A DNA stretch of 64,000 nt from Clostridia bacterium (lineage in GTDB: Bacteria > Bacillota > Clostridia > RUG12999): positions 25,049 to 89,048 of the forward strand of contig JAFTSG010000010.1 of NCBI GenBank assembly GCA_017467445.1, written 5' to 3'. The notes beneath the pieces are model-generated. The model was not told the DNA's origin and did no database searches. It saw only the letters and a program-made list of their open reading frames with translations. Positions 1 through 64,000 of this stretch are shown in pieces. Made by a program: the position numbers and the translations under genes. Each line of letters starts with the position of its first letter. Positions within the stretch are counted from its first letter, which is position 1.

Positions 1-256
1 TTCAAAACCTGCCGTATGGGCAAGCTTCATTTTCGGCTCCGGCATAATGATTTTGAATATGTTTTTCAGAAGTTCGTTCCCAGTTGTTTTACAGTCGCCC
101 ATCAACTGCGGAGCATTTGCGATGATAGCAGGTCTTGTAATAGTACCTGTTGTAAGCCTTATAACCAAAAAACCTGACAAACAGCTTGTTGATAATATGT
201 TCTCTTGCTATGAAAGCAAGGTTACGGTTTCTGCAAAAAAAGCACTTGGTGAATAA
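1..256 (+). CDS. C-terminal fragment of a membrane transporter (possibly sodium:solute symporter-like); the 5' end lies outside the window
   Basis: The reading frame is open from the window start (SKPAVWASFIFGSGIMILNM...) to the stop at 256. The hydrophobic helices followed by a charged tail look like a transporter C-terminus. The track ORF 47..256 is its 3' part. Confidence 0.35.
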   Translation, partial: SKPAVWASFIFGSGIMILNMFFRSSFPVVLQSPINCGAFAMIAGLVIVPVVSLITKKPDKQLVDNMFSCYESKVTVSAKKALGE

Positions 257-282
257 AAATTTCTCCTGAAAGGAAGAACAAA

Positions 283-1917
283 ATGCCTATTACAGATTTT
301 CTTGAAAAAAATGCAAGGCTTCATCCGAATGAGGTAAGCCTTGTTGAAGTAAATCCGGAAAACCAGCCGGACAAAAATGTTTCGTGGCACGAATACAGCC
401 TTATCGAAGCATCAGGCACAGGTAAATACAGACGTGAACTTACCTGGCGCGAATTTGATGTTGCAGCAAACAGATTTGCAAATCTTCTGCTTACACGCGG
501 CGTCAAAAAAGGGGATAAGGTTGCAATTCTTATGATGAACTGCATTGACTGGCTTCCCATTTATTTCGGTATAATGAAATCGGGCGCAATTGCCGTTCCT
601 ATGAACTTCCGTTTCTCAGCTGACGAAATTGAATACTGTTCAGACCTTGCGGATATTTCGGTTATGGTTTTTGGTCCGGAATTTATACAGCGTATTGAAT
701 CCGTTTTGCCAAAACTTCGTATAAAACACTATTTCTTTGTAGGAGATAACACTCCTGCATTTGCGGATAATTACGGTGAAATGATTACATATTGCTCATC
801 AGCGGCTCCTGCCGTTGAAATTTCCGATGAGGATGATGGTGCGATATACTTTTCTTCGGGAACAACAGGCTTCCCGAAAGCAATTCTGCATAGGCATAAA
901 GCACTGGTGGCATCATGCCAGGTGGAACAAAATCACCATTCACAAGGAAGAGATGATGTGTTCCTTTGCATTCCGCCACTTTATCATACCGGCGCAAAAA
1001 TGCATTGGTTCGGCTCACTTCTTGCAGGTTCAAAAGCGGTAATCCTCCGTGGCATAAAACCGGAATGGATTCTGCAGACAGTATCCGACGAAAAAGCAAC
1101 CATCGTGTGGCTTTTAGTGCCGTGGGCGCAGGATATTCTTGATGCAATCGAACGTGGGGATATAAACCTTTCGGACTACAGACTGGCGCAGTGGAGACTT
1201 ATGCATATCGGTGCACAGCCGGTACCGCCGTCACTTATCAAACGCTGGAAAGAGGTTTTCCCGAACCACGATTATGATACAAACTACGGACTCAGCGAAT
1301 CCATAGGACCGGGCGCAGTACATCTTGGTGTTGAAAATATACATAAAGTCGGTGCAATCGGTATTCCGGGATATAACTGGCAGGTAAAAATTGTTGACGA
1401 AACAGGAAACGATGTACCGCAGGGCGAAGTCGGTGAACTTTGCCTTAAAGGTGATGGCGTTATGAAATGCTATTATAAAAATCCTGAAGCAACACGTGAC
1501 GTGCTTACTCCCGACGGATGGCTCTATACGGGTGATATGGCAAAGCAGGACGAAGACGGATTTATTTATCTTGTTGACCGTAAGAAAGATGTAATCATCG
1601 TTGGCGGTGAAAACATCTATCCCGTGCAGATAGAAGATTTCCTTCGTTCAAACGAAAAAATAAACGATGTAGGTGTTATCGGTCTTCCGGACGAGAGACT
1701 TGGCGAAATCACAGCAGCAATCATTCAGCTTAAAGAAGGAATGACCGCTACGGAAGAAGAAATGCACGAATTCTGCAAAGCACTTCCAAGATATAAACGC
1801 CCGAAAAAGATTATTTTTGCGGATATTCCAAGAAACGCAACAGGAAAAATCCAGAAAAATGCCCTGCGTGAACGCTACGGCGCCGCACGCCTTGTAGAGG
1901 CAGAAACAACTAAATGA
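283..1917 (+). CDS. AMP-dependent acyl-CoA synthetase/ligase (long/medium-chain fatty-acid--CoA ligase family)
   Basis: AMP-binding signature YFSSGTTGFPKAILHRH, a downstream YRTGD-like motif (YTGDMAKQDEDGFIYLVDRKKD) and a C-terminal PRNATGKIQK. There is an RBS (gaaaggaag) before the ATG. Confidence 0.85.
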   Translation: MPITDFLEKNARLHPNEVSLVEVNPENQPDKNVSWHEYSLIEASGTGKYRRELTWREFDVAANRFANLLLTRGVKKGDKVAILMMNCIDWLPIYFGIMKSGAIAVPMNFRFSADEIEYCSDLADISVMVFGPEFIQRIESVLPKLRIKHYFFVGDNTPAFADNYGEMITYCSSAAPAVEISDEDDGAIYFSSGTTGFPKAILHRHKALVASCQVEQNHHSQGRDDVFLCIPPLYHTGAKMHWFGSLLAGSKAVILRGIKPEWILQTVSDEKATIVWLLVPWAQDILDAIERGDINLSDYRLAQWRLMHIGAQPVPPSLIKRWKEVFPNHDYDTNYGLSESIGPGAVHLGVENIHKVGAIGIPGYNWQVKIVDETGNDVPQGEVGELCLKGDGVMKCYYKNPEATRDVLTPDGWLYTGDMAKQDEDGFIYLVDRKKDVIIVGGENIYPVQIEDFLRSNEKINDVGVIGLPDERLGEITAAIIQLKEGMTATEEEMHEFCKALPRYKRPKKIIFADIPRNATGKIQKNALRERYGAARLVEAETTK

Positions 1918-1921
1918 AACC

Positions 1922-1953
1922 AGTCGGCACGTAGTCTTGCGTGCCGATTTTTG
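1922..1953 (+). terminator. Rho-independent terminator after the acyl-CoA ligase
   Basis: Stem TCGGCACG / CGTGCCGA (1924-1931 and 1940-1947) followed by TTTTT. Confidence 0.6.
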
Positions 1954-2054
1954 TATTGAAATCACAAAAAATGTATGATATAATTGATGCATACACAATT
2001 AAAATAGTTTAGCAAGCATATAACTATTTGATAATATTTATCAAGGTGATGTGA

Positions 2055-2420
2055 ATGAATAAAAAAATATGTATTATTATCATTGCTACAATCTTATTTT
2101 TGGCTATTTGTGGCATTTTGTATCATTATTTGGTTATCCCGCAGAATCAGCATATATCACCTGAAGATGCCGAAAAGTTATGTTACTCTGTTTTAGGAGA
2201 TAAAGACGAGAACACGGGCTTTCCGTTTTCCTTCGGTGTCACAGAAACCATTGAAAAAGACGGAAAAGAATATTATGTCATACGCGCTTCATGGCTTGTT
2301 AACAACAACCATATGTCATACATCGGTGATTTTTTTGTTTCTGTGGACGGCAAAGAAATGTATACTGGGTTGGCTTGGAAAGATGAATATACAATAGAAA
2401 CTCTCATATGGAGCAAATGA
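2055..2420 (+). CDS. hypothetical small protein with N-terminal signal anchor
   Basis: The N-terminus MNKKICIIIIATILFLAICGILYHY is a TM or signal segment. There is a GTG/ATG context with the RBS aaggtgatgtg. No recognisable domain. Confidence 0.45.
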   Translation: MNKKICIIIIATILFLAICGILYHYLVIPQNQHISPEDAEKLCYSVLGDKDENTGFPFSFGVTETIEKDGKEYYVIRASWLVNNNHMSYIGDFFVSVDGKEMYTGLAWKDEYTIETLIWSK

Positions 2421-2480
2421 CTTTTGCTAAATTTGTTCAGTAATTATAATTCAGTAGGATAATACCGAAAGGAAGATGAT

Positions 2481-3041
2481 ATGAAGCACGCGCATATAAT
2501 TCATAAAGAGCACAAATTTTCGTGGGTGCAGGCATGCTGGCTTGTGGCGGCGGTTATTCTTTTTGCCGCGGCAGTATTTGCATTTGAAACGCACGATAAT
2601 CTTACACTTGCCGCCCGAACACTCGGCACGGCAATGTTTATTGCAGGTAGCATAAACCTTTTTGTATGTATTAAAAAAAGCCATGAAATTCACGGTTCGC
2701 GCTGGCTTATTGCAGACGGAATATGCACAATTCTTCTTGCAATTTTCCCTCTTTTTAATCAGCTTTCCTCACCGGTACTCATTCCATTTTTCTTTGGAAT
2801 GTGGGAACTATTTTCGGGCATAATCAAGGTTATGGACGGCGTTGAACTCAAAGAAGAGCATTACCATCCGTGGAAGGCCATTTCCGTTATCGGTTGGGCA
2901 GAGCTTATTTCGGGAACGGCATCGCTTATCAAACCGCTTGATGACCTTGTTGGCATAAATAAGGTAATTGCCGTTATTTTCCTTGTTCAGTGCACGGGAT
3001 TTGCGCTTAAAGCATTTATGTATAAATACCTGACAGAATAG
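2481..3041 (+). CDS. HdeD-family (DUF308) multi-pass membrane protein
   Basis: Repeated short TM hairpins with small-residue motifs, typical of acid-resistance HdeD-like proteins. RBS gaaaggaag. Confidence 0.55.
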   Translation: MKHAHIIHKEHKFSWVQACWLVAAVILFAAAVFAFETHDNLTLAARTLGTAMFIAGSINLFVCIKKSHEIHGSRWLIADGICTILLAIFPLFNQLSSPVLIPFFFGMWELFSGIIKVMDGVELKEEHYHPWKAISVIGWAELISGTASLIKPLDDLVGINKVIAVIFLVQCTGFALKAFMYKYLTE

Positions 3042-3066
3042 GGTTTATATACACTTTAAAAAAATC

Positions 3067-3096
3067 TTGACAAAATTTGATTATAAGTATATATTA
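3067..3096 (+). promoter_or_regulatory. sigma-A-type promoter for ilvBN
   Basis: TTGACA at 3067-3072, a ~17-bp spacer, then an AT-rich -10 (TATATT/TATTAT region). Confidence 0.4.
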
Positions 3097-3107
3097 TATA
3101 TGAATGG

Positions 3108-3148
3108 GATGCCCATCTCAAATACGGTTTGAGGCGGGCATTTTATTT
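3108..3148 (+). promoter_or_regulatory. terminator-like hairpin in the ilvB 5' leader (possible attenuator)
   Basis: ATGCCCATCTCAAA-TACGG-TTTGAGGCGGGCAT followed by TTTTATTT. It lies between the promoter and the ilvB RBS. The leader is too short for a T-box. Confidence 0.35.
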
Positions 3149-3165
3149 AGATTGAACGGAGGAAT

Positions 3166-4848
3166 TTGCTTATGCTGTTATCAGGCGCTGATATTGTAAT
3201 AAAAACTCTGCTTGAACAAGGATGCAACGTAGTGTTTGGCTACCCCGGCGGGCAGATTCTTAGTGTATATGATTCGCTTTATAAATATAAAGACGAAATA
3301 TGTCATGTGCTTTCAGCACATGAACAGGGAGCTGCACACGCCGCCGATGGGTATGCAAGGGCAACCGGTAAGGTTGGTGTTGTACTTGCAACATCGGGTC
3401 CCGGTGCAACAAATCTTGTAACGGGAATTGCAACTGCGCATCTTGATTCTGTTCCAATGGTTGCAATAACGGGCAACGTAGCAACCTCGCAGATAGGGTA
3501 TGACAGTTTTCAGGAAATTGATATAACAGGTATAACACTTCCCATAACAAAACATAACTATTTTGTCGGCGATGTTACCGAGCTTGCGGATACAATCCGT
3601 GAAGCATTTTCGCTTGCAATGTCGGGCCGTCCGGGTCCTGTTCTGGTGGATATTCCAAAAGATGTACAGATGGCAATGTGTGAATATACACCCGCACCGG
3701 CGGTAGTTATGAATGAAAAGCTTCCTGCAAAAGATAAAAGGCTTGCGGTAGCGGCAAAATGTATAAACGAATCCGAAAAACCGTATATCTATTTCGGCGG
3801 CGGGCTTGTTTCAAGTGGAGCGGGAGAAGAACTTATTCAGCTTGCAGATAAAATAGACGCACCGATAGGCTGTTCAATGATGGGACTTTCCGCAATCCCG
3901 ACAGACCATCCGCGTTTTCTCGGTATGCAGGGAATGCATGGGAAATTCGCTTCATCGGCAGCAATGAACAGCGCAGACTGCATAATTTCGCTTGGCACAA
4001 GGTTTAATGACCGTGTTATAGGTGAAAGAGAAAACTTTAACCTCAAAGCAAAAATAGTACATATTGATATAGATGCTTCGGAGCTGTCAAAAACAATAAC
4101 CGCGCATCATAACCTTCGTGGGGATATAAAGAAAACGCTTGAAAAGCTTATTCCACTGCTCGATGAAAAAACTCATCCAAAATGGCAGAAAGAAATAGAT
4201 GCCCTTCGCAAAAAAGGTTTGGAATATGAAGATAAGCGTGAGGGTATGACCCCGAAAAACATTCTTGAATTGCTGAACAGCTATATAGAACCTGACATGC
4301 CTGTTGCAACAGATGTTGGACAGCATCAGATGTGGGCAGCGCAAACGCTTAAGTTTTCAAAAAGCCGTAAATTTATTTCAAGTGGCGGACTTGGTACAAT
4401 GGGCTTCGGGCTTGGTGCGGCAATCGGCGCACATGTAGGAACGGGCAAAAAAACCGTTCTTATAACAGGTGATGGCAGTTTCGGAATGAACCTTAACGAG
4501 CTTGTAGTTGCGGTCGAAAATAACGTTCCGCTTGTTATTCTTATAATGAACAACGGTGTTCTTGGTATGGTACGCCAGATGCAGACAATGTATTTTGAAA
4601 AGCATTATTCAGGGACCGTACTTGGTCGTCCGACAGATTTTGTAAAAGTGGCAGAGGGTTTTGGTGCAAAAGGGGAAAGGGTGTCAACACTTGATGAACT
4701 TAAAACAGCCTTTGACAATGCCTTTTCGTGTGACGGTACATATGTTATAGACTGCGCTGTGGATAAAGATGAATTTGTACTTCCCGTAATGTCAGCGGGC
4801 GGATGCACAGAAGAAATAATCGTTGAAAGTGGGGAATTCCTTAAATGA
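3166..4848 (+). CDS. ilvB: acetolactate synthase large (catalytic) subunit
   Basis: N-terminal GYPGGQILSVYD, a TPP-binding region (GDGSFGMNLNEL...) and the full ~560-aa architecture. Confidence 0.9.
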   Translation: MLMLLSGADIVIKTLLEQGCNVVFGYPGGQILSVYDSLYKYKDEICHVLSAHEQGAAHAADGYARATGKVGVVLATSGPGATNLVTGIATAHLDSVPMVAITGNVATSQIGYDSFQEIDITGITLPITKHNYFVGDVTELADTIREAFSLAMSGRPGPVLVDIPKDVQMAMCEYTPAPAVVMNEKLPAKDKRLAVAAKCINESEKPYIYFGGGLVSSGAGEELIQLADKIDAPIGCSMMGLSAIPTDHPRFLGMQGMHGKFASSAAMNSADCIISLGTRFNDRVIGERENFNLKAKIVHIDIDASELSKTITAHHNLRGDIKKTLEKLIPLLDEKTHPKWQKEIDALRKKGLEYEDKREGMTPKNILELLNSYIEPDMPVATDVGQHQMWAAQTLKFSKSRKFISSGGLGTMGFGLGAAIGAHVGTGKKTVLITGDGSFGMNLNELVVAVENNVPLVILIMNNGVLGMVRQMQTMYFEKHYSGTVLGRPTDFVKVAEGFGAKGERVSTLDELKTAFDNAFSCDGTYVIDCAVDKDEFVLPVMSAGGCTEEIIVESGEFLK

Positions 4849-5351
4849 ACAGATATACAATGGCGGTACTTGTAAGCAATAAATTCGGTGTACTTAACCG
4901 TGTAACAAGTATGTTCAGACGTCGCAGATTTAACATTAATGCACTTACTGTAAGTGAAACCGAATCTGCGCAGTATTCGCGTATAACGGTTATTTTTGAA
5001 GGCGATGATATTGAAAAACAACAGCTTGTAAATCAGCTTCAGAAATTGCCGGATGTTTCTGCCATAAGAGACCTTGAACCCGAAACATCCGTAAGCTGCG
5101 AGCTTATGCTTATCAAAATGGAAAATAAGGCAGATACAAGAGATGAAATAATGATGGCGGCAAAAGCATTCGGCGCGCAAACAGTGGATTACACCCGTGA
5201 ATCAATGGTATTTCAGCTTACTGCAGACAGTACCAAGATTGACGAATTTATAAATCTTATGCGTGATTACGAAATTCTTGAAATTTGCCGTACAGGCAGT
5301 ATTTCGCTTGAAAAAGGCGCAACAACAATAAGGAAAGTAACAAACTTATAA
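4845..5351 (+). CDS. ilvN: acetolactate synthase small (regulatory) subunit
   Basis: ACT-domain start MAVLVSNKFGVLNRVTSMFRRRRFNINALTV. Its start overlaps the ilvB stop (ATGA coupling). Confidence 0.9.
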   Translation: MNRYTMAVLVSNKFGVLNRVTSMFRRRRFNINALTVSETESAQYSRITVIFEGDDIEKQQLVNQLQKLPDVSAIRDLEPETSVSCELMLIKMENKADTRDEIMMAAKAFGAQTVDYTRESMVFQLTADSTKIDEFINLMRDYEILEICRTGSISLEKGATTIRKVTNL

Positions 5352-5381
5352 AAACAATAATCAAATATATATAAAAAAAAC

Positions 5382-5410
5382 TTGACAAATACGGAAAAAG
5401 TATGTATAAT
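5382..5410 (+). promoter_or_regulatory. consensus sigma-A promoter with extended -10 upstream of yceD-rpmF
   Basis: TTGACA at 5382-5387, a 17-bp spacer, then TG-n-TATAAT at 5403-5410. Confidence 0.55.
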
Positions 5411-5448
5411 ATACTTTGTATGTAAACGGTTAAAGTTCGGAGGAAAGT

Positions 5449-5952
5449 ATGGAACTTGATTTAATCGGTATTTTAAATAACAACGGTGCCTCGCTTAAAG
5501 TGGACGGAACCGTAAGTTTTGAAAATATGGAATTTTCCGGCACGGAATATAAGTTTTCCGCTCCGCTTTCCATACAAGGAAAAATTGCAAATGTAAGCGG
5601 CGTGCTTGAATTTTCGGCTCACGTTACAGGCTCTGCTGATACATTTTGTGATAGATGTACAAAACCCATCGGCATTGAAATTGATTACGAGTTTAATGAA
5701 ACATTGGTTCAGGCGGATACAGAAGTAGAAGATGCTGACGATGTGCTGGTGCTTGACGAATCGGTTATCAATGTGGATGATATTGCACTTAATAATTTCC
5801 TTACAAACTGCTCACTTCAGCATTTGTGCAAGCCTGATTGTAAAGGTCTGTGCCAGGTGTGCGGTGCGGATAAAAATACTGAAAAATGTTCCTGCGAAGA
5901 AAATGTTACGGACCCCCGTTTGGACGTATTGAACCATTTGTTTAAAGACTGA
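5449..5952 (+). CDS. yceD: YceD/DUF177 family protein (large-subunit ribosome biogenesis-associated)
   Basis: C-terminal Cys cluster CKPDCKGLCQVCGADKNTEKCSC, and the conserved position immediately upstream of rpmF. Confidence 0.8.
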   Translation: MELDLIGILNNNGASLKVDGTVSFENMEFSGTEYKFSAPLSIQGKIANVSGVLEFSAHVTGSADTFCDRCTKPIGIEIDYEFNETLVQADTEVEDADDVLVLDESVINVDDIALNNFLTNCSLQHLCKPDCKGLCQVCGADKNTEKCSCEENVTDPRLDVLNHLFKD

Positions 5953-6019
5953 TTAAACATCAGATTTAATATACACTTTAAGTACATTAATTGCTGCTTA
6001 TCTAAGGAGGTGTTCGGGT

Positions 6020-6205
6020 ATGGCAGTACCAAAGAGAAAAACATCAAAAGCAAGACGTGATAAAAGAAGAGCTAATTGGAAACTTGCTATTCCGGGTATG
6101 GTAGTGTGCCCGCAGTGTCGTGAGTACAAAATGCCGCATAGGATTTGCAGCGCATGCGGATATTACAACGGTAAAGAAGTAATTGCAAACACACAGGAAG
6201 CATAA
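6020..6205 (+). CDS. rpmF: 50S ribosomal protein L32
   Basis: [18 protein letters not shown]... with the zinc-ribbon CPQC...CSAC. RBS aaggaggtg. Confidence 0.92.
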
Positions 6206-6226
6206 TAAAATTATCATGGTCCATGC

Positions 6227-6260
6227 AAAAAGGGGGTAGCACTACTCCCTTTATTTTTTT
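6227..6260 (+). terminator. Rho-independent terminator after rpmF
   Basis: AAAGGGGGTAG-CA-CTACTCCCTTT hairpin followed by a T9 run. Confidence 0.55.
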
Positions 6261-6280
6261 TCTTGGGGAAAGGTGATAAT

Positions 6281-7591
6281 ATGGATAAATATAACGAAAT
6301 TTCGTGCGTTGAAAAGAATAGTCCGGCTGATTCGGCAGGGATTATAGCGGGCGATATTATTACAAGTATAAACGGTAGTGACGTGTATGACGTATTGCAG
6401 TATAAATATCTTTGCGCCGATACAAAACTTGACATTGAAATTTCCCGCGGCGGCATAGCAAAAACATTTTATATAACTAAAGAAGAATATGAAGACCTTG
6501 GTCTTGAATTTACATATCCGCTTATGTCAAAGGCAAAAGGCTGTGCAAATAAATGCATTTTCTGTTTTATTGATCAGCTGCCGCCGAATATGCGTAAAAC
6601 GCTCTATTTCAAAGACGACGATTCAAGGCTTTCGTTTTTGCACGGAAACTATGTAACACTTACCAACCTTTCCAAACGTGAAATCAAAAACATAGGTGAA
6701 ATGAAAATAAGTCCCATAAACGTTTCGGTCCATACAACAGACCCTAACTTAAGGGAATTTATGATAAAAAACAAAAATGCCGGCAAAATGCTTGATATTA
6801 TGAAATATTGGGCAGAGTGCGGCATTGTAATGAACGCGCAGATAGTCCTTTGCAGGGGCATTAACGATGGTGCGGCACTTGATAAAACAATTTCGGATTT
6901 GGCAAATATGTATCCATCTGTAACGTCGGTTTCGGTTGTTCCTGTAGGAATAACAAAATACCGTGACGGACTTTATCCGCTAAAGCCTTATGATAAAGAG
7001 GCAGCGGTGCAGGTGGTAAGTCAGGTTGCCTCCTGGCAGGACAAACTTCTTTCCAAAATCGGAAGCCGCTTTATCTTTGCTGCGGACGAGTTTTATCTTA
7101 AAGCTGAAGAAGAAATTCCGCCGTTTGAAGCATATGAAGACTTTCCGCAGATTGAAAACGGCGTAGGTCTTATTGCGTCAATGCAGGACGAATTTGACTT
7201 TGCAATTGAAGATGTAAAACCGCTTAAAAAAGAAAAAACCGTAAGCATTGCAACGGGAATGGCGGCGCTTTCGTTTGTGCAGTCGCTGGCAAAGCGTCTT
7301 GAAGAAAAAACCGGTAACCTTAAAATAAACGTGTATGGAATAGAGAATACAGTTTTTGGCGAAAATATAACTGTTGCAGGACTTCTTTGTGGATGCGACA
7401 TTATAAACCAGCTTAAAGATAAGGAACTTGGACAGGCACTTTACATAACAACGTCAATGCTTCGTGCAGGGGAAAATGTCCTGCTTGATGATGTAACCAC
7501 AGACGACATTGAGAAGAAGCTTGGCACAAAAGTAATTGTAACTGATAACGACGGGTTTGATTTTGTCGATAAGTTGACAAAAATGCCATAA
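6281..7591 (+). CDS. DUF512-domain protein (PDZ plus Fe-S/radical-SAM-like domain), the conserved partner upstream of der in Clostridia
   Basis: N-terminal PDZ (SPADSAGIIAGDIITSINGSDV) and a Cys motif (CANKCIFCFIDQ). The ATG at 6281 with RBS aaaggtga is preferred over the track's TTG at 6263. Confidence 0.75.
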   Translation: MDKYNEISCVEKNSPADSAGIIAGDIITSINGSDVYDVLQYKYLCADTKLDIEISRGGIAKTFYITKEEYEDLGLEFTYPLMSKAKGCANKCIFCFIDQLPPNMRKTLYFKDDDSRLSFLHGNYVTLTNLSKREIKNIGEMKISPINVSVHTTDPNLREFMIKNKNAGKMLDIMKYWAECGIVMNAQIVLCRGINDGAALDKTISDLANMYPSVTSVSVVPVGITKYRDGLYPLKPYDKEAAVQVVSQVASWQDKLLSKIGSRFIFAADEFYLKAEEEIPPFEAYEDFPQIENGVGLIASMQDEFDFAIEDVKPLKKEKTVSIATGMAALSFVQSLAKRLEEKTGNLKINVYGIENTVFGENITVAGLLCGCDIINQLKDKELGQALYITTSMLRAGENVLLDDVTTDDIEKKLGTKVIVTDNDGFDFVDKLTKMP

Positions 7592-7632
7592 TAGTATATA
7601 ATTGTAAGGATAAAATAGTGGGGTAAAAAAGT

Positions 7633-8955
7633 ATGAAACCTATTGTAGCTATAGTTGGAAGACCTAATGTTGGAAAATCATCCTTGTTTAACAGACTTGT
7701 GGGCAAAAGAGTGTCTATCGTAGAAGATACTCCGGGCGTAACAAGGGACAGAATTTATGCCGAAACAGAATGGCGGAACATTCCGTTTCTTCTTGTTGAT
7801 ACCGGCGGTATCGAACCGGATAATGACGATATAATTTTGTCGCAGATGCGCCTGCAGGCACAAACAGCAATAGACACGGCTGATGTAATAATATTTGTTG
7901 TGGATGTAAAAACAGGACTTACCGCAACCGACCAGAGTGTTGCATCAATGCTTTTAAAGTCAGGTAAACCTGTTGTTCTTACAGTAAACAAAACGGATAA
8001 AGTCGGCGATCCGCCAATGGAATTTTATGAATTCTATAACCTTGGCATGGGCGATCCGGTTGCTGTGTCGAGTCTGCAAAGTCTCGGACTCGGTGATTTG
8101 CTTGACCGTGTATACGAGCATTTCCCGAATCCCGATGAAATAGAAGAAGAGGATGACGTAATCAAGGTTGCCATAATCGGCAGACCGAACGCGGGAAAAT
8201 CCTCGCTTATCAACTGTATCATCGGCGAAGAGCGTTCTATCGTAAGCGATATTCCCGGCACAACAAGAGATGCGGTTGACGCACCTTTTGAAAAAGACGG
8301 ACAAAAATATCTGTTTATCGATACTGCGGGTCTTCGTAAAAAATCCAGAATTGATGACGAAATTGAAAAATACAGTGTAATAAGAGCACTTGCGGCAGTA
8401 GAACGTGCGGATGTGTGCCTTCTTATGGTAGACGGTAATGGCGGTATCGCCGAACAGGACGCCAAAATTGCAGGCTATGCCCACGAAGAAGGCAAGGCTA
8501 CTATTGTGCTTGTGAATAAATGGGATCTCATTGAAAAACAGACCAATACAATGAGAGATTATAAAACAAAAGTTATGGAACAGCTTTCGTTTATGCAGTA
8601 TGCTCCCATTGAATTTATTTCAGCAAAAACGGGCGCAAGAGTAAACAAAGTTTTTGACCTTATTAAATCCGTAGCGGCAATGAACGCAATAAGAATAAAA
8701 ACAGGTGCGCTTAATGATATTATAAACGAAGCAACACTTAAAGTTCAGCCGCCGTCGGATAAAGGCAGAAGACTCAAAATATATTATGCAACTCAACCAT
8801 CAACAAAACCGCCAACGTTTGTTTTGTTTGTCAATAATAAAGAGCTTGCACATTTCTCATACATCAGATACCTTGAAAATCAGATAAGAGATGCCTTTTC
8901 AATCGAGGGCACACCAATCAGATTTATCATAAGAGAAAAAGGCGAGAAAAAGTAA
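7633..8955 (+). CDS. der: ribosome-associated GTPase Der/EngA (tandem GTPase domains plus KH-like domain)
   Basis: Two G1 motifs, GRPNVGKSS and GRPNAGKSS, plus the C-terminal KH-like domain. Confidence 0.93.
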
Positions 8956-8968
8956 AGGGGTAATATAA

Positions 8969-9592
8969 ATGAACTATTTGTTAATAGCAATATTTGCTGT
9001 TATTGCATATCTTCTTGGCAGTATCAACAGTTCAATCCTTATAGGAAGACTTTTCGGTGTTAAAGACATAAGAAAACACGGCAGCGGAAACGCCGGCGCA
9101 ACAAACACACTCCGTACAATCGGTAAAAAAGCGGCAATTCTTGCACTTGTAGGGGACGCGCTCAAAGGTGTTATTGCTGTCCTTATCACACGTTTTGTTC
9201 TTGGTATATTTATAAAAGGCGACCTTCTTCGTATAGCGGAATATATAGTTTCCGTTGCGGCAGTTCTCGGTCATAATTTCCCGATATTCTTCCAGTTCAA
9301 AGGCGGCAAGGGTATTGTAACAACTGCGGCAGTAGGTGCAATGGCAGACCCGCTTATGGCACTTGTTGTAATTGCAATTGGCGTTGGTACAATTATAATC
9401 AGTAAATACGTGTCCCTCGGCAGCGTATGTGCAATGATTTCATATCCGATTCTCGTAATCATTACGGGCGGAGATGTTCCTTATATAATATTCTCTACCG
9501 TGCTTATGCTCCTTGCGGTTATCAAACACAGAGCAAACATAAAAAGACTTATAAAACACGAAGAAAGTAAAATAACTTCAAAAAAGGCGTAA
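8969..9592 (+). CDS. plsY: glycerol-3-phosphate acyltransferase PlsY
   Basis: GSGNAGATN and HNFPIFFQFKGGKG motifs; ~200-aa membrane protein. Confidence 0.9.
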   Translation: MNYLLIAIFAVIAYLLGSINSSILIGRLFGVKDIRKHGSGNAGATNTLRTIGKKAAILALVGDALKGVIAVLITRFVLGIFIKGDLLRIAEYIVSVAAVLGHNFPIFFQFKGGKGIVTTAAVGAMADPLMALVVIAIGVGTIIISKYVSLGSVCAMISYPILVIITGGDVPYIIFSTVLMLLAVIKHRANIKRLIKHEESKITSKKA

Positions 9593-9595
9593 ACT

Positions 9596-11152
9596 ATGAA
9601 TAAAAAGAATGCGGCAGGAACAGTCAGCTTCATATTTATTGCAATAATGCTGTCAAAAGTACTCGGGCAGGTACGCGAAATGGTTATTGCGGCAATCTAT
9701 GGGACAAGCGCACAGGCAAGTGCCTATTTTATGGCATCACAGCTTCCTGTAAGCTTTTTCGATATGATACTCGGCTCGGCAATATCCTCGGCGTTCATAC
9801 CCGTGTACAATATGTTTATGGAAACAGACGGCAAGGAAAGGGCAAACCTTTTTGCAACCCGTTTTTTAAACGTAATCATACTTGCAACAGCGGTTATTTC
9901 GGCACTTGGTATTGCATTTGCAGGTCCGATTATGTCCGTTTTCGGACCAAGCCTTGATATGTCAACAAAACTGCTTGCAGCCCAGCTACTGCAGATTATG
10001 TTTCCAATGCTTATTTTTACGGGTATGGCATTTGTTTTTGTAGGACTTTTGCAGTCACAGGGTGAATTCAAAATTCCTGCAATAATGAGTATTGTTTCAA
10101 ACGCAGTCTGCATTCTTTACCTTTTTACATTAAATAAATACTTTGGAATATACGGACTTGCAGCAAGCCTTGTCATCGGCTGGGTGCTGCAATTTATCAT
10201 ACTTGCAGTTCCTGCACGAAAAAAAGGATACAGACATTCGTTTAAAGCAGGACTTGCGGACAGCGGACTTAAAAACGTTGCTGCACTTGCACTTCCGGTG
10301 CTTTTCGCATCTTGGGTACAGCCAATCAACGCAACTGTTAATATGAGCATAGCATCTGGGTTTGCAAACGGCAGCGGTCCGTCAATCCTTAATTATGCTA
10401 ACAGACTTTACATAATTGCGGCAAGCGTATTTGCCGTATCGCTTACCAACTACACATTCCCGAAAATGTCGCGTCTTTCAATAGCAAAAGAAGACCGCGA
10501 ATGGTCGGATGTAGTTGCCGGCAGCATAAAGCTTGTACTTCTTATCGTAATACCGATAGCGCTTGTTTTTCTCCTTCAAGGCGAAGAAATTATCAGAATA
10601 ATTTATCAGCGTGGCGAGTTTGACGAAACAGCAGTTAAAATGACATCTGCGGCAATGTTCTGGTACTCTATGGGAATGGTATGGTACAGCGCACAGGAAA
10701 TTTTCAATAAAGCATTCTACTCCGTGCACGACACAAAAACACCGCTTATTTCATCGGTGGGAAGTATAATAACAAACGTTGCATTAAGCTTTATTTTATC
10801 TAAATATATGGGCATTTCGGGTCTTGCTCTTGCGGCATCTGTTTCGGCGGCGCTGTGGTGCATATTCTCCGTCGTAATGCTGAAATCCCGCTTCTTTAAA
10901 GAAAGCTTTAAAGATTTTCAGCTTATAAAAATTATTATTATGGCATCGGCGTTTGTACTTACAGTATTTTTTGTACGTCAGTTTATGTGCGCATCAGTCG
11001 GAGTAGAAACATTACTTAACAGGATTATAACTTTTGCCGTACCTGCAATGGCAGGCGTTGCAGTTTATATATTTCTGGCATTTCTTTTGAAAATAAAAGA
11101 ACTTGATTTTATTAAAAAGAGGTTTCTGAAAGGAGGAAAAGCGGATGATTAA
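9596..11152 (+). CDS. murJ: lipid II flippase MurJ/MviN
   Basis: A 518-aa polytopic membrane protein with the characteristic MurJ N-terminus (LSKVLGQVREMVIAAIYG). Confidence 0.85.
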   Translation: MNKKNAAGTVSFIFIAIMLSKVLGQVREMVIAAIYGTSAQASAYFMASQLPVSFFDMILGSAISSAFIPVYNMFMETDGKERANLFATRFLNVIILATAVISALGIAFAGPIMSVFGPSLDMSTKLLAAQLLQIMFPMLIFTGMAFVFVGLLQSQGEFKIPAIMSIVSNAVCILYLFTLNKYFGIYGLAASLVIGWVLQFIILAVPARKKGYRHSFKAGLADSGLKNVAALALPVLFASWVQPINATVNMSIASGFANGSGPSILNYANRLYIIAASVFAVSLTNYTFPKMSRLSIAKEDREWSDVVAGSIKLVLLIVIPIALVFLLQGEEIIRIIYQRGEFDETAVKMTSAAMFWYSMGMVWYSAQEIFNKAFYSVHDTKTPLISSVGSIITNVALSFILSKYMGISGLALAASVSAALWCIFSVVMLKSRFFKESFKDFQLIKIIIMASAFVLTVFFVRQFMCASVGVETLLNRIITFAVPAMAGVAVYIFLAFLLKIKELDFIKKRFLKGGKADD

Positions 11153-13004
11153 AAGCAGTTTGATAGTATCATTTGTTGTAAAGGTTTGCACGCTGCTACG
11201 TGATATGTATTTAAACAGCGGATACTATAAGCTTTATATGAAAATATCCGACTTTTTCGGACACCTTTTCAGAAAAAGTGGTATATATCGCATCTTCACC
11301 AAACAAAGAAGAGAAACATGGGGAAACAGCTTTGAAAAAACCATAAACGGCTTTTTCGGCTTTTTCCACGACTGTTTTCATGGTATGTTTGCGGGAATAG
11401 GAAAAGCAATATCCCACAGTACATGCGGCAGTCTTTGCTCGTTTCTTCTTGAAAACTGGCAGTATGTAAGCATTCGTTATTATTCAATAATGTTGTTTAT
11501 CTATATAATTGTACGTCTTGCGGCAACCCGTATGATTGGTGGCATCGTAGGACCATACACTGTGGCAATAGCCGTTGTTTCCTGCATAGGAATGCTTATC
11601 AACGTTTCACCCGCAGGTCTTTACAGCGGATGCAGACTTAAAAAGCTTATCGGTCTTCCCGAAATGGAAGAAAAAGCAAAGCTTACAACGCCGTTTAAAT
11701 CATATGTGGCAGTTACGGTTTCAATCGTAATCGGAAGTATATTCGGACTTTGCTCGCTTATACCTATGTGGTATGTGGCTGTAGCAGCACTTGTAATTCT
11801 GCCACTTATGCTTGCCCGCCCGCAGATAGGAATATTCCTTATCATAACGGCATTTCCGTTTATACCTACAATGGCAGTAGTTGGACTGTGTATAATTGTT
11901 ATGCTCGGCGCATTCATATCCTATCTGTATAATGAAAAAGAAACAATAAGGTTTGATATGTTCGACTTATCGGTACTGTTGTTCCTCGTAGCAATTGTTT
12001 TTGGCACAATGGTTTCATACAACGTATCGGGCAGTATAAAACCGGCACTTGTATATATTGTTTTTGTATCAACAGTTTTTGTAATAAGACGCTCTGTTGA
12101 CAGCAAAAAGCTTCTTTATATAATAGTAAATTCAATAATAACAGTTGCATTTTTCGTATCTGTTTATGGACTGTATCAGAAAATTACGGGACAGGCGGCA
12201 ACAACGTGGCAGGACAGCGATATGTTTGAAAACATAAGCGGAAGAATTTATGCCACATTCGGTAACCCCAACGTATTCGGCGAATATCTGCTTATAACTA
12301 TTCCGGTTACATTTGCCTCACTTGTAAAAACAACTAATAAAAACCGCAAATTTATGTATTTTATGTCGCTTGCACTCCAGCTCGTGTGTATGATACTTAC
12401 GTATTCGCGCGGATGCTGGATTGGTATAATGCTCAGTATGGGACTTATGCTTTTTATGAACGGCAAAAAACTGCTATCAGTATGTATTCTCGGCATAGGA
12501 CTTTTGCCGTTTATAGTACCCGACGCAATAATAGAGAGACTTCTCAGCATAGGAAACACGGCAGACAGCTCTACCTCATACAGAGTATATATCTGGCAGG
12601 GCACAATAAATATGCTTAAAGATTTCTGGGTAACAGGCATCGGTATAGGGGAACAGGCATTCCGAAGCGTGTATCCTATATACAGCCTCAACACAATAAT
12701 TGCACCGCATTCACATAACCTGTATCTGCACGTTATATGTGAAATGGGCATCGTAGGAGTGGTTGCATTTGTGGGTATAATAATAAACTTTTTCCGCAAT
12801 TCAGCATCTGTTTCGCTGAAAGATAAAGATTTAAAACCTCTTATGACAGCGCTTATATGTGCAATGCTTGGATATCTTGTTCAGGGAATGTTTGATAATG
12901 TGTGGTATAACTACAGAATTTATATGTTTTTCTTTATAATAATTGCACTTTCGGCAGCAGCCGGTACGTGCATCAAAAAGGAGAAGGAAAATGCAGAAAA
13001 TTAA
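11145..13004 (+). CDS. O-antigen ligase/polymerase family (Wzy_C domain) membrane protein
   Basis: Polytopic with a Wzy_C-type motif (TYSRGCWIGIMLSMGLMLF) and a large external loop. It overlaps the murJ stop. Confidence 0.7.
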   Translation: MIKSSLIVSFVVKVCTLLRDMYLNSGYYKLYMKISDFFGHLFRKSGIYRIFTKQRRETWGNSFEKTINGFFGFFHDCFHGMFAGIGKAISHSTCGSLCSFLLENWQYVSIRYYSIMLFIYIIVRLAATRMIGGIVGPYTVAIAVVSCIGMLINVSPAGLYSGCRLKKLIGLPEMEEKAKLTTPFKSYVAVTVSIVIGSIFGLCSLIPMWYVAVAALVILPLMLARPQIGIFLIITAFPFIPTMAVVGLCIIVMLGAFISYLYNEKETIRFDMFDLSVLLFLVAIVFGTMVSYNVSGSIKPALVYIVFVSTVFVIRRSVDSKKLLYIIVNSIITVAFFVSVYGLYQKITGQAATTWQDSDMFENISGRIYATFGNPNVFGEYLLITIPVTFASLVKTTNKNRKFMYFMSLALQLVCMILTYSRGCWIGIMLSMGLMLFMNGKKLLSVCILGIGLLPFIVPDAIIERLLSIGNTADSSTSYRVYIWQGTINMLKDFWVTGIGIGEQAFRSVYPIYSLNTIIAPHSHNLYLHVICEMGIVGVVAFVGIIINFFRNSASVSLKDKDLKPLMTALICAMLGYLVQGMFDNVWYNYRIYMFFFIIIALSAAAGTCIKKEKENAEN

Positions 13005-14100
13005 AGTTGTAAACGTAATAAGTGATACAAATATCGGCGGCGCAGGAAAATGCGTACTTACCTTTGCCAAAAACTATGATAGGGAAAAGTTTGATTTAAC
13101 CGTTCTTGTTCCGGAAGGAAGCAAGCTCAAACCCGAACTTGAAAAAACGGGTGTAAAATGTGTGGAAGCAAAAGCAATAGCCGACGAATCAATGAGCATA
13201 AAAGGCATTTTTGCACAGCGGAAAGTGTTTAAAGAGCTTGCACCCGATGTTGTACATACGCACGCAACACTTTCGGCACGAATTGCCGCACGTCTTGCGG
13301 GTGTGAAAGGAATTGTATATACACGTCACAGCGTATTTGAACCGTCCGATTTTATGAAAAGCATTGTGGGTAAGATAATAAACAAAATAACGGCAGCTCT
13401 GTTTTCAACCCGTATTATAGCAGTAGCTGAAGCAGCTAAAAAGAATCTGACTGATGTGGGCGTAAACCCGAAAAAGATAGACGTTATCTTAAACGGTATT
13501 GAACCGCTTAAACCTTTAACAGATGAAGAAAAACGCATTCAGCGGCAGCGTTTCGGTGTAGAGGATGGACAAAAAACGGCAGTTCTTGCAGCTCGCATTG
13601 AATATGTAAAAGGACATGACGATTTTATAAAAGCCGCAGAAATTTTGAAATCACGCGGTATAAACGTAAAATGTATTGCTGCAGGTAACGGCAGTCGCCT
13701 TGAAGAACTTCAGAACAATGAAACAGTGTATTTCCCAGGATTTATTGCAGATGCATATAACCTTATCGGAATAACGGATGTAAGTGTAAATGCATCGTTT
13801 GGCACAGAAGCAACAAGTATTGCGCTTCTTGAAGGCATGAGCCTTGGAATTCCGGCGGTTGTAACAGACTACGGCGGAAACCCCGGCGTAATTCAGGACG
13901 GTGAAAACGGATACCTTGTGCCAGTGCACAGCCCCGAGCTTCTTGCAGGCAAGCTTGAAAAAGTCCTGACAGACGAAAAACTTTACAAAAAAATGAGCGA
14001 AAATTCAATCAGAATATTCGGTGAAAAGTTTACTGCCGAAAACGTAACAAGACAGATTGAAAATGTATATATCAGTCTTGCCGGAAACGGAGGAAAATGA
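12991..14100 (+). CDS. GT4-family glycosyltransferase
   Basis: EGMSLGIPAVVTDYGGNPGVIQDGENGYLV (an E-x7-E-like C-terminal GT-B motif). The start MQKIKVV at 12991 with RBS aaggagaagg is preferred over the track's 12943. Confidence 0.8.
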   Translation: MQKIKVVNVISDTNIGGAGKCVLTFAKNYDREKFDLTVLVPEGSKLKPELEKTGVKCVEAKAIADESMSIKGIFAQRKVFKELAPDVVHTHATLSARIAARLAGVKGIVYTRHSVFEPSDFMKSIVGKIINKITAALFSTRIIAVAEAAKKNLTDVGVNPKKIDVILNGIEPLKPLTDEEKRIQRQRFGVEDGQKTAVLAARIEYVKGHDDFIKAAEILKSRGINVKCIAAGNGSRLEELQNNETVYFPGFIADAYNLIGITDVSVNASFGTEATSIALLEGMSLGIPAVVTDYGGNPGVIQDGENGYLVPVHSPELLAGKLEKVLTDEKLYKKMSENSIRIFGEKFTAENVTRQIENVYISLAGNGGK

Positions 14101-14579
14101 AAATGAGCGAAAAGAAAATAAAAGCAAGGTTCAACATTATAGACGTTCTTATTATTCTTGTGCTTGTGGCTGTTTTGTGGGTGTTTGCAAACTATGCAAA
14201 CGTAAAACCAACGGCAAGCAACGGGGCAACAGTACAGTATACTGTTGAAATAAAAGGCATAAGAGAAGAAAATGTAGGGGCATTTGCCGAAGGCGATGAA
14301 ATAACCGGCGACAAAGGCGGCGGAGTAATCGGTAAAATTATAAGTGTCAGCGAATATGAAAAAGAAACATCGCTTGAGGAAAACGTAAGAACAGGCGAGT
14401 TTGTTGTATCAGAAATTCCAAACAGATATACCGTAAGGCTGACGCTCGAATCTCCGTGCATAAAAAACGCAGATGGCATAACAGTTGACGATACGGACAT
14501 CAAGGTTGGTAAAAGTATAAATATAAAAACCGAAAAATATGTAAGTAAATCAACTATACTTGAAGTTAAGGAGGGCTGA
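14097..14579 (+). CDS. DUF4330-like protein with N-terminal TM anchor (paralog 1)
   Basis: A TM anchor (IIDVLIILVLVAVLWVF) then a beta-rich domain. It is a paralog of the next gene and its start overlaps the GT4 stop. Confidence 0.55.
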   Translation: MKMSEKKIKARFNIIDVLIILVLVAVLWVFANYANVKPTASNGATVQYTVEIKGIREENVGAFAEGDEITGDKGGGVIGKIISVSEYEKETSLEENVRTGEFVVSEIPNRYTVRLTLESPCIKNADGITVDDTDIKVGKSINIKTEKYVSKSTILEVKEG

Positions 14580-14581
14580 TT

Positions 14582-15079
14582 ATGATAATAGATGAAAAAG
14601 GCCGCTTGTTTGGCAAAGTAAGTATAGTGGATATTGCCGTAATTCTGTTTGTGGTTGTTGTTGCGGTAGCACTTGTATGGCGTTTTGTTGGTATGAAAGA
14701 TGAAACCGCCAGGGTCGAGGATGTAAAATGCAGCTACGAATGTGTTGTTGATAATGTAAGGATAGAATCTGTAAATGCAATCAAAAACGACATCGGCAGT
14801 GATGTATATGATTCACAGGGCAGGAAAATCGGTACACTTGTATCAGCTGAAGAAATGCCGTATGAAACAGAAATCAAAACAGACAGAGGCGACATCCGTA
14901 TTGCAGAAGTACCTGATAAATACAGTGTAAAAATCAAATTTGAAGGAACGGGTAAAAAAGCAAATTCGGGATATGTTTCCGGTGCGGGCTATGAAATAAG
15001 CATAGGTTCAAAACCGCTTCTTTCACTTTATACAATAGATATTGAAGCACAGGTTCTTAACATAACAGAAGTGAAATAA
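14582..15079 (+). CDS. DUF4330-like protein with N-terminal TM anchor (paralog 2)
   Basis: Same architecture as the previous gene (TM anchor IVDIAVILFVVVVAVALVW, then TVRLTLES/YSVKIKFEG-type segments). The start is 2 bp after the previous stop. Confidence 0.55.
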   Translation: MIIDEKGRLFGKVSIVDIAVILFVVVVAVALVWRFVGMKDETARVEDVKCSYECVVDNVRIESVNAIKNDIGSDVYDSQGRKIGTLVSAEEMPYETEIKTDRGDIRIAEVPDKYSVKIKFEGTGKKANSGYVSGAGYEISIGSKPLLSLYTIDIEAQVLNITEVK

Positions 15080-15229
15080 CGTTTAAACATGAAATAAATG
15101 GGTATAATCTATATATTAGCAGGGGACCCAAGCATATAATTTGTGAAAAAAATATATTGCAAATCGGGCATTGTTGGTATATAATTATAATATTATAAAA
15201 TCTGACTTAAATTTAGGGGGAAATATACA

Positions 15230-16513
15230 ATGAAAGTAACAAAACAGGAATTAGAAACAAATGTAATCCAGCTTGAGATTTCCGTTGATGCGGACGAGTT
15301 TGAAAAGGCAATGCAAAAATCATATTTGAAAAACGTTAAACATATAACTATAAATGGTTTCAGAAAAGGTAAAGCACCCAGAAAGAATGTAGAAATGTTA
15401 TATGGTGAAGGCATTTTCTATGAAGATGCAGTTGACTTTATTCTTCAGGATACATATCCTCAGGCGCTTGAACAGGAAAATGTTGACCCTGTTGACCGTC
15501 CGGAAATCGACGTGAAAGAAATCGGCGGCGGTAAAGATTTTGTTTACACAGCAAAAGTAACTGTAAAACCGACAATGGAACTCGGCAAATACAAAGGTAT
15601 CAAAGTTAAAAAAGTTGAACATACAGTAAGTGAAGAGGATATCAACGCTGAAATCGATAATATGAAAGAACGCGCAGCAAGATTTGTTGACGTAACAGAC
15701 AGAGCTGTTGAAAACGGCGACGTTGCAGTTATCGACTTTGACGGAAGCGTAGACGGCGTTCATTTTGACGGCGGAAAAGCTGAAAACCACAACCTTACAA
15801 TCGGTTCAGGTCAGTTCATCCCCGGATTTGAAGACCAGATTATCGGCAAAAACATCGGCGACGAATTTGATGTAAACGTTACATTCCCGGAAGAATACCA
15901 TGCAAAAGACCTTGCAGGAAAAGCTGCGGTATTTGCAGTTAAACTCAACGGTATCAAGAAAAAAGAATATCCGGAGCTTGACGATGAATTTGCTAAAGAT
16001 ATAAGCGAATTTGATACTTTTGAAGAACTCAAAAACGCTACAAAAGAGCGTCTTGAAAAAAATGCAGAAAACCGCACAAAACGTGAACAGGAAGAAGCAG
16101 TAATTGATGCAGTTCTTGCAAAAACAAAAGTTGAACTTCCTGAAGTTATGATTACGAATCAGGTTGAACAGTATGTTCAGGACGCAAAATACAGAATTCA
16201 GTCTCAGATGCCGGGCATCACATTCGAACAGTACCTTGAATACACAGGCGGAAGCCTTGATGATTTCAAAGAAGGTATGAAAGAAAGAGCTGAAAAAGAC
16301 GTTCGCATTTCTCTTATGATTGAAGCAGTTGCAGCAGCAGAAAACATTGAAGTATCAGACGAAGACATCGATGCTGAAATCAAGAAAATTGCAGAACAGT
16401 ACAAAATGGAAGAAGAAAAAGTAAGAGAATTAATCAATGCTGACCAGGTTAAGGAAAGCATCCTTCCGGGTAAAGTAGTTGACTTTCTTGTTGAAAATGT
16501 AAAGATTTCCTAA
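15230..16513 (+). CDS. tig: trigger factor
   Basis: N-terminal ribosome-binding domain, a central FKBP-type PPIase (GFRKGKAPR ... VDGVHFDGG) and the C-terminal domain. Confidence 0.93.
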   Translation: MKVTKQELETNVIQLEISVDADEFEKAMQKSYLKNVKHITINGFRKGKAPRKNVEMLYGEGIFYEDAVDFILQDTYPQALEQENVDPVDRPEIDVKEIGGGKDFVYTAKVTVKPTMELGKYKGIKVKKVEHTVSEEDINAEIDNMKERAARFVDVTDRAVENGDVAVIDFDGSVDGVHFDGGKAENHNLTIGSGQFIPGFEDQIIGKNIGDEFDVNVTFPEEYHAKDLAGKAAVFAVKLNGIKKKEYPELDDEFAKDISEFDTFEELKNATKERLEKNAENRTKREQEEAVIDAVLAKTKVELPEVMITNQVEQYVQDAKYRIQSQMPGITFEQYLEYTGGSLDDFKEGMKERAEKDVRISLMIEAVAAAENIEVSDEDIDAEIKKIAEQYKMEEEKVRELINADQVKESILPGKVVDFLVENVKIS

Positions 16514-16525
16514 GGAGTGACATAA

Positions 16526-17119
16526 ATGTACGAAAATAATATACCTGTTCCTTATGTAATTGAACAAACCGGCAGAGGAGAACGTTCTTACGACATTTAC
16601 TCGCGTCTGCTTATTGACAGAATTGTGTTCCTTAATGGTGAAGTAAACGATTATTCGGCTTCTTCAATTATAGCACAACTTCTGTTTCTCGAAAGTCAGG
16701 ATAGGGATAAGGATATTAACTTCTATATAAACAGCCCCGGCGGCAGCGTAACCGCAGGTCTTGCTATTTACGACACAATGAACTACATCAAATGCGATGT
16801 ATCCACAATCTGTATTGGTCTTGCGGCAAGTATGGGTGCTTTCCTGCTTTCATCGGGAACAAAAGGCAAAAGAATTTCACTTCCCAACAGCGAAATTCTT
16901 ATCCATCAGCCTCTCGGCGGCACACAGGGTCAGGCAAGTGATATTAAGATTTATACGGAAAACATTCTTAAAATGCGCAGCCGTCTTAACACAATTCTTG
17001 CTGAAAACACAGGCAAACCGCTTGACCAGATTCAGCTTGACACTGAACGTGACAACTATATGGATGCAAACGAAGCACTTGAATACGGTTTGATTGATAA
17101 GATAATAGCAAAAAGATAG
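16526..17119 (+). CDS. clpP: ATP-dependent Clp protease proteolytic subunit
   Basis: [11 protein letters not shown]...[15 protein letters not shown]; catalytic Ser and His context. Confidence 0.95.
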
Positions 17120-17136
17120 GTTGAAAGGAAAACAGT

Positions 17137-18390
17137 ATGTCAAAAGACTTAAACAACCAGCGTTATTGTTCGTTCTGCGGCAGACCGGAATCTCAGGTAA
17201 CAGGAATGCTTATTCAGGGCCCGGAAGCATATATCTGTAACGAATGTGTTGCAGACTGTATGCACATTATTGAAGAAGCCGGCAAGAGTCAGCAGGTGTT
17301 CGATGCACCCGAAAAAACACCAAAACCGAAAGAAATAAAAGAAATACTTGACCAGTATGTAATCGGTCAGGATAAAGCAAAAAAAGCATTGTCCGTAGCG
17401 GTGTATAATCATTATAAACGCATAGAATCAAACGCAGGAAAAAAAGATGACGTGGAACTCCAAAAAACAAACGTGCTTTTACTTGGACCTACAGGCTCGG
17501 GTAAAACACTTCTGGCACAAACACTTGCAAAAATACTTCATGTGCCGTTTTCTATAGCCGATGCAACCACGCTTACAGAAGCGGGCTACGTTGGTGAAGA
17601 CGTTGAAAACATTCTCCTTCGTCTTATACAAGCGGCAGATTATGATATTGAGCTTGCCGAGCGCGGCATTATCTATATTGATGAAATAGATAAAATCTCA
17701 CGTCGCAGCGAAAACCCGTCCATCACACGTGACGTAAGCGGCGAGGGTGTACAGCAGTCCCTTCTTAAAATTCTTGAAGGAACAACAGCATCCGTGCCAC
17801 CGCAGGGCGGCAGAAAACATCCGCATCAGGAGCTTATACAGATTGATACATCAAATATTCTGTTTATCTGCGGCGGAGCGTTTGACGGTCTTGAAAAGAT
17901 AATTGAAAACCGCATCGGTAAAAAATCACTCGGATTTGAATCCGACCTTGCGGAAAATGTTAGTCTTGATAAAGGAAATATCTTCAGTCATACAACTCCG
18001 GCAGACCTTCTTAAATACGGTCTTATCCCGGAATTTATCGGCAGACTTCCTCTTATAGCATCACTTGAAATGCTTGATGAAGAAGCTCTTGTGAAGATAT
18101 TTAAAGAACCTAAAAATTCACTTCTCAAACAGTATACAAAAATGCTTGGATTTGACGGCGTTGAGCTTGAATTCGAAGATGCGGCAATCCGCGAAGTTGC
18201 AAGGGAAACCATTGCAAAGAAAACGGGCGCACGCGGACTTCGTTCAATAGTTGAAGAAATTATGCTCGACATAATGTATGAAGTTCCGTCCGATGAAGAA
18301 ATTGAAAAATGCATTATAACCTATGATACGGTTAAAAACCGTAAAGGCGCAAAAATAGTGCGAAAAGAAAAGAAAGATTTAACGGCATAA
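17137..18390 (+). CDS. clpX: ATP-dependent Clp protease ATP-binding subunit ClpX
   Basis: N-terminal zinc finger CSFCGR...CNEC and the Walker A motif [15 protein letters not shown]. Confidence 0.95.
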
Positions 18391-18392
18391 CA

Positions 18393-18419
18393 AAAACCAC
18401 CCAAAACGGGTGGTTTTCT
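18393..18419 (+). terminator. Rho-independent terminator after clpX
   Basis: ACCACCC-AAAAC-GGGTGGT followed by TTTTCTT. Confidence 0.7.
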
Positions 18420-18496
18420 TTATGTAACAATGTTATACAAAATGACTTGGCATTTAAGTTTTTATTATGGCACAATGCCGAATTTTTTTAATTTGA

Positions 18497-18525
18497 TTGA
18501 CACAAATGTCTTTTTATGGTAAAAT
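18497..18525 (+). promoter_or_regulatory. sigma-A promoter with extended -10 for the giant gene
   Basis: TTGACA at 18497-18502, a 17-bp spacer, then TGgTAAAAT at 18517-18525. Confidence 0.5.
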
Positions 18526-18600
18526 ACAAAATATATTATAATGATCTTGCTATTTTTCCCACTACCGAATTTACTAACAATTTAATATTTACGGAACTAT

Positions 18601-18634
18601 AGCAGGAACCATATTTTTTGGTCCTGCTTTTTTT
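18601..18634 (+). promoter_or_regulatory. terminator-like hairpin plus U-tract inside the 5' leader of the giant gene (candidate attenuator)
   Basis: AGCAGGA(A)CCA-tattttt-TGGTCCTGCT (a 10-bp stem with a one-nt bulge) followed by TTTTTT. It lies ~75 nt after the predicted TSS and 53 nt before the ATG at 18688. Confidence 0.45.
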
Positions 18635-18687
18635 GTGGTAACAGCAAAATCATAGTAATTTTCATAAAAATTTTCAAAGAAAGAAGG

Positions 18688-21600
18688 ATGGCAATGAACA
18701 AAAAAAGGATTCTGGCCCTTGTTTTATCTTTAGCAATGCTTTTTAACATCTGTTATTTTTCCGCATATGCTGAAGAAACAACAGAACCTGATATGACCTC
18801 TGCTGTCGTAAATGTTACTGCTTCAAATGCGCAGGACGTTTTAGATGGTAAATATGGTGATATTACAGGTAAAACCATTAACTTCACTGAGGACATCGCT
18901 GAGGTTCTTGACCTTGCTCGTACTACTAAATATGCGGGCAGCGGAACACAGTACCATGCATACAATGGCGATGGTACGCATGCTGAAGAAATGGTTCCAA
19001 TCACAGATGATACGGAAATATCGGCAATTAAGGCTGGATCAAAGTATTATCGTACACTGACAGACGTCACATTCACAGCAGATGAAGGTGTAACAGTTGC
19101 TGGTTTTGTGTTCTCTGCAGGTCATGTATATGCAAATGAAAAAACAGGTCCTGTCTATGACTATGTCAAAGAGGTGTGGACAGAGGTAGGTAGTGCATAT
19201 TACGACTATCGTTCACTTGACGGACTCACTTTTAGAGGCTTGACTGTTACAGGACAGGTTGATGCAAAACTGTATATCGAAGGCAGTACAGTTAAAAACA
19301 TTGTTTTCGACGGTTGTACCTTCACAGGAACAACAGATGATGGAGCCAATGCTGCTATCAAATTCCTGGCAGACAGTCAGTATTTTACAGATATAAAAGT
19401 TGAAAATTGTAATATTGACGGATATTATCAGGGCATATATATTCAAGGCGTTGACGGTGCGGAAGTTTCAAACAACAATATTTCCAACACCGAACACAAT
19501 GCAATTGCCCTGCAAAGCCATTCAAATCCGGCAAAAGGAGCTATTGCAGTTAAAGAAAATTATATTTCGGATGTTACTAACAGAGCTATCCGTTTTGGTG
19601 ACGTTGGCAATGCCGACATTGCAATCAACAATAATATAATGGTTGATTGCGGAAACAGTAATGGTGAGCTTATTGCAGCTGTTTCTGTTGACGGTAGCGC
19701 TACGGTTAATCTGGAATCAAACTATTGGGATGGCAAAGATGTTTCAACAGCCGTTTCCAGTTTTAATGTTCCGACAACTGTTGGTATCACAGGCGGAACA
19801 TGGGATATTCCTGTTGCTGATTATGTTGCAGACGGATATCAGCTTGAAGAGGACGGCAGTGTTGTAGAAACCCCTGCTGAAAAACCTGTTGCAACTGTTG
19901 ACGGTGTTAAATATACTGATTTACAGGCTGCAATCAACGCTGCACAGAGCGGCGATACAGTTGAGATTTATGCAGGCGAATATGACCCGATTAACATCAG
20001 CAATAAGAATATCACAATTAAAGGTACTGTAGGCGATAACGGTGAATTACTCACTACAATCAAGGGTGGCGATCCAGCAATTACAGGTCACTCCTTTAAC
20101 GGCACAATTAAAGATATTAAAATAATTGATGCATGGAAGGTTATGTATGCAGAACCTGCAGGAAACGTAACTGTCGATAATGTTTATGTAACTGGTGCTA
20201 CCTACGGATTCCACCTCGTTGCTTATACCACTGGTATTACATGGACAATTCAGAACAGCTATATGGATTTGAGATGGGCGAACTCCTTTGGCGTATATGG
20301 CGGTTATGCTGACATTATCGTCAAAGGCAACGAATTTGCTTCTACAAATCCGTACTATCCTGATTATGGCGCACTTGCTGTAAATACATTCTCGCCAAAT
20401 GTTACTGTTGAAGAAAATATTTTCCGTAAAAATGCAAGAATTTACATTGATGATTCGGTAACAGACACTTCCAACATCAATGTTTCTAAGAACTATCACG
20501 CTGACGGTGTTGATAAGGCATTTGCAGTCGATGAAGATGGTGGCAAAACAGTTGACATTTATCAGTATTATACTGAAATTGATGAAAACGGCAACCTTTC
20601 CGGTCTTGTGGAAATTCCTGCTACTCCTGCAGCTCCGGTTGCAAAAATCGGCGAAAATACATATACATCACTTGCAGATGCTCTTGCAGCAGCAGTGAAC
20701 GGCGATACAATTATAGTTATTGACGATATTGTTCTTACTGAAACAGTAACAATAGCAGCAGATGATGTTATTACACTTGACCTTAACGGCAAAACTGTTT
20801 CTATGAGCGATTCCTCAAGCAAGGGCGTATACGCTATTACAAATAAAGGTAACCTTACTATTAAGGATTCTTCAGAAGAAGAAACAGGAAAAATTACTTT
20901 TGTATCCAGCACTCCAAGTTCCGTCAATTCATATTCAACAAGCACTATAGGAAATGCGGGACACCTTGTTGTTGAAAGCGGTACAATTGAAAATACTACA
21001 GAAAGTGGCGCAAGCTACGCAATAGATACTGTATGGTATACAGAAGATGTTTCACTTACAATAGCAGGTGGAACAATCGAGTCGAAAAAAGTTGCTATTC
21101 GTCAGGTATTGTATTCCGCTACTGCTCAGAACACACTGAATATTAGTGACGGTACTATTATCGGCGGTACTGCAGCGGCACAAACACATAACTTCCAGTC
21201 TGATGCATGTCTGGCAGACGTAAACATTACGGGTGGTACACTTAAAGGTACATATGCTTATTATACTTCTTATTCGTATAATAACACTCACTCCGGCACA
21301 GACATTGAGATTACAGACGGAACATTCGATGGTGCTGTCTATATCTTTAACAGCCAAGCAGGAAGTGATGCTGCAGAGTTTGCAAATATTTCTGTAGCCG
21401 GCGGTAAATTTAATGGCTATGTCTTAATCTACACTAAAGATGCTGATGGTGCAGAAGTTGCAATTCCTGCTATCAGCGGCGGTACATTTGCAACAGATGT
21501 AACTGATTATCTTGCAGACGGATATGCTCTTACAGAAAATGCAGACGGTACATTTGGCGTTGCAGAATATGTTCCTCCGGTTGCAAAAATCGGCGAAACT

Positions 21601-24600
21601 GAATATGCGACTATTGCAGATGCTCTTGCAGCAGCAACAGCAGGTGCCGAGATTGTTCTTTTGGCGGACGTAGAAGGTGGCATCAACGTTCCTGCAGATG
21701 TTACATTCAACGGTAACGGATTTGCTGTAAAAGGCACGTTTTATGCTTTAGGTGATATTACTTTTGCAGGTCATACTAAAATTGCCAAGTTTGATTTTGA
21801 AAATGTCGGCACAGAAATCAATATCGGTGTAGGTGCTTGTCTTGAAGTTACAGGCACAGGCAGAATGGTTATCGGTCATGGCTGCACATTTAATATTGAA
21901 GGCAACATCACCGATGCTAAAACTGCAAACGTTGCAGAGCTCACTCCTTCACTTATTATGCCGGGTGCATCCTTTACCGGTGCAGGCGTGAGATTCAATG
22001 TGAAGAACGCTTATATCAAGACTACTGCACAATATTGCAGCAGCAGTAAATCGGCAAGCGGAACATTTGATTTCAATATCGAAAACAGTATCTGGGAACA
22101 GTTCGGCAAACTTGCGATTGAGTCACAGTCCACTGCTGCAACTGTCAACTTCGATTTGAAGGATAGTGTACTTACCACTACAAGCCATCTTGTGTTTGGG
22201 GTATCCAGGGGTGAGATCGTTATTGATAACTCCAATGTTAATGTTGGTACATCCAGACAGATCGAAAACCAGAGCACAATGATAATCAAGAATGGCTCTG
22301 TTGTAAACGGCGCTGTTGCTACAAGCTCCAATGCTAAGAACCCCGGTACTATCATCGTTGAAGATGCAACATATGCTGTTACCGGTGAATTCTCTGGCTC
22401 CGATCTTGGAATAGGTACTATCATCCTTAATAAGGATGCAAACTTCACTGCAGGCAGTATCACCAAGGCTAATATTACTATCGACGCAGCAGGTCTTACT
22501 GCCGGCCAAATCGATATGATAACTGCTGACCTTTCAAAGTTTGCAGGCGAAATCAGCGTAATCAACAACACACTTGGTGCCAAGATTGAAAATGGCAAGA
22601 TAGTTCTTGTTGTTAAACCCGTTGCAAAAATTGGCGAAACTACATACACATCACTTCAGGCAGCTCTTGATGCGGCAGCAGCAGGAACAGGAAATGTTAC
22701 TGTTGATATTATAAGTGATATTGACTTAACCGGTGTAGATTGGAATCCTGTAGTTGTAAGCGGACCGGGATATCCGATGTTAACTGTTAACGGTAATAAG
22801 CACGTTATAACAGGTCTTAACGATATGCTTTTCGCATCAACATGGGCAGGAAAATCCGGATTAGTTATTAACGAATTAACAATCAAAGATTCGAACATTG
22901 AACATGACGTAGATGATACTAAAGGCAATATTGGTGTTGGTGCATTTATCGGTTATCCTCAGGCAAGTGCTGTAATTACTTTGAATGACTGTCATTTAGT
23001 TGATTCAACAGTAAACGGTGGTCACTGGACAGGTGGACTTATCGGTATGGCAGGCGGATATAACGGTAATGACGGCCCTGTATTTATGAATCTTACAATT
23101 ACAAACTGTTCTGTTACAGGTTCTACTGTTACAGGTAAAGGCAGCGCAGGTGGCGTAATAGGTCACGGAAGCTGTGCTGCATGGACAAATGTAGTAATTG
23201 AAAACACAACAGTAAGCGGCAACACTATTACTTCTACAGGCTCTTCAACAAACAAAGCAGGGGCCGTTATGGGTACTATAGGTGCTGCAGGACAGGAAAC
23301 AACTGCTAACGGTGAAACAAAAACAGGCGGAGCCTCAGTTTCTGCAATTGTTTCCGATAATACAGTTACATCAAACGGAACTGCTATAACAACAATTTAC
23401 GGCAGACAGGGTACAGAAACAGGTAAACTTGTTGTAAGTGGCGGTACATATGAACATTATCCTATTGAAAAGAATGTTTCTTATGCAAATCCGGCAGATG
23501 GATATGTTATTACAGAAAATGACGACGGTACATACGGTGTTGAAGAAGCTCCGTCAGGTACACTTTCATGTGCATATACATCAGCAACAGGATACTGGGG
23601 CGAATGTGGCGGTAATGCAAAAAAAAGCTTTGAAATCAAATTCTATAATGATGATACATATATGGGATATACAAACCTTAACAATGTAGGCGGTATTATA
23701 GACGGAAGCGTATATGTTTCATGGAGCATCAAATTAGATGCAGCATCAAATACAGACCCATATTGGACAATGGCATGGGAAGTTGCACCAACAATTGCAA
23801 TGCAGCCCAACAGAGTTGAACAGTGGGTTGACGGAGTAAAAGTTGCAGAATGTGCAGTTCAGCCTAACTGGTCTGACAGCATATTCCCGGTTGTTGCAGC
23901 TGTTACAGATGCTGACGGCAAAATCTTAAGCTATGTAAATAACAGAGAAAATGCAACTCTTGCAAACGCATTTGCAAACGGCGGAAATATTGTACTTCTT
24001 AAAGATATCACAGGTACACTTAACATTCCGGCAGATGCAAATGTGGTGCTTGACTTAAATGGCAAGACTTTGACAGGAAGCATTTTAGCTCCTAATGCTA
24101 CGCTGACTATCAGCAATGGCTCCATCGTTAATATAGACAGTAGCGTAAGTGCTATTGAAATAAACGCAGGTGAGCTTACTCTTACCGATGTAAATATTGA
24201 CTCTGCACGTCATGCAGTAAGAATTGACGGTGCTGTTACAGCAACAATCAACGGTGGTACTTACAGAAGTGCTATCGGTACAGGTGTCGGTACATATCAT
24301 GCAGTGAACGTATCAGATGCAGCTAATGTAACAGTTGAAGACGGAACTTTCATAGGTCCTAAGGGTACAACTGCTGACAGCGGTGCTGCTGTAAATGCAC
24401 AGGCAGGTGCTACTGTAACAATCAATGATGGTACATTTACAGGTGGTAAGGCTAACACACTGGCTGCTAAAGGTACACTTACCGTTAAGGGCGGCATTTT
24501 TGATCAGGATCCAAATGCGTACCTTGCAGACGGTTACACAGCAATTAAAGAATTGACAAACGGATGTTATGTTGTAGGTGAAACACCTACCGCAACAGTA

Positions 24601-27516
24601 AATAATCTTGGCGCAATGACAATTCCTGCAGGCGACTACTATGTATATGATGGAAACCTTAGTACTGGTAATGTAGATATGCCTCTCAACTTTGTTATGC
24701 AGTTTGTTGCAGACCAGGATGCAGAGGATATGGAAACCAGTCCATATGCTGATTGGTACGCAGATTTTGTAATCACTTTTGAGGGTATCGAAAACGGAAG
24801 CTTTGACTCGACAGGATGCTATCTGGCAGGTTACTACGGAAGTACAGACAGCTGGGATGGTATGTGGGTTAAAATTCCGGTAGAGGGTATTATCAGCAGC
24901 ATAGATGAAGGCACTCGTTATCCGGTTATGATGGGTGTTGGTATGCCTCAGACATATAACTACATCTGCTCCGGCGTACAGGCGTTCTCCTGCGCAATGT
25001 TCATTCCGGAAAATATACTCAAAGATAATCCCAACCTGAAAGTTAATCTTGAACTTAATGTTGTTGATTCTTCTGATGACAGCAAGGCACTTGAGGCTTT
25101 ACAGACAGGTAATAATATTTACAAAGCTTCAGAAACTACATATACTGCAGAAGATTTTGCAAAACCCGTTGCAAAAATAGGCGAAACTACATACACAACA
25201 CTTCAGGCAGCATTTGATGCAGCAGCATCAACAGATACAATAACACTTTTGAGTGACGTTGAAGTAACTGAAGAAATTAAAGTTACAAACAAAAACGTTC
25301 TTAACGGAAACGTAACTTTGGACGGCGCAGGTTATAAAATAACAGCAGGAGCCCTTGATAAAGAAACAACATCAATTCTTTATTTCGGTAAACCTGATTG
25401 GCTTGCTACGGGAGTAACAATTAAAGACTTAACAATCGATGCACAGTCCGCACGTTTTGCAATAATGTTCTACGGCGGTACATCATCAACTCTTGAAAAT
25501 GTTACAATAACAGGTGATTACCTTTACGCAATCAACCTTTACGGAACTCATGGTGCAACAATGAAAGATTGTAACATAGTATCCGTATTTACAAACGGTC
25601 AGGACGATAATCCGCTTACACTTATCAATACAGATATTGATAAACTCTATGCAAATAAATCTGATGTGGCAGAAGATAAAACAACAGTATTTATCGATAC
25701 TGATTCTACAGTTAATGAACTTACATTCTGGGGAACAAGCACACAGATGATAGAAAGTCTTGACAATGTTGTAATTGTAAAAGATTCAAACGGAAATTCA
25801 CCGGTAGTGGCAATTGGTGCGGTTCAGTACACAACACTTCAGGCGGCGGTTGACGCAGCAGTAAATGGTGATACAATCGAATTGTTGTCAGATATTGAAA
25901 TGACAGATTCTGTTGTAATTTCAGACAAGACTTTAACACTTGACCTTGGCGAACATACAATTTACGATAAGAATACAGATGTTCTTACGTCAACAGATAA
26001 CAAGTGGGGACTTATCGCATTAAAGGACAACTCAAACCTTACTGTTTGTGGCAACGGTACAATAGACTGTAATTATAATGCGGTAACAGCGACCAGTTGG
26101 ACAGGAATGGCGTACTGCTTTGATGTTGATGAAACATCTGAACTTACAGTTAACGGCGGTTTCTTTACTAACGGCAACGGAGGAATTCAGACGGCCGGAA
26201 AAGTTACTGTAAACAATGGTACATTTGTTTCTCACAACGGTGGTACATGTATTATGGCAACCGGTTCGTCTGCTTATGTAACAGTAAACGATGGTATATT
26301 CAAGGATTCTGTTGAGGATGATGATGTTTATACTGGTTCAGGTGCGGTATGGTCCGGCTTTGGTGCAACTGTTAAAATCAGTGGCGGTAGTTATGACTTT
26401 GCAGCAGATCCTGAACACAACAATATTGTATGGACGTTGTTCCCGGCGCAAAACGCAATTTCCGGTTATGGTGAAAATGCAAACATGACAGTAAGCGGCG
26501 GTACATTCGTAAACTTTAACCCTGCAACTGATGCTGTAATTGATTGGTCTAAGTCAACAGGATTTGAATTTGGAAGTGTTGTTGCAGAAGGCTATGAGGT
26601 TACACAAAACGAAGATGGTTCATACGGCGTTGTAGAAGAAACTACAACCGAACTGTTCGGCTTTAAAGAAGTTTCTGCTTCGCTCGACAGTTCACTTGCT
26701 CTTAACCTTTATTTGAATCCATCAGATTTGACAGGAGAAGGTTACTACGCAGTAGTAGAACACACAAAAGCAACAGGTAATGTTGTTACAACAAATATTC
26801 CTTACTCTGAATGGGTAACAACATCAAAAGGTAAAGCTATTAGTTATACAGGCATTGCTGCAAAGGAAATGGTAGATAAAATAAAAGTAACCGTTTATAA
26901 TGCAGACGCTACACAGGCAAGCGAAGCTTATGAAACCAGCCTTAAAGATTATGCAATGGGCATGTTGGATTTATGCAGTAAGAACAGTGCTCTCAGCCAC
27001 TGGTTACCGGTGTTTGTTGATATGTTAAACTATGGTGCAGCAGCTCAGACTATATTTAACTACAATACAAGCAATCTTGCAAATGCAGATGCTGGCGATT
27101 TCCAACAGCATGCAAGCACTACATATGAAATCTCTAACGAAGGCTGCAGTGCATGGGGTGCCCGCACTATTACGCTTACTCTTGAAGATATGATCAAGCT
27201 TAACGTTTACTTTAATAATGTAGAAAAAGGTATGAAAGCAACATATTCGTACACAACACATGGCGGTACTTCAGTAGAAGGAACAGTAGAATATGATTCG
27301 TTTGTGAACGGCGCAGTGCCTGTTGATCTTGCTATTGCAGATGCAGCCACACTCGTAACAGTTACTTTGTTCAACAGTGACGGTACTGAGGCGGGAAAAG
27401 TTGTATATAGCGTAAATGCTTATCTTAAAGGTATGATTGACCTTGGTAAAACCGATGATATTTATCCTGCACTTGCAAAATTTGCGGCATCAGCTAAAGC
27501 ATCCTTTGCAAAATAA
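18688..27516 (+). CDS. giant (2942-aa) secreted multi-module right-handed beta-helix (pectate-lyase-fold) repeat protein; putative adhesin or glycan-binding surface protein
   Basis: It has a Sec signal peptide (MAMNKKRILALVLSLAMLFNICYFSAYA|EE). About eight modules each open with a cap motif (K)PVAKIGETTYTSLQAALDAAxxGDTI.LL followed by PbH1-like coils (for example NNNISNTEHNAIALQS, DLNGKT). One module is a GLUG-like Gly-rich block (TGGLIGMAGGY, GSAGGVIGHGS). No LPXTG, SLH, dockerin or choline-binding repeat was recognised by eye. Confidence 0.85.
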   Translation: MAMNKKRILALVLSLAMLFNICYFSAYAEETTEPDMTSAVVNVTASNAQDVLDGKYGDITGKTINFTEDIAEVLDLARTTKYAGSGTQYHAYNGDGTHAEEMVPITDDTEISAIKAGSKYYRTLTDVTFTADEGVTVAGFVFSAGHVYANEKTGPVYDYVKEVWTEVGSAYYDYRSLDGLTFRGLTVTGQVDAKLYIEGSTVKNIVFDGCTFTGTTDDGANAAIKFLADSQYFTDIKVENCNIDGYYQGIYIQGVDGAEVSNNNISNTEHNAIALQSHSNPAKGAIAVKENYISDVTNRAIRFGDVGNADIAINNNIMVDCGNSNGELIAAVSVDGSATVNLESNYWDGKDVSTAVSSFNVPTTVGITGGTWDIPVADYVADGYQLEEDGSVVETPAEKPVATVDGVKYTDLQAAINAAQSGDTVEIYAGEYDPINISNKNITIKGTVGDNGELLTTIKGGDPAITGHSFNGTIKDIKIIDAWKVMYAEPAGNVTVDNVYVTGATYGFHLVAYTTGITWTIQNSYMDLRWANSFGVYGGYADIIVKGNEFASTNPYYPDYGALAVNTFSPNVTVEENIFRKNARIYIDDSVTDTSNINVSKNYHADGVDKAFAVDEDGGKTVDIYQYYTEIDENGNLSGLVEIPATPAAPVAKIGENTYTSLADALAAAVNGDTIIVIDDIVLTETVTIAADDVITLDLNGKTVSMSDSSSKGVYAITNKGNLTIKDSSEEETGKITFVSSTPSSVNSYSTSTIGNAGHLVVESGTIENTTESGASYAIDTVWYTEDVSLTIAGGTIESKKVAIRQVLYSATAQNTLNISDGTIIGGTAAAQTHNFQSDACLADVNITGGTLKGTYAYYTSYSYNNTHSGTDIEITDGTFDGAVYIFNSQAGSDAAEFANISVAGGKFNGYVLIYTKDADGAEVAIPAISGGTFATDVTDYLADGYALTENADGTFGVAEYVPPVAKIGETEYATIADALAAATAGAEIVLLADVEGGINVPADVTFNGNGFAVKGTFYALGDITFAGHTKIAKFDFENVGTEINIGVGACLEVTGTGRMVIGHGCTFNIEGNITDAKTANVAELTPSLIMPGASFTGAGVRFNVKNAYIKTTAQYCSSSKSASGTFDFNIENSIWEQFGKLAIESQSTAATVNFDLKDSVLTTTSHLVFGVSRGEIVIDNSNVNVGTSRQIENQSTMIIKNGSVVNGAVATSSNAKNPGTIIVEDATYAVTGEFSGSDLGIGTIILNKDANFTAGSITKANITIDAAGLTAGQIDMITADLSKFAGEISVINNTLGAKIENGKIVLVVKPVAKIGETTYTSLQAALDAAAAGTGNVTVDIISDIDLTGVDWNPVVVSGPGYPMLTVNGNKHVITGLNDMLFASTWAGKSGLVINELTIKDSNIEHDVDDTKGNIGVGAFIGYPQASAVITLNDCHLVDSTVNGGHWTGGLIGMAGGYNGNDGPVFMNLTITNCSVTGSTVTGKGSAGGVIGHGSCAAWTNVVIENTTVSGNTITSTGSSTNKAGAVMGTIGAAGQETTANGETKTGGASVSAIVSDNTVTSNGTAITTIYGRQGTETGKLVVSGGTYEHYPIEKNVSYANPADGYVITENDDGTYGVEEAPSGTLSCAYTSATGYWGECGGNAKKSFEIKFYNDDTYMGYTNLNNVGGIIDGSVYVSWSIKLDAASNTDPYWTMAWEVAPTIAMQPNRVEQWVDGVKVAECAVQPNWSDSIFPVVAAVTDADGKILSYVNNRENATLANAFANGGNIVLLKDITGTLNIPADANVVLDLNGKTLTGSILAPNATLTISNGSIVNIDSSVSAIEINAGELTLTDVNIDSARHAVRIDGAVTATINGGTYRSAIGTGVGTYHAVNVSDAANVTVEDGTFIGPKGTTADSGAAVNAQAGATVTINDGTFTGGKANTLAAKGTLTVKGGIFDQDPNAYLADGYTAIKELTNGCYVVGETPTATVNNLGAMTIPAGDYYVYDGNLSTGNVDMPLNFVMQFVADQDAEDMETSPYADWYADFVITFEGIENGSFDSTGCYLAGYYGSTDSWDGMWVKIPVEGIISSIDEGTRYPVMMGVGMPQTYNYICSGVQAFSCAMFIPENILKDNPNLKVNLELNVVDSSDDSKALEALQTGNNIYKASETTYTAEDFAKPVAKIGETTYTTLQAAFDAAASTDTITLLSDVEVTEEIKVTNKNVLNGNVTLDGAGYKITAGALDKETTSILYFGKPDWLATGVTIKDLTIDAQSARFAIMFYGGTSSTLENVTITGDYLYAINLYGTHGATMKDCNIVSVFTNGQDDNPLTLINTDIDKLYANKSDVAEDKTTVFIDTDSTVNELTFWGTSTQMIESLDNVVIVKDSNGNSPVVAIGAVQYTTLQAAVDAAVNGDTIELLSDIEMTDSVVISDKTLTLDLGEHTIYDKNTDVLTSTDNKWGLIALKDNSNLTVCGNGTIDCNYNAVTATSWTGMAYCFDVDETSELTVNGGFFTNGNGGIQTAGKVTVNNGTFVSHNGGTCIMATGSSAYVTVNDGIFKDSVEDDDVYTGSGAVWSGFGATVKISGGSYDFAADPEHNNIVWTLFPAQNAISGYGENANMTVSGGTFVNFNPATDAVIDWSKSTGFEFGSVVAEGYEVTQNEDGSYGVVEETTTELFGFKEVSASLDSSLALNLYLNPSDLTGEGYYAVVEHTKATGNVVTTNIPYSEWVTTSKGKAISYTGIAAKEMVDKIKVTVYNADATQASEAYETSLKDYAMGMLDLCSKNSALSHWLPVFVDMLNYGAAAQTIFNYNTSNLANADAGDFQQHASTTYEISNEGCSAWGARTITLTLEDMIKLNVYFNNVEKGMKATYSYTTHGGTSVEGTVEYDSFVNGAVPVDLAIADAATLVTVTLFNSDGTEAGKVVYSVNAYLKGMIDLGKTDDIYPALAKFAASAKASFAK

Positions 27517-27546
27517 TAAAAAAATACACAGAAAGGGGAATAAATA

Positions 27547-27699
27547 ATGAAATACGAAACACCCAATATGAAAGTTATTAAACTTGATGTAACCGATATC
27601 ATACAGACATCCCTTGGTGAAAATGAACTTCCGGGCTTACCGTTATCTTTAACTCCGGAAAACGTTGAGTCATATTCAGAGTTAGACAATAGTTTTTAA
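27547..27699 (+). CDS. unannotated 50-aa peptide ORF (MKYETPNMKVIKLDVTDIIQTSLGENELPGLPLSLTPENVESYSELDNSF); candidate precursor or leader-type peptide
   Basis: It is absent from the ORF track (<60 aa). A strong RBS (gaaaggggaa) sits 7-8 nt before the ATG, 31 nt after the giant-gene stop. It is followed by a strong terminator. The N-half is K-rich and leader-like; the C-half is acidic and Ser/Thr-rich. Confidence 0.45.
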   Translation: MKYETPNMKVIKLDVTDIIQTSLGENELPGLPLSLTPENVESYSELDNSF

Positions 27700-27711
27700 T
27701 TTGGTATGGAA

Positions 27712-27742
27712 AAACGGGCAGGTAGATAGCCTGCCCGTTTTT
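27712..27742 (+). terminator. Rho-independent terminator closing the giant-gene/peptide transcription unit
   Basis: AAACGGGCAGG-tagatag-CCTGCCCGTTT followed by TT. Confidence 0.7.
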
Positions 27743-27821
27743 ACTCCAATTTTTCCTGAACAAAAATTAAATCTTATGATACAATACACAGAAAAATTTG
27801 CAGATATCGAGGAAAAATAAA

Positions 27822-28271
27822 ATGTTATTATCGTTGTTTTTTAGAGTATTAAGGCTTATGATTACAAGCATACTTTGTTCTTTGCCCATATATCTTGAAT
27901 ACGTGGGAACAATTCCGGATAATGTTATACTATTTTTATCGTTTGTAGCATTTATGGCCGCAACAGGTATTGACGCATGTCGATTTTCCAGTGCTTTTTG
28001 GAAAATACAGGATTATTATTTGGGTCAGCTTTTACCATTAGTTATATATATTATTATGGGCTTTTTAACTTGTTTATTATTTCAGCCTGTTGTGTTCAAC
28101 AGAATATTTCTGCCTTTAAGATTTGCAGGGGGATTTGGAATGAGAACTATTGAATCAATAGTTTATGTTGCAATAACCATTATAATAATAGTAACGATTT
28201 TGAGATTTTTCGGAGCAAGATTAGGTCGTTCAACTCACAATATGTTTGTCAGAGAAAATGAAGATATATAA
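27822..28271 (+). CDS. small 4-TM membrane protein, first gene of a 3-gene operon
   Basis: RBS gaggaaaaataaaATG; four hydrophobic helices. Upstream is an extended -10 promoter (TGaTACAAT, ~27776-27784). The track's start at 27798 lacks an RBS. Confidence 0.5.
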   Translation: MLLSLFFRVLRLMITSILCSLPIYLEYVGTIPDNVILFLSFVAFMAATGIDACRFSSAFWKIQDYYLGQLLPLVIYIIMGFLTCLLFQPVVFNRIFLPLRFAGGFGMRTIESIVYVAITIIIIVTILRFFGARLGRSTHNMFVRENEDI

Positions 28272-28338
28272 CTTGCTGTAAAATTTGCAGCTTTTATATA
28301 TGATGACAGCATCTAAGATTAAGCCAAGGGGTAGTTAT

Positions 28339-29031
28339 ATGTTTGTTATTTGCCTTGCTGAGTTAAATATAGCTATTGAAAATAAATATGATTACATAAA
28401 AGCTATGTGCCGTGATTATATTACGTATAACAAAGCTGATTTTTGCGTATCTGCTTCTGATGAGGAAATACAGGCAGAAGATAAGGGAACCGGCTTTGAC
28501 AGGGGATATCTTGAAAGCCTTGCCATATATCGCAAAATAGCGGAGAAAATACTCGACTACAACGGTTTTTTAATGCACGGAGTTGTCCTTGATGCAGACG
28601 GATGCGGCATTGCATTTTTAGCAAAAAGCGGTGTGGGCAAAAGCACACATACAAACTTATGGAAACAACTTCTGGGAGATAAAATGACCGTTATAAACGG
28701 CGACAAGCCTCTTGTAAGAATAGCAGGCGACACCGTTTTTGCCTATGGAACACCGTGGGCAGGGAAAGAAAATATACATACCAACACCAAAACGATACTC
28801 AAAAAAATATGTTTTATTGAACGTTCGGAAAACAATGAGTGTCTGGAAATTGGAAAAGATGCGGTTTTGGAACGTCTTATAAATCAGATATATATTCCTA
28901 AAAATGGCACAGGGTTATATTTGACATTGGAATACATAAAATTATTAATAGAAAAATGTGATTTCTACTTGATAAAATGTAATACGGAAATCTCAGCAGC
29001 CAAAACAGCTTATGAGGTAATTACTAAATGA
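28339..29031 (+). CDS. stand-alone HPr kinase/phosphorylase C-terminal-domain homolog (P-loop kinase-like)
   Basis: HGVVLDADGCGIAFLAKSGVGKSTHTNLW closely parallels the HprK catalytic P-loop region [26 protein letters not shown] (recalled). The start at 28339 is preferred because of the RBS aaggggtag. There is no N-terminal HprK regulatory domain. Confidence 0.6.
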   Translation: MFVICLAELNIAIENKYDYIKAMCRDYITYNKADFCVSASDEEIQAEDKGTGFDRGYLESLAIYRKIAEKILDYNGFLMHGVVLDADGCGIAFLAKSGVGKSTHTNLWKQLLGDKMTVINGDKPLVRIAGDTVFAYGTPWAGKENIHTNTKTILKKICFIERSENNECLEIGKDAVLERLINQIYIPKNGTGLYLTLEYIKLLIEKCDFYLIKCNTEISAAKTAYEVITK

Positions 29032-29444
29032 AAAGTATAGAAAAAATATTGGAAGAAGAAAAAGTATTTGTGGGAGTAACGCAAGGGGACAGTATGTATC
29101 CGATGCTGGTTTCGGGGCGCGACAGGGTGGTTATATCACCGCCGGTTTTCCCGCTTAAAAAGTATGATGTGCCTTTATATAAACGATACGGACATTATAC
29201 TCTGCACCGGATAGTCAAGGTAACAAAACACGGCAAGTATATTATCTGTGGGGACAACAGAACACATCTGGAAATGAATGTAACAGAGAAAGATATTATC
29301 GGTGTTTTAACTGCTTTTTACCGCGATGATAAATATGTGGAATGTACCGATAAGGAGTATATCAGATATTCAAAAAAGGTTTGTCGCTCACTGCCGTGGC
29401 GAAGAATGAAAGAGATTTTGAAAAGTAAATTTCATAAAGATTAA
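29028..29444 (+). CDS. mini Ser/Lys-dyad peptidase (S24 LexA-like or S26 signal-peptidase-like catalytic core)
   Basis: GDSMYPML box (nucleophile Ser) and a downstream HRIVKV (general-base Lys box). It has no TM anchor or HTH, and it is translationally coupled (ATGA) to the kinase-like gene. Confidence 0.55.
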   Translation: MKSIEKILEEEKVFVGVTQGDSMYPMLVSGRDRVVISPPVFPLKKYDVPLYKRYGHYTLHRIVKVTKHGKYIICGDNRTHLEMNVTEKDIIGVLTAFYRDDKYVECTDKEYIRYSKKVCRSLPWRRMKEILKSKFHKD

Positions 29445-29476
29445 TCCCGAAACGGAAAAGTCCATTTCGGGATTAT
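29444..29476. terminator. bidirectional terminator between the peptidase gene (+) and uppP (-)
   Basis: ATCCCGAAA-cggaaaagtcca-TTTCGGGAT with flanking A and T runs. Confidence 0.5.
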
Positions 29477-29480
29477 TTCT

Positions 29481-30287
29481 TTATCTGATAACCGTAAAAT
29501 ATAAGATAACAACTATTGCAAGTGCAATTCTGTACCAGCCGAATGATGAGAAACTGTGCTTTTTCACAAAGTTCATAAGGAACCTTATTGCAAGCATTGA
29601 TACGGCGTAAGATACTACCATACCAATTCCGAGAAGAACCCAGTTGATAATACCCTCATATGTAGCAATCTTAAGTGCACTTACACCAAACATTATCGGG
29701 ATTGCAAGGAAAAACGAAAACTCTGCCGCAACGCTGCGCGATGTTCCAAGAAGCATACCGCCAAGTATTGTAGATCCCGAACGCGATGTGCCGGGTATTA
29801 TGGAAAGTACCTGAAACAGCCCGATAGCAACAGCGTTTTTATACGACAAATCGTTAATTGAAGTGATAGTTGTTTTCTTATTCATCTTTTCAATTACAAT
29901 AAACGCAATACCGTAAATAATAAGCGCAGCGGAAACAACCTGCCAGTTTTCAAAGTTTTCCATATAATCGTTAAGCAAAAGTCCTGCTACTGCTGCAGGG
30001 ATGCAGGCAGCGATAACCTTAAACCACATCTGCCACGTATCTTTCTTTTCCTGCACTGATTTTGACGGAGCAAATGGATTAAGCTTGTGGAAAAAGTGCG
30101 TTACAACCGCAAGGATTGCACCAAGCTGAATAACGTATATGTACAAATCGGAGTTGAGAAACGACCCCTCGTTATTCATAAATTCGTTAAACAAAATAAG
30201 GTGTCCGGTAGAGCTTACGGGAAGCCATTCGGTAATACCTTCAACTATACCCAGAAACACCGATTTAAGCATTTCAATAATAAGCAT
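29481..30287 (-). CDS. uppP: undecaprenyl-diphosphatase (BacA/UppP)
   Basis: N-terminal GIVEGITEWLPVSSTGHL and 8 TM segments. Confidence 0.9.
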   Translation of the reverse strand: MLIIEMLKSVFLGIVEGITEWLPVSSTGHLILFNEFMNNEGSFLNSDLYIYVIQLGAILAVVTHFFHKLNPFAPSKSVQEKKDTWQMWFKVIAACIPAAVAGLLLNDYMENFENWQVVSAALIIYGIAFIVIEKMNKKTTITSINDLSYKNAVAIGLFQVLSIIPGTSRSGSTILGGMLLGTSRSVAAEFSFFLAIPIMFGVSALKIATYEGIINWVLLGIGMVVSYAVSMLAIRFLMNFVKKHSFSSFGWYRIALAIVVILYFTVIR

Positions 30288-30422
30288 TCTATCATATCCT
30301 TTCTTATGAAAATAATTTACATACTATTAATATAATTATGTCAAGAAAAAGCTGTAAATGCCATTGACTAAAATGGGTATTTACAGCTTGAAACAGAAAA
30401 GGATGGAGTTACACAATTTAGA

Positions 30423-31238
30423 TTATTCTATTTCATCCGATAACTTATCAAGATAAGTTTCGCCGTACAGCTCAATAATACCTTTGTCGCAGTAGTTTGC
30501 AACCATAGGGTCAATCGGAAGCTTGTGTACGCTTGGAATGCCAAATTTTGCGGCAACTTCATCAATATTGCTTGTGCCAAAAATATTGTGTTTTTCACCA
30601 CATTTATCGCACATGAAATAGGACATATTTTCAACAAGTCCAAGAATTGGGACGTTCATCATTTTTGCCATATTAACGGCTTTTTCAACAATCATTGAAA
30701 CAAGCTCCTGTGGAGAAGTTACAATAATAATTCCGTCAACAGGAATTGTCTGGAATACAGTAAGCGGAACATCGCCAGTTCCCGGAGGCATATCAATAAA
30801 CATATAATCAACATCGCCCCATAGTACATCTGTCCAGAATTGTTTAACTGTTCCTGCAATAACAGGACCTCTCCAGATAACCGGGTCGGTATCATTTTCA
30901 AGAAGTAAGTTAACTGACATAATGCTTATGTCTGTTCTTGATTTAGACGGCAGAATTCCAAGGTCATTACCTTTTGCCTTTTCGTGAATACCAAACACTT
31001 TCGGAATTGACGGGCCTGTAATGTCTGCGTCAAGAATGGCGGTTTTAAAGCCTTTTCTCTGCATACTGAGTGCAAGAAGAGAAGTAACGAGGGATTTACC
31101 AACGCCACCCTTACCGCTTACAACGCCTATAACTTTTTTAATATTGGAAAGCTCATGCGGCTTTTCAAGTAAACTTTGTTTTTCCCTGCTGCTGCAATTA
31201 GCGGAGCAGGTTTCGCAATTGTGTGTACATTCGCTCAT
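30423..31238 (-). CDS. Mrp/NBP35/ApbC-family Fe-S cluster carrier ATPase
   Basis: Deviant Walker A GKGGVGKS, an N-terminal Cys-rich motif (CTHNCETCSANC) and CxxC in the C-terminal half (CDKCGEK). Confidence 0.88.
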   Translation of the reverse strand: MSECTHNCETCSANCSSREKQSLLEKPHELSNIKKVIGVVSGKGGVGKSLVTSLLALSMQRKGFKTAILDADITGPSIPKVFGIHEKAKGNDLGILPSKSRTDISIMSVNLLLENDTDPVIWRGPVIAGTVKQFWTDVLWGDVDYMFIDMPPGTGDVPLTVFQTIPVDGIIIVTSPQELVSMIVEKAVNMAKMMNVPILGLVENMSYFMCDKCGEKHNIFGTSNIDEVAAKFGIPSVHKLPIDPMVANYCDKGIIELYGETYLDKLSDEIE

Positions 31239-31380
31239 TTTAAACGACTCCTTTTATAAAATGATATAATATATTATAATACTAAACTTTTAATAAGTCA
31301 AATAGGAAATTAGTTGACATTTAGGATAAAAAAGGATATACTTATAATGATATGGTATTTTTATCGGAGGCGGAATAAAA

Positions 31381-32562
31381 ATGGATAAAACAGTTATAAA
31401 AAATGTCAAAGTAATAACTCCTGTTGAAATTGTTGAAAACGGCTACGTTGTGGTCGAAAATGGTACAATAGTTGAAGTCGGTACAAACTATATAGGTGCC
31501 GATGCTGTGGATGGAAAAGGACGTTATCTTTCGCCGGGATTTGTTGATATACATATTCACGGTGGCGGCGGAAGCGACTTTATGGACGGTACTGTTGAAG
31601 CTTATAAGAATATAACAAACGCACACGTAAAACACGGTACAACATCAATGTTTCCCACGCCGCTTGCTGCAAGTAAGGACGAGCTTGTAAGAGCAATTAA
31701 AGTGTATAAAGAAGCAAAGAAAGACGATACAATTGTGTGTAACCTTCTTGGTATGCATTTTGAAGGGCCGTATGTTTCTAAAAATCAGGCGGGTGCACTT
31801 GACCCGAGATATTTAAAAGATCCCGTAAAAGAAGAATATGAAGAGCTTGTAGAGCTTTCTGGTGAGGACCTTGTAAGATGGAGTATTGCTCCTGAACTTG
31901 GCGGAGCACTTGAATTCGGTGACTACCTTAAAGCGCATGGCGTTCTTCCCACAATAGCACATTCAGATGCTACTTATGAAGAAGTTACTAAAGCTTTTGA
32001 ACACGGCTATACACACGTAACACATCTTTATTCCTCAACATCAACAATTGTAAGAAAAGATGGCTTCAGGCATGCGGGAATAATCGAAAGTGCTTATATC
32101 ATTGATGACCTTGATGTTGAAATAATTGCAGACGGATGCCACTTACCTCCGTGTCTGCTTAAACTTGTTTATAAATCAAAAGGAATAGACCATGTTGCAC
32201 TTACAACAGACGCAATGCGTGCGGCAGGACAGAACGTAAAAACATCAATTCTTGGCAGCCTTGAAGACGGACAGGAAATAATTATTGAAGACGGCGTTGC
32301 AAAAATGCCTGACAGAACATCTTTTGCGGGAAGTATTGCAACAACGGACAGGCTTGTAAGAACAATGGTAAAACAAGTTGGGGTTCCGCTTAAAGATGCC
32401 GTTACAATGATGACAAAAACTCCGATACGTATTATAAACAAAGGATACAAAAAAGGTGAAATTGCTGTTGGAATGGATGCGGATATCATCATGTTTGATG
32501 ACGATATCAACGTAAGCTATGTAATGGTTGGCGGAAAAACGATAATTGACAATAATCAGTAA
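31381..32562 (+). CDS. nagA: N-acetylglucosamine-6-phosphate deacetylase
   Basis: SPGFVDIHIHGGGG metal-binding motif; amidohydrolase fold, 393 aa. Confidence 0.88.
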   Translation: MDKTVIKNVKVITPVEIVENGYVVVENGTIVEVGTNYIGADAVDGKGRYLSPGFVDIHIHGGGGSDFMDGTVEAYKNITNAHVKHGTTSMFPTPLAASKDELVRAIKVYKEAKKDDTIVCNLLGMHFEGPYVSKNQAGALDPRYLKDPVKEEYEELVELSGEDLVRWSIAPELGGALEFGDYLKAHGVLPTIAHSDATYEEVTKAFEHGYTHVTHLYSSTSTIVRKDGFRHAGIIESAYIIDDLDVEIIADGCHLPPCLLKLVYKSKGIDHVALTTDAMRAAGQNVKTSILGSLEDGQEIIIEDGVAKMPDRTSFAGSIATTDRLVRTMVKQVGVPLKDAVTMMTKTPIRIINKGYKKGEIAVGMDADIIMFDDDINVSYVMVGGKTIIDNNQ

Positions 32563-32604
32563 AAAATATATAATATAAAGTTGTGGTAAAAGGAGACAAA
32601 CACA

Positions 32605-32799
32605 ATGAAACTTGAATATTTATTGTGGGTGCTGGCGTTTATCGGGGTAATTGCCACTTACGGCGGCGGTAAAATTGCAAGCCTCATAACAAAAAACGAA
32701 AATACCGTGCATAGCGTTACAATGATTTGTAAATTTGCAGGCGTTGTTGTTGCTGCCGGAGCAATCGTTATATTATATTTAAGGGGAAATCTTAACTAA
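32605..32799 (+). CDS. small 2-TM membrane protein (64 aa)
   Basis: Strong RBS aaaggagacaaacacaATG and two hydrophobic helices. It fills the nagA-valS gap. Confidence 0.4.
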   Translation: MKLEYLLWVLAFIGVIATYGGGKIASLITKNENTVHSVTMICKFAGVVVAAGAIVILYLRGNLN

Positions 32800-32814
32800 A
32801 GGAGACAAAAGAAA

Positions 32815-35427
32815 ATGGAACAGGGACTTAATAAAGTATATGATCCTTCAGTGGTTGAAGAAAGATTATATAAACAGTGGGAAGAAAACGGATATTTCAA
32901 AGCAGAACCGGACGATAAAAAGGAGCCGTTTACAATAGTTATTCCTCCGCCGAACGTTACAGGTCAGCTCCATATGGGACATGCCCTTGACGAAACACTT
33001 CAGGATATCTTAATCAGATACAAAAGAATGGCAGGCTACTCAGCACTTTGGGTACCGGGAACAGACCATGCCGGTATTGCAACACAAATAAAGGTTGAAG
33101 AATACTTACGTGAAAACGAAGGTCTTACAAGATATGACCTTGGTCGCGAAAAGTTTCTTGAACGTGTTTGGGACTGGAAGAAAATGTACGGCGACCGTAT
33201 TATAAAACAGCTCAAAACACTCGGTTGTTCCTGTGACTGGTCAAGAGAACGTTTTACAATGGACGAAGGATGTTCGAAAGCCGTACGTGAAGTGTTTGTA
33301 AATCTTTATGAAAAAGGTCTTATCTATAAAGGCAACAGAATTATCAACTGGTGTCCTAAATGTACAACAGCTCTTTCTGATGCGGAAGTAAGCTACGAGG
33401 AAGAACAGGGCCATTTCTGGCATATCAAATATATGCTTGAAGATAGTGACGATTATGTTATAATCGCTACAACAAGACCGGAAACACTTCTTGGGGATAC
33501 TGCCGTTGCAGTACATCCGGATGATGAAAGATATAAAAATATTGTAGGTAAAAACGTAATTCTTCCGCTTGTTAATAAACCTATTCCGGTTGTTGCGGAT
33601 GAATATGTTGAAATGGATTTCGGTACAGGTGTTGTTAAAATTACTCCTGCTCACGACCCGAACGACTTTGAAGTAGGTAAAAGACATAATCTTGAACAGA
33701 TTAAGGTTATGAACGATGATGCTACAATCAATAAATTTGGTGGCAAATACGCAGGAATGGACAGATATGAAGCAAGAAAACAGATAGTTGCCGACCTTGA
33801 CGAACTTGGACTTCTTGTAAAAATAGAAGAACATACACATAACGTAGGTCATTGCTACAGATGTAACACAACAGTTGAGCCGCTTACATCCGACCAGTGG
33901 TTTGTAAAAATGAAACCTCTTGCTGAAAAAGCAATTGAGGTTGTTAAAGATAAAACAGTACAGTTTGTTCCTGACAGATTCAGCAAAATCTATCTTAACT
34001 GGATGGAAAATGTACTTGACTGGTGTATTTCAAGACAGCTTTGGTGGGGACATCGAATTCCTGCATTTTACTGCGAAGATTGCGGCGAAATGGTTGTATC
34101 CAAAGAAGATGTAACCGTATGTCCGAAATGCGGCGGCAAAATGACTCAGGAAAACGACGTGCTTGATACATGGTTTTCATCAGCACTCTGGCCGTTCTCA
34201 ACGCTCGGCTGGCCTGAAAAAACAAAAGACCTTGAATATTTCTATCCTACAAGCGTGCTTGTAACAGGATACGATATAATTTTCTTCTGGGTTGCAAGAA
34301 TGATATTCTCCGGTATGGAACATATGGAAAAAGAACCGTTTAAATATGTGTTTCTCCACGGTATCGTTCGTGACAGTCAGGGAAGAAAAATGTCAAAATC
34401 ACTCGGTAATGGTATTGACCCGCTTGAAGTTATCAAAGAGTATGGTGCCGATGCGCTCCGCTTCACTCTTGCAACAGGTAACTCGCCCGGAAATGATATG
34501 CGTTACTACGACGAAAGGGTAAAAGCAAGTCGTAACTTTGCAAACAAACTCTGGAACGCGGCAAGATTTGTTCTTATGAACATAAAACATACAGATACCG
34601 CACTTCCGGCAGAGCTTGAGCTTGCAACTGAGGATAAATGGATTTTATCCAAACTTGATAAGCTTGCAAAAGACGTTACGGAAAACATTGATAAATTTGA
34701 ACTCGGTATTGCCGTTCAGAAACTTTATGACTTCATCTGGGACGAATATTGCGACTGGTATATCGAGCTTTGTAAACCGCGTCTTCAGGGGCAGGCAGCA
34801 GAAAACGCAGGCAGAGTACTTTCATATGTACTTTCAAGAACACTTGAGCTTCTCCATCCGTTTATGCCGTTTATCACAGAAGAAATATGGCAGAACCTCC
34901 CGCACGACGGCGAAACAATAATGCGTGCAAACTGGTTCAAAGGCGATAAATTTGAGTTTCCGGAAGACGAAGAAAACCTTGAAATGATAAAAAACGCAAT
35001 CAAAGCAATCAGAAACGCAAGAGCTGAAAAGAACGTACCACCGTCAAAGAAAGCAAAGGTTTATATCACAACCGATAAAACCGATGTATTTACAGCCGGT
35101 GCAGTGTTCTTTGAAAAGCTTGCATCTGCATCCGAAGTTGTTGTTTCTGCACAGGAAACAGAAATTAAAGATGCTGTTGCAGTTGTTTCCGAAGGCGCAA
35201 AAATTGAAATTCCTCTCGGCGACCTTGTAAATAAAGAAGAGGAAGCGGCAAGACTTAATAAAGAAAAAGAGCGTCTTATCGGCGAAATCAAACGTCTTGA
35301 CGGAAAACTTGGCAATCCGGGATTTGTAGCAAAAGCGCCGGAAGCCGTTGTAAATGCTGAAAAAGCTAAAAAACAGATGTATCAGGATATGCTTGATAAG
35401 GTTCTTGAAGCTTTGTCAGCACTTTAA
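32815..35427 (+). CDS. valS: valine--tRNA ligase
   Basis: HMGH ([14 protein letters not shown]) and KMSKS motifs, editing domain, C-terminal coiled coil; 870 aa. Confidence 0.95.
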
Positions 35428-35439
35428 TAGGGGAAATAA

Positions 35440-36249
35440 ATGTTTGGTTATGTAAATGCATTTCAGGATGAACTTAAAATAAAGGATTATAAAGTTTTTA
35501 AAGCATATTATTGCGGACTTTGCAAACAGCAAGGCAAACTTTGCGGCAGTGTAACAAGATTTGGACTGACGTATGATTTTGCCGTGCTTGCAATAATCCT
35601 TGACGGAATTTCTGAAACGGGGTGTGAAATAGCCCCCGGCAGGTGTATGCTTCATCCGCTTCAGAAACGTGCCATAGCAGGTGAGTGCAGTGCGCTGACT
35701 TACTGTGCATATATGAGCGTTGCCCTTTCGTATTATAAAATGAAAGACGATGTGCGTGACAGCGGCTTTTCAAAAGCCATTCCCGTAATGCCGTTTTTCG
35801 GGCATGCGGCAAAAAAAATTGAAAAACTTTATTCTGAAAAAGTGGCAAAAATCAAGAAACATCTTGCTAACATAACTAAATTTGAAAAAGACGGATGTAA
35901 AAATATCGACCTTCCTGCATATGAATTCGGACGGCTTATGGCAGAACTTTTTGATATGAATAGTGACAACATTGTTCTTAATCAAATGGGGTATAATATC
36001 GGCAGATGGATTTATATCATAGATGCAATTGACGACTTTGAAAAAGATGTCAAAAAGGGAAGGTATAATCCGTTTGAAACAAAAGAGGACATTAAAAACT
36101 CTCTTAATTCACTTTGGTATAATATGTCCGAAATAGCGGCGGCATACGAGCTGCTTGATATTAAACGCAACAAAGATATAGTTGATAATGTTATATACCT
36201 TGGAATTAAAAATAAAACAAATACGATAATTGAACGTATGGACAGCTGA
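35440..36249 (+). CDS. DUF5685-like Cys-containing protein (function unknown)
   Basis: N-terminal YYCGLCKQQGKLCG motif. Its stop overlaps the start of the J-domain gene (TGATG). Confidence 0.5.
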   Translation: MFGYVNAFQDELKIKDYKVFKAYYCGLCKQQGKLCGSVTRFGLTYDFAVLAIILDGISETGCEIAPGRCMLHPLQKRAIAGECSALTYCAYMSVALSYYKMKDDVRDSGFSKAIPVMPFFGHAAKKIEKLYSEKVAKIKKHLANITKFEKDGCKNIDLPAYEFGRLMAELFDMNSDNIVLNQMGYNIGRWIYIIDAIDDFEKDVKKGRYNPFETKEDIKNSLNSLWYNMSEIAAAYELLDIKRNKDIVDNVIYLGIKNKTNTIIERMDS

Positions 36250-36869
36250 TGTCGGAAAGGAATATAATGGAACCATATTCAGTACTTGGTTTAAACAGAG
36301 ATGCAAGTATGGAGCAGGTAAATGCGGCATACAGAGAACTTCTTCGTAAATACGATGAAAGTAACTATGTGGATAATCCGCTTGCAGACCTTGCGACAAA
36401 AAAAAGACAGGAAATCAATGACGCATATGATGCTATTATAAAAATGCGTGCGGAAGAGAAAAAACGTGCAGAGGATAGCGCATCAGAAAAGCAGCAGACA
36501 AACACTTCTGCAAATCCGCGTTATACAGAAGTTCGTGCGGCTATTGATTCCGGAAATATTATGGGTGCATGGCAGATGCTGTCTAGCATGAAAGAAAGAG
36601 ACGCCGAATGGTACTATCTTTGCGGTGTTGTTTCACTTCGCAGAGGGCTTTATAACGATGCCTACAGCTTCTTTAAAACGGCAACTAATAAAGACCCGCT
36701 TAATATGGAATACAGGGAAGCTTTTGCCCGTATGGACCGACAGGCAGGCGCATACAGACAGGCAGGACCGAATATGCAGCAGATGGATTGTTGCACCTGT
36801 TGTAATAATCTTCTTATTGCAGATTGCTGCTGTGAATGTATGGGTGGAGATATTATTCCTTGTTGCTAA
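36249..36869 (+). CDS. J-domain-like protein with TPR-like middle region and a poly-Cys C-terminal tail
   Basis: N-terminal J-like helix (EPYSVLGLNRDASMEQVNAAYRELLRKY) in which the canonical HPD tripeptide is not apparent. The C-terminus CCTCCNNLLIADCCCECMGGDIIPCC has 10 Cys in 31 aa. Confidence 0.6.
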   Translation: MSERNIMEPYSVLGLNRDASMEQVNAAYRELLRKYDESNYVDNPLADLATKKRQEINDAYDAIIKMRAEEKKRAEDSASEKQQTNTSANPRYTEVRAAIDSGNIMGAWQMLSSMKERDAEWYYLCGVVSLRRGLYNDAYSFFKTATNKDPLNMEYREAFARMDRQAGAYRQAGPNMQQMDCCTCCNNLLIADCCCECMGGDIIPCC

Positions 36870-36886
36870 TGAATGAGGTGAGTTGA

Positions 36887-38038
36887 TTGAAACTTGATTT
36901 TAACAAGAAAAATACAACAATTGCAGTGTATGCATTTATTGTTATTGCGTGTTCAATACTGTTTTATACACTTGTAAATAATATGGCAGGTGTAGGCAGA
37001 TATATAGGGCTGTTTTTCCGTCTTATAGCACCTTTCATATATGCATTTTGTATTGCATATCTTTTGAATCCGCTTATGAAACAGTGTGATAAATGGTTTG
37101 AATTTGTGGAAAAAAAGAAACCAAACCCCAAGCTCAAAAGAGGACTCAGTGTCCTTACAACCTTTATTATCTGCCTTGTTGTAATAGGGGGATTCGGTTG
37201 GATTGTAACTCATCAGATAGCACAAAGCATAGTTCTTTTTGCAAACAGGGTAAGAGTCTGGATACCTGAAGTTGGTGCATGGATAACAAATTTCCTTCAG
37301 AAAAACAACCTGTTAACTGATTATCAGTTGCAGATAACAAATTCATTATCGCAGATTGGAAATATGGCACTTAAATTCTCAGAAACATCGCTTCCGGTGC
37401 TTTGGGGCGGAATAAAAAATATTACAACCGGAATAACCAATTTTGTCCTTGCGGTTATAATTTCTATTTATATGCTTTATGATAAAGAAAAGTTTATATC
37501 AGGCATTAAAAAGCTACTGGGAGTAATACTCAAAGAAAAGAAAAAAGATGTTGTTGTAAACATTTTTGCAGATGTTAACAGAATTTTTTCAAAATTTATA
37601 ATAGGAAAAATTATCGATTCTCTTATCATTGGTGTTGTTTGTACAATAGGTATGGTAATTTTCAGAATGCCATTCCCGCCGCTTGTAGGCTTTATAGTTG
37701 GAGTAACCAACATAATTCCGTATTTCGGACCATTTATCGGTGCGGGAATAGGTGCACTTATTATACTTGTTGTAAATCCCATGCAGACACTTTGGTTTCT
37801 TGTATTTATACTTGTGTTGCAACAGATTGACGGCAATATCCTTGGACCTAAAATTGTTGGAGAATCCATTGGAATTTCAGCGTTCTGGGTTATTTTTGCC
37901 ATCATAATCGGCGGAGGACTTTTCGGAATTGTTGGAATGATTGTTGGTGTGCCGATATTTGCATTTATTTATGCGTTTATTAAATCTCTTGTGCACAGAA
38001 AATTACAACAACAGGATAAAGAAGTGATAAAGGAGTAA
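36887..38038 (+). CDS. AI-2E family transporter (UPF0118/PerM-like)
   Basis: 383-aa polytopic protein with a conserved C-terminal half (GPFIGAGIGALIIL...ILGPKIVG). Confidence 0.8.
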   Translation: MKLDFNKKNTTIAVYAFIVIACSILFYTLVNNMAGVGRYIGLFFRLIAPFIYAFCIAYLLNPLMKQCDKWFEFVEKKKPNPKLKRGLSVLTTFIICLVVIGGFGWIVTHQIAQSIVLFANRVRVWIPEVGAWITNFLQKNNLLTDYQLQITNSLSQIGNMALKFSETSLPVLWGGIKNITTGITNFVLAVIISIYMLYDKEKFISGIKKLLGVILKEKKKDVVVNIFADVNRIFSKFIIGKIIDSLIIGVVCTIGMVIFRMPFPPLVGFIVGVTNIIPYFGPFIGAGIGALIILVVNPMQTLWFLVFILVLQQIDGNILGPKIVGESIGISAFWVIFAIIIGGGLFGIVGMIVGVPIFAFIYAFIKSLVHRKLQQQDKEVIKE

Positions 38039-38370
38039 AAAGAAATTTAAAATGAAAAGGAGAAATTATACGAGGTATATCTGTTTGTAACCCGGTAGAT
38101 GTGGTGCCGGAATACTTTCTTTTTACAATAGACTATGCAATAGAAAAAAAGATGACACACATTCAGCTCATAGGTCCTACACATGACTATATAAAAGGAA
38201 ATATAGACGGAATGGCACCTAACCGTAAATATAGCCAGTTTAATGCAGGAAAAAATATGGATTATATCAATATGTTGTCTTGATGTAGTTAACAAAGATA
38301 CTGTAAGAATCCGTTTTGACAGATTTACCGGAAACACACCGTGTGTGCATACAGTTAAAGTATTGTGATA

Positions 38371-38405
38371 AAAAAGGACTATCCGAGAGGATAGTCCTTT
38401 TTAAA
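38371..38405. terminator. bidirectional terminator (serves glmS on the minus strand)
   Basis: AAAAAGGACTATCC-gaga-GGATAGTCCTTTTT, a perfect palindrome with A and T runs. Confidence 0.65.
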
Positions 38406-38418
38406 TAGGAAAAGCAAG

Positions 38419-40245
38419 TTATTCTACAGTAACAGATTTTGCAAGGTTTCTTGGTTTATCCACATCACAGCCTTTGTTTACGGCCATGTAATATGCAAAA
38501 ATCTGAAGTGGCACAACTGTAAGTGCCGGTGCAAAAATATCAAGAGTTTTAGGTATGTAGTAAACAAAATCCGATTCGCTCTCAATTGCTGTATTACCTT
38601 CCTGTGCAATTGAAAATACAATAGCTCCACGGGTTTTTACTTCTTTAATGTTACTTACCATCTTGTCAAATATAGCTCCTTGTGTTGCAAGAGATACAAC
38701 AAGGGTTCCATCTTCAACAAGTGAAATAGTACCGTGTTTAAGCTCGCCTGCGGCATATGCTTCGGAATGAATGTAGGATATTTCCTTAAGTTTAAGAGAG
38801 CCTTCAAGACAAGTGCAGTAGTCAAGACCTCTGCCCAGGAAAAATACATCCTTTGCATTGAAATGTTTTGCCGCATAAGAAGAGAGCGGCTGCATATTAT
38901 CAAGAATTTGCTGTACCTTTGACGGGAGAGAGCAAAGTTCGTTAATAATTTCAGTAAGCTCTTCGTCCTTGATAGTACCTTTCATTTTTGTAAAATAAAG
39001 TCCGATTAAATACAGTGCCTGCATCTGCGTGCTGTATGCTTTTGTGGTTGCAACAGCAATTTCAGGACCTGCCCATGTATATAATACATCGTCTGATTCG
39101 CGGGCAATTGAACTACCCACAACATTTACAATTGAAAGAATTCGTGCGCCTTGTTTTTTAGCCTCGCGGAGCGCCGCAAGTGTATCTGCAGTTTCACCCG
39201 ACTGGCTTATTATAATAACAAGGTCATTTTTATTTATAATCGGGTTTCTGTATCTGAATTCCGATGCAAGCTCAACATCAACGGGAATTCGTGCAAGATG
39301 TTCAATGAAATATTTAGCAGTAACGCCTACGTGATATGCACTGCCGCATCCAATTATATATATTTTGTTAAACCTTTCAATATCTTCTTTTGTAAGAGTA
39401 ATATTGTCAAGAACAACATTTCCGTTTTCAATTCTGGGCATAACTGTGTTTGTTATTGCAGAAGGCTGTTCCATTATTTCTTTGAACATAAAATGTTCGT
39501 ATCCGCCTTTTTCTGCTGCAGATACATCCCAGTCGATATGGAAAACTTCTTTTTTTACTTCGGTTTTATCCGTATCAAGAACAGTAACCTGGTTATCTTT
39601 AAACCATACAATTTCCTTATCTTCAAGCAGATAAACATCTCTTGTATATTCAAGTACAGCAGGGATATCCGATGCAATATAGTTTTCGTTTTCGCCAATA
39701 CCTACAATAAGAGGACTGTCTTTTCTTACGGCGAACAACTCGCCAGGATGGGCGGCGGATACTATGCCGAGTGCATAGGACCCTTCAAGCTTTTCGGTAA
39801 GCTTAATGATTGCATCTATCATATCACCTTTATAATAATAATCAAGCAGATGAGAAACAACTTCAGTATCTGTTTCTGAAACGAACTTATATCCGCGTGA
39901 AATAAGTTTTTCTTTAAGTATTGCGTAGTTTTCGATAATTCCGTTATGAACAACGGCAATATCGCCGCGATTTGATGTATGTGGATGTGAATTTATATCC
40001 GACGGTTCGCCATGTGTTGCCCAGCGTGTGTGTCCTATACCGATACTTCCACTGATATTTTCACCGCTGATTTTATCACTTAAGACACTGAGTCTACCTT
40101 TTGCCTTACGTACACAAATCCTATTTTCATCTGTCAGAACAGCAATACCAGCTGAATCATATCCGCGGTATTCAAGTTTTGAAAGTCCGTTCAGAAGAAA
40201 CGGCACCGAAGGTTTTTTTCCAATATATCCTACTATTCCGCACAT
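38419..40245 (-). CDS. glmS: glutamine--fructose-6-phosphate aminotransferase
   Basis: N-terminal MCGIVGYIG (Ntn nucleophile Cys2), two SIS domains and the C-terminal ...VTVE. Confidence 0.95.
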   Translation of the reverse strand: MCGIVGYIGKKPSVPFLLNGLSKLEYRGYDSAGIAVLTDENRICVRKAKGRLSVLSDKISGENISGSIGIGHTRWATHGEPSDINSHPHTSNRGDIAVVHNGIIENYAILKEKLISRGYKFVSETDTEVVSHLLDYYYKGDMIDAIIKLTEKLEGSYALGIVSAAHPGELFAVRKDSPLIVGIGENENYIASDIPAVLEYTRDVYLLEDKEIVWFKDNQVTVLDTDKTEVKKEVFHIDWDVSAAEKGGYEHFMFKEIMEQPSAITNTVMPRIENGNVVLDNITLTKEDIERFNKIYIIGCGSAYHVGVTAKYFIEHLARIPVDVELASEFRYRNPIINKNDLVIIISQSGETADTLAALREAKKQGARILSIVNVVGSSIARESDDVLYTWAGPEIAVATTKAYSTQMQALYLIGLYFTKMKGTIKDEELTEIINELCSLPSKVQQILDNMQPLSSYAAKHFNAKDVFFLGRGLDYCTCLEGSLKLKEISYIHSEAYAAGELKHGTISLVEDGTLVVSLATQGAIFDKMVSNIKEVKTRGAIVFSIAQEGNTAIESESDFVYYIPKTLDIFAPALTVVPLQIFAYYMAVNKGCDVDKPRNLAKSVTVE

Positions 40246-40262
40246 ATCTTATCTTCCTTTCG

Positions 40263-41615
40263 TTAAATTAAAAATTTTTCTTCGAGAACTGCAGCAAGTC
40301 TTGCGGCATCGCACTGCATGTCATCAATGTTTTTACCTTCAATCATTATTCTTACAACAGGCTCTGTGCCCGATGGACGCACAAGAATTCTGCCTTCGCT
40401 GCCGTATTTCTGTTCAAGCAGGCTGATAAGTTCAACAACTTCTTTGTCGGCAAGCATCTGAGTTTTGTATTCGTTTTTAATCTTGGCATTAACAAGAACC
40501 TGGGGGAGAATAGTAACAGTTTTGCGAAGCACTGAGGCCGGTTTTCCGGTTTCCTTTAAAATTGTAATGAGTTTTATTGCGCTGATAAGTGCGTCGCCGG
40601 TAGTATTGTCAAGAAGAGAAATAATATGTCCGGACTGTTCGCCACCAATAACACTACCTTTTTCAAGCATCTTTTCAAGAACATATCTGTCACCAACACG
40701 TGCTTGTATAAACGAAATATCATTTTCCTTGAAGGTGAGAGGAAGTCCCATATTGCTCATTACAGTTCCAACAACAATATTGTTTTTAAGCTTATTTTTC
40801 TTCTTTAAATCAAGAGCAAGAAGGCCTATAATAACGTCACCATCAATAGCGCATCCCGTTTCATCAACGGCAATAAGTCTATCAGCATCTCCGTCAAAAG
40901 CAAGACCGATGTCGGCACCCGTATCTTTTACATATTTACAAAGCCTTTCAATATGTACAGAACCGCAGTCCTTGTTTATATTAATTCCGTCGGGTGAATT
41001 GTTTATAATGAAAACCTGTGCCCCAAGACGTTTGAATGCAAGTGGTGCGGCTTCAAAATTAGCACCATTTGAACAGTCAATAGCTATTTTGAGTCCTGAA
41101 AAATCTGTGTCCGTGCATTTGAGTGCAAAATCAACATAATCTTCCACGGCGGTTTTAAGATATGTTTTTCGACCTATCTTTTCGCCGACAGGCACGTCTT
41201 CAATAACTTTTTTTCCGAGAATATAGCTTTCAATTTCTTCTTCGGTTTCGTCAGGCAGTTTAAAACCCGACTGATTGAAAAATTTAATCCCGTTATATTG
41301 GAATGGATTGTGAGAAGCAGAAATAACAATACCGGCATCGGCTTTGTATTTACGCGTAAGATAGGCAACAGCAGGCGTAGGAACAACACCAAGCAAAACA
41401 ACCTGTGCTCCAACAGATAAAATTCCGGATACAAGTGCACACTCAAGCATATCGCTTGATATACGTGTATCCTTTCCAACTAAAATTTTTGGGGTGTGCA
41501 GACTGCTTTTCGTAAGTACATAAGCACCAAACCTTCCCAGATCATAAGCGAGCATCGGGGTAAGTTCGGTGTTTGCGACGCCTCGTACTCCGTCAGTACC
41601 AAAATATTTTCCCAT
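40263..41615 (-). CDS. glmM: phosphoglucosamine mutase
   Basis: MGKYFGTDGVRG N-terminus, active-site region SASHNP, 450 aa; 17 bp upstream of glmS. Confidence 0.93.
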   Translation of the reverse strand: MGKYFGTDGVRGVANTELTPMLAYDLGRFGAYVLTKSSLHTPKILVGKDTRISSDMLECALVSGILSVGAQVVLLGVVPTPAVAYLTRKYKADAGIVISASHNPFQYNGIKFFNQSGFKLPDETEEEIESYILGKKVIEDVPVGEKIGRKTYLKTAVEDYVDFALKCTDTDFSGLKIAIDCSNGANFEAAPLAFKRLGAQVFIINNSPDGININKDCGSVHIERLCKYVKDTGADIGLAFDGDADRLIAVDETGCAIDGDVIIGLLALDLKKKNKLKNNIVVGTVMSNMGLPLTFKENDISFIQARVGDRYVLEKMLEKGSVIGGEQSGHIISLLDNTTGDALISAIKLITILKETGKPASVLRKTVTILPQVLVNAKIKNEYKTQMLADKEVVELISLLEQKYGSEGRILVRPSGTEPVVRIMIEGKNIDDMQCDAARLAAVLEEKFLI

Positions 41616-41775
41616 TTTTTCTCCTTTCTGCTACCGCAGCAAATGAAGTGTTAAAATAAGCAGTATTAAGTAAAAGAGTAGTTCGCTGCTTTTATATATC
41701 CCTATTATATCATTAATTTAAATTAATTCAATACCTTTTTGTAGATTTTTTAGAAATATTTGTACTTTTTTTAGA

Positions 41776-42567
41776 TTATTGCATTTCAGGAAGTTCATTT
41801 AACGACTTAAATTCATATCCGGAAGCCTTAATATCGGTAATAATTTGGTCAAGGGCTTCGGCGTTATCTTTTGATACGGCATGCATAAGAATAATTGCGC
41901 CACCGTGAATATTATCCATAACTGCATTATAAACATACTGACTTCCTTTTTGCTTATTAACATCCCAATCCTCATAAGCCAATGACCATAAAACAGTTTT
42001 ATACCCGAGTGATTTTGTGGTCGCAAGACTTTTTTCGCTGTATTCACCTTTTGGAGGGCGCATAAATTTCATTGTTTTTCCCGTAAGAGAAAAAAGCTGC
42101 CTGTCAAGGTCAAGCATTTCATTTTCAAGCTCGGCAACCGTTTTTACTGATGGCATAGATGGGTGATTGACCGTATGATTTCCAACCTCATGTCCTTCAT
42201 CAAGCATGCGCTTTATAAGTTCGGGTTCGTTTTCAAGATAAGGTCCGGTAACGAAAAAACAGGCAGGTACCTGATGGGATTTAAGTACATCAAGAATTTC
42301 AGCAGTATATCCGTTTTCGTAACCTTCGTCAAAAGTAAGGAAAACATCCTTTGAATTTGCATCACCCATATAGTATGCGCCGTACTTAGCCAAAATTTCT
42401 CCTGAACCGGGATTGATATCGGGCGCGGCATTTGGGTTTTTCTTAAGTCCCCATTCAAACTTTTTATTACTTAAATTTTCAATTTCTGCCCCCGCGCCCG
42501 TTTTGTAGGTATTACTGCACCCACACAAAAATACAATAAAAAGTAGGAAGATGACGAATTTTTTCAT
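41776..42567 (-). CDS. polysaccharide deacetylase (NodB/CE4) lipoprotein
   Basis: Lipobox FLCGCS after the signal peptide MKKFVIFLLFIVFLCGC. CE4 motifs are present (TFDEGY ... HEVGNHTVNH). The start at MKKF is preferred. Confidence 0.8.
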   Translation of the reverse strand: MKKFVIFLLFIVFLCGCSNTYKTGAGAEIENLSNKKFEWGLKKNPNAAPDINPGSGEILAKYGAYYMGDANSKDVFLTFDEGYENGYTAEILDVLKSHQVPACFFVTGPYLENEPELIKRMLDEGHEVGNHTVNHPSMPSVKTVAELENEMLDLDRQLFSLTGKTMKFMRPPKGEYSEKSLATTKSLGYKTVLWSLAYEDWDVNKQKGSQYVYNAVMDNIHGGAIILMHAVSKDNAEALDQIITDIKASGYEFKSLNELPEMQ

Positions 42568-42695
42568 AAAAACACCTCTAATTCGCACTATTTGTTATTA
42601 AATTTATGCAAAGAAAGTAAAAAAAATGTTGAACTTAAGGGCTTTTATGTGATATAATTAAAATGATTGTAATTTTTATTAAAGGTGATAGTTAA

Positions 42696-43559
42696 ATGTC
42701 AGAGTTAAAACTCATTGAACTTGACATAAAAGGCAAAAAATTTGCCTCAAGAAAAATCAAAAGAATAAAATGGATGCTTCGTATTCTTGCAGTTGTAATT
42801 ATTCTTGCGTGCATCGGCCTTTCGGCATGGCTTATTTATAACGCAAAAAATCCACAACCGCAGCCGGAGCTGCCGCATACAGAAACACCCGTAATCGAAA
42901 CTGGAGCCGAGGTGCCGGATTATCCTGAAAAAGCAGATATTACAAGTTTTCTTATTGCTGATGAATCAATGGGTAAAAAAGCATACCTTACTTTTGATGA
43001 CGGTCCAAGCGAAAATACGGGCGCACTTCTTGATATACTGAAAACATATAACGTAAAAGCAACATTTTTTGTAACAGGCGAGGCGGCTGAAAGAAACCCT
43101 AATCTTCTTATAAGAATCCATAACGAAGGTCATTCCATAGGCAACCACAGCAACACACATGTATATGATTATATATATGACAATCCTGATTCGTTCTGGC
43201 TTGAAGTAACGGGTGCACAAACAATTCTTGAAAATATCCTTGGTGCAGATAACACGCAGAAACTTTTTAGATTCCCCGGTGGATCGTTCGGTGAAAAGAA
43301 AGCGCAGTTTATTCCGCTCATTGAAAGTATGGGATATAAATATGTAGATTGGAACGCCCTTAATGGCGATGCCGAAGGCGGCGACTTTACTGCAGAAAAA
43401 TCTATGGAATATATAAAAGAGCAGTGTGCGGATACGGGTAACGTAATTGTGCTTATGCACGATGCGAAAAATAAAACAGTTACGGTGGAAACCCTGCCAC
43501 AGATAATAGAATATCTTAAATCTGAGGGATATTTATTTGACAAAATAACAGTGAATTAG
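42696..43559 (+). CDS. polysaccharide deacetylase (NodB/CE4), membrane-anchored
   Basis: N-terminal TM (LRILAVVIILACIGLSAWLIY), then TFDDGP and HSIGNHSNTH motifs. Confidence 0.8.
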   Translation: MSELKLIELDIKGKKFASRKIKRIKWMLRILAVVIILACIGLSAWLIYNAKNPQPQPELPHTETPVIETGAEVPDYPEKADITSFLIADESMGKKAYLTFDDGPSENTGALLDILKTYNVKATFFVTGEAAERNPNLLIRIHNEGHSIGNHSNTHVYDYIYDNPDSFWLEVTGAQTILENILGADNTQKLFRFPGGSFGEKKAQFIPLIESMGYKYVDWNALNGDAEGGDFTAEKSMEYIKEQCADTGNVIVLMHDAKNKTVTVETLPQIIEYLKSEGYLFDKITVN

Positions 43560-43569
43560 AGGAAACAAA

Positions 43570-44367
43570 ATGTATTATGTGGATTACCATATACATTCCG
43601 TCTTTTCAAATGACGGATTTATAGAAATTGATGAGGCCTGCGATAAAGCAATCGCCGAAGGCTTTGCGGAAATTGCATTTTCCGACCACTTTGACCCGTG
43701 GGCGGAAAACCCGGATTGTATAGACGTTTACGACCCGAAAGCACAGCGTGCGGCAATAGAAACGGCAAGAGAAAAGTATAAAGGCAAACTTAAAATTCTC
43801 TATGCAGTAGAACTTGGACAGTCCCAACTTTATCCTGAAAACGCATCAAAAATCGTGCAAAACGATTATGACTATGTCCTGGGCGCAGTTCACAGCATAG
43901 AAAACGACCTTGACCTTGCAAGAATAAAGTATACAAGCAGTAATTTCAAATCATATATGATGACGTCATATAAACATATTCTTGAGGTTGCAAAACTTGA
44001 TTTGTTTGACTGTCTTGCACATCTTGATTACCCGAAACGCTATATGGCACTTCACGGACTGCGCGTAAAACCGTGTGACTATATGGATATAATTGAAGAA
44101 ATTTTAAAAACGGTAATTGCAAACGGCAAGGGGATAGAGGTTAACTGTTCGGGACTTCGTCACCGTGTTAACGAAACCTTGCCAAACATTGAAATACTTA
44201 AGCTTTATAAATCGCTCGGCGGTGAAATCATAACGGTTGGGTCAGATGCACACCGCTTTGAACACGCACTTTTGTACATAAAAGATGCATATGAGATTAT
44301 TAAAGAAGCAGGGTTTGATTATATAACTCTGTTTGATAAACGAATTCCAAAATTTGTTAAATTCTGA
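43570..44367 (+). CDS. PHP-family histidinol-phosphatase-like hydrolase
   Basis: N-terminal YHIHSVFSNDG (PHP motif I) and later His/Asp motifs (AFSDHFD, HLDYP). Confidence 0.75.
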   Translation: MYYVDYHIHSVFSNDGFIEIDEACDKAIAEGFAEIAFSDHFDPWAENPDCIDVYDPKAQRAAIETAREKYKGKLKILYAVELGQSQLYPENASKIVQNDYDYVLGAVHSIENDLDLARIKYTSSNFKSYMMTSYKHILEVAKLDLFDCLAHLDYPKRYMALHGLRVKPCDYMDIIEEILKTVIANGKGIEVNCSGLRHRVNETLPNIEILKLYKSLGGEIITVGSDAHRFEHALLYIKDAYEIIKEAGFDYITLFDKRIPKFVKF

Positions 44368-44380
44368 AAGGAGAATTTAT

Positions 44381-44953
44381 ATGAATACAAACACACAAAT
44401 TAAACAGATTGCAGAAAGAATAAAAGAACTTCGCGATATACTCGATATGTCCTCTGCTCAGGTAGCGAAGGAAGTCGGTATCCCCGAAGAAGAATATATG
44501 CTTTATGAAGATGCTAAAGCAGACATTCCTGTCAGCGTGCTTTACGCCGTCGCTTCGGCCCTCGGGGTCGACACAACAGTGCTTCTTACGGGTGAAACAC
44601 CGCGTATGGAGGGCTACACCGTTGTCAGAGACGGAAAAGGCGTTGAGGTTGAAAGATATGCAGGCTACAAATTTGCTTCTCTTGCAGCAAACTTTATCGG
44701 CAGAGAAATGGAACCGATGATTGTTACTTTAAATAAAGGGGACAAACCTGCAGAACTTGTATTTCATGCAGGTCAGGAAATCAACTATGTTATTGAAGGA
44801 ACTGTTATGGTTACAATCGGCAAAAAAACCATTACTCTTGAAAAAGGTGACAGTGTGTATTTTGATGCAATGCAGCTTCACTCTCAGCAGGCGCTTACCG
44901 ACACGGCAAAGTTTCTGACAGTTATTAACGAAAATGCGAAAGGATTGAAATAA
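44381..44953 (+). CDS. XRE-family HTH plus C-terminal cupin-domain transcriptional regulator
   Basis: HTH IKELRDILDMSSAQVAKEVGIPEEEY and a C-terminal cupin (VFHAGQEINYVIEGTV). RBS aaaggagaatttatATG. Confidence 0.75.
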   Translation: MNTNTQIKQIAERIKELRDILDMSSAQVAKEVGIPEEEYMLYEDAKADIPVSVLYAVASALGVDTTVLLTGETPRMEGYTVVRDGKGVEVERYAGYKFASLAANFIGREMEPMIVTLNKGDKPAELVFHAGQEINYVIEGTVMVTIGKKTITLEKGDSVYFDAMQLHSQQALTDTAKFLTVINENAKGLK

Positions 44954-44955
44954 AA

Positions 44956-46617
44956 ATGATAGAAAGGTTTGTTCCTCAGACAGAGTTTGAAAGCTATGAG
45001 GATTTTAAGCAAAACTATAAATTAATCGTTCCCGAAAACTTCAACTTTGCCTATGATATAATTGACGGATGGGCAGCCGAGGAAGATAATAAACCGGCAC
45101 TTTTCTGGTGTGACGACGAAGGACACGAAAAGGAATTCACGTTTGGTGACATTAAAAGATTAAGTAATAAGGTTGCAAATTACTATAAAAGGCTAGGTAT
45201 CAGAAAAGGGGATAAGGTAATGCTTATGCTCCGCCAGCGTCCCGAAGCATGGATATGTATCGTGGCACTTTGTAAGCTCGGTGCGGTAAGTATTCCGGCA
45301 ACCTTCCAGCTTACTCCTAAAGACATTGAATACCGATGTAACAGCGCCGAAATTAAAATGATTACCGCTGTTGATGACGATGAAATACTTAAACATATTG
45401 AGCTTTCAAAAGATAAATGTACAACTCTTGAAAAAATCGGTATCGTAGGTACAAACATTCCTGACGGAATGCTTGATTTCCGCAGTGAATATATAAAAGA
45501 AAGTGATGTGTTTGACCGACCGACAGGTGCAGAAGGCACAACCAACGAAGATACAATGCTTATCTATTTCTCATCCGGCACATCTGGAATGCCGAAAATG
45601 ATACGCCACGATTTCCGCTATCCGCTCGGACATATCGTAACGGCAAAATACTGGCAGAAAGTTCAGGACGGCGGCAGACATCTCACAATGTCGGATTCCG
45701 GCTGGGCAAAATTTGCGTGGGGTAAAATATACGGTCAGTGGATTTGCGGTGCCGAAATCGTTGCATATGACGATAAAAAATTCAATCCGGCACACCTGCT
45801 TGCTACACTCCGCAGGGTAAAACCGGTTACATTCTGTGCACCGCCAACGGTTTACAGATTCCTTATTAAAGAAGATATCACAAAAGAAGATTTTGCATCT
45901 GTTCAGCACGCATGCATTGCAGGCGAACCTCTAAACCCCGAGGTTTATAACAGATTTTATGACCTTACAGGACTTCGCCTTACAGAAGGATTCGGACAGA
46001 CAGAAACAACGGTTATCATTGCAAACTTCGGCTGGTTTGATGTTAAACCCGGTTCAACAGGTAAACCTTCACCGATTTATGATATTGATATTGTTGACGG
46101 CGACGGTAATTCTTGTGAAGACGGTATCGTAGGCTCAATCGTTATAAAAAATGCCACATCCGAACGTCCGGCAGGTCTTTTCAGAGAATACTACCGTGAC
46201 GAGCAGGCCAATGCAAAAGCATGGCAGGACGGTATGTATAATACGGGCGATACCGCATGGCGTGATGCCGACGGATATTACTGGTTCGTAGGAAGAAATG
46301 ACGATGTAATCAAATGTTCGGGTTACCGTATCGGACCATTTGAGGTTGAAAGTGCACTTCTTACACATAAAAGCGTACTTGAATGCGCAGTAACCGCCGC
46401 ACCCGACCCCATCCGCGGACAGGTTGTAAAAGCAACGGTTGTTCTTGCAAAAGGTTACACACCGTCGGACGAGCTCCGTAAAGAACTCCAGAATCACGTT
46501 AAGGTAACAACAGCTCCGTATAAATACCCGCGAATTCTTGAGTTTGTGGACGAGCTTCCTAAAACAATCAGCGGTAAAATCAAGCGTGCAGAAATAAGAA
46601 AAGAAGATAATAAATGA
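44956..46617 (+). CDS. AMP-forming acyl-CoA synthetase (acetyl/medium-chain ACS-like)
   Basis: IYFSSGTSGMPKMIRH AMP-binding motif, a YNTGDTAWRDADGYYWFVGRNDD hinge region and a C-terminal ISGKIKRAE Lys. Confidence 0.8.
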   Translation: MIERFVPQTEFESYEDFKQNYKLIVPENFNFAYDIIDGWAAEEDNKPALFWCDDEGHEKEFTFGDIKRLSNKVANYYKRLGIRKGDKVMLMLRQRPEAWICIVALCKLGAVSIPATFQLTPKDIEYRCNSAEIKMITAVDDDEILKHIELSKDKCTTLEKIGIVGTNIPDGMLDFRSEYIKESDVFDRPTGAEGTTNEDTMLIYFSSGTSGMPKMIRHDFRYPLGHIVTAKYWQKVQDGGRHLTMSDSGWAKFAWGKIYGQWICGAEIVAYDDKKFNPAHLLATLRRVKPVTFCAPPTVYRFLIKEDITKEDFASVQHACIAGEPLNPEVYNRFYDLTGLRLTEGFGQTETTVIIANFGWFDVKPGSTGKPSPIYDIDIVDGDGNSCEDGIVGSIVIKNATSERPAGLFREYYRDEQANAKAWQDGMYNTGDTAWRDADGYYWFVGRNDDVIKCSGYRIGPFEVESALLTHKSVLECAVTAAPDPIRGQVVKATVVLAKGYTPSDELRKELQNHVKVTTAPYKYPRILEFVDELPKTISGKIKRAEIRKEDNK

Positions 46618-46620
46618 TGA

Positions 46621-46646
46621 AAAGCGACCGAACGGTCGCTTTTTTG
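46621..46646 (+). terminator. Rho-independent terminator after the acyl-CoA synthetase
   Basis: AGCGACCG-aac-GGTCGCT followed by TTTTT. Confidence 0.65.
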
Positions 46647-46701
46647 TATAACCTGTAAAAATTGTGGTAATAATTGATGAAACAACATTTTTGGAGGAAC
46701 T

Positions 46702-47286
46702 ATGACATTACTTAGGATTTCATCAATTACATTACTTGGAAGTATAATTATTTCAGTTATCTTATCAACTGCCATTGTTTGTGCGGGAAGTGAACCCAAA
46801 CCTGCATTTGATGGCGAGATAGTGCGCCTGCACGTTATTGCAAACAGTGATACGGACTTCGACCAGGCACTTAAACTTAAAGTGCGTGATAGCGTACTTG
46901 CGGTGTCAAAAGCAGTCGAAAGTGCAGAAATGTCAATAGATTTTGCGCGAGAAAATGCAGAAACTATGCGTACAGCCGCCCTTGAAACAATAAAAAAAGA
47001 AGGGTATAGCTATGATGTGAAAATTGAAGTAGGAGTCTTTCCTTTTCCTGCAAAAGCCTACGGAGATTTGATATTCCCTTCAGGAGATTATAACGCCGTA
47101 AGAGTGGTGATAGGTGAGGGGAAAGGGCAAAATTGGTGGTGCGTAATGTTTCCTCCGCTTTGTTTTACAAATGAAACTACTGCTACAATGCCGGAAGAAT
47201 CAAAAGATATGCTTTCTGATGAAACAAAAGATATGCTTGGCGGCGGCAAATATAAAATTAAATTCAAACTTGCGGAAATTTTTTGA
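46702..47286 (+). CDS. spoIIR: stage II sporulation protein R
   Basis: Signal/TM N-terminus and a conserved IVRLHVIANSDTDFDQALKLKVRD core, 194 aa. Confidence 0.82.
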   Translation: MTLLRISSITLLGSIIISVILSTAIVCAGSEPKPAFDGEIVRLHVIANSDTDFDQALKLKVRDSVLAVSKAVESAEMSIDFARENAETMRTAALETIKKEGYSYDVKIEVGVFPFPAKAYGDLIFPSGDYNAVRVVIGEGKGQNWWCVMFPPLCFTNETTATMPEESKDMLSDETKDMLGGGKYKIKFKLAEIF

Positions 47287-47305
47287 AGATGATGCTAATT
47301 TAGGC

Positions 47306-47334
47306 TTGACATAAATTTGAAATTGTGTTATAAT
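47306..47334 (+). promoter_or_regulatory. sigma-A promoter for the tRNA-Ser pair
   Basis: TTGACA at 47306-47311, a 17-bp spacer, then TGtTATAAT (-10 at 47329-47334). Confidence 0.5.
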
Positions 47335-47347
47335 ACTAAAGTCGCGT

Positions 47348-47434
47348 GGAGAGATGTCCGAGTGGTTTAAGGAGCTAGTCTTGAAAACTAGTGACTCGAA
47401 AGAGCCCAGAGTTCGAATCTCTGTCTCTCCGCCA
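47348..47434 (+). tRNA. tRNA-Ser (anticodon TGA), with long variable arm and encoded CCA
   Basis: Acceptor GGAGAGA/TCTCTCC, anticodon loop CTTGAAA, long variable arm (GTGACTCGAAAGAGCCC), T-arm GAGTTCGAATCTC, CCA at 47432-47434. Confidence 0.8.
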
Positions 47435-47480
47435 TTAATTTTATAAGAGGCAACCGAGTTTCGTCAGGTTGCCGCTTCGT

Positions 47481-47572
47481 GGAGAAGTACTCAAGTTGGC
47501 CGAAGAGGCGCCCCTGCTAAGGGTGTAGGTCGGGTAACCGGCGCGAGAGTTCAAATCTCTCCTTCTCCGCCA
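47481..47572 (+). tRNA. tRNA-Ser (anticodon GCT), with long variable arm and encoded CCA
   Basis: Acceptor GGAGAAG/CTTCTCC, anticodon loop CTGCTAA, long variable arm, T-arm GAGTTCAAATCTC, CCA at 47570-47572. The 3' 23 nt are repeated at 53856-53878. Confidence 0.8.
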
Positions 47573-49224
47573 TCTAAATACGAACTTTCACTTTTAGAGT
47601 GAGAGTTTGTATTTTTTTTATCTTCTTTTTCTCTGTTTTTTAAGTCTTTCTTAAACTGTAAGGCATACTTTGGAGCATAACCAGGTATCTTTAAGTTAAT
47701 GGTAATATTTAAACATACTTCTTTTTCACCAGGTACAGAAAACTCATCTATTGTAATTTTTTCAATCAGTTTATTAAACAATATTTTTAACTGTTCTCTG
47801 TCTAACTCTTGGAAATCACAATATGTAATATGCTCATAACTCATTTTTGATTGTTCTCTCAAAAAGTTTTCTTCTTTTTCAAAGTCTATGTTTTCATATA
47901 CTTTTAATGTTTCATTTTGAAAAGCAATTTGAGAAAGGACGCTATTTAATTTGTCCTTGTATGTATCAACAATCAGTTTATCATCTTCTTCAAGCATAAG
48001 ATTTAACAATTTTTCTTTTTGAGTACTTAATTTTTTTATATCACTTTTTATTTTGCTTACATCTTTTTTCTTTGCTTTAAGTGCTTCAATTCTCAATCTT
48101 AATTGTTCTTCAAATCTTTCCCTATACATATCACTTGTCAAAATCTCTTGCAACTGATAAACAACAAACTTTTCAAGTAATAATGCAGGTATATTATGCC
48201 TATTACATACAGTTTTCCCATGTCTCTTGCTACCACATTGATAGTAATATATTTTCTTCCCGGAGTTAGAAATACCAGAGGTCTGTAAATACAGATTATT
48301 ACAATTTGAACAGAACACAAGACCTGCAAGAGGGGCAGAAGATATAGCACTTCTGTCAACTTTGCTATAATCTACATTTTTTCTCTTTTTTTCCATACTC
48401 TCTTGAACTTTCTCAAAATCTTCCTTTGATATTATTGGAGTATGTGTATTGGGTATAACTAACCACTCATTTTGAGGGTTATATTTTTTGCCACTACCCT
48501 CAGGTGCTCTTTTGTTATAAACTGTTATTCCAGTATATGCTTCATTTTTGAGCATACAAAGAACACTTGTTTTAGACCAAAACTTACTGTTTTTAGGTGG
48601 TTTTATTCCATTTTCATTGAGGTAATTACATATTTTTTCTGAACCCCAAGACCTATTCAAATACAAGTCAAAAATCAGTTTTATAATATTAGCCTCTTCT
48701 TCATTGACTTGTAAATGTGATTTAACCAAATTATAACCAAATGGACTTTGACCATTCCACTCTCCTTTTCTGATTTTGCTTTTTATACCTTCTTTAACTT
48801 TTACAGAGTAAATTAAAGAATAATACTCATTGATTAAAGAGTTCATATTTTTCATTAAAAAGTTTGTAGCAGGGTCTCCTTGATTGTAGTGTTGTTGCCT
48901 TGTGTAAATCAATTTAACATTATGCTTTTCACAAATGTTGCCAACAACCAAAGAATCTTCTAATTGCCTAAACATTCTGTCATCTGAGATAGCAATTATA
49001 CAATCTATACTTTTATTCAAAATATGCTCTAAAATAAACTTTCCTTGTGGTCTGTCTTTCATAGCATTTTTGTAGGCAGAAACACCACCATCAATATAGA
49101 CATTTAGTAATTCAATATCATTTTCTTGACAATATCTCCTTATCTCTTGCTCTTGTGTATCTAATGAAAAACCTTCTAAAACTTGCTCTTCTGTTGATAC
49201 TCTGCAATAACCTATTGCTTTCAT
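47551..49224 (-). CDS. large serine recombinase (resolvase/invertase N-domain, recombinase domain and zinc-ribbon domain)
   Basis: N-terminal AIGYCRVSTEEQ (catalytic Ser), ~557 aa, with a C-terminal Cys pair region (CSNC...CGSKRHGKTVC). The last 7 codons overlap the tRNA-Ser 3' end. Confidence 0.88.
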   Translation of the reverse strand: MKAIGYCRVSTEEQVLEGFSLDTQEQEIRRYCQENDIELLNVYIDGGVSAYKNAMKDRPQGKFILEHILNKSIDCIIAISDDRMFRQLEDSLVVGNICEKHNVKLIYTRQQHYNQGDPATNFLMKNMNSLINEYYSLIYSVKVKEGIKSKIRKGEWNGQSPFGYNLVKSHLQVNEEEANIIKLIFDLYLNRSWGSEKICNYLNENGIKPPKNSKFWSKTSVLCMLKNEAYTGITVYNKRAPEGSGKKYNPQNEWLVIPNTHTPIISKEDFEKVQESMEKKRKNVDYSKVDRSAISSAPLAGLVFCSNCNNLYLQTSGISNSGKKIYYYQCGSKRHGKTVCNRHNIPALLLEKFVVYQLQEILTSDMYRERFEEQLRLRIEALKAKKKDVSKIKSDIKKLSTQKEKLLNLMLEEDDKLIVDTYKDKLNSVLSQIAFQNETLKVYENIDFEKEENFLREQSKMSYEHITYCDFQELDREQLKILFNKLIEKITIDEFSVPGEKEVCLNITINLKIPGYAPKYALQFKKDLKNREKEDKKNTNSHSKSESSYLDGGEGEI

Positions 49225-49333
49225 TTGTAATCACTCCTTGTAATAATATTTATATTATTATATATATTATATCAGTTTTGATTTTCCTTGTCTATTGATG
49301 TATTATATAAAATGTTTTATTGTTTTTTTACTC

Positions 49334-49903
49334 TTAAAACTCTTGATTTATATAGTCTTTAATTTGATTGTTAATATATCTGTTTTTTGAATTATGCTTT
49401 GTGTTCTTCAAGACATTTATTCTGTCTATAATTTCAGTTATTGAAATGTTTTCTCTAACAAAACCATTCTCCAAAAAATACATATATCTAATATCAAAAA
49501 ATCTTGCATAATAGCAAGGGTTAATGACTATATAATTATTTCTGCCTCTCTTGTAATAGTCAATTATATTATTCTGTTTTAGCACCTTTAAGCAATTATA
49601 TAAATGACCTATTGTAAATTGCATATTGTCTGCTATTTCTTGCAATGATAGGTTAATTAGGTTCAAGTCAGGTTCTATGTATCTTGAATTAACATTGACA
49701 AGCAATATAAAAAAGTTTATATATTTTCTGTCAAGTTCTGTTCTAAAAATCAAGTCATTAAGTTTAATATCAAAAATCTTCGTAAATCTTCTCTTGTCTT
49801 TATGCTCTCTGTCATTTATAAGTATTGTGTTATACCCTTTGTCCTCAATACTCTGTATTTCTTCTCTTAAATCATAATTTGTATCAATTTTACTTTTTCT
49901 CAT
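49334..49903 (-). CDS. hypothetical element protein (possible winged-helix replication/regulatory protein)
   Basis: 189 aa, basic, AT-rich codon usage; the wHTH-like segment is a weak call. Confidence 0.35.
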   Translation of the reverse strand: MRKSKIDTNYDLREEIQSIEDKGYNTILINDREHKDKRRFTKIFDIKLNDLIFRTELDRKYINFFILLVNVNSRYIEPDLNLINLSLQEIADNMQFTIGHLYNCLKVLKQNNIIDYYKRGRNNYIVINPCYYARFFDIRYMYFLENGFVRENISITEIIDRINVLKNTKHNSKNRYINNQIKDYINQEF

Positions 49904-50034
49904 TTCTCACTCCTTAACAGTTAATTTATAGTGTATGATATTATAAGCTATAGTATAGGTGTTAAATCTCATAAAATGCCATTAAAACCTTGCTTAAAGT
50001 GATTTTTAGCATTTTTTATATTCTTACTCTTGTA

Positions 50035-50457
50035 TCAGTCAATATCTGCTATGTCATAAACATTAGCACTAAATACAAAATATATCTCATTTAATGCTTG
50101 ACATTCTGAAAACATATAATCAATATTAAATATTCTCAAATATGATTGAAGAAAAGCATTGATTTCAGGTGTCCAATTTTTAACAATTAAAAGATTATTG
50201 ATAAGTGATACATCTGCATTATAGACAATTTCTGTATAGTCTGCCAATTCTTCAATAAGTTTATATTGATTTATCATTATAAACCCTTTTATGTTCTCTG
50301 CAATGCCTTTTTGTAGCAAAGAAGAAATAATATAACTGATATTAGATTGAGAGCAACCCAAACACCTTCCCATTTCTGCTTGATTAAAATTAAATGTTTT
50401 ACAGTTGAGTAGTGATATAGTTAAAATCTCACTACTATTGACAAAAAAACCACTCAT
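50035..50457 (-). CDS. hypothetical HTH-type DNA-binding protein
   Basis: HTH-like segment NQAEMGRCLGCSQSNISYIISSLLQKG. Confidence 0.35.
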   Translation of the reverse strand: MSGFFVNSSEILTISLLNCKTFNFNQAEMGRCLGCSQSNISYIISSLLQKGIAENIKGFIMINQYKLIEELADYTEIVYNADVSLINNLLIVKNWTPEINAFLQSYLRIFNIDYMFSECQALNEIYFVFSANVYDIADID

Positions 50458-50606
50458 AGAGCACCTCCAATATAAAAATATAATTTAGAGTTTATATAAA
50501 TATAAATCTCTTTATATAAGGTTTTAACATCATCTTTTTACTCTGTCAAATTAAAAACGCGCAACAAAAAAACAACCCCATTTTTTGAGGTTGCTTTGTA
50601 TGTATA

Positions 50607-51086
50607 TTAACCTTTGTAATTGTCAATTACATCTTTATCATTGCCAACAAGTCTTAAACCTTTTGTTGTCAAAAAATCTCTTAACTCTCTTTTTTTATCA
50701 GTTGGAACTTGGGAACTCTCATTGATAGAAAACCAAACACCCCTTACCTTATTCCAACTTTCAGGGTAATTTATAATGCCATAACTATTTATGTATTTCA
50801 TTAAAATATCAGGACTATTGCTATCTGTGTTTTTTATGATAGTATCAAAAGTCTTTCTTTTTGTTTTTTCAAACTTAACTGCATATAGAAAAAATGCAAC
50901 AATAGAAGAAACAAAAACAGAAAAACCAGAAATCAAAAGAAGGAGCAGACTTATTCCTACACAACCCATCACAAAATTATACTTTTTTATTTTTATAAAT
51001 ATCAAGTATTGTAAGATTACAAGTAATACTATTAAAAGTCCTGTGTTCTCCATAAAAATCAACTCCTTAGCCTTTGTAATTGTCAA
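50607..51086 (-). CDS. membrane protein with conserved C-terminal ~65-aa domain (paralog A)
   Basis: Two N-terminal TM helices. The C-terminal motif NYPESWNKVRGVWFSINESSQVPTDKKRELRDFLTTKGLRLVGNDKDVIDNYKG is shared with the adjacent gene. Confidence 0.5.
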   Translation of the reverse strand: MTITKAKELIFMENTGLLIVLLVILQYLIFIKIKKYNFVMGCVGISLLLLLISGFSVFVSSIVAFFLYAVKFEKTKRKTFDTIIKNTDSNSPDILMKYINSYGIINYPESWNKVRGVWFSINESSQVPTDKKRELRDFLTTKGLRLVGNDKDVIDNYKG

Positions 51087-51504
51087 TAATCTGTTTTTCA
51101 GAATTGTTTAATCTTAACCCATTGGTTATAAGATAATCTCGCAATTCTTTTTTCTTTGCAGTTGAAACATTGGAGCATTCATTTACAATAAACCATACAC
51201 CCTTAATTTGGTTCCATTGCTCAGGGTGGTTAAAGAACCCCCATTGTTTCACATAAGTTAGAAACATATCAACTGAACCATTATTGGTTGTTTTTGAAAC
51301 CATTTCACATTTTGCTTTTAAGACCTTTTTGAATTTTAATGTGTAGATGCCATAAGCAGGAATTCCTATTATGAACACAGGGAAAAGAACACACATAACA
51401 ACAAAAGCATAATTTTGTTTTTTTACTGCTACCATTATTCTGTAAATAGCATAAAACCCCACACCTACGGCAATAGCACCAGATAAATTACTTAAAAACT
51501 CCAT
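51067..51504 (-). CDS. membrane protein with conserved C-terminal ~65-aa domain (paralog B)
   Basis: Two TM helices. The C-terminus NHPEQWNQIKGVWFIVNECSNVSTAKKKELRDYLITNGLRLNNSEKQIIDNYKG has ~50% identity to paralog A over that domain. It overlaps paralog A's start by 20 nt. Confidence 0.5.
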   Translation of the reverse strand: MEFLSNLSGAIAVGVGFYAIYRIMVAVKKQNYAFVVMCVLFPVFIIGIPAYGIYTLKFKKVLKAKCEMVSKTTNNGSVDMFLTYVKQWGFFNHPEQWNQIKGVWFIVNECSNVSTAKKKELRDYLITNGLRLNNSEKQIIDNYKG

Positions 51505-51621
51505 ATAATCAACTCCATAATTTATTACATTTTCAAAAACTTCCGTGTTAAGGTAGTTTTGTTTAATTATACACCATAAACAATGATTTGTAAATAGTTT
51601 ATAATTAAATACATAAAATAA

Positions 51622-51891
51622 TTGTTGAAAAAGGTGTATTTAATGGACTATTACAATGAAAAAGAATATCAATTATTTATCATAAAAGTAGGGTTAAAAG
51701 TTGGTTATTACAGAAGATTGGCAAATATGACACAAGAGGAATTGAGTGAGTGTAGTGGTATGTCATTAAACTTTATTTCTCAACTTGAAGGACCAAGTGC
51801 CCCTTATGTGCCTTCTCTTAAATCTCTCTATAAAATAAGCAAGGTTTTAGGTGTTCCAGTTTCTAAACTGACAGATGTTGATAATGATTAA
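51622..51891 (+). CDS. XRE-family HTH regulator (89 aa)
   Basis: Classic HTH_3: MTQEELSECSGMSLNFISQLE. It is divergent from the membrane-protein pair. Confidence 0.6.
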   Translation: MLKKVYLMDYYNEKEYQLFIIKVGLKVGYYRRLANMTQEELSECSGMSLNFISQLEGPSAPYVPSLKSLYKISKVLGVPVSKLTDVDND

Positions 51892-51918
51892 AAGACTGCT
51901 CAAACAAGAGTAGTCTTT

Positions 51919-52920
51919 TTAACTATACAGATATATTTTCTTTAAGTCCTGTCTTTCTCCACTATGTGATAAATGCCTTTGTATAACAAAGGTTTCTGCT
52001 TTTTCTCTGCTCCAACCATTTGAAACATAATACTCAACTGCAAGTTGGCAATGATATTTTCTAAACTCATGATTTTTACCACTTTCTGCAATTCCTAATT
52101 CTTTGGTTATTCTTCTTATCTCATTGCTCATTGTAAGTCTTGCCATTTTCTCATTTTTAGGTAAATCAAAGACTTTTTCTGTTGATTGCTTACCTTTTAT
52201 CAATTCTTGAAAAAATGACCTATACTGTGGCAAAATAGGTCTGTAAGACAATTTCCCACCCTTGCCAATGATTTTTACTGTGTTGTAGGTGTCAATCTTG
52301 CCATCTTTTGTTGTAGTTGTGTAGATATGTTTTGTTATGTTTATATCTTCTGCTTTTATGCCTATCATCTCAAACACCCTACAACCAAGAAAACACATAC
52401 ATTTTATCTCTGCTTGTCTTTTGCTTTCAAAATTATAAATCTTTTCTATTTGCTCATTGGTGTATAATCTGCTTGAATTAGTTTTATAGGTGTCTACCAC
52501 TTTATGAGTTCTTACATCTTCTGTATAAAACCCTTGTATGTGAAACTTTTGAGAACAAGCAAGAGAAATCTTTTCAAGAGCATTTTTATAGGCACTTATG
52601 GTTTTACTGCTACAACCTTGTTTTGTGTCTAAAAATGCTATGCACATTTGAGGGGTTATATCTCTAACCATTTTGACATTGTAGGTCTCTTTTAAAAACT
52701 TTGTAAAGGCTTTTGATTTCTCTGTTATATTCTCTGCACTCCTTTTACTGAAAATATAGTTAATGCTTGTCTTGTTCTGCTTAAACTCTCTTTTGCCTAC
52801 TGTCTTGTAATGGGTGTTGTTTTCTTTGTTAAAAATCTCTGTTCTTTTGTCTTTGTCTTGTAGGTTGATTTCTGCCAATGCACTATGTATTTGAAAGCCT
52901 AAACTTTTTGATTTTCCCAT
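51919..52920 (-). CDS. tyrosine-type site-specific recombinase/integrase
   Basis: Catalytic-motif candidates: R (LGCRVFEMIGIKAEDI), K (IIGKGGK), H-x-x-R (NHEFRKYH), H (RHLSHSGER) and a C-terminal Tyr (KKIYLYS). Confidence 0.72.
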   Translation of the reverse strand: MGKSKSLGFQIHSALAEINLQDKDKRTEIFNKENNTHYKTVGKREFKQNKTSINYIFSKRSAENITEKSKAFTKFLKETYNVKMVRDITPQMCIAFLDTKQGCSSKTISAYKNALEKISLACSQKFHIQGFYTEDVRTHKVVDTYKTNSSRLYTNEQIEKIYNFESKRQAEIKCMCFLGCRVFEMIGIKAEDINITKHIYTTTTKDGKIDTYNTVKIIGKGGKLSYRPILPQYRSFFQELIKGKQSTEKVFDLPKNEKMARLTMSNEIRRITKELGIAESGKNHEFRKYHCQLAVEYYVSNGWSREKAETFVIQRHLSHSGERQDLKKIYLYS

Positions 52921-53644
52921 AAATACCCCCTTTTTACTGTCATATTTCTTAAAAAATACAAGAAATATGATTTTTTACATTTTTTCTGATTATATTTTAA
53001 TTTTATTCTTTTAATTTCAATTTTTTCTGCTCTCTAAAAAGTGTTTAGGTTTAAGCACCTAACCACTTTTTATACGTAGAATATGGTATAATAAAATCAG
53101 CTTTTTTATTATACCATATTTCCATAAAAAAAAGACAAGGTTTGCTCCTTGCCTTAATCTGTTCTGTTGTGAGAAAAACTGCCTTTTTACTTTTATTGTT
53201 TAGTATGCTTAAAAGCACATAGGACATATAAGAACAAGTCCCAAAAATAAAAGTATATATAATCACTTTGAAAGTGTTAAAAAGGGTTTTATTTTCCTTA
53301 TCTTCATTTTGTCAGTAGTCAATGTCTATGTAGGAAGAAAAAAGGCAAAAAAGACAGTTTTTCAATCTGTAAATAAAAATATAAGTCTTTCAATTATAAC
53401 TATCTTTTGATAATTCAAATCTATAATGAGTTAAGGAGTTCTGCTCCTTATATGCAATCTGTTAGTTGGTATAATAATTGGAGTGATACTCTTTATATTA
53501 TACCAACCAACAAAAACTCCTTTTTTATTTGTAAATTAAATTAAGTTATTGTAAGAGTACAACTCATCTAATTTAAAACCTCTTCTCAAATATAGTTTTT
53601 TACAGTAGTTTGGAATATAAATAAAAAACTCGGAAATAGTAGGG

Positions 53645-53705
53645 AGTTGCCCTTCTCCGCCACCAAAAAGCAAGCACATTTGTGCTTGTTTTTTGGTTTT
53701 TGAAA
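53645..53705 (+). repeat. copy 1 of a tandem ~60-bp repeat carrying a 13-bp tRNA-Ser 3'-end fragment plus a hairpin
   Basis: CCCTTCTCCGCCACCAAAAAGCAAGCACATTTGTGCTTGTTTTTTGGTTTTTGAAAGGAA is nearly identical to 53866-53926. Confidence 0.6.
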
Positions 53706-53855
53706 GGAATTTGAACTCGAGCGCCGAAGGCGCGGGCTTTGAAACCGAGCGCTGCCTGCGGCAGAAGAAGCGAGGATGAAAAGGGAGAAAATAACGAGCA
53801 TATGCCCTGTGCCACTGTGCGCGGGACATATGCGACTATATTTTCGAGTGGGTAT

Positions 53856-53926
53856 TTCAAATCTCTCCTTCTCCGCCACCAAAAAGCAAGCACATTTGTG
53901 CTTGCTTTTTTGGTTTTTGGAAGGGA
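53856..53926 (+). repeat. attR: 23-bp direct repeat of the tRNA-Ser 3' end, then copy 2 of the ~60-bp repeat
   Basis: TTCAAATCTCTCCTTCTCCGCCA followed by CCAAAAAGCAAGCACATTTGTGCTTGCTTTTTTGGTTTTTGGAAGGGA. Confidence 0.65.
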
Positions 53927-53999
53927 TAAAAATGTGTAATTTAGTTACTATTTAGATTGCATTTGACATAAATTTATGCTATAATTAAAATGGTGTATG

Positions 54000-54530
54000 T
54001 TTTAATAATCTAATAGCAGGAAGTCGTGTGCTATTATGAACAGTTTTTTGGTGCGCTTGTTACTGAAAAGGTTCGTTCGCTTGGCGCAAAACTTGTAAAT
54101 AAAAACGGCGAAGTGTTTATTCATCCGCTTGAAATACGTGATGTTACAGCGACTTCTATTATCCGTGAATGTTCAGAAAAAATAAAGACATAGATACAGG
54201 AAATGGAAAAGCTATATAGCTTGATACACCTAGATAGAAAAATCGGCTGGAAGGAACTATTGAAACGAGCATCCCTGCAATGATGCGTATCTTTGGAGAA
54301 TACGGAATAGACATTCGTAAAAAACATATTTTGGTGCAGGCGAAGCTGTTGGGGGAATTCACGGTAAAAACAAACTTATGGGTAACTCGCTGCTTGATAT
54401 CATAGTATTCGGCAGAAATGTAGGTAAAAATACTGCAGCTAAGGCTAAAGATGTTAAGGTAGTAAACTCTCGCTTTTACATATTGAGAAGTATGAAAAAG
54501 AAATTACACACGCCGTTATCGACACCCAAA
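54000..54530 (+). pseudogene. decayed remnant of an FAD-dependent fumarate reductase/succinate dehydrogenase flavoprotein-like (FrdA/SdhA/NadB family) gene
   Basis: Three different frames carry colinear fragments: ...GAKLVNKNGEVFIHPLEIRDV..., ...GTIETSIPAMMRIFGEYGIDIRKK..., and YFGAGEAVGGIHGKNKLMGNSLLDIIVFGRNVGK, which matches the conserved C-terminal HGANRLGGNSLLD..VFGR motif. There are multiple stops and frameshifts and the total is <0.6 kb. Confidence 0.5.
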
Positions 54531-54590
54531 TAGTTGCACAGAAACTCTTGCCTGATTGTACAAGAAAAAACTAAGAGGAGTGATTTTGGT

Positions 54591-55823
54591 ATGACATTAT
54601 TTGGTGGCGTTGTGCATATTACAGGTGTAACATTTCTGATATTTTCTCTGATTGCTATTCTGGTAGTTGGATATGCTCTGGGAAGAATAACAATTAAAGG
54701 TGTATCATTAGGTTCGGCGGGAGTATTTATTGTTGCTTTACTGTACGGATGCTTGTTCTACAACAATCTTGACTTACAGCTTTCAGGTTTTACAGGAAAT
54801 GCATTAAAAATCCTTGAGAATCTGGGACTTGTTCTTTTTGTTACATCTGTTGGATTTATAGCAGGACCTAAGTTCTTCAGCAATATGAAGAAAAACTTTA
54901 CGTCCTATGTATTGTTGGGTCTTGTTATTATTATATCGGGAACGATAGTTGCTGTTGGATGTGTATATGTAGAAAGACTGATGGGCGAAACTGATATGGC
55001 AAAGCTTTCTGCAATTGTATCCGGATTGTTTGCCGGTGCACTTACATCAACTCCTGCGTTTTCAGCGGCAAAAGCTTCTGTAGCAAGTTCGGAAATGGAA
55101 CAGCTTGTTTCGGTGGGTTATGGTATTGCTTATATTTTTGGAGTTATAGGTGTTGTGCTGTTTGTACAGCTCGTCCCCCAAATTTTAAAGGTTAATATGG
55201 ATGAAGAAAGAAAGAAACTTGTTGTCGTTAAAAAAGCTGTATCTTCTCAAAAATCAGCAGCAAAGTTAATCGAACTTGATAATTTCGGTATTGCGCCTTT
55301 TGCAATTGCAGCATTGCTTGGAATTTTCATTGGTATGATAAAAATTCCTCTTTCGGGTGCAGGGTTGAACGGAACAACATTCTCATTGACAACAACCGGG
55401 GGATGTCTTCTGGCATCACTTGTATTTGGTCATTACGGAAAAGCAGGCAAGATAAATATTATGCCTTCTACAACAACCTTGAAAGTTTTTAGAGAATTGG
55501 GCCTTGTGCTTTTCCTTACAGGGGCAGGTGTTTCCGGTGGTGCAAGATTTGTACAGGAATTTAAAATTTGCTACTTTGTCTACGGTGTAGTAATGACCAT
55601 TTTCCCTATGATTATGGGCTTCGTTTTTGCAAAATATGTTCTTAAAATCAACATATTGAACATCCTTGGATCAATTACGGGTGGAATGACAAGTACTCCT
55701 GCATTAGGCACACTTATTCATGTTGCAGGCACAGAAGATGTTGCGGCAGCATATGCGGCTACATATCCTATCGCACTTGTTGCAGTAGTGTTTGCAGCAC
55801 AGTTTATTATTATTCTATTTTAA
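54591..55823 (+). CDS. AAE-family (YidE/YbjL/AspT-like) duplicated-repeat transporter, short form
   Basis: Two homologous halves each with a GLVLF..(V/A)G..(A/G)G..F motif. RBS aagaggag 8 nt before the ATG at 54591. Confidence 0.55.
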   Translation: MTLFGGVVHITGVTFLIFSLIAILVVGYALGRITIKGVSLGSAGVFIVALLYGCLFYNNLDLQLSGFTGNALKILENLGLVLFVTSVGFIAGPKFFSNMKKNFTSYVLLGLVIIISGTIVAVGCVYVERLMGETDMAKLSAIVSGLFAGALTSTPAFSAAKASVASSEMEQLVSVGYGIAYIFGVIGVVLFVQLVPQILKVNMDEERKKLVVVKKAVSSQKSAAKLIELDNFGIAPFAIAALLGIFIGMIKIPLSGAGLNGTTFSLTTTGGCLLASLVFGHYGKAGKINIMPSTTTLKVFRELGLVLFLTGAGVSGGARFVQEFKICYFVYGVVMTIFPMIMGFVFAKYVLKINILNILGSITGGMTSTPALGTLIHVAGTEDVAAAYAATYPIALVAVVFAAQFIIILF

Positions 55824-56040
55824 TTAGATATAAAAGAATCAGCCATAACTTAATCATAATATTGGTATAATATGGTCATAATGTTTTAAATAATTATCAT
55901 TAAAAATCCGTGTTTTTGCAAAAAACAGTTGATTTTTTTGAAAAAACGTGATATAATACTAAAGTGTTTTTAAAATGGCAGAATATTTTTTAAAAATACT
56001 TATCATTATCGCATTCTATAATTAGATTGAGGGGATATAT

Positions 56041-57240
56041 ATGGCAAACAATGAAAGAAGAGTAGGTACAATTTCAAGAGGTATCCGTTGCCCGATTATC
56101 AGAGAAGGGGACAACCTTGCCGAAATCGTAACTACAAGCGTTCTTGAAGCAGCGCAGTATGAAGGATTTGAACTTCGTGACAGAGATGTTATTGCTCTTA
56201 CAGAATCCATAGTTGCAAGGGCACAGGGAAACTATGCAACTATAGATGATATTGCAGCTGATGTAAAAGCTAAATTTGGCGGAGACACCGTTGGTGTAAT
56301 TTTCCCGATTCTTTCCCGTAACAGATTTTCAATCTGTCTTAAAGGTATTGCTAAAGCAGTAAAAAAAGTAATCATTATGCTCAGCTATCCAGCTGATGAA
56401 GTTGGTAACGAACTTATCACACTTGATATGGTTGAAGCAGCAGGCGTAAACCCTTATTCCGATGTTCTTGACCTTAAACGTTACCGTGAACTTTTTGGAA
56501 GACACCTGCACGAATTTACAGGCGTTGACTATGTTGACTATTATACAGAGCTTGTTACAAGCTGCGGTGCTGAAGTTGAATTTGTATTTGCAAATCAGGC
56601 AAAAGCAATCCTTAACTATACAGACCATGTTCTTGTATGTGATATTCATACACGTTTCCGCACAAAGCGCATCTTAAAAGAAGCGTGTGCAAAGGTTGTT
56701 TACGGTTTTGACGAAATTTTGAATGCTCCTGTTAACGGCAGCGGATTCAATGCAAAATACGGTCTTTTAGGTTCAAACAAATCAACCGAAGAAAAAATCA
56801 AACTTTTCCCGCAGGATTGTCAGGACCTTGTTCTCGACATCCAGAAAAGAGTTCTTGATGCTACAGGCAAGCACGTTGAAGTAATGGTATATGGTGACGG
56901 CGCTTTCAAAGATCCTCAGGGTAAAATATGGGAACTTGCTGACCCGGTTGTATCTCCGGCATATACAGACGGTCTTAAAGGTACACCGAACGAAATCAAG
57001 CTTAAATATCTTGCTGATAATGAATATAAAGATTTGTCCGGTGAGGAACTTAAAAAAGCAATTTCCGAAAGTATCAAAGCAAAAGGTGATAACCTTGTTG
57101 GTAATATGGCATCACAGGGAACAACTCCCCGTCAGCTTACCGACCTTATCGGTTCGCTTTGTGACCTTACAAGCGGTTCCGGAGACAAAGGAACACCCGT
57201 TGTTCTTGTACAGGGTTATTTTGATAACTATACCAACTAA
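56041..57240 (+). CDS. CofE-like (F420-0:gamma-glutamyl ligase family, COG1478) protein
   Basis: N-terminus PIIREGDNLAEIV...DVIALTESIVARAQGN resembles the CofE/FbiB ligase core. It has an extended -10 promoter (TGaTATAAT at ~55948). Confidence 0.5.
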   Translation: MANNERRVGTISRGIRCPIIREGDNLAEIVTTSVLEAAQYEGFELRDRDVIALTESIVARAQGNYATIDDIAADVKAKFGGDTVGVIFPILSRNRFSICLKGIAKAVKKVIIMLSYPADEVGNELITLDMVEAAGVNPYSDVLDLKRYRELFGRHLHEFTGVDYVDYYTELVTSCGAEVEFVFANQAKAILNYTDHVLVCDIHTRFRTKRILKEACAKVVYGFDEILNAPVNGSGFNAKYGLLGSNKSTEEKIKLFPQDCQDLVLDIQKRVLDATGKHVEVMVYGDGAFKDPQGKIWELADPVVSPAYTDGLKGTPNEIKLKYLADNEYKDLSGEELKKAISESIKAKGDNLVGNMASQGTTPRQLTDLIGSLCDLTSGSGDKGTPVVLVQGYFDNYTN

Positions 57241-57255
57241 TGAATTTAAAAAGAC

Positions 57256-58074
57256 TTGGCGCGCCAAGTCTTTTTTGATAAGGAGAGTATTATGGAATCT
57301 TTAAGAAACAAAAAAGGCTTTATATGTGATATGGATGGTGTTATCTATCACGGCAACAACATTCTTGACGGAGTCAAGGAATTTGTTACCTGGCTTCAGG
57401 AAAACGATAAAAAGTTTATTTTCCTTACAAACAGCCCTGAAAAAACACCGCACGAGCTTAGTATGAAACTGCAGCGAATGGGACTTACAGTAAGTGAGGA
57501 TCATTTCTATACCAGTGCACAGTCAACGGCATCTTTCCTCAGTAGTCAGTCACCCGGTTGTAGTGCATATGTAATTGGCGAGGCAGGACTTCTCAATGCG
57601 CTTTATGACAAAGGAATCTGCACAAACGACGTAAATCCCGAATATGTGGTGGTAGCTGAAACAAGAACATACAGCTTTGAAAAAATTGAAAAAGCGGTTG
57701 AGCTTGTGAATAAAGGAGCAAAACTTATTGGCACAAACCCCGATATTACCGGTCCTACCGAAAGAGGTAATGTGCCGGCAACAGGCGCACTTGTTGCACC
57801 TATTGAAATTGCAACCGGCAAAAAAGCTTATTTCATAGGCAAGCCAAACCCTCTTACAATGCGTCACGCACTTAAGGTCCTCGGTTGCCACAGTTATGAA
57901 ACCGCACTTATCGGTGACCGTATGGATACCGACATTATTTCGGGCATAGAATCGGCAATTGACACTGTGCTTGTTTTAAGCGGTGTTACAAGAAGAGTTG
58001 ATATTGAAAACTTCCCGTACAGACCGAAATATGTGCTTAGTGGTGTAGGTGAAATTCCGGATGCTAAAGATTAA
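57256..58074 (+). CDS. HAD-superfamily subfamily IIA hydrolase (NagD/YutF-like sugar phosphatase)
   Basis: DMDGVIY motif I, a C-terminal GDRMDTDI motif and the cap domain typical of IIA. Confidence 0.8.
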   Translation: MARQVFFDKESIMESLRNKKGFICDMDGVIYHGNNILDGVKEFVTWLQENDKKFIFLTNSPEKTPHELSMKLQRMGLTVSEDHFYTSAQSTASFLSSQSPGCSAYVIGEAGLLNALYDKGICTNDVNPEYVVVAETRTYSFEKIEKAVELVNKGAKLIGTNPDITGPTERGNVPATGALVAPIEIATGKKAYFIGKPNPLTMRHALKVLGCHSYETALIGDRMDTDIISGIESAIDTVLVLSGVTRRVDIENFPYRPKYVLSGVGEIPDAKD

Positions 58075-58540
58075 AATTGTTTCCGTAGGAAAAATAAAAG
58101 AAAAATCATTAAAATCGCTGATTGATGAGTATGTAAAACGTCTTGGACGTTATGCAAAAACCGAAATGGTTGAGCTTTCCGACCTGCCTGTTCCCGACAA
58201 TCCGTCGGCAGGAGAAATAACGGCGGTTATTGAAAAAGAGGGAACAGAAATTATAAAACATATTTCACCTCGTGCAATGGTTGTTCCAATGTGCATTGAA
58301 GGGGAGAAATATACGTCCGAAAAGTTTGCGCGCGTTATTGAATCGGCGGCAAATACATACCCCGAAATTGTGTTTGTAATAGGAAGTTCACACGGTCTTT
58401 GCGATAAGGTAAAACAAATGGGCAATATCAAAATGTCAATGTCGGATATGACCTTTCCGCATAACCTTGCAAAACTGATGCTTATTGAACAGATTTACCG
58501 GGCATTCAAAATCAATAATAACGAAAACTACCATAAATGA
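58061..58540 (+). CDS. rlmH: 23S rRNA (pseudouridine1915-N3)-methyltransferase RlmH
   Basis: SPOUT-fold RlmH signature (IKIVSVGKIKEKSL...VFVIGSSHGL); ~159 aa from the ATG at 58061. Confidence 0.85.
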   Translation: MLKIKIVSVGKIKEKSLKSLIDEYVKRLGRYAKTEMVELSDLPVPDNPSAGEITAVIEKEGTEIIKHISPRAMVVPMCIEGEKYTSEKFARVIESAANTYPEIVFVIGSSHGLCDKVKQMGNIKMSMSDMTFPHNLAKLMLIEQIYRAFKINNNENYHK

Positions 58541-58568
58541 AAAGAGTTGGCTTTCGCCAACTCTTTTT
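58541..58568. terminator. bidirectional terminator between rlmH (+) and the minus-strand HD-like gene
   Basis: AAAGAGTTGGC-tttc-GCCAACTCTTT followed by TTT. Confidence 0.6.
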
Positions 58569-59092
58569 TAATATTTTTTTGTATTTCTTATAATTTTAAA
58601 TGTTTCTTTTTCGCCTTTTTCGGAAAGCGAGCGAAGCCAGAATTCAATCAAATCCGATGTTTCGGGATGAATCACCCGAAAATCTTTCCCTTTCATAAAA
58701 TACTCAATAGGATGACTGTCGGTGTAGTTTTCACCCTGATATATCTTACTCGCAGCAACTCTGTCGCAAAACATCTCTTTTACATATTTAATCGGCATTT
58801 TAACAGGCTCATCACGTTTTGCCTTGGGATTAAAATCAATCCAGTGTTCAAAATGATGGCGGTTTCTGCCTTTATGATGAAGCCATGCAGAAGAATATCC
58901 AAAAATCTCACGCTCGATTTCGTTCGGGCTTCTTGTACCCTGATAATATTTTGCACCTGCACGAAATTCCGCATATGAATATTTTGATAAATCATGAAAT
59001 AATGACTGAAACAGAATTCCTGCTTTATACCCATGTTTTATAACCGTATGGCGGTGTTTTGTTATTGTAATAAAATGTTTTATGGCTTTCAT
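58568..59092 (-). CDS. hypothetical His-rich (HD-like) protein
   Basis: 174 aa with several conserved-looking His/Asp (HDLSKY, WLHHKGRNRHHFEHW). The family is uncertain. Confidence 0.4.
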   Translation of the reverse strand: MKAIKHFITITKHRHTVIKHGYKAGILFQSLFHDLSKYSYAEFRAGAKYYQGTRSPNEIEREIFGYSSAWLHHKGRNRHHFEHWIDFNPKAKRDEPVKMPIKYVKEMFCDRVAASKIYQGENYTDSHPIEYFMKGKDFRVIHPETSDLIEFWLRSLSEKGEKETFKIIRNTKKY

Positions 59093-59259
59093 GGTATAAT
59101 CTTATCCTTTCAGGTAAATTATACACTAAACGCACAAAAAAGTAAACATCAAAATTTCAAAAACGTATAATGAAAAGCAATTTTGAGATAATGTGTATAT
59201 GGGAGTAATTTTTTACTTAAAGCTATTTGCTCCAAAGACTATAAAAACGAGGGATAAAT

Positions 59260-61299
59260 ATGAAATCAAAACTTTTTGAAAGCCTGCAAAGGTGCGGCAG
59301 AGCATTTATGCTTCCGATAGCAATTTTGCCTGTTGCCGGACTGCTGCTTGGTATAGGCAGTTCGTTTACAAACGCTACAACACTTGAAGCATACAGACTT
59401 ACAGGTGTCATTTATGAAGGCGGCGTCCTGTACACAATTTTAAGTATTATGTAAGCCACGGGAAGTGTGGTGTTTGACAACCTTCCTCTTCTTTTTGCTG
59501 TTGGTGTTGCCATTGGTATGGCAAAACAGGAAAAAGAGGTTGCGGCGCTTGCAGGTGTGCTTGCATACCTTATAATGAACGCATCCATAAGTGCGCTTAT
59601 ATTTGCAACAGGTGGTGTTGAAGCACTTGCGGCAAATACAACGGCATCCGTTCTTGGCATAACAACACTGCAAATGGGGGTATTCGGCGGTATTATTGTA
59701 GGTCTTGGTGTTGCGGCACTTCATAACAGATTTTACAAAATTGAATTGCCACAGGTATTTTCATTCTTTGGCGGAACAAGATTTGTACCTATAATATGCA
59801 GTCTTGTCTATTTGCTTGTAGGTATCCTTATGTTCTTTATATGGCCTATCGTACAAAGAGGAATTGCAAGTTTGGGTAATCTGGTTCTTGCATCCGGATA
59901 TGCAGGAACATGGATATACGGAATTATTGAACGTGCACTTATACCATTCGGACTTCATCACGTGTTTTATACACCGTTCTGGCAAACGGAACTTGGTGGT
60001 AGTATGATAATTAACGGTACACTTGTTCAGGGTGCGCAAAACATCTATTTTGCACAGCTTGCCGACCCCAATACCACAAGATTTTCAGTGGAAGCCACAC
60101 GTTTTATGGCAGGTAAATTCCCGTTTATGATTTTCGGTCTTCCTGCGGCGGCATATGCAATATACAGATGTGCAAAACCTGAAAAGCGGCAGGTTGCAGG
60201 CGGACTTCTTCTTTCTGCGGCAATAACGTCAATGCTTACAGGTATAACTGAACCGCTTGAATTTACATTTCTTTTCGTAGCGCCACTTATGTACGGTGTA
60301 CACTGCGTACTTGCCGGACTTTCGTTTATGCTTATGCACATTTTTAATGTTGGCGTGGGAATGACGTTTTCGGGCGGTATAATTGACCTTATTCTATTTG
60401 GCGTACTTCAGGGAAATGCCAAAACAAACTGGATTTGGGTAATTATTGTCGGTCTTGTTTTTGCAGTTATTTACTATTTCGTATTCTCATTTATGATACG
60501 TAAATTCAATTATAAAACACCGGGTCGTGAGGATGACGGCGAGGAAACAAAACTTTATACAAGAAAAGACGTAAACGCAAGAAAAGAAAACAATGCCGTA
60601 AGTGAACTTATCTTAAAAGGACTTGGTGGCAAGGAAAATATATCGGATATTGATGCCTGCGCAACAAGACTTCGTGTAACGGTTAAAAACGGCGAGAAGG
60701 TTTCTGAAAGTGCACTTAAAGAAAGCGGTGCATCGGGTGTCATCAAAAAAGGTAATGGTGTTCAGGTAGTTTACGGACCGAGAGTATCGGTTATAAAATC
60801 AAACCTTATGAGTTATATGGAAATGGCGTCTGAAGCATCAGATGAAAGCGGAATTATTTCTTCTCCGATGAACGGTAAAATAGTTAAATTAGGGGATGTG
60901 CCGGACGAGGCATTTTCGGGCAAAGTTCTTGGTGACGGTGTTGCAATTGAACCGAGCGAAGGCAAACTTTATGCACCGTTTGACGGTAAAGTAGAAATGG
61001 TATTTGATACAAAACACGCAATAAACCTTATATCTGATGACGGATGTGAACTTCTTATGCATATCGGTATTGATACGGTTTCTCTTAAAGGAAAATATTT
61101 TGAAACTCACGTATCAGCAGGGGACAGAGTGAAAAAAGGCGACCTTCTTATATCCTTTGATGTGGATGGAATTAAAAAAGAAGGATTTAAAACAGTAACA
61201 CCGATTGTTGTATGCAACCACGAGGATTATAAAGGAATAAAGGTGATCGATTCAGGAAATGTCAAAACGGGAGACAAGCTGATTGAAATAATGAGGTGA
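59260..61299 (+). pseudogene. PTS glucose/N-acetylglucosamine-family EIICBA gene interrupted by an in-frame TAA (59452-59454)
   Basis: The N-terminus [30 protein letters not shown] and the post-stop FDNLPLLFAVGVAIG are colinear EIIC motifs in the same frame. Downstream come the EIIB (CATRLRV) and EIIA (H-containing) domains. The combined length of ~680 aa fits EIICBA. Confidence 0.7.
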
Positions 61300-61303
61300 C
61301 AAG

Positions 61304-61561
61304 ATGAAGCAGTTTGAATATGTAATAAAAGACGAGCTGGGCGTGCACGCACGTCCGGCAGGTCTTGTTGTTAAGGCGGCAAAAGAATTTGAAAGCGAAA
61401 TCGTTATCACAAAAGCCGACAAAAGTGCAAACGCGAAAAAGCTGATTGCACTTATGGGTCTTGCAATAAAACAAGGTGATAGGATAATTGTTAAAATAAG
61501 CGGAGAAGATGAGGATAAAGCGGCTGCTGAAATGGAAAAAACACTTTCGGAAATTTTGTAA
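61304..61561 (+). CDS. ptsH: phosphocarrier protein HPr
   Basis: GVHARPAG (His15 region) and a Ser46 region (KSANAKKLIALMGLA); 85 aa. Confidence 0.9.
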   Translation: MKQFEYVIKDELGVHARPAGLVVKAAKEFESEIVITKADKSANAKKLIALMGLAIKQGDRIIVKISGEDEDKAAAEMEKTLSEIL

Positions 61562-61579
61562 ATAAGAGGTGCCTTGGGA

Positions 61580-63205
61580 ATGAAAATTCATTCAGGAAAA
61601 AGCGTAAATCCGATGATTGCAATCGGAAAAGTATTTGTTTTGGAATCAAAAGATGCAGCGGCAAAAAAAATAAAAACCGAATCTTCTGAAAAAGAACTTG
61701 AAAGATTTGAATCGGCAAAACTAAAGGCGATAAGTCAGCTTGAGGTTTTATATGAAAAAACAATGCGCTCTGTCGGCGAGGAAGAAGCCGAGATTTTTGA
61801 AATCCACGCCATGATGCTGGAAGATGATGATTATAACGACGAAATTACCCAAATCATAGAAAAAGAAAAAGTCAATGCCGAATATGCAGTAGCTACCGCC
61901 TGCGAAAAATTCCGTGATATGCTTATAGCTACGGGGGATAGCTATATGCAGTCACGCGAAGCCGATATAAAAGATATTTCGGACAGGCTTATAAACTGTC
62001 TTTCGGGCAAAAACTTGTCTGATATAGAGCTTCCCGAAAACAGCGTTATTTGTGCAGAGGATTTAACCCCAACACAAACAATGGAGCTTGATAAAAATAA
62101 AATATGTGGATTTGTTACGGCATACGGGTCGGAAAATTCTCACGCGGCAATCTTAGCCCGAACAATGAACGTGCCGTCTTTGATAGGTGTGGGCGAGGAG
62201 TTTCTTTCGGAAATAGAAAATGGAACCGATGTAATTGTAGACGGCATTTCGGGACGGCTTATATTATCTCCGGATGAAGATGAAATCCTAAAAGCTCGTC
62301 AGCTTATTGAAGAGAAAGAAAAAGAAACCTTACGTCTTCGGGAATTAATCGGCAAAGAAGATATTACAAAAAACGGACAAAAGGTTTCGGTTTTTGCCAA
62401 TATCGGCACACCGCAGGATTTACCGAAGGTACTTGAAAATGATGCGTCGGGAATAGGACTTTTTAGAAGCGAATTTCTGTATCTCGGTAAAGACAGTTTT
62501 CCTACCGAAGAAGAACAGTTTCTTGCATATAAAAAAGTGTTTGAAACAATGAATGGCAAAAAGGTAATTGTGCGTACACTTGATATTGGTGCTGATAAAA
62601 AAGCCGACTATTTCAATCTTGATACCGAAGAAAATCCTGCACTCGGTATGCGCGCAATCAGACTTTGTCTTACGCGTCCCGAAATATTTGTAACTCAGCT
62701 GCGTGCAATTTACCGCGCATCAGTATATGGAAATGCGGCAATAATGTTTCCTATGATAACATCGCTCTTTGAAATAAAAAATGCACTGCAGTACTGCGGC
62801 GAAGCAAAACGTCAGCTTAAAGCAGAGGGAACTTCCTATAACGAAAATGTGGAATGCGGAATTATGATAGAAACTCCGGCAGCGGCGATAATAAGTGATA
62901 TTCTTGCTCCGGAAGTGGATTTTTTCAGTATCGGCACAAATGATTTGACACAGTATACACTTGCGTGTGACAGACAAAATCCGAAACTGGGAGAATTTTC
63001 TGTTTCAAATCACGAGGCGGTTTTAAGACTTATTGAAACTACAGTTAAAAATGCGCATAGCCATAAAAAATGGGTAGGAATTTGCGGAGAACTTGCAGGG
63101 GACTTGAATATTGTTGAAAGATTTGTTAAAATGGGAGTAGACGAACTTTCGGTATCGCCGTCAAGAGTGCTTAAATTACGGCAAAAAATACGGCAGATAC
63201 AGTGA
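61580..63205 (+). CDS. ptsI: phosphoenolpyruvate-protein phosphotransferase (PTS enzyme I)
   Basis: EI architecture with the active-site His region (GSENSHAAILARTMNVPSLIGV) and the PEP-utilising domain. The ATG at 61580 has RBS aagaggt 9 nt upstream. Confidence 0.92.
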   Translation: MKIHSGKSVNPMIAIGKVFVLESKDAAAKKIKTESSEKELERFESAKLKAISQLEVLYEKTMRSVGEEEAEIFEIHAMMLEDDDYNDEITQIIEKEKVNAEYAVATACEKFRDMLIATGDSYMQSREADIKDISDRLINCLSGKNLSDIELPENSVICAEDLTPTQTMELDKNKICGFVTAYGSENSHAAILARTMNVPSLIGVGEEFLSEIENGTDVIVDGISGRLILSPDEDEILKARQLIEEKEKETLRLRELIGKEDITKNGQKVSVFANIGTPQDLPKVLENDASGIGLFRSEFLYLGKDSFPTEEEQFLAYKKVFETMNGKKVIVRTLDIGADKKADYFNLDTEENPALGMRAIRLCLTRPEIFVTQLRAIYRASVYGNAAIMFPMITSLFEIKNALQYCGEAKRQLKAEGTSYNENVECGIMIETPAAAIISDILAPEVDFFSIGTNDLTQYTLACDRQNPKLGEFSVSNHEAVLRLIETTVKNAHSHKKWVGICGELAGDLNIVERFVKMGVDELSVSPSRVLKLRQKIRQIQ

Positions 63206-63230
63206 ATATAAACGTGAGGTGCAATTAAAT

Positions 63231-64000
63231 ATGAAAATAGCTGTTCTTGACAGGCTGACTCTCGGTAGTGACCTTGACCTTTCGGAAGCAAAAAAATTCG
63301 GTGAGGTTGTTATATACGACAAAACTGATATAGACGAAGTGGAAGAGCATATAGGGGATGCGGATGTTGTTTTTGTAAATAAAGTAAAGCTTAACGAAAC
63401 AAATCTTAAAAATGCTCATAACCTTAAAGTTATATGTGAAGCCGCAACAGGATACGATAATATAGACGTAGCTTATTGCAAATCCCGTGGTATTGCTGTG
63501 TGCAACGTACCTGGATATTCGGTATACAGCGTAGCACAGGTTACCGTATCTATGGTACTTTATCTTGTGAACCACCTGCCCGAATATACTGGCTATACCA
63601 AAAGTGGCATCTATACGGATGCGGGAAATGCAAACATACTTTCACCCGTATACCATGAGCTTCTCGGTAAAACGTGGGGAATAGTAGGCTACGGCGGAAT
63701 AGGTGCCCGAGTGGGTGAAATTGCAAAAGCCCTCGGATGCAATGTTATAGCATTCAAACGCACTCCCATAGACGGTGTGCAGTGTACGGATATAGATACT
63801 TTAATTGAAAAAAGTGATATTATAACCGTGCACATTCCGCTGTCCGATGCCACACGCGGACTGATAGACAAAGCGCGCATCTCAAAAATGAAAAAATCGG
63901 CAATTCTTGTAAATACGGCACGCGGCGGCGTGCTTGATGAAGCGGCAGTGTGTAGCGCAGTAAAAGAAGGGAAAATTGCGGCATTCGGGAGCGATGTATA
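63231..64000 (+). CDS. D-isomer-specific 2-hydroxyacid dehydrogenase (glycerate/hydroxypyruvate reductase-like); the 3' end lies outside the window
   Basis: Rossmann motif GIVGYGGIGARVGEIAKALG and catalytic-domain motifs. RBS gtgaggtg. The frame is open to the window end, which is why it is not in the ORF track. Confidence 0.8.
   Translation, partial: MKIAVLDRLTLGSDLDLSEAKKFGEVVIYDKTDIDEVEEHIGDADVVFVNKVKLNETNLKNAHNLKVICEAATGYDNIDVAYCKSRGIAVCNVPGYSVYSVAQVTVSMVLYLVNHLPEYTGYTKSGIYTDAGNANILSPVYHELLGKTWGIVGYGGIGARVGEIAKALGCNVIAFKRTPIDGVQCTDIDTLIEKSDIITVHIPLSDATRGLIDKARISKMKKSAILVNTARGGVLDEAAVCSAVKEGKIAAFGSDV

What the first reader, a model, noticed from the sequence alone, without database searches (positions are those of the whole stretch)
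18688..27516. 2942-aa secreted protein built from ~8 tandem beta-helix modules with no recognisable cell-wall anchor
Seen in sequence: a single 8.8-kb ORF with a Sec signal peptide. Each module opens with the cap (K)PVAKIGETTYTSLQAALDAAxxGDTI.LL followed by PbH1-type coils. One module carries GLUG-like Gly-rich repeats. Two intermodule regions are Trp/Tyr-rich and could be lectin-like. The C-terminal ~380 aa have no LPXTG, SLH, dockerin, choline-binding or GW repeats that I can recognise. Inference: a giant adhesin or glycan-binding or glycan-degrading fibre, possibly retained through an unrecognised C-terminal domain. Its promoter, leader attenuator and 3' co-transcribed peptide ORF make it a regulated accessory locus.
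Basis: partly seen in the sequence, partly recalled or inferred. Interest (0 to 1): 0.6.

Follow-up and report, generated by a model that had tools for sequence, protein, structure and literature searches.

The report
Giant mosaic surface protein, uncatalogued C-terminal domain
An uncultured gut Clostridia bacterium encodes a real 2,940-residue secreted protein built from unrelated beta-solenoid cassettes, and it ends in a very common but uncatalogued C-terminal domain that is usually followed, as here, by a small peptide gene with peptide-maturation genes.

Summary
The ORF is real. An identical gene with the same neighbours occurs in two other assemblies.

It has a Sec signal peptide, eight beta-solenoid-like modules, two beta-sandwich domains and a 289-residue C-terminal domain (CT). 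The modules are not copies of each other. They share only a ~45-residue cap and a ~20-residue tail. Each body has its own closest relative (41-87% identity) in a different giant protein, so this is a cassette mosaic.

No known anchor is present. CT belongs to a family absent from Pfam, NCBIfam and PDB:
- 13,317 cluster representatives, almost always at the extreme C-terminus.
- Carried by many kinds of signal-peptide protein: BspA LRR, amylases, lyases, cohesin.
- At least 12 copies in one MAG.
- Sits where homologous giants carry SLH repeats or a T9SS tail.

I infer that CT is a cell-surface retention or sorting module. This is untested.

The 50-codon 3' ORF is a conserved peptide with a lasso-like leader. 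It follows the CT gene in 24 of 66 loci, and all six peptide-seeded contigs carry a CT domain. ScmC/HprK-like and S24-like genes follow it here; PqqD and an ABC exporter join them in related loci. No lasso cyclase was seen.

The leader "attenuator" exists but is not conserved.

The parts
18497..18525 (+). Promoter-like site: TTGACA, 17-nt spacer, TAAAAT with TG extension
   Evidence: 11 of 12 consensus matches. It lies downstream of the clpX terminator at 18393-18417. Consensus match only.
18601..18636 (+). Terminator-like hairpin with a U7 run in the 5' leader, about 58 nt before the start codon
   Evidence: Folding 18596-18640 gives -15.9 kcal/mol, z = -4.97. No Rfam family matches. Of nine related giant genes checked, eight have no equivalent hairpin and one (L012) has a weaker candidate.
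18688..27516 (+). Giant ORF: 2942 codons from the first ATG. The probable start is ATG 18694 (2940 aa).
   Evidence: The identical gene is in two other assemblies.
18688..18771 (+). Sec-type signal peptide (aa 1-28, AYA|EE)
   Evidence: Read from the sequence. The only hydrophobic stretch resembling a membrane span; a marginal second window at aa 2876-2877 falls in a CT beta-strand.
18772..19887 (+). Module M0 (aa 29-400): a beta-helix without a cap that ends in the ADGY tail motif
   Evidence: Pfam Beta_helix PF13229 scores 38.4 bits for the whole protein; its best stretch is aa 180-345. The best homologue is 74% identical.
19888..20631 (+). Module M1 (aa 401-648), degenerate cap PVATVDGVKYTDLQAAINAA
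   Evidence: There are 33 homologues covering at least 70% of the module, the best 87% identical. No Pfam hit.
20632..21573 (+). Module M2 (aa 649-962): cap, (I/V)xGGTF-type coils, tail motif
   Evidence: It is 27% identical to M7 along the whole body.
21574..22614 (+). Module M3 (aa 963-1309), capped, with a body unrelated to the other modules
   Evidence: The best homologues are 70-73% identical and lie in four different giant proteins.
22615..23562 (+). Module M4 (aa 1310-1625), capped, with Gly-rich GGLIG/GGVIG coils and a tail motif
   Evidence: There is no Pfam Glug hit at E<=10. The best homologues are 76-80% identical.
23563..23937 (+). W1 (about aa 1626-1750): Trp/Tyr-rich beta-sandwich domain
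   Evidence: All-beta in the AF2 model (pLDDT 93.4 overall). There are 25 homologous segments in other giants. No Pfam hit.
23938..24612 (+). Module M5 (about aa 1751-1975): degenerate cap helix, solenoid coils, tail motif
   Evidence: AF2 model. Weak Foldseek matches to phage tailspikes and pectate lyase A. Weak pAdhesive_15 hit.
24613..25161 (+). W2 (aa 1976-2158): second Trp/Tyr-rich beta-rich domain
   Evidence: AF2 model. The same domain lies directly after the signal peptide (residues ~26-231) in P0033-P0035, P0038-P0040, P0057 and P0015.
25162..25797 (+). Module M6 (aa 2159-2370), capped beta-helix
   Evidence: Beta_helix scores 31.0 bits (cut-off 25.9). Pectate_lyase_5 PF20585 scores 27.4 bits (cut-off 24.3).
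25798..26646 (+). Module M7 (aa 2371-2653): cap, coils, tail motif
   Evidence: The best homologue is 77% identical.
26647..27513 (+). CT domain (aa 2654-2942): two units, each a beta-sandwich followed by a helical hairpin, with the near-invariant motif DMLNYGAAAQ..F.Y
   Evidence: AF2 pLDDT 94.7, pTM 0.90. No Pfam, NCBIfam or PDB relative. The family has 13,317 cluster representatives. In the blastp table all but a handful of aligned homologues leave a tail of 15 aa or less.
27547..27699 (+). 50-aa peptide ORF (MKYETPNMKVIKLDVTDIIQTS|LGENELPG...) with its own RBS, 30 nt after the giant stop codon
   Evidence: The family has 345 members. It follows the CT gene in 24 of 66 loci. Its leader resembles Firmicutes lasso leaders (PMC7533575 Table 3).
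27711..27743 (+). Strong intrinsic terminator after the peptide ORF
   Evidence: Folding 27700-27750 gives -26.8 kcal/mol, z = -6.65, followed by a U-run.
27822..28271 (+). 149-aa polytopic membrane protein (about 4 hydrophobic segments)
   Evidence: It is 69% identical to a gene in L003. Related loci carry a 186-189-aa multi-TM protein at the same position, with no detectable sequence similarity.
28300..29031 (+). 243-aa ScmC/HPr-kinase-like P-loop protein (Walker A: AKSGVGKST)
   Evidence: Pfam Hpr_kinase_C is weak: E = 0.0064, 16.5 bits, below the cut-off. It is 34% identical over 239 aa to the L088 gene annotated PF27840 ScmC. Sequence.
29028..29444 (+). 138-aa soluble S24/S26-like peptidase (GDSMYPM)
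   Evidence: Pfam Peptidase_S24 scores 18.7 bits, below the 23.3 cut-off. Homologues sit after PqqD in L043, L075, L088 and, by position and length, L095 and L096.

Best explanation
The gene encodes a Sec-exported, cell-surface-displayed giant protein of an uncultured gut Clostridia bacterium.

The passenger is a chain of eight heterologous beta-solenoid cassettes and two beta-sandwich domains. The cassettes are joined through conserved cap and tail junctions. These junctions are probably the sites where cassettes are exchanged between paralogous and xenologous giant genes, giving variable glycan- or cell-binding (possibly glycan-cleaving) surfaces.

The last 289 residues are a domain of a very large, uncatalogued family. 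I propose that this domain holds the protein on the cell envelope non-covalently, or sorts it there. That is the role played by SLH repeats or the T9SS tail in homologous giants.

The giant gene is transcribed together with a small precursor-like peptide. The peptide has a lasso-type, RRE-binding-like leader and a variable acidic Gly/Pro-rich core with an E-(L/T)-P-x-G motif. Its likely maturation genes (membrane protein, ScmC/HprK-like P-loop protein, S24-like peptidase) follow after a terminator.

Shown: ORF integrity, the signal peptide sequence, domain boundaries and folds, mosaicism, the size and architecture of the CT family, and the CT-peptide gene linkage.

Inferred: surface retention by CT, binding as the function of the passenger, co-transcription, and any functional coupling between CT and the peptide.
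For: ORF AND INDEPENDENT ASSEMBLIES.

BETA-SOLENOID NATURE
- Beta_helix and Pectate_lyase_5 pass their cut-offs.
- The AF2 model of aa 1618-2160 has pLDDT 93.4. Tailspikes and pectate lyase are its best fold matches, but weak.

MOSAIC
- Only the cap and tail are shared among modules.
- Each module has its own best homologue in a different giant protein: 59-87% identity for nine of the eleven segments, 41% (M2) and 44% (M6) for the other two.

CT
- Confident two-unit fold.
- No Pfam, NCBIfam or PDB relative.
- 13,317 representatives at E<=1e-3. In nearly all of the 150 listed, the match runs to within a few residues of the C-terminus.
- In the blastp table, all but a handful of aligned homologues leave a tail of 15 aa or less.
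- Among 87 CT proteins scanned (most with signal-peptide-like N-termini), passengers include BspA LRR (39 of 87), amylase/pullulanase, pectate and rhamnogalacturonan lyases, transglutaminase-like, endonuclease, CHAP and cohesin domains. None carries a known wall anchor at E<=1e-5.
- About 460-aa proteins consist of signal peptide, cohesin and CT.
- At least 12 CT loci occur in one MAG, and 425 confirmed loci occur in species-representative genomes of Oscillospiraceae and other Clostridia.
- Homologous giants end instead in three SLH repeats or a T9SS tail.

PEPTIDE LINKAGE
- The peptide gene starts 9-74 nt after the CT stop codon in 24 of 66 evaluable loci, and in 12 of the 15 closest.
- 6 of 6 peptide-seeded long contigs carry a CT domain next to the peptide.
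- The cassette ScmC-PqqD-S24-like-ABC(-NTP_transf_5) recurs.
- In the window there is no terminator between the giant stop codon and the peptide, and a strong one after it.
Against: - There is no experimental or structural evidence that CT binds anything. Its only fold matches are generic tandem FN3 domains (TM about 0.2).
- CT was not found in phage endolysins or viral contigs, where wall-binding modules often recur.
- 42 of 66 CT loci lack the peptide. One MAG with at least 12 CT genes shows none. So CT does not need the peptide.
- Six of eight modules have no sequence-level beta-helix assignment, and only one (M5) was modelled.
- The window lacks the PqqD and ABC exporter genes seen in the fuller cassettes.
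- Nothing distinguishes adhesin from enzyme.
Confidence: 0.55

Rival explanations
1. The protein is a released extracellular enzyme, such as a polysaccharide lyase, hydrolase or depolymerase, and CT is a substrate-binding (CBM-like) module rather than a cell anchor.
For: - Beta-helix folds are typical of pectate lyases and phage depolymerases, which are the best (weak) fold matches.
- CT is attached to many carbohydrate-active enzymes: amylase/pullulanase, PL11, pectate lyase.
- CT units are beta-sandwiches, as many CBMs are.
Against: - CT is most often attached to non-enzymatic BspA-type LRR proteins (39 of 87) and to a lone cohesin. That fits an anchor better than one substrate specificity.
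- Enzymes carrying CT already have their own CBM26, CBM48 or CBM77 modules.
- CT sits where SLH repeats or a T9SS tail sit in homologues.
- No catalytic family was detected in the giant protein.
Confidence: 0.2
2. CT is a sorting or processing signal for a dedicated pathway that also involves the adjacent peptide cassette. The E-L-P-x-G-ended peptide, or a lipoprotein with the same ending, would be the partner or handle to which CT proteins are docked or ligated. This would be a new surface-display system.
For: - The CT-peptide adjacency is tight and holds in both directions.
- A small membrane protein follows the peptide in at least 13 loci.
- PT/E-rich lipoproteins next to the peptide end in the same C-terminal motif as the peptide: DDLGWG in L088, EELPIG in L095.
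- That motif occurs in only 12 of 7,209 small ORFs, all of them these peptides or lipoproteins.
Against: - Most CT genes have no adjacent peptide.
- Two of seven metagenome hits have the peptide after a non-CT secreted protein, and two have neither.
- The window has no such lipoprotein, and its peptide carries the motif internally.
- No complex prediction could be run.
Confidence: 0.15
3. The 3' peptide and the downstream genes form an independent RiPP locus, for example a signalling or antimicrobial peptide with an immunity or export membrane protein. It sits behind strongly expressed surface-protein genes for expression only. The giant protein has no functional tie to it.
For: - The leader resembles lasso and RRE-dependent leaders.
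- The PqqD, P-loop, peptidase, ABC exporter and NTP_transf_5 genes are typical RiPP tailoring and export genes.
- A peptide gene followed by a small polytopic membrane protein resembles bacteriocin-immunity pairs (my own knowledge).
- A strong terminator separates the peptide from the enzymes.
Against: Random placement does not explain why the upstream gene ends in a CT domain in 6 of 6 peptide-seeded long contigs (one, L096, only a partial copy) and in 3 of 7 pattern-seeded metagenome contigs. The spacing is conserved at mostly 18-20 nt.
Confidence: 0.35
4. The long ORF is an assembly artefact or a decaying pseudogene.
For: The sequence is metagenome-derived and contains internal repeats of 59-74 nt.
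Against: - The identical 2940-aa product was called on three independent contigs with the same flanks.
- The repeats are short and diverged (69-89% identity), too weak to cause chimeric joins.
- Every module has full-length homologues.
Confidence: 0.01

Closest known systems
Beta-solenoid (pectate-lyase-like) adhesive domains of Firmicutes fibrillar-adhesin-like proteins (Monzon & Bateman 2022, PMC9210967; e.g. L. reuteri SRRP binding region, PDB 5NY0; Pfam PF20585 Pectate_lyase_5)
   Same: It is a large secreted Firmicutes protein. Module M6 passes the PF20585 and Beta_helix cut-offs. That paper notes that an anchor could be found in only about half of its positive training set of adhesins.
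   Different: There is no repetitive Ig-like stalk and no known anchor. Here many different solenoid cassettes are concatenated, rather than one adhesive tip sitting on a stalk.
Homologous giant proteins that end in SLH repeats (P0036, P0062, P0083) or a T9SS C-terminal sorting domain (P0004, P0008, P0013, P0056)
   Same: They share individual cassettes with the window protein at 46-75% identity and have the same overall build.
   Different: Their C-termini are known anchoring or sorting modules. The window protein carries the uncatalogued CT domain in that position.
Phage tailspike/depolymerase and pectate lyase right-handed beta-helices (e.g. CBA120 TSP2 5w6p, K2-2 TSP 8iq9, PelA 1jrg)
   Same: These are the best fold matches for the modelled M5 solenoid.
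   Different: The matches are weak (E from 2e-4 to 0.1, TM 0.1-0.34). No catalytic residues or trimerisation features were tested. The protein is not phage-borne.
Anchoring scaffoldins of cellulosome-type systems: a cohesin plus a cell-surface anchor such as SLH or a sortase signal (my own knowledge)
   Same: About 460-aa proteins built of signal peptide, cohesin and CT have the architecture of an anchoring scaffoldin, with CT in the anchor position.
   Different: CT has no similarity to SLH domains or sortase signals. No dockerin partners were examined.
Lasso-peptide gene clusters of Firmicutes with HPr-kinase, PqqD (RRE) and nucleotidyltransferase accessory genes (PMC7533575; paeninodin and pseudomycoidin as cited there)
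   Same: The peptide leader (aromatic-x-x-P-x-hydrophobic ... T-x | G) resembles the published leaders such as MKKDWTIPTLEVLDINMTMA|G. PqqD, a kinase-like P-loop protein, PF14907 and an ABC exporter co-occur in related loci.
   Different: No lasso cyclase (Asn-synthetase-like) or B2 transglutaminase-like protease appears in any locus examined. An S24-like peptidase is present instead. The cores lack a consistent Gly1 with Asp/Glu at positions 7-9. The gene is linked to a CT-domain gene.

Membership tests
Right-handed parallel beta-helix (Pfam PF13229 Beta_helix) | Profile match above the gathering score | tested here: met
   The whole protein scores 38.4 bits against a cut-off of 25.9 (best stretch aa 180-345). 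Module M6 alone scores 31.0 bits.
Right-handed parallel beta-helix (Pfam PF13229 Beta_helix) | All eight proposed modules are recognisable as beta-helix by sequence | tested here: not met
   M1, M2, M3, M4, M5 and M7 have no Beta_helix hit at E<=10. TIGR03804 scores 17 bits, below its 19.45 cut-off.
Right-handed parallel beta-helix (Pfam PF13229 Beta_helix) | Solenoid three-dimensional fold | tested here: inconclusive
   Only M5 was modelled. The model is confident (pLDDT 93.4). Foldseek's best matches are tailspikes and pectate lyases, but weak. The coordinates could not be inspected.
Pectate_lyase_5 (PF20585, putative pectate lyase-like adhesive domain) | Profile match above the gathering score | tested here: met
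   M6 residues 9-118 score 27.4 bits against a cut-off of 24.3 and cover profile positions 5-121 of 126.
Pectate lyase / polysaccharide lyase enzymes | Catalytic Ca-binding acidic residues and a Brønsted base in the cleft | not tested
   There is no alignment to a characterised lyase from which to map the residues.
GLUG repeat (PF07581) | Profile match | tested here: not met
   M4 has no hit at E<=10. Only GGLIG/GGVIG-like motifs are visible in the sequence.
Fibrillar adhesin (definition in PMC9210967) | Very long secreted protein | tested here: met
   2940-2942 aa with a signal peptide.
Fibrillar adhesin (definition in PMC9210967) | Stalk of repeated stalk domains | tested here: not met
   The modules are heterologous and there are no tandem identical Ig-like repeats.
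Fibrillar adhesin (definition in PMC9210967) | Known cell-surface anchor | tested here: not met
   No LPXTG-type motif, SLH, CW_binding or LysM domain is present.
Sortase-anchored (LPXTG) surface proteins | An LPXTG-like motif followed by a hydrophobic segment and a basic tail at the C-terminus | tested here: not met
   The regular-expression search and hydropathy scan are negative. The protein ends ...AASAKASFAK.
SLH, dockerin, choline-binding, GW or T9SS-CTD terminal modules | Pfam match in the C-terminal region | tested here: not met
   The CT region has 0 Pfam families at E<=10 and only a chance-level NCBIfam row (E = 0.15, DkgA reductase). As a positive control, SLH and Por_Secre_tail are detected in homologues by the same tool.
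Lasso peptide (for ORF 27547-27699) | Leader with an aromatic-xx-P-x-L type motif and Thr at position -2 | tested here: inconclusive
   Y3, P6, M8 and T21-S22 are present. The spacing is about 5 residues longer than in the published Firmicutes leaders.
Lasso peptide (for ORF 27547-27699) | Lasso cyclase (Asn-synthetase homologue) and B2 protease in the cluster | tested here: not met
   Neither appears among the genes of the window cluster or of L043, L075, L088, L090, L095 and L096.
Lasso peptide (for ORF 27547-27699) | Core starting with Gly (or Ala/Ser/Cys) and Asp/Glu at position 7-9 | tested here: not met
   The window core begins with L-G and has no acidic residue at positions 7-9. Family members are inconsistent on this point.
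RRE-dependent RiPP cluster | A PqqD-like RRE protein encoded next to the precursor | tested here: not met
   The window has no PqqD homologue. Related loci do have one: L043 at 54 bits, and L088, L095 and L096. The feature is met for the family but not for this locus.
ScmC / HPr-kinase-like P-loop proteins (PF27840; PF07475) | Profile match, Walker A motif | tested here: inconclusive
   Hpr_kinase_C scores 16.5 bits, below its 33.3 cut-off. The Walker A motif AKSGVGKST is present. The protein is 34% identical over 239 aa to a protein annotated PF27840. PF27840 is not in the Pfam copy I could scan.
Peptidase S24/S26 | Profile match above cut-off and a Ser/Lys dyad | tested here: inconclusive
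   The score is 18.7 bits, below the 23.3 cut-off. The GDSMYPM motif is present, and the general base is not assigned.

The most novel reading that the evidence does not exclude
CT domains, the E-(L/T)-P-x-G-ended leader peptides, the PT-rich lipoproteins that end in the same motif, and the ScmC/PqqD/S24-like/ABC genes together form a previously undescribed protein surface-display system of gut Oscillospiraceae and related Clostridia. In it, secreted proteins dock through CT onto, or are coupled to, a matured peptide or a lipoprotein handle. This would be a functional analogue of the sortase/LPXTG, SLH/SCWP or cohesin/dockerin systems.
Probability: 0.15. Interest if true: 0.85.

Novelty: new variant of a known kind. 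Interest (0 to 1): 0.6.

Why it matters
Oscillospiraceae and related Clostridia are abundant and mostly uncultured gut bacteria. How they display amylases, pectin lyases, BspA-like LRR proteins and giant adhesin-like proteins on their surface is unknown.

This locus points to one domain, absent from Pfam and NCBIfam, that sits at the C-terminus of more than 10,000 protein clusters. It is the obvious candidate for the missing anchor.

If the inference holds:
- It would improve localisation prediction for thousands of gut proteins.
- It would give a handle for surface display.
- It would explain the "anchorless" fibrillar adhesins noted in the literature.

The recurrent pairing of CT genes with a lasso-like-leader peptide and its maturation genes is unexplained and can be tested.

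The cassette mosaic, including cassettes more than 70% identical in proteins that carry Bacteroidota-type T9SS tails, suggests rapid exchange of surface-protein modules, possibly across phyla.

Tried and rejected
STRUCTURE AND FOLD SEARCHES
- A 1,196-aa multi-module alignment for structure prediction (A3) was discarded. MAFFT stacked all fragments onto module M4. I replaced it with a 543-aa region whose alignment I checked first.
- PDB sequence and profile searches for CT, W1-M5-W2, the P-loop protein and the peptidase found nothing significant.

CT OUTSIDE BACTERIAL CHROMOSOMES
- CT in viral contigs: no confirmed hit.
- CT in cultured-phage records: one weak partial hit.
- CT in plasmids: none.
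- The idea that phage endolysins share CT therefore has no support.

PEPTIDE SEARCHES
- The degenerate DNA pattern found only 7 metagenome loci, 3 of them with CT.

OTHER
- Rfam found no family for the leader.
- A search for conserved leader hairpins upstream of nine related giant genes was negative in eight; one (L012) has a weaker candidate.
- Literature searches for the CT motif, the peptide motif, ScmC/SynChlorMet and RRE+HPr-kinase+peptidase combinations found nothing relevant.

REJECTED READINGS
- Assembly artefact.
- Simple tandem-repeat array.
- True lasso-peptide cluster, because no cyclase or B2 protease is present.
- A phage or plasmid origin for CT itself. The flanking genes are ordinary chromosomal genes.


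Full report

The window holds a single uninterrupted ORF at 18688-27516 on the + strand, 2942 codons. Gene callers on other assemblies start at the second ATG (18694, 2940 aa). The GAAGGA ribosome-binding site is better spaced for that start.

The identical protein, with the same neighbours, was called on a 121-kb ENA contig and a 13-kb Logan contig from other samples. The neighbours are tig, clpP and clpX upstream, and a 50-aa ORF, three further ORFs and uppP downstream. An assembly join can therefore be excluded.

The flanks are ordinary chromosomal genes:
- Upstream: MurJ, Wzy_C, a GT4 glycosyltransferase, two DUF4330 genes, trigger factor, ClpP and ClpX.
- Downstream: BacA/UppP, a ParA-like ATPase and ValRS.

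The peptide ORF is recorded in NCBI as a hypothetical protein of a "Clostridia bacterium" MAG.

**2. Anatomy of the protein**

The N-terminus (MAMNKKRILALVLSLAMLFNICYFSAYA|EE) is a typical Sec signal peptide. It is the only hydrophobic stretch resembling a membrane span: a second, marginal window at aa 2876-2877 lies in a predicted beta-strand of CT.

Two motifs let me divide the rest:
- A cap, (K)PVAKIGETTYTSL.AA..AA, strict at aa 651, 965, 1312, 2161 and 2373, and degenerate at about 403 and 1755.
- A tail, ADGY..(T)E.DG(T)YGV, at aa 381, 943, 1603, 1947 and 2633.

This gives eight solenoid-type modules (M0-M7), two Trp/Tyr-rich inserts (W1 at about 1626-1750, W2 at 1976-2158) and a terminal domain CT (2654-2942).

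Sequence-level family assignments are limited:
- Pfam Beta_helix passes its cut-off in M0 (38.4 bits for the whole protein) and in M6 (31.0 bits).
- M6 also passes PF20585, the "putative pectate lyase-like adhesive domain" (27.4 bits against a cut-off of 24.3).
- The other six modules have no family hit at E<=10.
- GLUG is not detected.

An AlphaFold2 model of aa 1618-2160 (W1-M5-W2) was built on a checked 41-row alignment. It is confident, with pLDDT 93.4 and pTM 0.90. By the model's secondary structure the two flanking domains are strand-rich (W2 also has short helices), and M5 between them opens with a short cap helix followed by strands only.

Foldseek against PDB gives only weak matches:
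- Phage tailspikes (CBA120 TSP2, K2-2 TSP) and pectate lyase A; by fold type I attribute these to the M5 solenoid.
- A porphyran-binding CBM (107 aa, TM 0.45 on the target); by size I attribute it to one of the W domains.

So "beta-helix modules" is supported for M0, M5 and M6 and is plausible for the rest. "Lectin-like" remains a fold-level possibility only.

**3. Not a repeat array but a cassette mosaic**

Self-comparison shows that the modules share only the cap of about 45 residues (40-60% identity) and the tail. Only M2, M5 and M7 align along their bodies, at 27% identity or below, with the M5-M7 match partial. At the DNA level the only repeats are the cap (74 nt, four copies, 69-89% identity) and the tail (59 nt, three copies).

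A search of 5.8 billion proteins found 258 relatives, the 120 listed being 1.6-5.1 kaa long. The best local match of each covers only 6-33% of the query.

Each module has its own best relative in a different protein:

| Module | Best relative | Identity |
|---|---|---|
| M1 | P0003 | 87% |
| M3 | P0018 | 73% |
| M4 | P0028 | 80% |
| W1 | P0051 | 84% |
| W2 | P0002 | 81% |
| M7 | P0003 | 77% |

W2 also occurs directly behind the signal peptide of other giants.

The conserved cap and tail junctions are therefore plausible recombination points. That is an inference.

Some relatives carrying cassettes up to 75% identical end in a T9SS sorting domain, or are annotated as coming from Kiritimatiellae, Bacteroidales or Verrucomicrobia MAGs. 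This hints at exchange of cassettes between phyla, or at binning errors. I did not pursue it.

**4. The C-terminal domain**

CT has no hit in Pfam at E<=10. NCBIfam and the PDB sequence searches return only single chance-level rows, E = 0.07-0.8.

Modelled with 62 sequences, it folds confidently (pLDDT 94.7, pTM 0.90) into two units. Each unit is a 7-8-strand beta-sandwich followed by a helical hairpin. Foldseek finds only generic tandem FN3 pairs at TM about 0.2.

The most conserved element is a helix carrying DMLNYGAAAQ..F.Y. Residues Y129, G130 and Q134 are invariant.

A profile search of 1.84 billion cluster representatives finds 13,317 proteins at E<=1e-3 and 10,345 at E<=1e-10. In nearly all of the 150 listed, the match runs to within a few residues of the C-terminus.

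In the BLAST tables, all but a handful of aligned homologues leave a tail of 15 residues or fewer behind CT. The complete proteins mostly have signal-peptide-like N-termini.

A motif scan of one genome per species gave 425 confirmed loci. Nearly all are in Oscillospiraceae or unclassified Clostridia MAGs from animal and human guts. Among the best 80 loci alone, one MAG holds at least 12, another 8 and another 7.

Pfam scans of 87 full-length CT proteins show very diverse passengers:
- BspA-type LRR (39 of 87)
- amylase/pullulanase with CBM26/48
- rhamnogalacturonan and pectate lyases
- transglutaminase-like, endonuclease I, CHAP, CAP and cohesin domains

No known wall anchor appears in any of the 87. 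About 460-aa proteins consist of just a signal peptide, a cohesin and CT. That is the architecture of an anchoring scaffoldin.

In giant relatives that share cassettes with the window protein, the same terminal position is held by three SLH repeats or by a T9SS tail.

These features are what one expects of a cell-surface retention or sorting module:
- a terminal position
- many different passengers
- many copies per genome
- mutual exclusion with known anchors
- positional equivalence to SLH repeats and the T9SS tail

This is my main inference, and it is untested.

Evidence against it, or missing:
- I found no CT in viral contigs or plasmids, and only one weak partial hit in phage records. The classic sharing of a wall-binding module with endolysins is therefore not seen.
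- No ligand is known.

**5. The 3' peptide ORF leads somewhere unexpected**

Thirty nucleotides after the giant stop codon, with its own AAAGGGGA ribosome-binding site and no intervening hairpin, lies a 50-codon ORF (27547-27699). A strong terminator follows it (-26.8 kcal/mol, z = -6.65).

The ORF is conserved:
- tblastn and a leader HMM find a similar ORF starting 9-74 nt (mostly 18-20 nt) after the CT gene's stop codon. The consensus is MKY-x-x-PE-I/V-E-I-h-x-F/L-x-x-x-DVI-x-TS-G, followed by a variable Gly/Glu/Asp/Pro-rich core that often ends in E-(L/T)-P-x-G.
- This holds in 24 of 66 evaluable genome loci, and in 12 of the 15 with the closest CT.
- Apart from two hits that lie next to a CT gene's start (L022) or next to ScmC/S24-like genes (L061), there are none elsewhere in about 1 Mb of flanking DNA.
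- The family has at least 345 members in the protein database, none with an informative name.

Reciprocal tests:
- Six peptide-seeded contexts, chosen only for contig length, all have a CT domain next to the peptide. In L096 this is only a partial copy.
- A strict DNA-pattern scan of metagenome contigs gave 7 loci. Three have CT directly upstream, two follow other secreted proteins, and two have neither.

The leader resembles published Firmicutes lasso-peptide leaders such as MKKDWTIPTLEVLDINMTMA|G (PMC7533575, Table 3).

Downstream genes recur:
- a P-loop protein annotated PF27840 ScmC (weakly HPr-kinase-like)
- PqqD (54 bits in L043)
- a soluble S24-like peptidase
- an ABC exporter
- sometimes the PF14907 nucleotidyltransferase

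The window has a reduced set:
- a 149-aa four-span membrane protein
- the ScmC-like protein (Walker A AKSGVGKST; 34% identical to the L088 protein)
- the S24-like peptidase (GDSMYPM)
- no PqqD and no ABC exporter

No lasso cyclase or B2 protease occurs in any of these loci. This is therefore not a lasso cluster but an RRE-type, RiPP-like cassette of unknown product.

Two further observations remain unexplained:
- In at least 13 giant-protein loci the peptide is followed by a conserved 186-189-aa multi-span membrane protein.
- In three distinct loci a small Pro/Thr/Glu-rich lipoprotein lies next to the peptide. In two of them it ends in the same C-terminal motif as the peptide: L088 has ...DDDLGWG and ...DNDLGWG, and L095 has ...ENELPIG and ...EEELPIG. 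In the third (L090) only the lipoprotein carries the motif (...DRDDELPIG). The motif is found in only 12 of 7,209 small ORFs in all loci, and all 12 are these peptides or lipoproteins.

**6. Regulatory claims**

- After the clpX terminator (18393-18417) there is a near-consensus extended -10 promoter at 18497-18525.
- A terminator-like hairpin with a U7 run lies at 18601-18636 in the leader (-15.9 kcal/mol, z = -4.97).
- No Rfam family matches.
- Of nine related giant genes checked, eight have no equivalent hairpin upstream; one (L012) has a weaker candidate.

The structure is real, but "attenuator" is unproven.

**7. Most likely mechanism and rivals**

Best reading (confidence about 0.55):
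- The protein is exported by Sec.
- The passenger presents a long series of different solenoid and sandwich surfaces for binding, or possibly cleaving, glycans or other cells.
- CT keeps it on the envelope.
- The gene is co-transcribed with a precursor-like peptide whose maturation genes follow.

Rivals:
- A released enzyme with CT acting as a CBM (0.2). Against this: CT is most often found on LRR proteins and on a lone cohesin, and the enzymes that carry CT already have their own CBMs.
- CT together with the peptide or lipoprotein forms a new docking or ligation system (0.15). This is attractive given the linkage and the shared C-terminal motif. However, most CT genes lack the peptide, and the window lacks the lipoprotein.
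- The peptide cassette is functionally independent and merely co-located (0.35 for that sub-question).
- An artefact (0.01).

**8. Comparison with known systems, and novelty**

The passenger is a new member of a known kind. Giant beta-solenoid, adhesin-like surface proteins of Firmicutes are described. [quoted passage not shown]

What is not described in any library or paper I could search:
- the CT family itself
- its recurrent linkage to a lasso-like-leader peptide and an ScmC/PqqD/S24-like/ABC cassette

I therefore rate the whole as a new variant of a known kind, with a minority chance that it marks a new surface-display system.

**9. Limits**

- Everything about function is inferred from architecture and gene neighbourhood.
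- Only one solenoid module and CT were modelled.
- Model coordinates could not be inspected.
- The loci come from MAGs, so taxonomy and copy numbers are approximate.

Noticed in passing
window 27547-27699; L003-L017, L023-L029, L039, L043, L053, L057, L061, L068, L075, L088-L096: The 50-aa ORF belongs to a family of at least 345 small peptides. They have a conserved leader (MKYxxPEIEIhxFxxxDVIxTS) and a variable acidic Gly/Pro-rich core that often ends in E-(L/T)-P-x-G. The gene starts 9-74 nt after the stop codon of a CT-domain gene in 24 of 66 loci.
   Followed up: yes
L088 7257-7574; L095 7236-7637; L090 6511-6876 (= L022 4854): Small lipoproteins or membrane-anchored Pro/Thr/Glu-rich proteins lie next to the peptide gene. 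In L088 and L095 they end in the same C-terminal motif as the peptide (DDLGWG, EELPIG); in L090 only the lipoprotein carries it. The motif is found in only 12 of 7,209 small ORFs across all loci. The window has no such gene.
   Followed up: partly
L004-L007, L009, L010, L012-L014, L016, L017, L027, L092, L094 (about 250 nt after the peptide); window 27822-28271: A conserved 186-189-aa multi-span membrane protein follows the peptide in at least 13 giant-protein loci. L092 and L094 also have a small Cys-rich Zn-ribbon-like ORF. The window has a 149-aa four-span protein at the same place, with no detectable similarity.
   Followed up: partly
window 28300-29444; L043, L075, L088, L095, L096: A recurrent cassette of ScmC-like P-loop protein, PqqD, soluble S24-like peptidase, ABC exporter and sometimes the PF14907 nucleotidyltransferase occurs without a lasso cyclase or B2 protease. 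This looks like an RRE-type RiPP-like pathway of unknown product. The window copy lacks PqqD and the exporter.
   Followed up: partly
window about 47500-53000 (GC 0.28-0.32, against about 0.40 elsewhere): A low-GC island lies on the minus strand. It is bounded by a large serine recombinase (47551-49224) and a tyrosine integrase (51919-52920), with four ORFs of unknown function between them. It is probably a small integrated mobile element.
   Followed up: partly
window 9596-15079 and 29481-31238; L075 4777-6418; L090 1299-5283: The giant gene and related peptide cassettes sit among cell-envelope polysaccharide genes. In the window these are MurJ, Wzy_C, GT4, two DUF4330 genes and UppP. In related loci they are Wzz, a CpsD-like ATPase, CpsB and LytR-CpsA-Psr.
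   Followed up: no
homologues P0004, P0008, P0013, P0026, P0033, P0056, P0095, P0112: Cassettes 36-75% identical to window modules occur in giant proteins that end in a Bacteroidota-type T9SS sorting domain, or that are annotated from Kiritimatiellae, Bacteroidales or Verrucomicrobia MAGs. This could mean transfer of cassettes between phyla, or binning errors.
   Followed up: no
window 20627-20700, 21569-21642, 22610-22683, 25157-25230; 21509-21567, 23489-23547, 26579-26637: The only DNA repeats inside the giant gene are the module junctions: the cap (74 nt, four copies, 69-89% identity) and the tail (59 nt, three copies, 75-81% to the reference). They are candidate recombination substrates for cassette shuffling.
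   Followed up: partly
window 24613-25161 (W2); P0033-P0035, P0038-P0040, P0057, P0015 residues ~26-231: The W2 domain is placed immediately after the signal peptide in several other giant proteins. It is therefore an independent, portable domain that may serve as the distal tip.
   Followed up: partly
window 18688 versus 18694: Two in-frame ATG codons lie 6 nt apart. Gene callers and the RBS spacing favour 18694, so the product is probably 2940 aa rather than 2942 aa.
   Followed up: yes

Follow-up and report, generated by a model that had tools for sequence, protein, structure and literature searches.

The window, a 64,000-nt stretch of a Clostridia bacterium genome (GCA_017467445.1, contig JAFTSG010000010.1), carries a tRNA-Ser(GCT) gene that is adjoined on its upstream side by tRNA-Ser(TGA) and followed by AT-rich DNA coding for a large serine recombinase (LSR), two accessory proteins, two small paralogous proteins, an Xre/Cro-type regulator and Yrec333, a 333-aa protein of the tyrosine-recombinase fold (Table 1). 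An earlier note had described here a small, possibly mobilisable integrative element of 6.3 kb bounded by 23-bp direct repeats. The tRNA-Ser(GCT), the perfect 23-nt repeat (47550-47572 and 53856-53878), the AT-rich interior, the 557-aa LSR ending in codons from the tRNA 3' end and the 333-aa tyrosine recombinase, which scores above the Pfam Phage_integrase cut-off, were all confirmed. Profile searches (Pfam, PHROG and NCBIfam among them) also bore out that capsid, terminase and conjugation genes are lacking. A small integrative element in tRNA-Ser(GCT), probably mobilisable, is still our reading, with other bounds and another size.

Table 1. Features of the element and its surroundings (window positions).
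Feature	Position	Strand	Evidence or remark
tRNA-Ser(GCT), integration target	47481..47572	+	ARAGORN; Rfam tRNA 50 bits
LSR, integrated-state form, 557 aa, C-terminus ...YLDGGEGEI-stop	47551..49224	-	Pfam Resolvase, Recombinase, Zn_ribbon_recom; PHROG 95 integrase 1e-107
attL core CCTTCTCCGCCA, last 12 nt of tRNA (3' acceptor strand, discriminator, CCA)	47561..47572	+	L001 homology ends exactly at 47572
Hairpin and T-run straight after tRNA CCA, element-supplied	47576..47614	+	terminator scan
189-aa protein, accessory/regulatory	49334..49903	-	weak HTH matches; 74 homologues
140-aa winged-helix protein	50035..50457	-	weak MarR/Crp/TrmB matches
Terminator after cargo	50569-50597	-	
Cargo slot, two paralogous small proteins	50607..51504	-	159 aa, 50607-51086; 145 aa, 51067-51504
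22-nt inverted repeat, candidate operator	51562..51609		82% complementary, 4-nt spacer
Xre/Cro-type HTH_3 regulator	51622..51891	+	Pfam HTH_3 3.8e-8
Yrec333, tyrosine-recombinase fold, 333 aa, family hallmark core gene	51919..52920	-	Pfam Phage_integrase 35.2 bits (cut-off 27.1 bits)
Palindrome-rich intergenic region, candidate oriT or lox/dif-like site and promoters	52921..53535		repeat search
Palindromes upstream of Yrec333	52940-52970, 53035-53072, 53080-53120, 53460-53512		53080-53120 is 17-7-17, perfect
Detached LSR 3' end (tail)	53536..53650	-	in-silico circle junction
attR core CCTTCTCCGCCA, true right junction	53651..53662	+	L001-shared block begins here; 8 flanks diverge here; GC rise
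Host block outside element	53663..53878	+	kept in L001 behind different insert
Terminator copy B, in host block	53665-53697		
Inverted tRNA T-arm-like fragment, in host block	53709-53726		
Covarying hairpin, in host block	53798-53833		4 compensatory pairs
23-nt tRNA 3'-end copy, in host block	53856-53878		
Original tRNA terminator, after host block	53881-53910		

The end of the tRNA recurs twice downstream. The exact 23-nt duplication cannot be due to chance; the other copy consists of the 12 nt CCTTCTCCGCCA followed by approximately 48 nt of tRNA terminator, and is a repeat of 53867-53917. A 12-nt repeat alone is not significant in 6 kb (by our own estimate, about one pair is expected by chance), and it has its meaning because of comparisons with relatives. 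The closest relative, L001 (spoIIR 87% identical; tRNA-Ser(GCT) the same by eye), aligns with the window to 47572 and resumes at 53651, with an unrelated 7.5-kb insert in the middle. In L097-L106, whose Yrec333 proteins are 99% identical, the element ends join seven further host flanks exactly at TGGCGGAGAAGG; near-identical right ends (94-98% DNA identity) were thus seen in eight distinct flanks, the window's own included, all diverging at the 12-nt core. The AT-rich DNA also ends at this copy (GC 0.23-0.33 from 47600 to 53600 versus 0.37-0.47 outside), so that the GC step coincides with the junction. These comparative data place the right junction at 53651-53662 and so give an element of 47573-53662, 6,090 bp and not 6.3 kb. 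The 216 bp beyond it, which bear the 23-nt copy, are host DNA, as L001 and the eight flanks show, and the 23-bp repeats do not serve as bounds or att sites. An ancestral island fixed in all relatives is contradicted by the different insert of L001 at the same point. A search for an empty tRNA-Ser site of this host found none: the metagenome scan gave no matches and the genome scan returned one close relative, whose site is occupied.

The tRNA gene is unbroken after integration. The hairpin and T-run behind its CCA act as a replacement terminator for the tRNA, and the opposite strand there codes for the K/E/N-rich C-terminal linker of the LSR. All family members have such a hairpin and T-run in this place, each with a different stem sequence. 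Excision during sporulation, which had been raised because spoIIR lies nearby, is unsupported, as no gene is interrupted, the tRNA is intact and the neighbours elsewhere are unrelated: the genes beside this tRNA and element in other hosts are ThiF/radical SAM, MBOAT/GidA, YunB and patatin/MurD.

The LSR shares its domain architecture with the integrases of A118, phiC31, Bxb1 and SPbeta, with SCCmec Ccr and with Tn4451 TnpX; by NCBIfam it resembles CcrB, CcrC and XisF. Its final codons and stop are the tRNA 3' end in antisense; the attL core codes for GGEG, and the stop is the T-loop TCA reversed. Within its family (P0001-P0032) identity is 48-98%, falling to approximately 30% beyond, and by our count 28 of 33 family proteins have tRNA-encoded residues at their C-terminus. 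The LSR homologues of L081, L083, L090 and L091 all adjoin the same core in tRNA-Ser(GCT), and homologues at 55-93% identity end in this tRNA in four other genomic contexts. Yrec333, on the other hand, is found beside an LSR or, where there is none, beside a classical tyrosine Int with Xis; it is therefore not the integrase, and the pairing argues that the LSR is. We concluded that the LSR is, on these comparisons, the integrase that inserted the element, the target being the 12 nt at the 3' end of tRNA-Ser(GCT). Integration by Yrec333 was rejected, since the LSR relatives and not those of Yrec333 follow the tRNA-Ser site. No directionality factor for the LSR was recognisable in the element. 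As in other LSR elements, att identity is short and the recombinase is encoded at one end of the element, beside attP; unlike them, the LSR here belongs to a distinct family, targets a tRNA 3' acceptor end and, at the sequence level, has attP embedded in its ORF.

In the circle, joined in silico, the detached tail continues the LSR reading frame beyond the core, and with its QLPTISEFFIYIPNYCKKLYLRRGFKLDELYSYNNLI-stop the protein reaches 592 aa. Homologous tails of 39-47 codons occur in six distinct versions with conserved length and motif; the other two reading frames are closed by codon 24, the tail alignment scores 282 versus -192 +/- 33 in shuffles, and the differences at the three codon positions number 110/90/123. 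One relative, L092, is an 8.3-kb contig free of host DNA with a contiguous LSR-core-tail junction, and its ends are identical 26-nt palindromes, in keeping with a circular or tandemly arrayed form. A search for the attP junction of exactly this element found none; excision is inferred from the relatives and from the element's spread. At the sequence level, attP is placed within the LSR reading frame, and the circle form would be 592 aa with a conserved tail of approximately 37 codons. Conservation of the proximal tail (ISE motif, CTATTTCCGA) could in part reflect an attP arm and not the protein. The linker and tail have AF2 pLDDT below 40, and Pfam gave no match to the tail.

Integration would exchange the tail for two tRNA-encoded residues and the T-loop stop, leaving 557 aa. 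The two isoforms may differ in activity or stability, by analogy with IntP and IntX of phage Mx8, so that the recombination event would alter the enzyme itself. The target of Mx8 is a tRNA gene. An attP inside the gene by which an element governs or carries out its own recombination, so that integration gives this gene a new 3' end, is known from Mx8 IntP/IntX (PMC6070905). SSV1-type integrases and mycobacteriophage integration-dependent immunity share attP in the own coding sequence; in all of these, however, the gene is that of a tyrosine integrase (or a repressor, in mycobacteriophages) and not of an LSR. Here, moreover, the exchange would be limited to approximately 37 residues at the C-terminus, which follow a flexible linker, and the replacement end with its stop codon would come from tRNA antisense. 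Our search of the literature found no paper describing a serine integrase with attP in its own gene and a tRNA-antisense replacement end.

The three HTH or winged-helix proteins claimed before reduce to one clear HTH_3 regulator, the 140-aa and 189-aa proteins having weak winged-helix matches only. The 189-aa protein is probably winged-helix; its gene is present in L083, L087-L089 and L093 and missing from L091, L092 and L097. The 140-aa gene travels with it, and its L083 orthologue scores better (HTH_Crp_2 5e-5). Both had been put forward as Rep or excisionase candidates, but HMM annotation gave nothing beyond these matches and the smallest members lack them. The HTH_3 regulator probably begins at the ATG of 51643, the start used in its relatives, which makes it 82 aa long; it stays beside Yrec333 in L088, L093, L094 and L097-L106. 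The 22-nt inverted repeat lies between this gene and the divergent leftward operon, with promoter-like sites on both strands, and the protein with this putative operator would form the element's switch. The slot between the HTH_3 and 140-aa genes looks to be one for exchangeable cargo: it holds GmrSD and Sel1 in L083 and a YpsA-like gene in L087-L089. Here it holds the 159-aa and 145-aa paralogues (40% identity), which matched no family in the profile searches (Pfam, PHROG and NCBIfam among them). Both have hydrophobic N-terminal stretches, and the membrane topology proposed for them is a reading of these stretches in the sequence.

Co-occurrence marks Yrec333 as the family's invariant core gene and not its integrase. 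Both recombinases sit in one conserved architecture, and Yrec333 also accompanies Int and Xis, at odds with the idea that two recombinases reflect nested or tandem elements. The family is modular and has been seen so far in MAGs of uncultured Clostridia and in metagenome assemblies; its smallest members hold LSR, Yrec333, HTH and cargo only. The minimal L091 and L097 retain Yrec333 with its upstream region and no other candidate transfer gene. Four copies of TGGTATAATAA, arranged in two inverted pairs, lie in that region and nowhere else within the element; the TGGTATAATAAA..TTTATTATACCA and TTAGGT..ACCTAA palindromes are also present in L087-L089, and TCATATTTCTT..AAGAAATATGA in L091 and (by eye) L093. 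Yrec333 probably acts on this region, its candidate site of action.

Tyrosine-recombinase-like relaxases exist, with oriT beside or upstream of their own gene (PMC8152469, PMC6414798), and the most likely role of Yrec333 would be that of a MOB_M-type relaxase (TcpM, MpsA, MobK) at an oriT. In 96% of cases MOB_M genes are reported to have an integrase gene as neighbour, and their own annotation is often that of an integrase (bioRxiv 10.64898/2026.01.13.699239). An integrase with a second tyrosine-type protein is found in SGI1 (Int, MpsA/MpsB and oriT) and compares with pCW3 TcpM and pIGRK MobK; the MOB_M systems also share a repeat-rich non-coding region by the gene, exchangeable cargo and the lack of mating-pore genes. 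By hhalign, Yrec333 matched TcpM with probability 90.6 (E 1.3e-6), and a C-terminal RxDxxKIYLxS terminates both proteins. Near-identical copies across many hosts require efficient transfer, which we count toward this role. On the other side, the palindromes also look like extended -10 promoters (TGnTATAAT); XerD scored slightly above TcpM (probability 95.3), so that similarity to TcpM is no greater than to XerD; TcpM, MobK and MpsA are described as devoid of a CB domain (PMC8152469), whereas Yrec333 keeps a complete core-binding domain along with every residue of the catalytic pentad; and the integrase here is an LSR, which is reported for less than 1% of MOB_M islands (bioRxiv 10.64898/2026.01.13.699239). 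The relaxase assignment is a weak one. With it the element would count as integrative and mobilisable, though no conjugative helper is known. Taken as a whole, a 6,090-bp LSR-integrated element with attP in the LSR gene and Yrec333 as a core non-integrase, for which a relaxase would be the most likely role, seems to us a likely reading.

Yrec333 might instead be a Xer/Cre-like resolvase, with integration by the LSR as above, and would then act at a lox/dif-like site (e.g., 53080-53120) to resolve multimers or tandem arrays of a circle that replicates or is transferred by the rolling-circle mode. An LSR is not known to resolve attP x attP dimers. The complete two-domain fold (AF2 pLDDT 92.6) and the invariance of R181, K220, H284, R287, H319 and Y330 in 32 sequences (49-100% identity) suit such an enzyme, as do the best profile match, XerD, the top Foldseek hits (IntI, XerH, XerA, Tn1549 Int, lambda Int and Cre) and weak tblastn matches to small-plasmid tyrosine recombinases. 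The palindromes, conserved in L087-L089, have lox/dif geometry; in the candidate site two perfect inverted arms of 17 nt flank a spacer of 7 nt. Cre, lambda Int and XerD use a C-terminal segment after the Tyr for subunit contacts. Yrec333 ends 3 residues past its catalytic Tyr, a trait shared by TcpM, and therefore lacks that segment; no replication gene or other replicon function was recognisable, with minimal members reduced to LSR, Yrec333, HTH and cargo, and the palindrome region is unrearranged among 10 near-identical copies. We regard the resolvase as unlikely.

Spread in helper-phage capsids, as a phage satellite or decayed prophage, instead of by conjugation would agree with the small size, the tRNA site, the Cro/cI-like switch, the defence cargo of relatives (GmrSD, L083) and the rapid spread between hosts. 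The element is, however, without packaging, primase or capsid-redirecting genes; its PHROG matches are limited to the integrase and regulators, with none structural; phage records gave no DNA match to the element and no protein match to Yrec333, and 2.9 million IMG/VR contigs held no relatives of either recombinase. With its compact architecture intact in many copies, a satellite is improbable and the degenerate prophage suggested earlier unlikely.

It is very improbable that Yrec333 is a recombinase-fold DNA-binding regulator and the palindromes its operators. Several repeated palindromes do overlap promoter-like sequences, an LSR and a tyrosine-recombinase fold are paired in SPbeta, and Foldseek matched YopR, MrpR and SroF (E 7e-5 to 1e-3), master repressors of the SPbeta/phi3T type from phages whose integrase is likewise an LSR. 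Their TM-scores are nevertheless 0.29-0.32, up to 0.46 for DNA-bound SroF, versus 0.5 or more for true recombinases; the six catalytic residues, fully conserved here, would be unneeded by a pure repressor, and a separate HTH_3 regulator is already present.

Direct repeats of some length are typical where tyrosine integrases use tRNA 3' ends, and the exact 23-nt repeat and tandem arrays at the tRNA-Ser site of L091 and L121 would fit a 6.3-kb island bounded by those repeats and integrated by Yrec333, the LSR coming from a second, nested or tandem element, but this is scarcely credible given the 216 bp of conserved host DNA inside the outer repeat, the split of the eight flanks at the 12-nt core and not the 23-nt copy, the shared architecture of the two recombinases with Yrec333 also beside a separate Int and Xis, and the tracking of the site by LSR relatives.

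Rfam and ARAGORN gave no matches in the host block. Inspection by eye showed a fragment comparable to its inverted T-arm-like one in the flanking host DNA of L104 and of L111.

The feature at tRNA-Ser(GCT) is a real, recently mobile integrative element of 6.1 kb that belongs to a modular family. An earlier note had proposed an integrative element at this site. The tRNA is called by both ARAGORN and Rfam (Rfam found nothing in the region besides two tRNA-Ser genes), and the interior is AT-rich as described, with a GC content of 0.23-0.33 between ~47600 and ~53600 vs 0.37-0.47 on either side; the proposed ends and the two-recombinase logic, however, had to be replaced. The element was thought to be bounded by 23-nt repeats of the tRNA 3' end. 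The repeat is exact, but its second copy belongs to a conserved host block and stands 216 bp beyond the junction. A further copy of the tRNA end, the third, had been overlooked: it consists of 12 nt (CCTTCTCCGCCA) followed by ~48 nt of the downstream terminator. Coordinates are collected in the following table.

Coordinates of the element, its junctions and related features in the window and in related loci
Feature	Sequence	Position	Strand	Remark
spoIIR	window	46702-47286		intact
tRNA-Ser(TGA)	window	47348-47434		intact; ARAGORN and Rfam
tRNA-Ser(GCT)	window	47481-47572		intact; ARAGORN and Rfam
23-nt tRNA-end repeat	window	47550-47572, 53856-53878		
Large serine recombinase (LSR) gene	window	47551-49224	-	557 aa
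Core at attL	window	47561-47572		12 nt
Integrative element	window	47573-53662		6,090 bp incl. one core copy
Hairpin and T-run directly after tRNA CCA	window	47576-47614	tRNA strand	terminator scan
Two cargo genes	window	50346-51201		tandem duplication of ~460 bp; repeat families D3, D6
Tyrosine recombinase (Yrec333) gene	window	51919-52920	-	333 aa
Perfect 17-7-17 palindrome	window	53080-53120		
Detached LSR tail	window	53650 down to 53536	-	
Core at attR	window	53651-53662		12 nt
CCTTCTCCGCCA plus terminator stretch	window	53651-53701, 53867-53917		repeat family D2
Host block	window	53663-53878		216 bp
Host block, counterpart	L001	18388-18605		
Inverted tRNA T-arm-like fragment	window	53709-53726		in host block
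Host-block hairpin	window	53798-53833		
Unrelated same-core element	L001	10874-18375		
Unrelated same-core element	L121	4560-9325		in tandem with window-type element
LSR read-through of tRNA	L091	11635-11737		
Different core (TGGCGGACGGGGG)	L093	5006-5018		
Alternative cargo	L083	4771-8570		GmrSD, Sel1-repeat protein, 356-aa protein
EcoRI-type methylase and GmrSD_N/HNH protein	L088	2257-4477		beside classical integrase
EcoRI-type methylase and GmrSD_N/HNH protein	L089	2925-5175		beside classical integrase
Remnant of second LSR 3' end	L091	6640-6823		180 nt

A genome scan based on SpoIIR gave a single close relative, L001, a Clostridia MAG whose SpoIIR is 87% identical. The two align from window position 44001 to 47572, where an identical tRNA ends in CCA; there L001 has a different insert of 7.5 kb, which encodes Mor, a 531-aa LSR 27% identical to the window LSR, a DUF927/Cch-type protein and a second resolvase that is split. 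Behind this insert the alignment resumes exactly at CCTTCTCCGCCA (window 53651), and the block common to both genomes comprises CCTTCTCCGCCA, terminator copy B, a 145-nt GC-rich stretch and a 22/23-nt copy of the tRNA end. Because the 216 bp after the core are common to two species, they are host sequence, and because the shared block restarts at the 12-nt copy behind a different insert, this copy is the boundary. Ten metagenome contigs (L097-L106) carry a 99% identical Yrec333 and DNA 94-98% identical to the right end of the window element; they supply seven further host flanks, mutually unrelated and each a different terminator-like sequence, all of which join the element at TGGCGGAGAAGG. 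Four LSR relatives (L081, L083, L090 and L091) adjoin the same core in tRNA-Ser(GCT) genes with differing T-arms. Since L001, the right-end flanks and the LSR relatives agree, we placed the element between 47573 and 53662. A 12-nt repeat over 6 kb is insignificant by itself; its significance comes from the comparisons, in which divergence begins exactly at the core in eight host flanks (the window's own counted) and at four other attL sites. The 12-bp core at both junctions is of the short kind used by LSR att sites, and a tRNA island with long direct repeats made by a tyrosine integrase was rejected, as the direct repeats are not the junctions of the mobile DNA. The possibility that the stretch is ancestral is refuted by the different insert in L001 and by the eight host flanks found for the same element end. 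Judged from these flanks, the spread shows mobility and does not indicate a route. The predicted attB (tRNA joined to terminator B) reads ...GAGAGTTCAAATCTCTCCTTCTCCGCCACCAAAAAGC...; no empty site was found in the SpoIIR-based genome scan or in JGI metagenomes scanned with the 35-nt tRNA-terminator junction.

The LSR has the catalytic, recombinase and zinc-ribbon domains of its class (Pfam Resolvase, Recombinase and Zn_ribbon_recom; PF00239, PF07508 and PF13408). Residues R8 and S10 do not vary across the family alignment, and the AF2 model of the homologue P0023 has long paired helices (366-445) within the zinc-ribbon domain. The LSR family (P0001-P0032) is tight, at 48-98% identity, and the next sequences drop to ~30%. 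In all contexts that were recovered, the LSR gene extends in antisense into the tRNA-Ser(GCT) 3' end, while the neighbours of the LSR/tRNA differ from context to context (ThiF/radical-SAM, MBOAT/GidA, patatin/MurD, YunB). From these comparisons the LSR is judged to be the integrase. No candidate recombination directionality factor was recognised in the element. The observation that the LSR gene ends in the tRNA was borne out: its last seven codons and stop are the antisense of the tRNA 3' end. The stop of the integrated LSR is set by the host tRNA. By our count, 21 of 33 family C-termini read ...GGEG(G/E)I, with the stop formed by the TCA of a TTCAAAT T-loop; in 7 more, the T-loop is TTCGAAT and the LSR reads through the whole tRNA antisense, gaining ~23 residues (575-580-aa forms, as in L091).

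When the element ends were joined in silico, the LSR frame continued across the core to give a 592-aa protein. The extra residues, QLPTISEFFIYIPNYCKKLYLRRGFKLDELYSYNNLI, are coded at the opposite end of the integrated element, and the predicted attP (LSR 3' end joined to tail) reads ...TATTTAGATGGCGGAGAAGGGCAACTCCCTAC.... A homologous tail is present in the database LSR P0023 (596 aa, 55% identical to the window LSR), whose 8,311-bp contig (L092) has LSR, core and tail contiguous, with no tRNA and no recognisable host gene. Both ends of L092 are the same 26-nt perfect palindrome, as expected if the assembler broke a circle or tandem array at a hairpin. Among the fetched loci there was no attP junction of the window-type element. 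Further tails were found in L091/L111/L112, L093, L113 and L116, some of them through a second metagenome scan that gave short contigs only; this makes six distinct versions, 39-47 codons long when counted from GGEG. All share the pattern F.F.I ... L.RG ... (D/E).L..(Y)NN ahead of a stop. In four versions checked in all frames, neither of the other two stays open beyond 24 codons; the tail alignment scores 282 vs -192 +/- 33 for shuffled tails, and the nucleotide differences at the three codon positions number 110, 90 and 123. Conservation of the first few residues (ISE, CTATTTCCGA) may be due to the attP arm and not to the protein; the distal conservation does not come from the attP arm, because its distance from the core is too great. 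In the AF2 model of full-length P0023, neither linker nor tail has a resolved fold (pLDDT <40), and Pfam gave no match for the tail peptides. In an LSR sub-branch (L093; P0028, P0029, P0031), the core is TGGCGGACGGGGG, which encodes GGRGG, and the homologous tail is kept; this sub-branch presumably targets another tRNA.

Since attP lies within the LSR frame, integration swaps ~37 C-terminal residues for a tRNA-supplied "EI-stop". The tyrosine integrase gene of phage Mx8 contains attP, so that integration leaves it with a new 3' end and altered activity (PMC6070905). The LSR likewise has attP inside the recombinase ORF and receives a new 3' end on integration, and Mx8 is the closest precedent for its re-tailing, although the Mx8 enzyme is a tyrosine and the window enzyme a serine recombinase. 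SSV1 and mycobacteriophages with integration-dependent immunity offer related ideas. No case of attP inside the gene of a serine integrase was found in the literature searched. We infer that the window element can be excised and that the two LSR isoforms differ in their roles. The 592-aa protein encoded by the circle, with its tethered tail, would be the integration-proficient form, and the 557-aa protein of the integrated state, with end and stop from the tRNA antisense, would be an excision-competent or silenced isoform; the tail swap could then act as a directionality or commitment switch that is part of the enzyme and needs no separate directionality factor. Serine integrases are prized for genome engineering because of their strict directionality, normally set by a separate protein, and an integrase with its C-terminus swapped by integration itself would be a natural self-modifying switch.

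The stretch just ahead of the core in the LSR gene forms, on the tRNA strand, a hairpin with a T-run. Every family member (including L081, L083, L090 and L091) has at attL a hairpin with its own stem sequence. Because its own hairpin and T-run follow the CCA, the element replaces the terminator displaced by its insertion. The stretch has a dual use, as the A-rich antisense of the hairpin and T-run codes for the K/E/N-rich linker of the LSR.

The second recombinase, Yrec333, scores above the Pfam Phage_integrase threshold, in agreement with its first description, and belongs to a tight family (97 proteins, 47-100% identity). It occurs together with a window-type LSR in the window, L083, L091, L092, L093, L097, L099 and L121. 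In L087-L089 and L094-L096 the recovered stretch has no window-type LSR, and Yrec333 adjoins a classical 400-aa tyrosine integrase (Phage_int_SAM_3 and Phage_integrase) and an HTH_17 excisionase; host genes follow directly after a 190-aa gene in L087-L089, and the contigs of L094-L096 end before that point. Yrec333 is never the only recombinase. The suggestion of nested or tandem elements is not upheld, as Yrec333 co-occurs with the LSR and also pairs with the classical integrase. Because of this pairing with either enzyme, the integration module is exchangeable. By its settings, Yrec333 is not the integrase and has another role. The NCBI entries for the window proteins (Clostridia MAG) read "recombinase family protein" (MBQ9097345.1) and "site-specific integrase" (MBQ9097351.1); this clear case of a gene annotated as a site-specific integrase without being the integrase bears on automated annotation of mobile elements and on relaxase counts.

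In Yrec333, R181, K220, H284, R287, H319 and Y330 are invariant in 32 sequences, and the AF2 model (pLDDT 92.6) shows a two-domain tyrosine recombinase. Foldseek matches it best to the integron integrase, XerH, XerA, Tn1549 Int, lambda Int and Cre, and a weak Pfam match to a SAM-like N-terminal domain was seen. A non-coding region of 530-730 bp lies upstream of Yrec333 in all family members. In the window it contains four palindromes, one of them a perfect 17-7-17, and within the element TGGTATAATAA is confined to it, with four copies arranged in two inverted pairs. Several of the palindromes recur in relatives, and the 17-7-17 site has relatives in L087-L089.

The reading we favour, held tentatively and at slightly less than even chances, is that Yrec333 is a relaxase of the tyrosine-recombinase-like (MOB_M) class. 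TcpM, MpsA and MobK are such relaxases, and their oriT is found next to the relaxase gene or upstream of it (PMC8152469, PMC6414798). MOB_M is reported as the commonest chromosomal relaxase, adjoining an integrase in 96% of cases and often annotated as one, with an HMM membership cut-off of 84 (bioRxiv 10.64898/2026.01.13.699239). Yrec333 and TcpM align in hhalign (probability 90.6, E 1.3e-6), both end in RxDxxKIYLxS, and in both the catalytic Tyr is followed by only a few residues. The C-terminal segment beyond this Tyr serves subunit contacts in Cre, lambda Int and XerD. The minimal elements hold no other transfer candidate, though the element has moved between many hosts, and the conserved upstream region with its palindromes is a candidate oriT; for the relaxase and oriT of an integrative mobilizable element (IME), Yrec333 and this region are candidates only. 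Relaxases of this class, however, have a catalytic domain with a Tyr nucleophile and no arm-binding or core-binding domain (PMC8152469), whereas the alignments of Yrec333, which has the Tyr and pentad, with the two-domain recombinases IntI, XerH and Cre cover 300-360 columns. Its hhalign match to XerD (95.3, 2.2e-8) is slightly better than that to TcpM, so that the comparison does not place Yrec333 with TcpM, and tblastn with Yrec333 gave no pCW3-type match.

That XerD score, the core-binding domain, the two-domain fold with an R-K-H-R-H/W-Y active site and palindromes of lox/dif geometry would suit a Xer/Cre-like resolvase, but no recombination product or inversion was seen among 10 near-identical copies, and we consider this role rather unlikely. 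The lack of inverted variants among these copies also makes an invertase unlikely. A regulator like YopR is very improbable, the Foldseek matches to the SPbeta-type repressors YopR/MrpR and SroF being weaker. The rest of the probability falls to roles other than relaxase, resolvase or regulator. An integron-like cassette role (IntI is the best fold match) was rejected, as the palindrome motif occurs only upstream and not between cargo genes. On the relaxase reading, the catalytically intact two-domain Yrec333 would be the transfer enzyme of the same element. The joint proposal, an LSR rewritten by its own reaction together with Yrec333 as relaxase-type enzyme, is doubtful; if true, it extends the MOB_M class to full-length recombinases in Clostridia.

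As to element class, the IME-like organization with a serine integrase is of a known kind, and the one unusual feature is the integrase gene re-tailed by its own reaction. The element has its own integration module, the LSR, and no mating-pore genes; as already remarked from the sequence, capsid, terminase and conjugation genes are lacking, and Pfam, PHROGs, NCBIfam and PADLOC gave no T4SS, coupling-protein or capsid match. A prophage or phage satellite was rejected, with no PHROG structural matches and no viral relatives: the element DNA matched no phage or plasmid record, Yrec333 matched no phage record, and single-sequence and profile scans of IMG/VR with both recombinases gave no relative. 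Skin-like excision, also raised in the earlier note, does not fit, as spoIIR and both tRNAs are intact and no gene is interrupted; the spoIIR neighbourhood is specific to the window host, and other hosts differ at the tRNA/element.

Of the three HTH or winged-HTH proteins proposed, one is a clear HTH_3 protein, and the 140-aa and 189-aa proteins have weak winged-helix similarity only. The latter two had been suggested as Rep or excisionase, but a profile search against PDB sequences gave insignificant winged-helix matches only, and their genes are absent from the smallest members, L091 (~4.8 kb) and L097 (~5 kb). The proposed small membrane proteins are the 159-aa and 145-aa proteins, 40% identical to each other, whose hydrophobic N-terminal stretches we read as membrane segments. 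The two cargo genes are a tandem duplication, and the C-terminal halves of the products are well conserved (W..(V/I)(R/K)GVWF..NE.S.V...KK.ELRD(F/Y)L...GLRL), without a match to any known family. Across all proteins, PADLOC and NCBIfam gave nothing but generic HTH, Xer and Ccr similarity. Genes of defence type are among the cargo of relatives. In L083, a larger relative whose far end lies beyond the 10-kb flank that was covered, other genes including GmrSD occupy this cargo slot, and in L088 and L089 a methylase and a GmrSD_N/HNH protein stand beside the classical integrase. Close relatives have also exchanged modules: on the Yrec333 side L097 and the window share 98% identity, in the LSR gene only 67%. 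At 4.8-12 kb, the family offers a compact vehicle that seems to be highly transmissible and has a defined cargo slot, occupied in one relative by a GmrSD-type gene; at least some of its hosts are uncultured Clostridia.

The host block downstream of tRNA-Ser(GCT), also seen in L001, contains a second terminator copy, an inverted T-arm-like fragment, a hairpin and the 23-nt tRNA 3'-end copy, followed by the original terminator. A T-arm-like fragment of similar kind can be discerned by eye in the host flanks of L104 and L111. The hairpin has four compensatory pairs between the two species and a folding z-score of only -1.4, and ARAGORN and Rfam gave no match in the block. The block may be a scar left by earlier integrations, a second attB acting as a decoy, or a structured small RNA. 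In L001 and L121, the same 12-bp core of tRNA-Ser(GCT) is used by an element unrelated to that of the window; it encodes a 494-531-aa LSR (27% identical to the window LSR), a DUF927/Cch-type protein and Mor, and is reminiscent of SCC elements. In L121 it stands in tandem with a window-type element, whose LSR reads over the shared core into it (P0223 ends GGEGSYTVKIP...). L091 retains, by its inner core, part of another LSR 3' end of window type, which is evidence of tandem accretion followed by deletion at tRNA-Ser(GCT).
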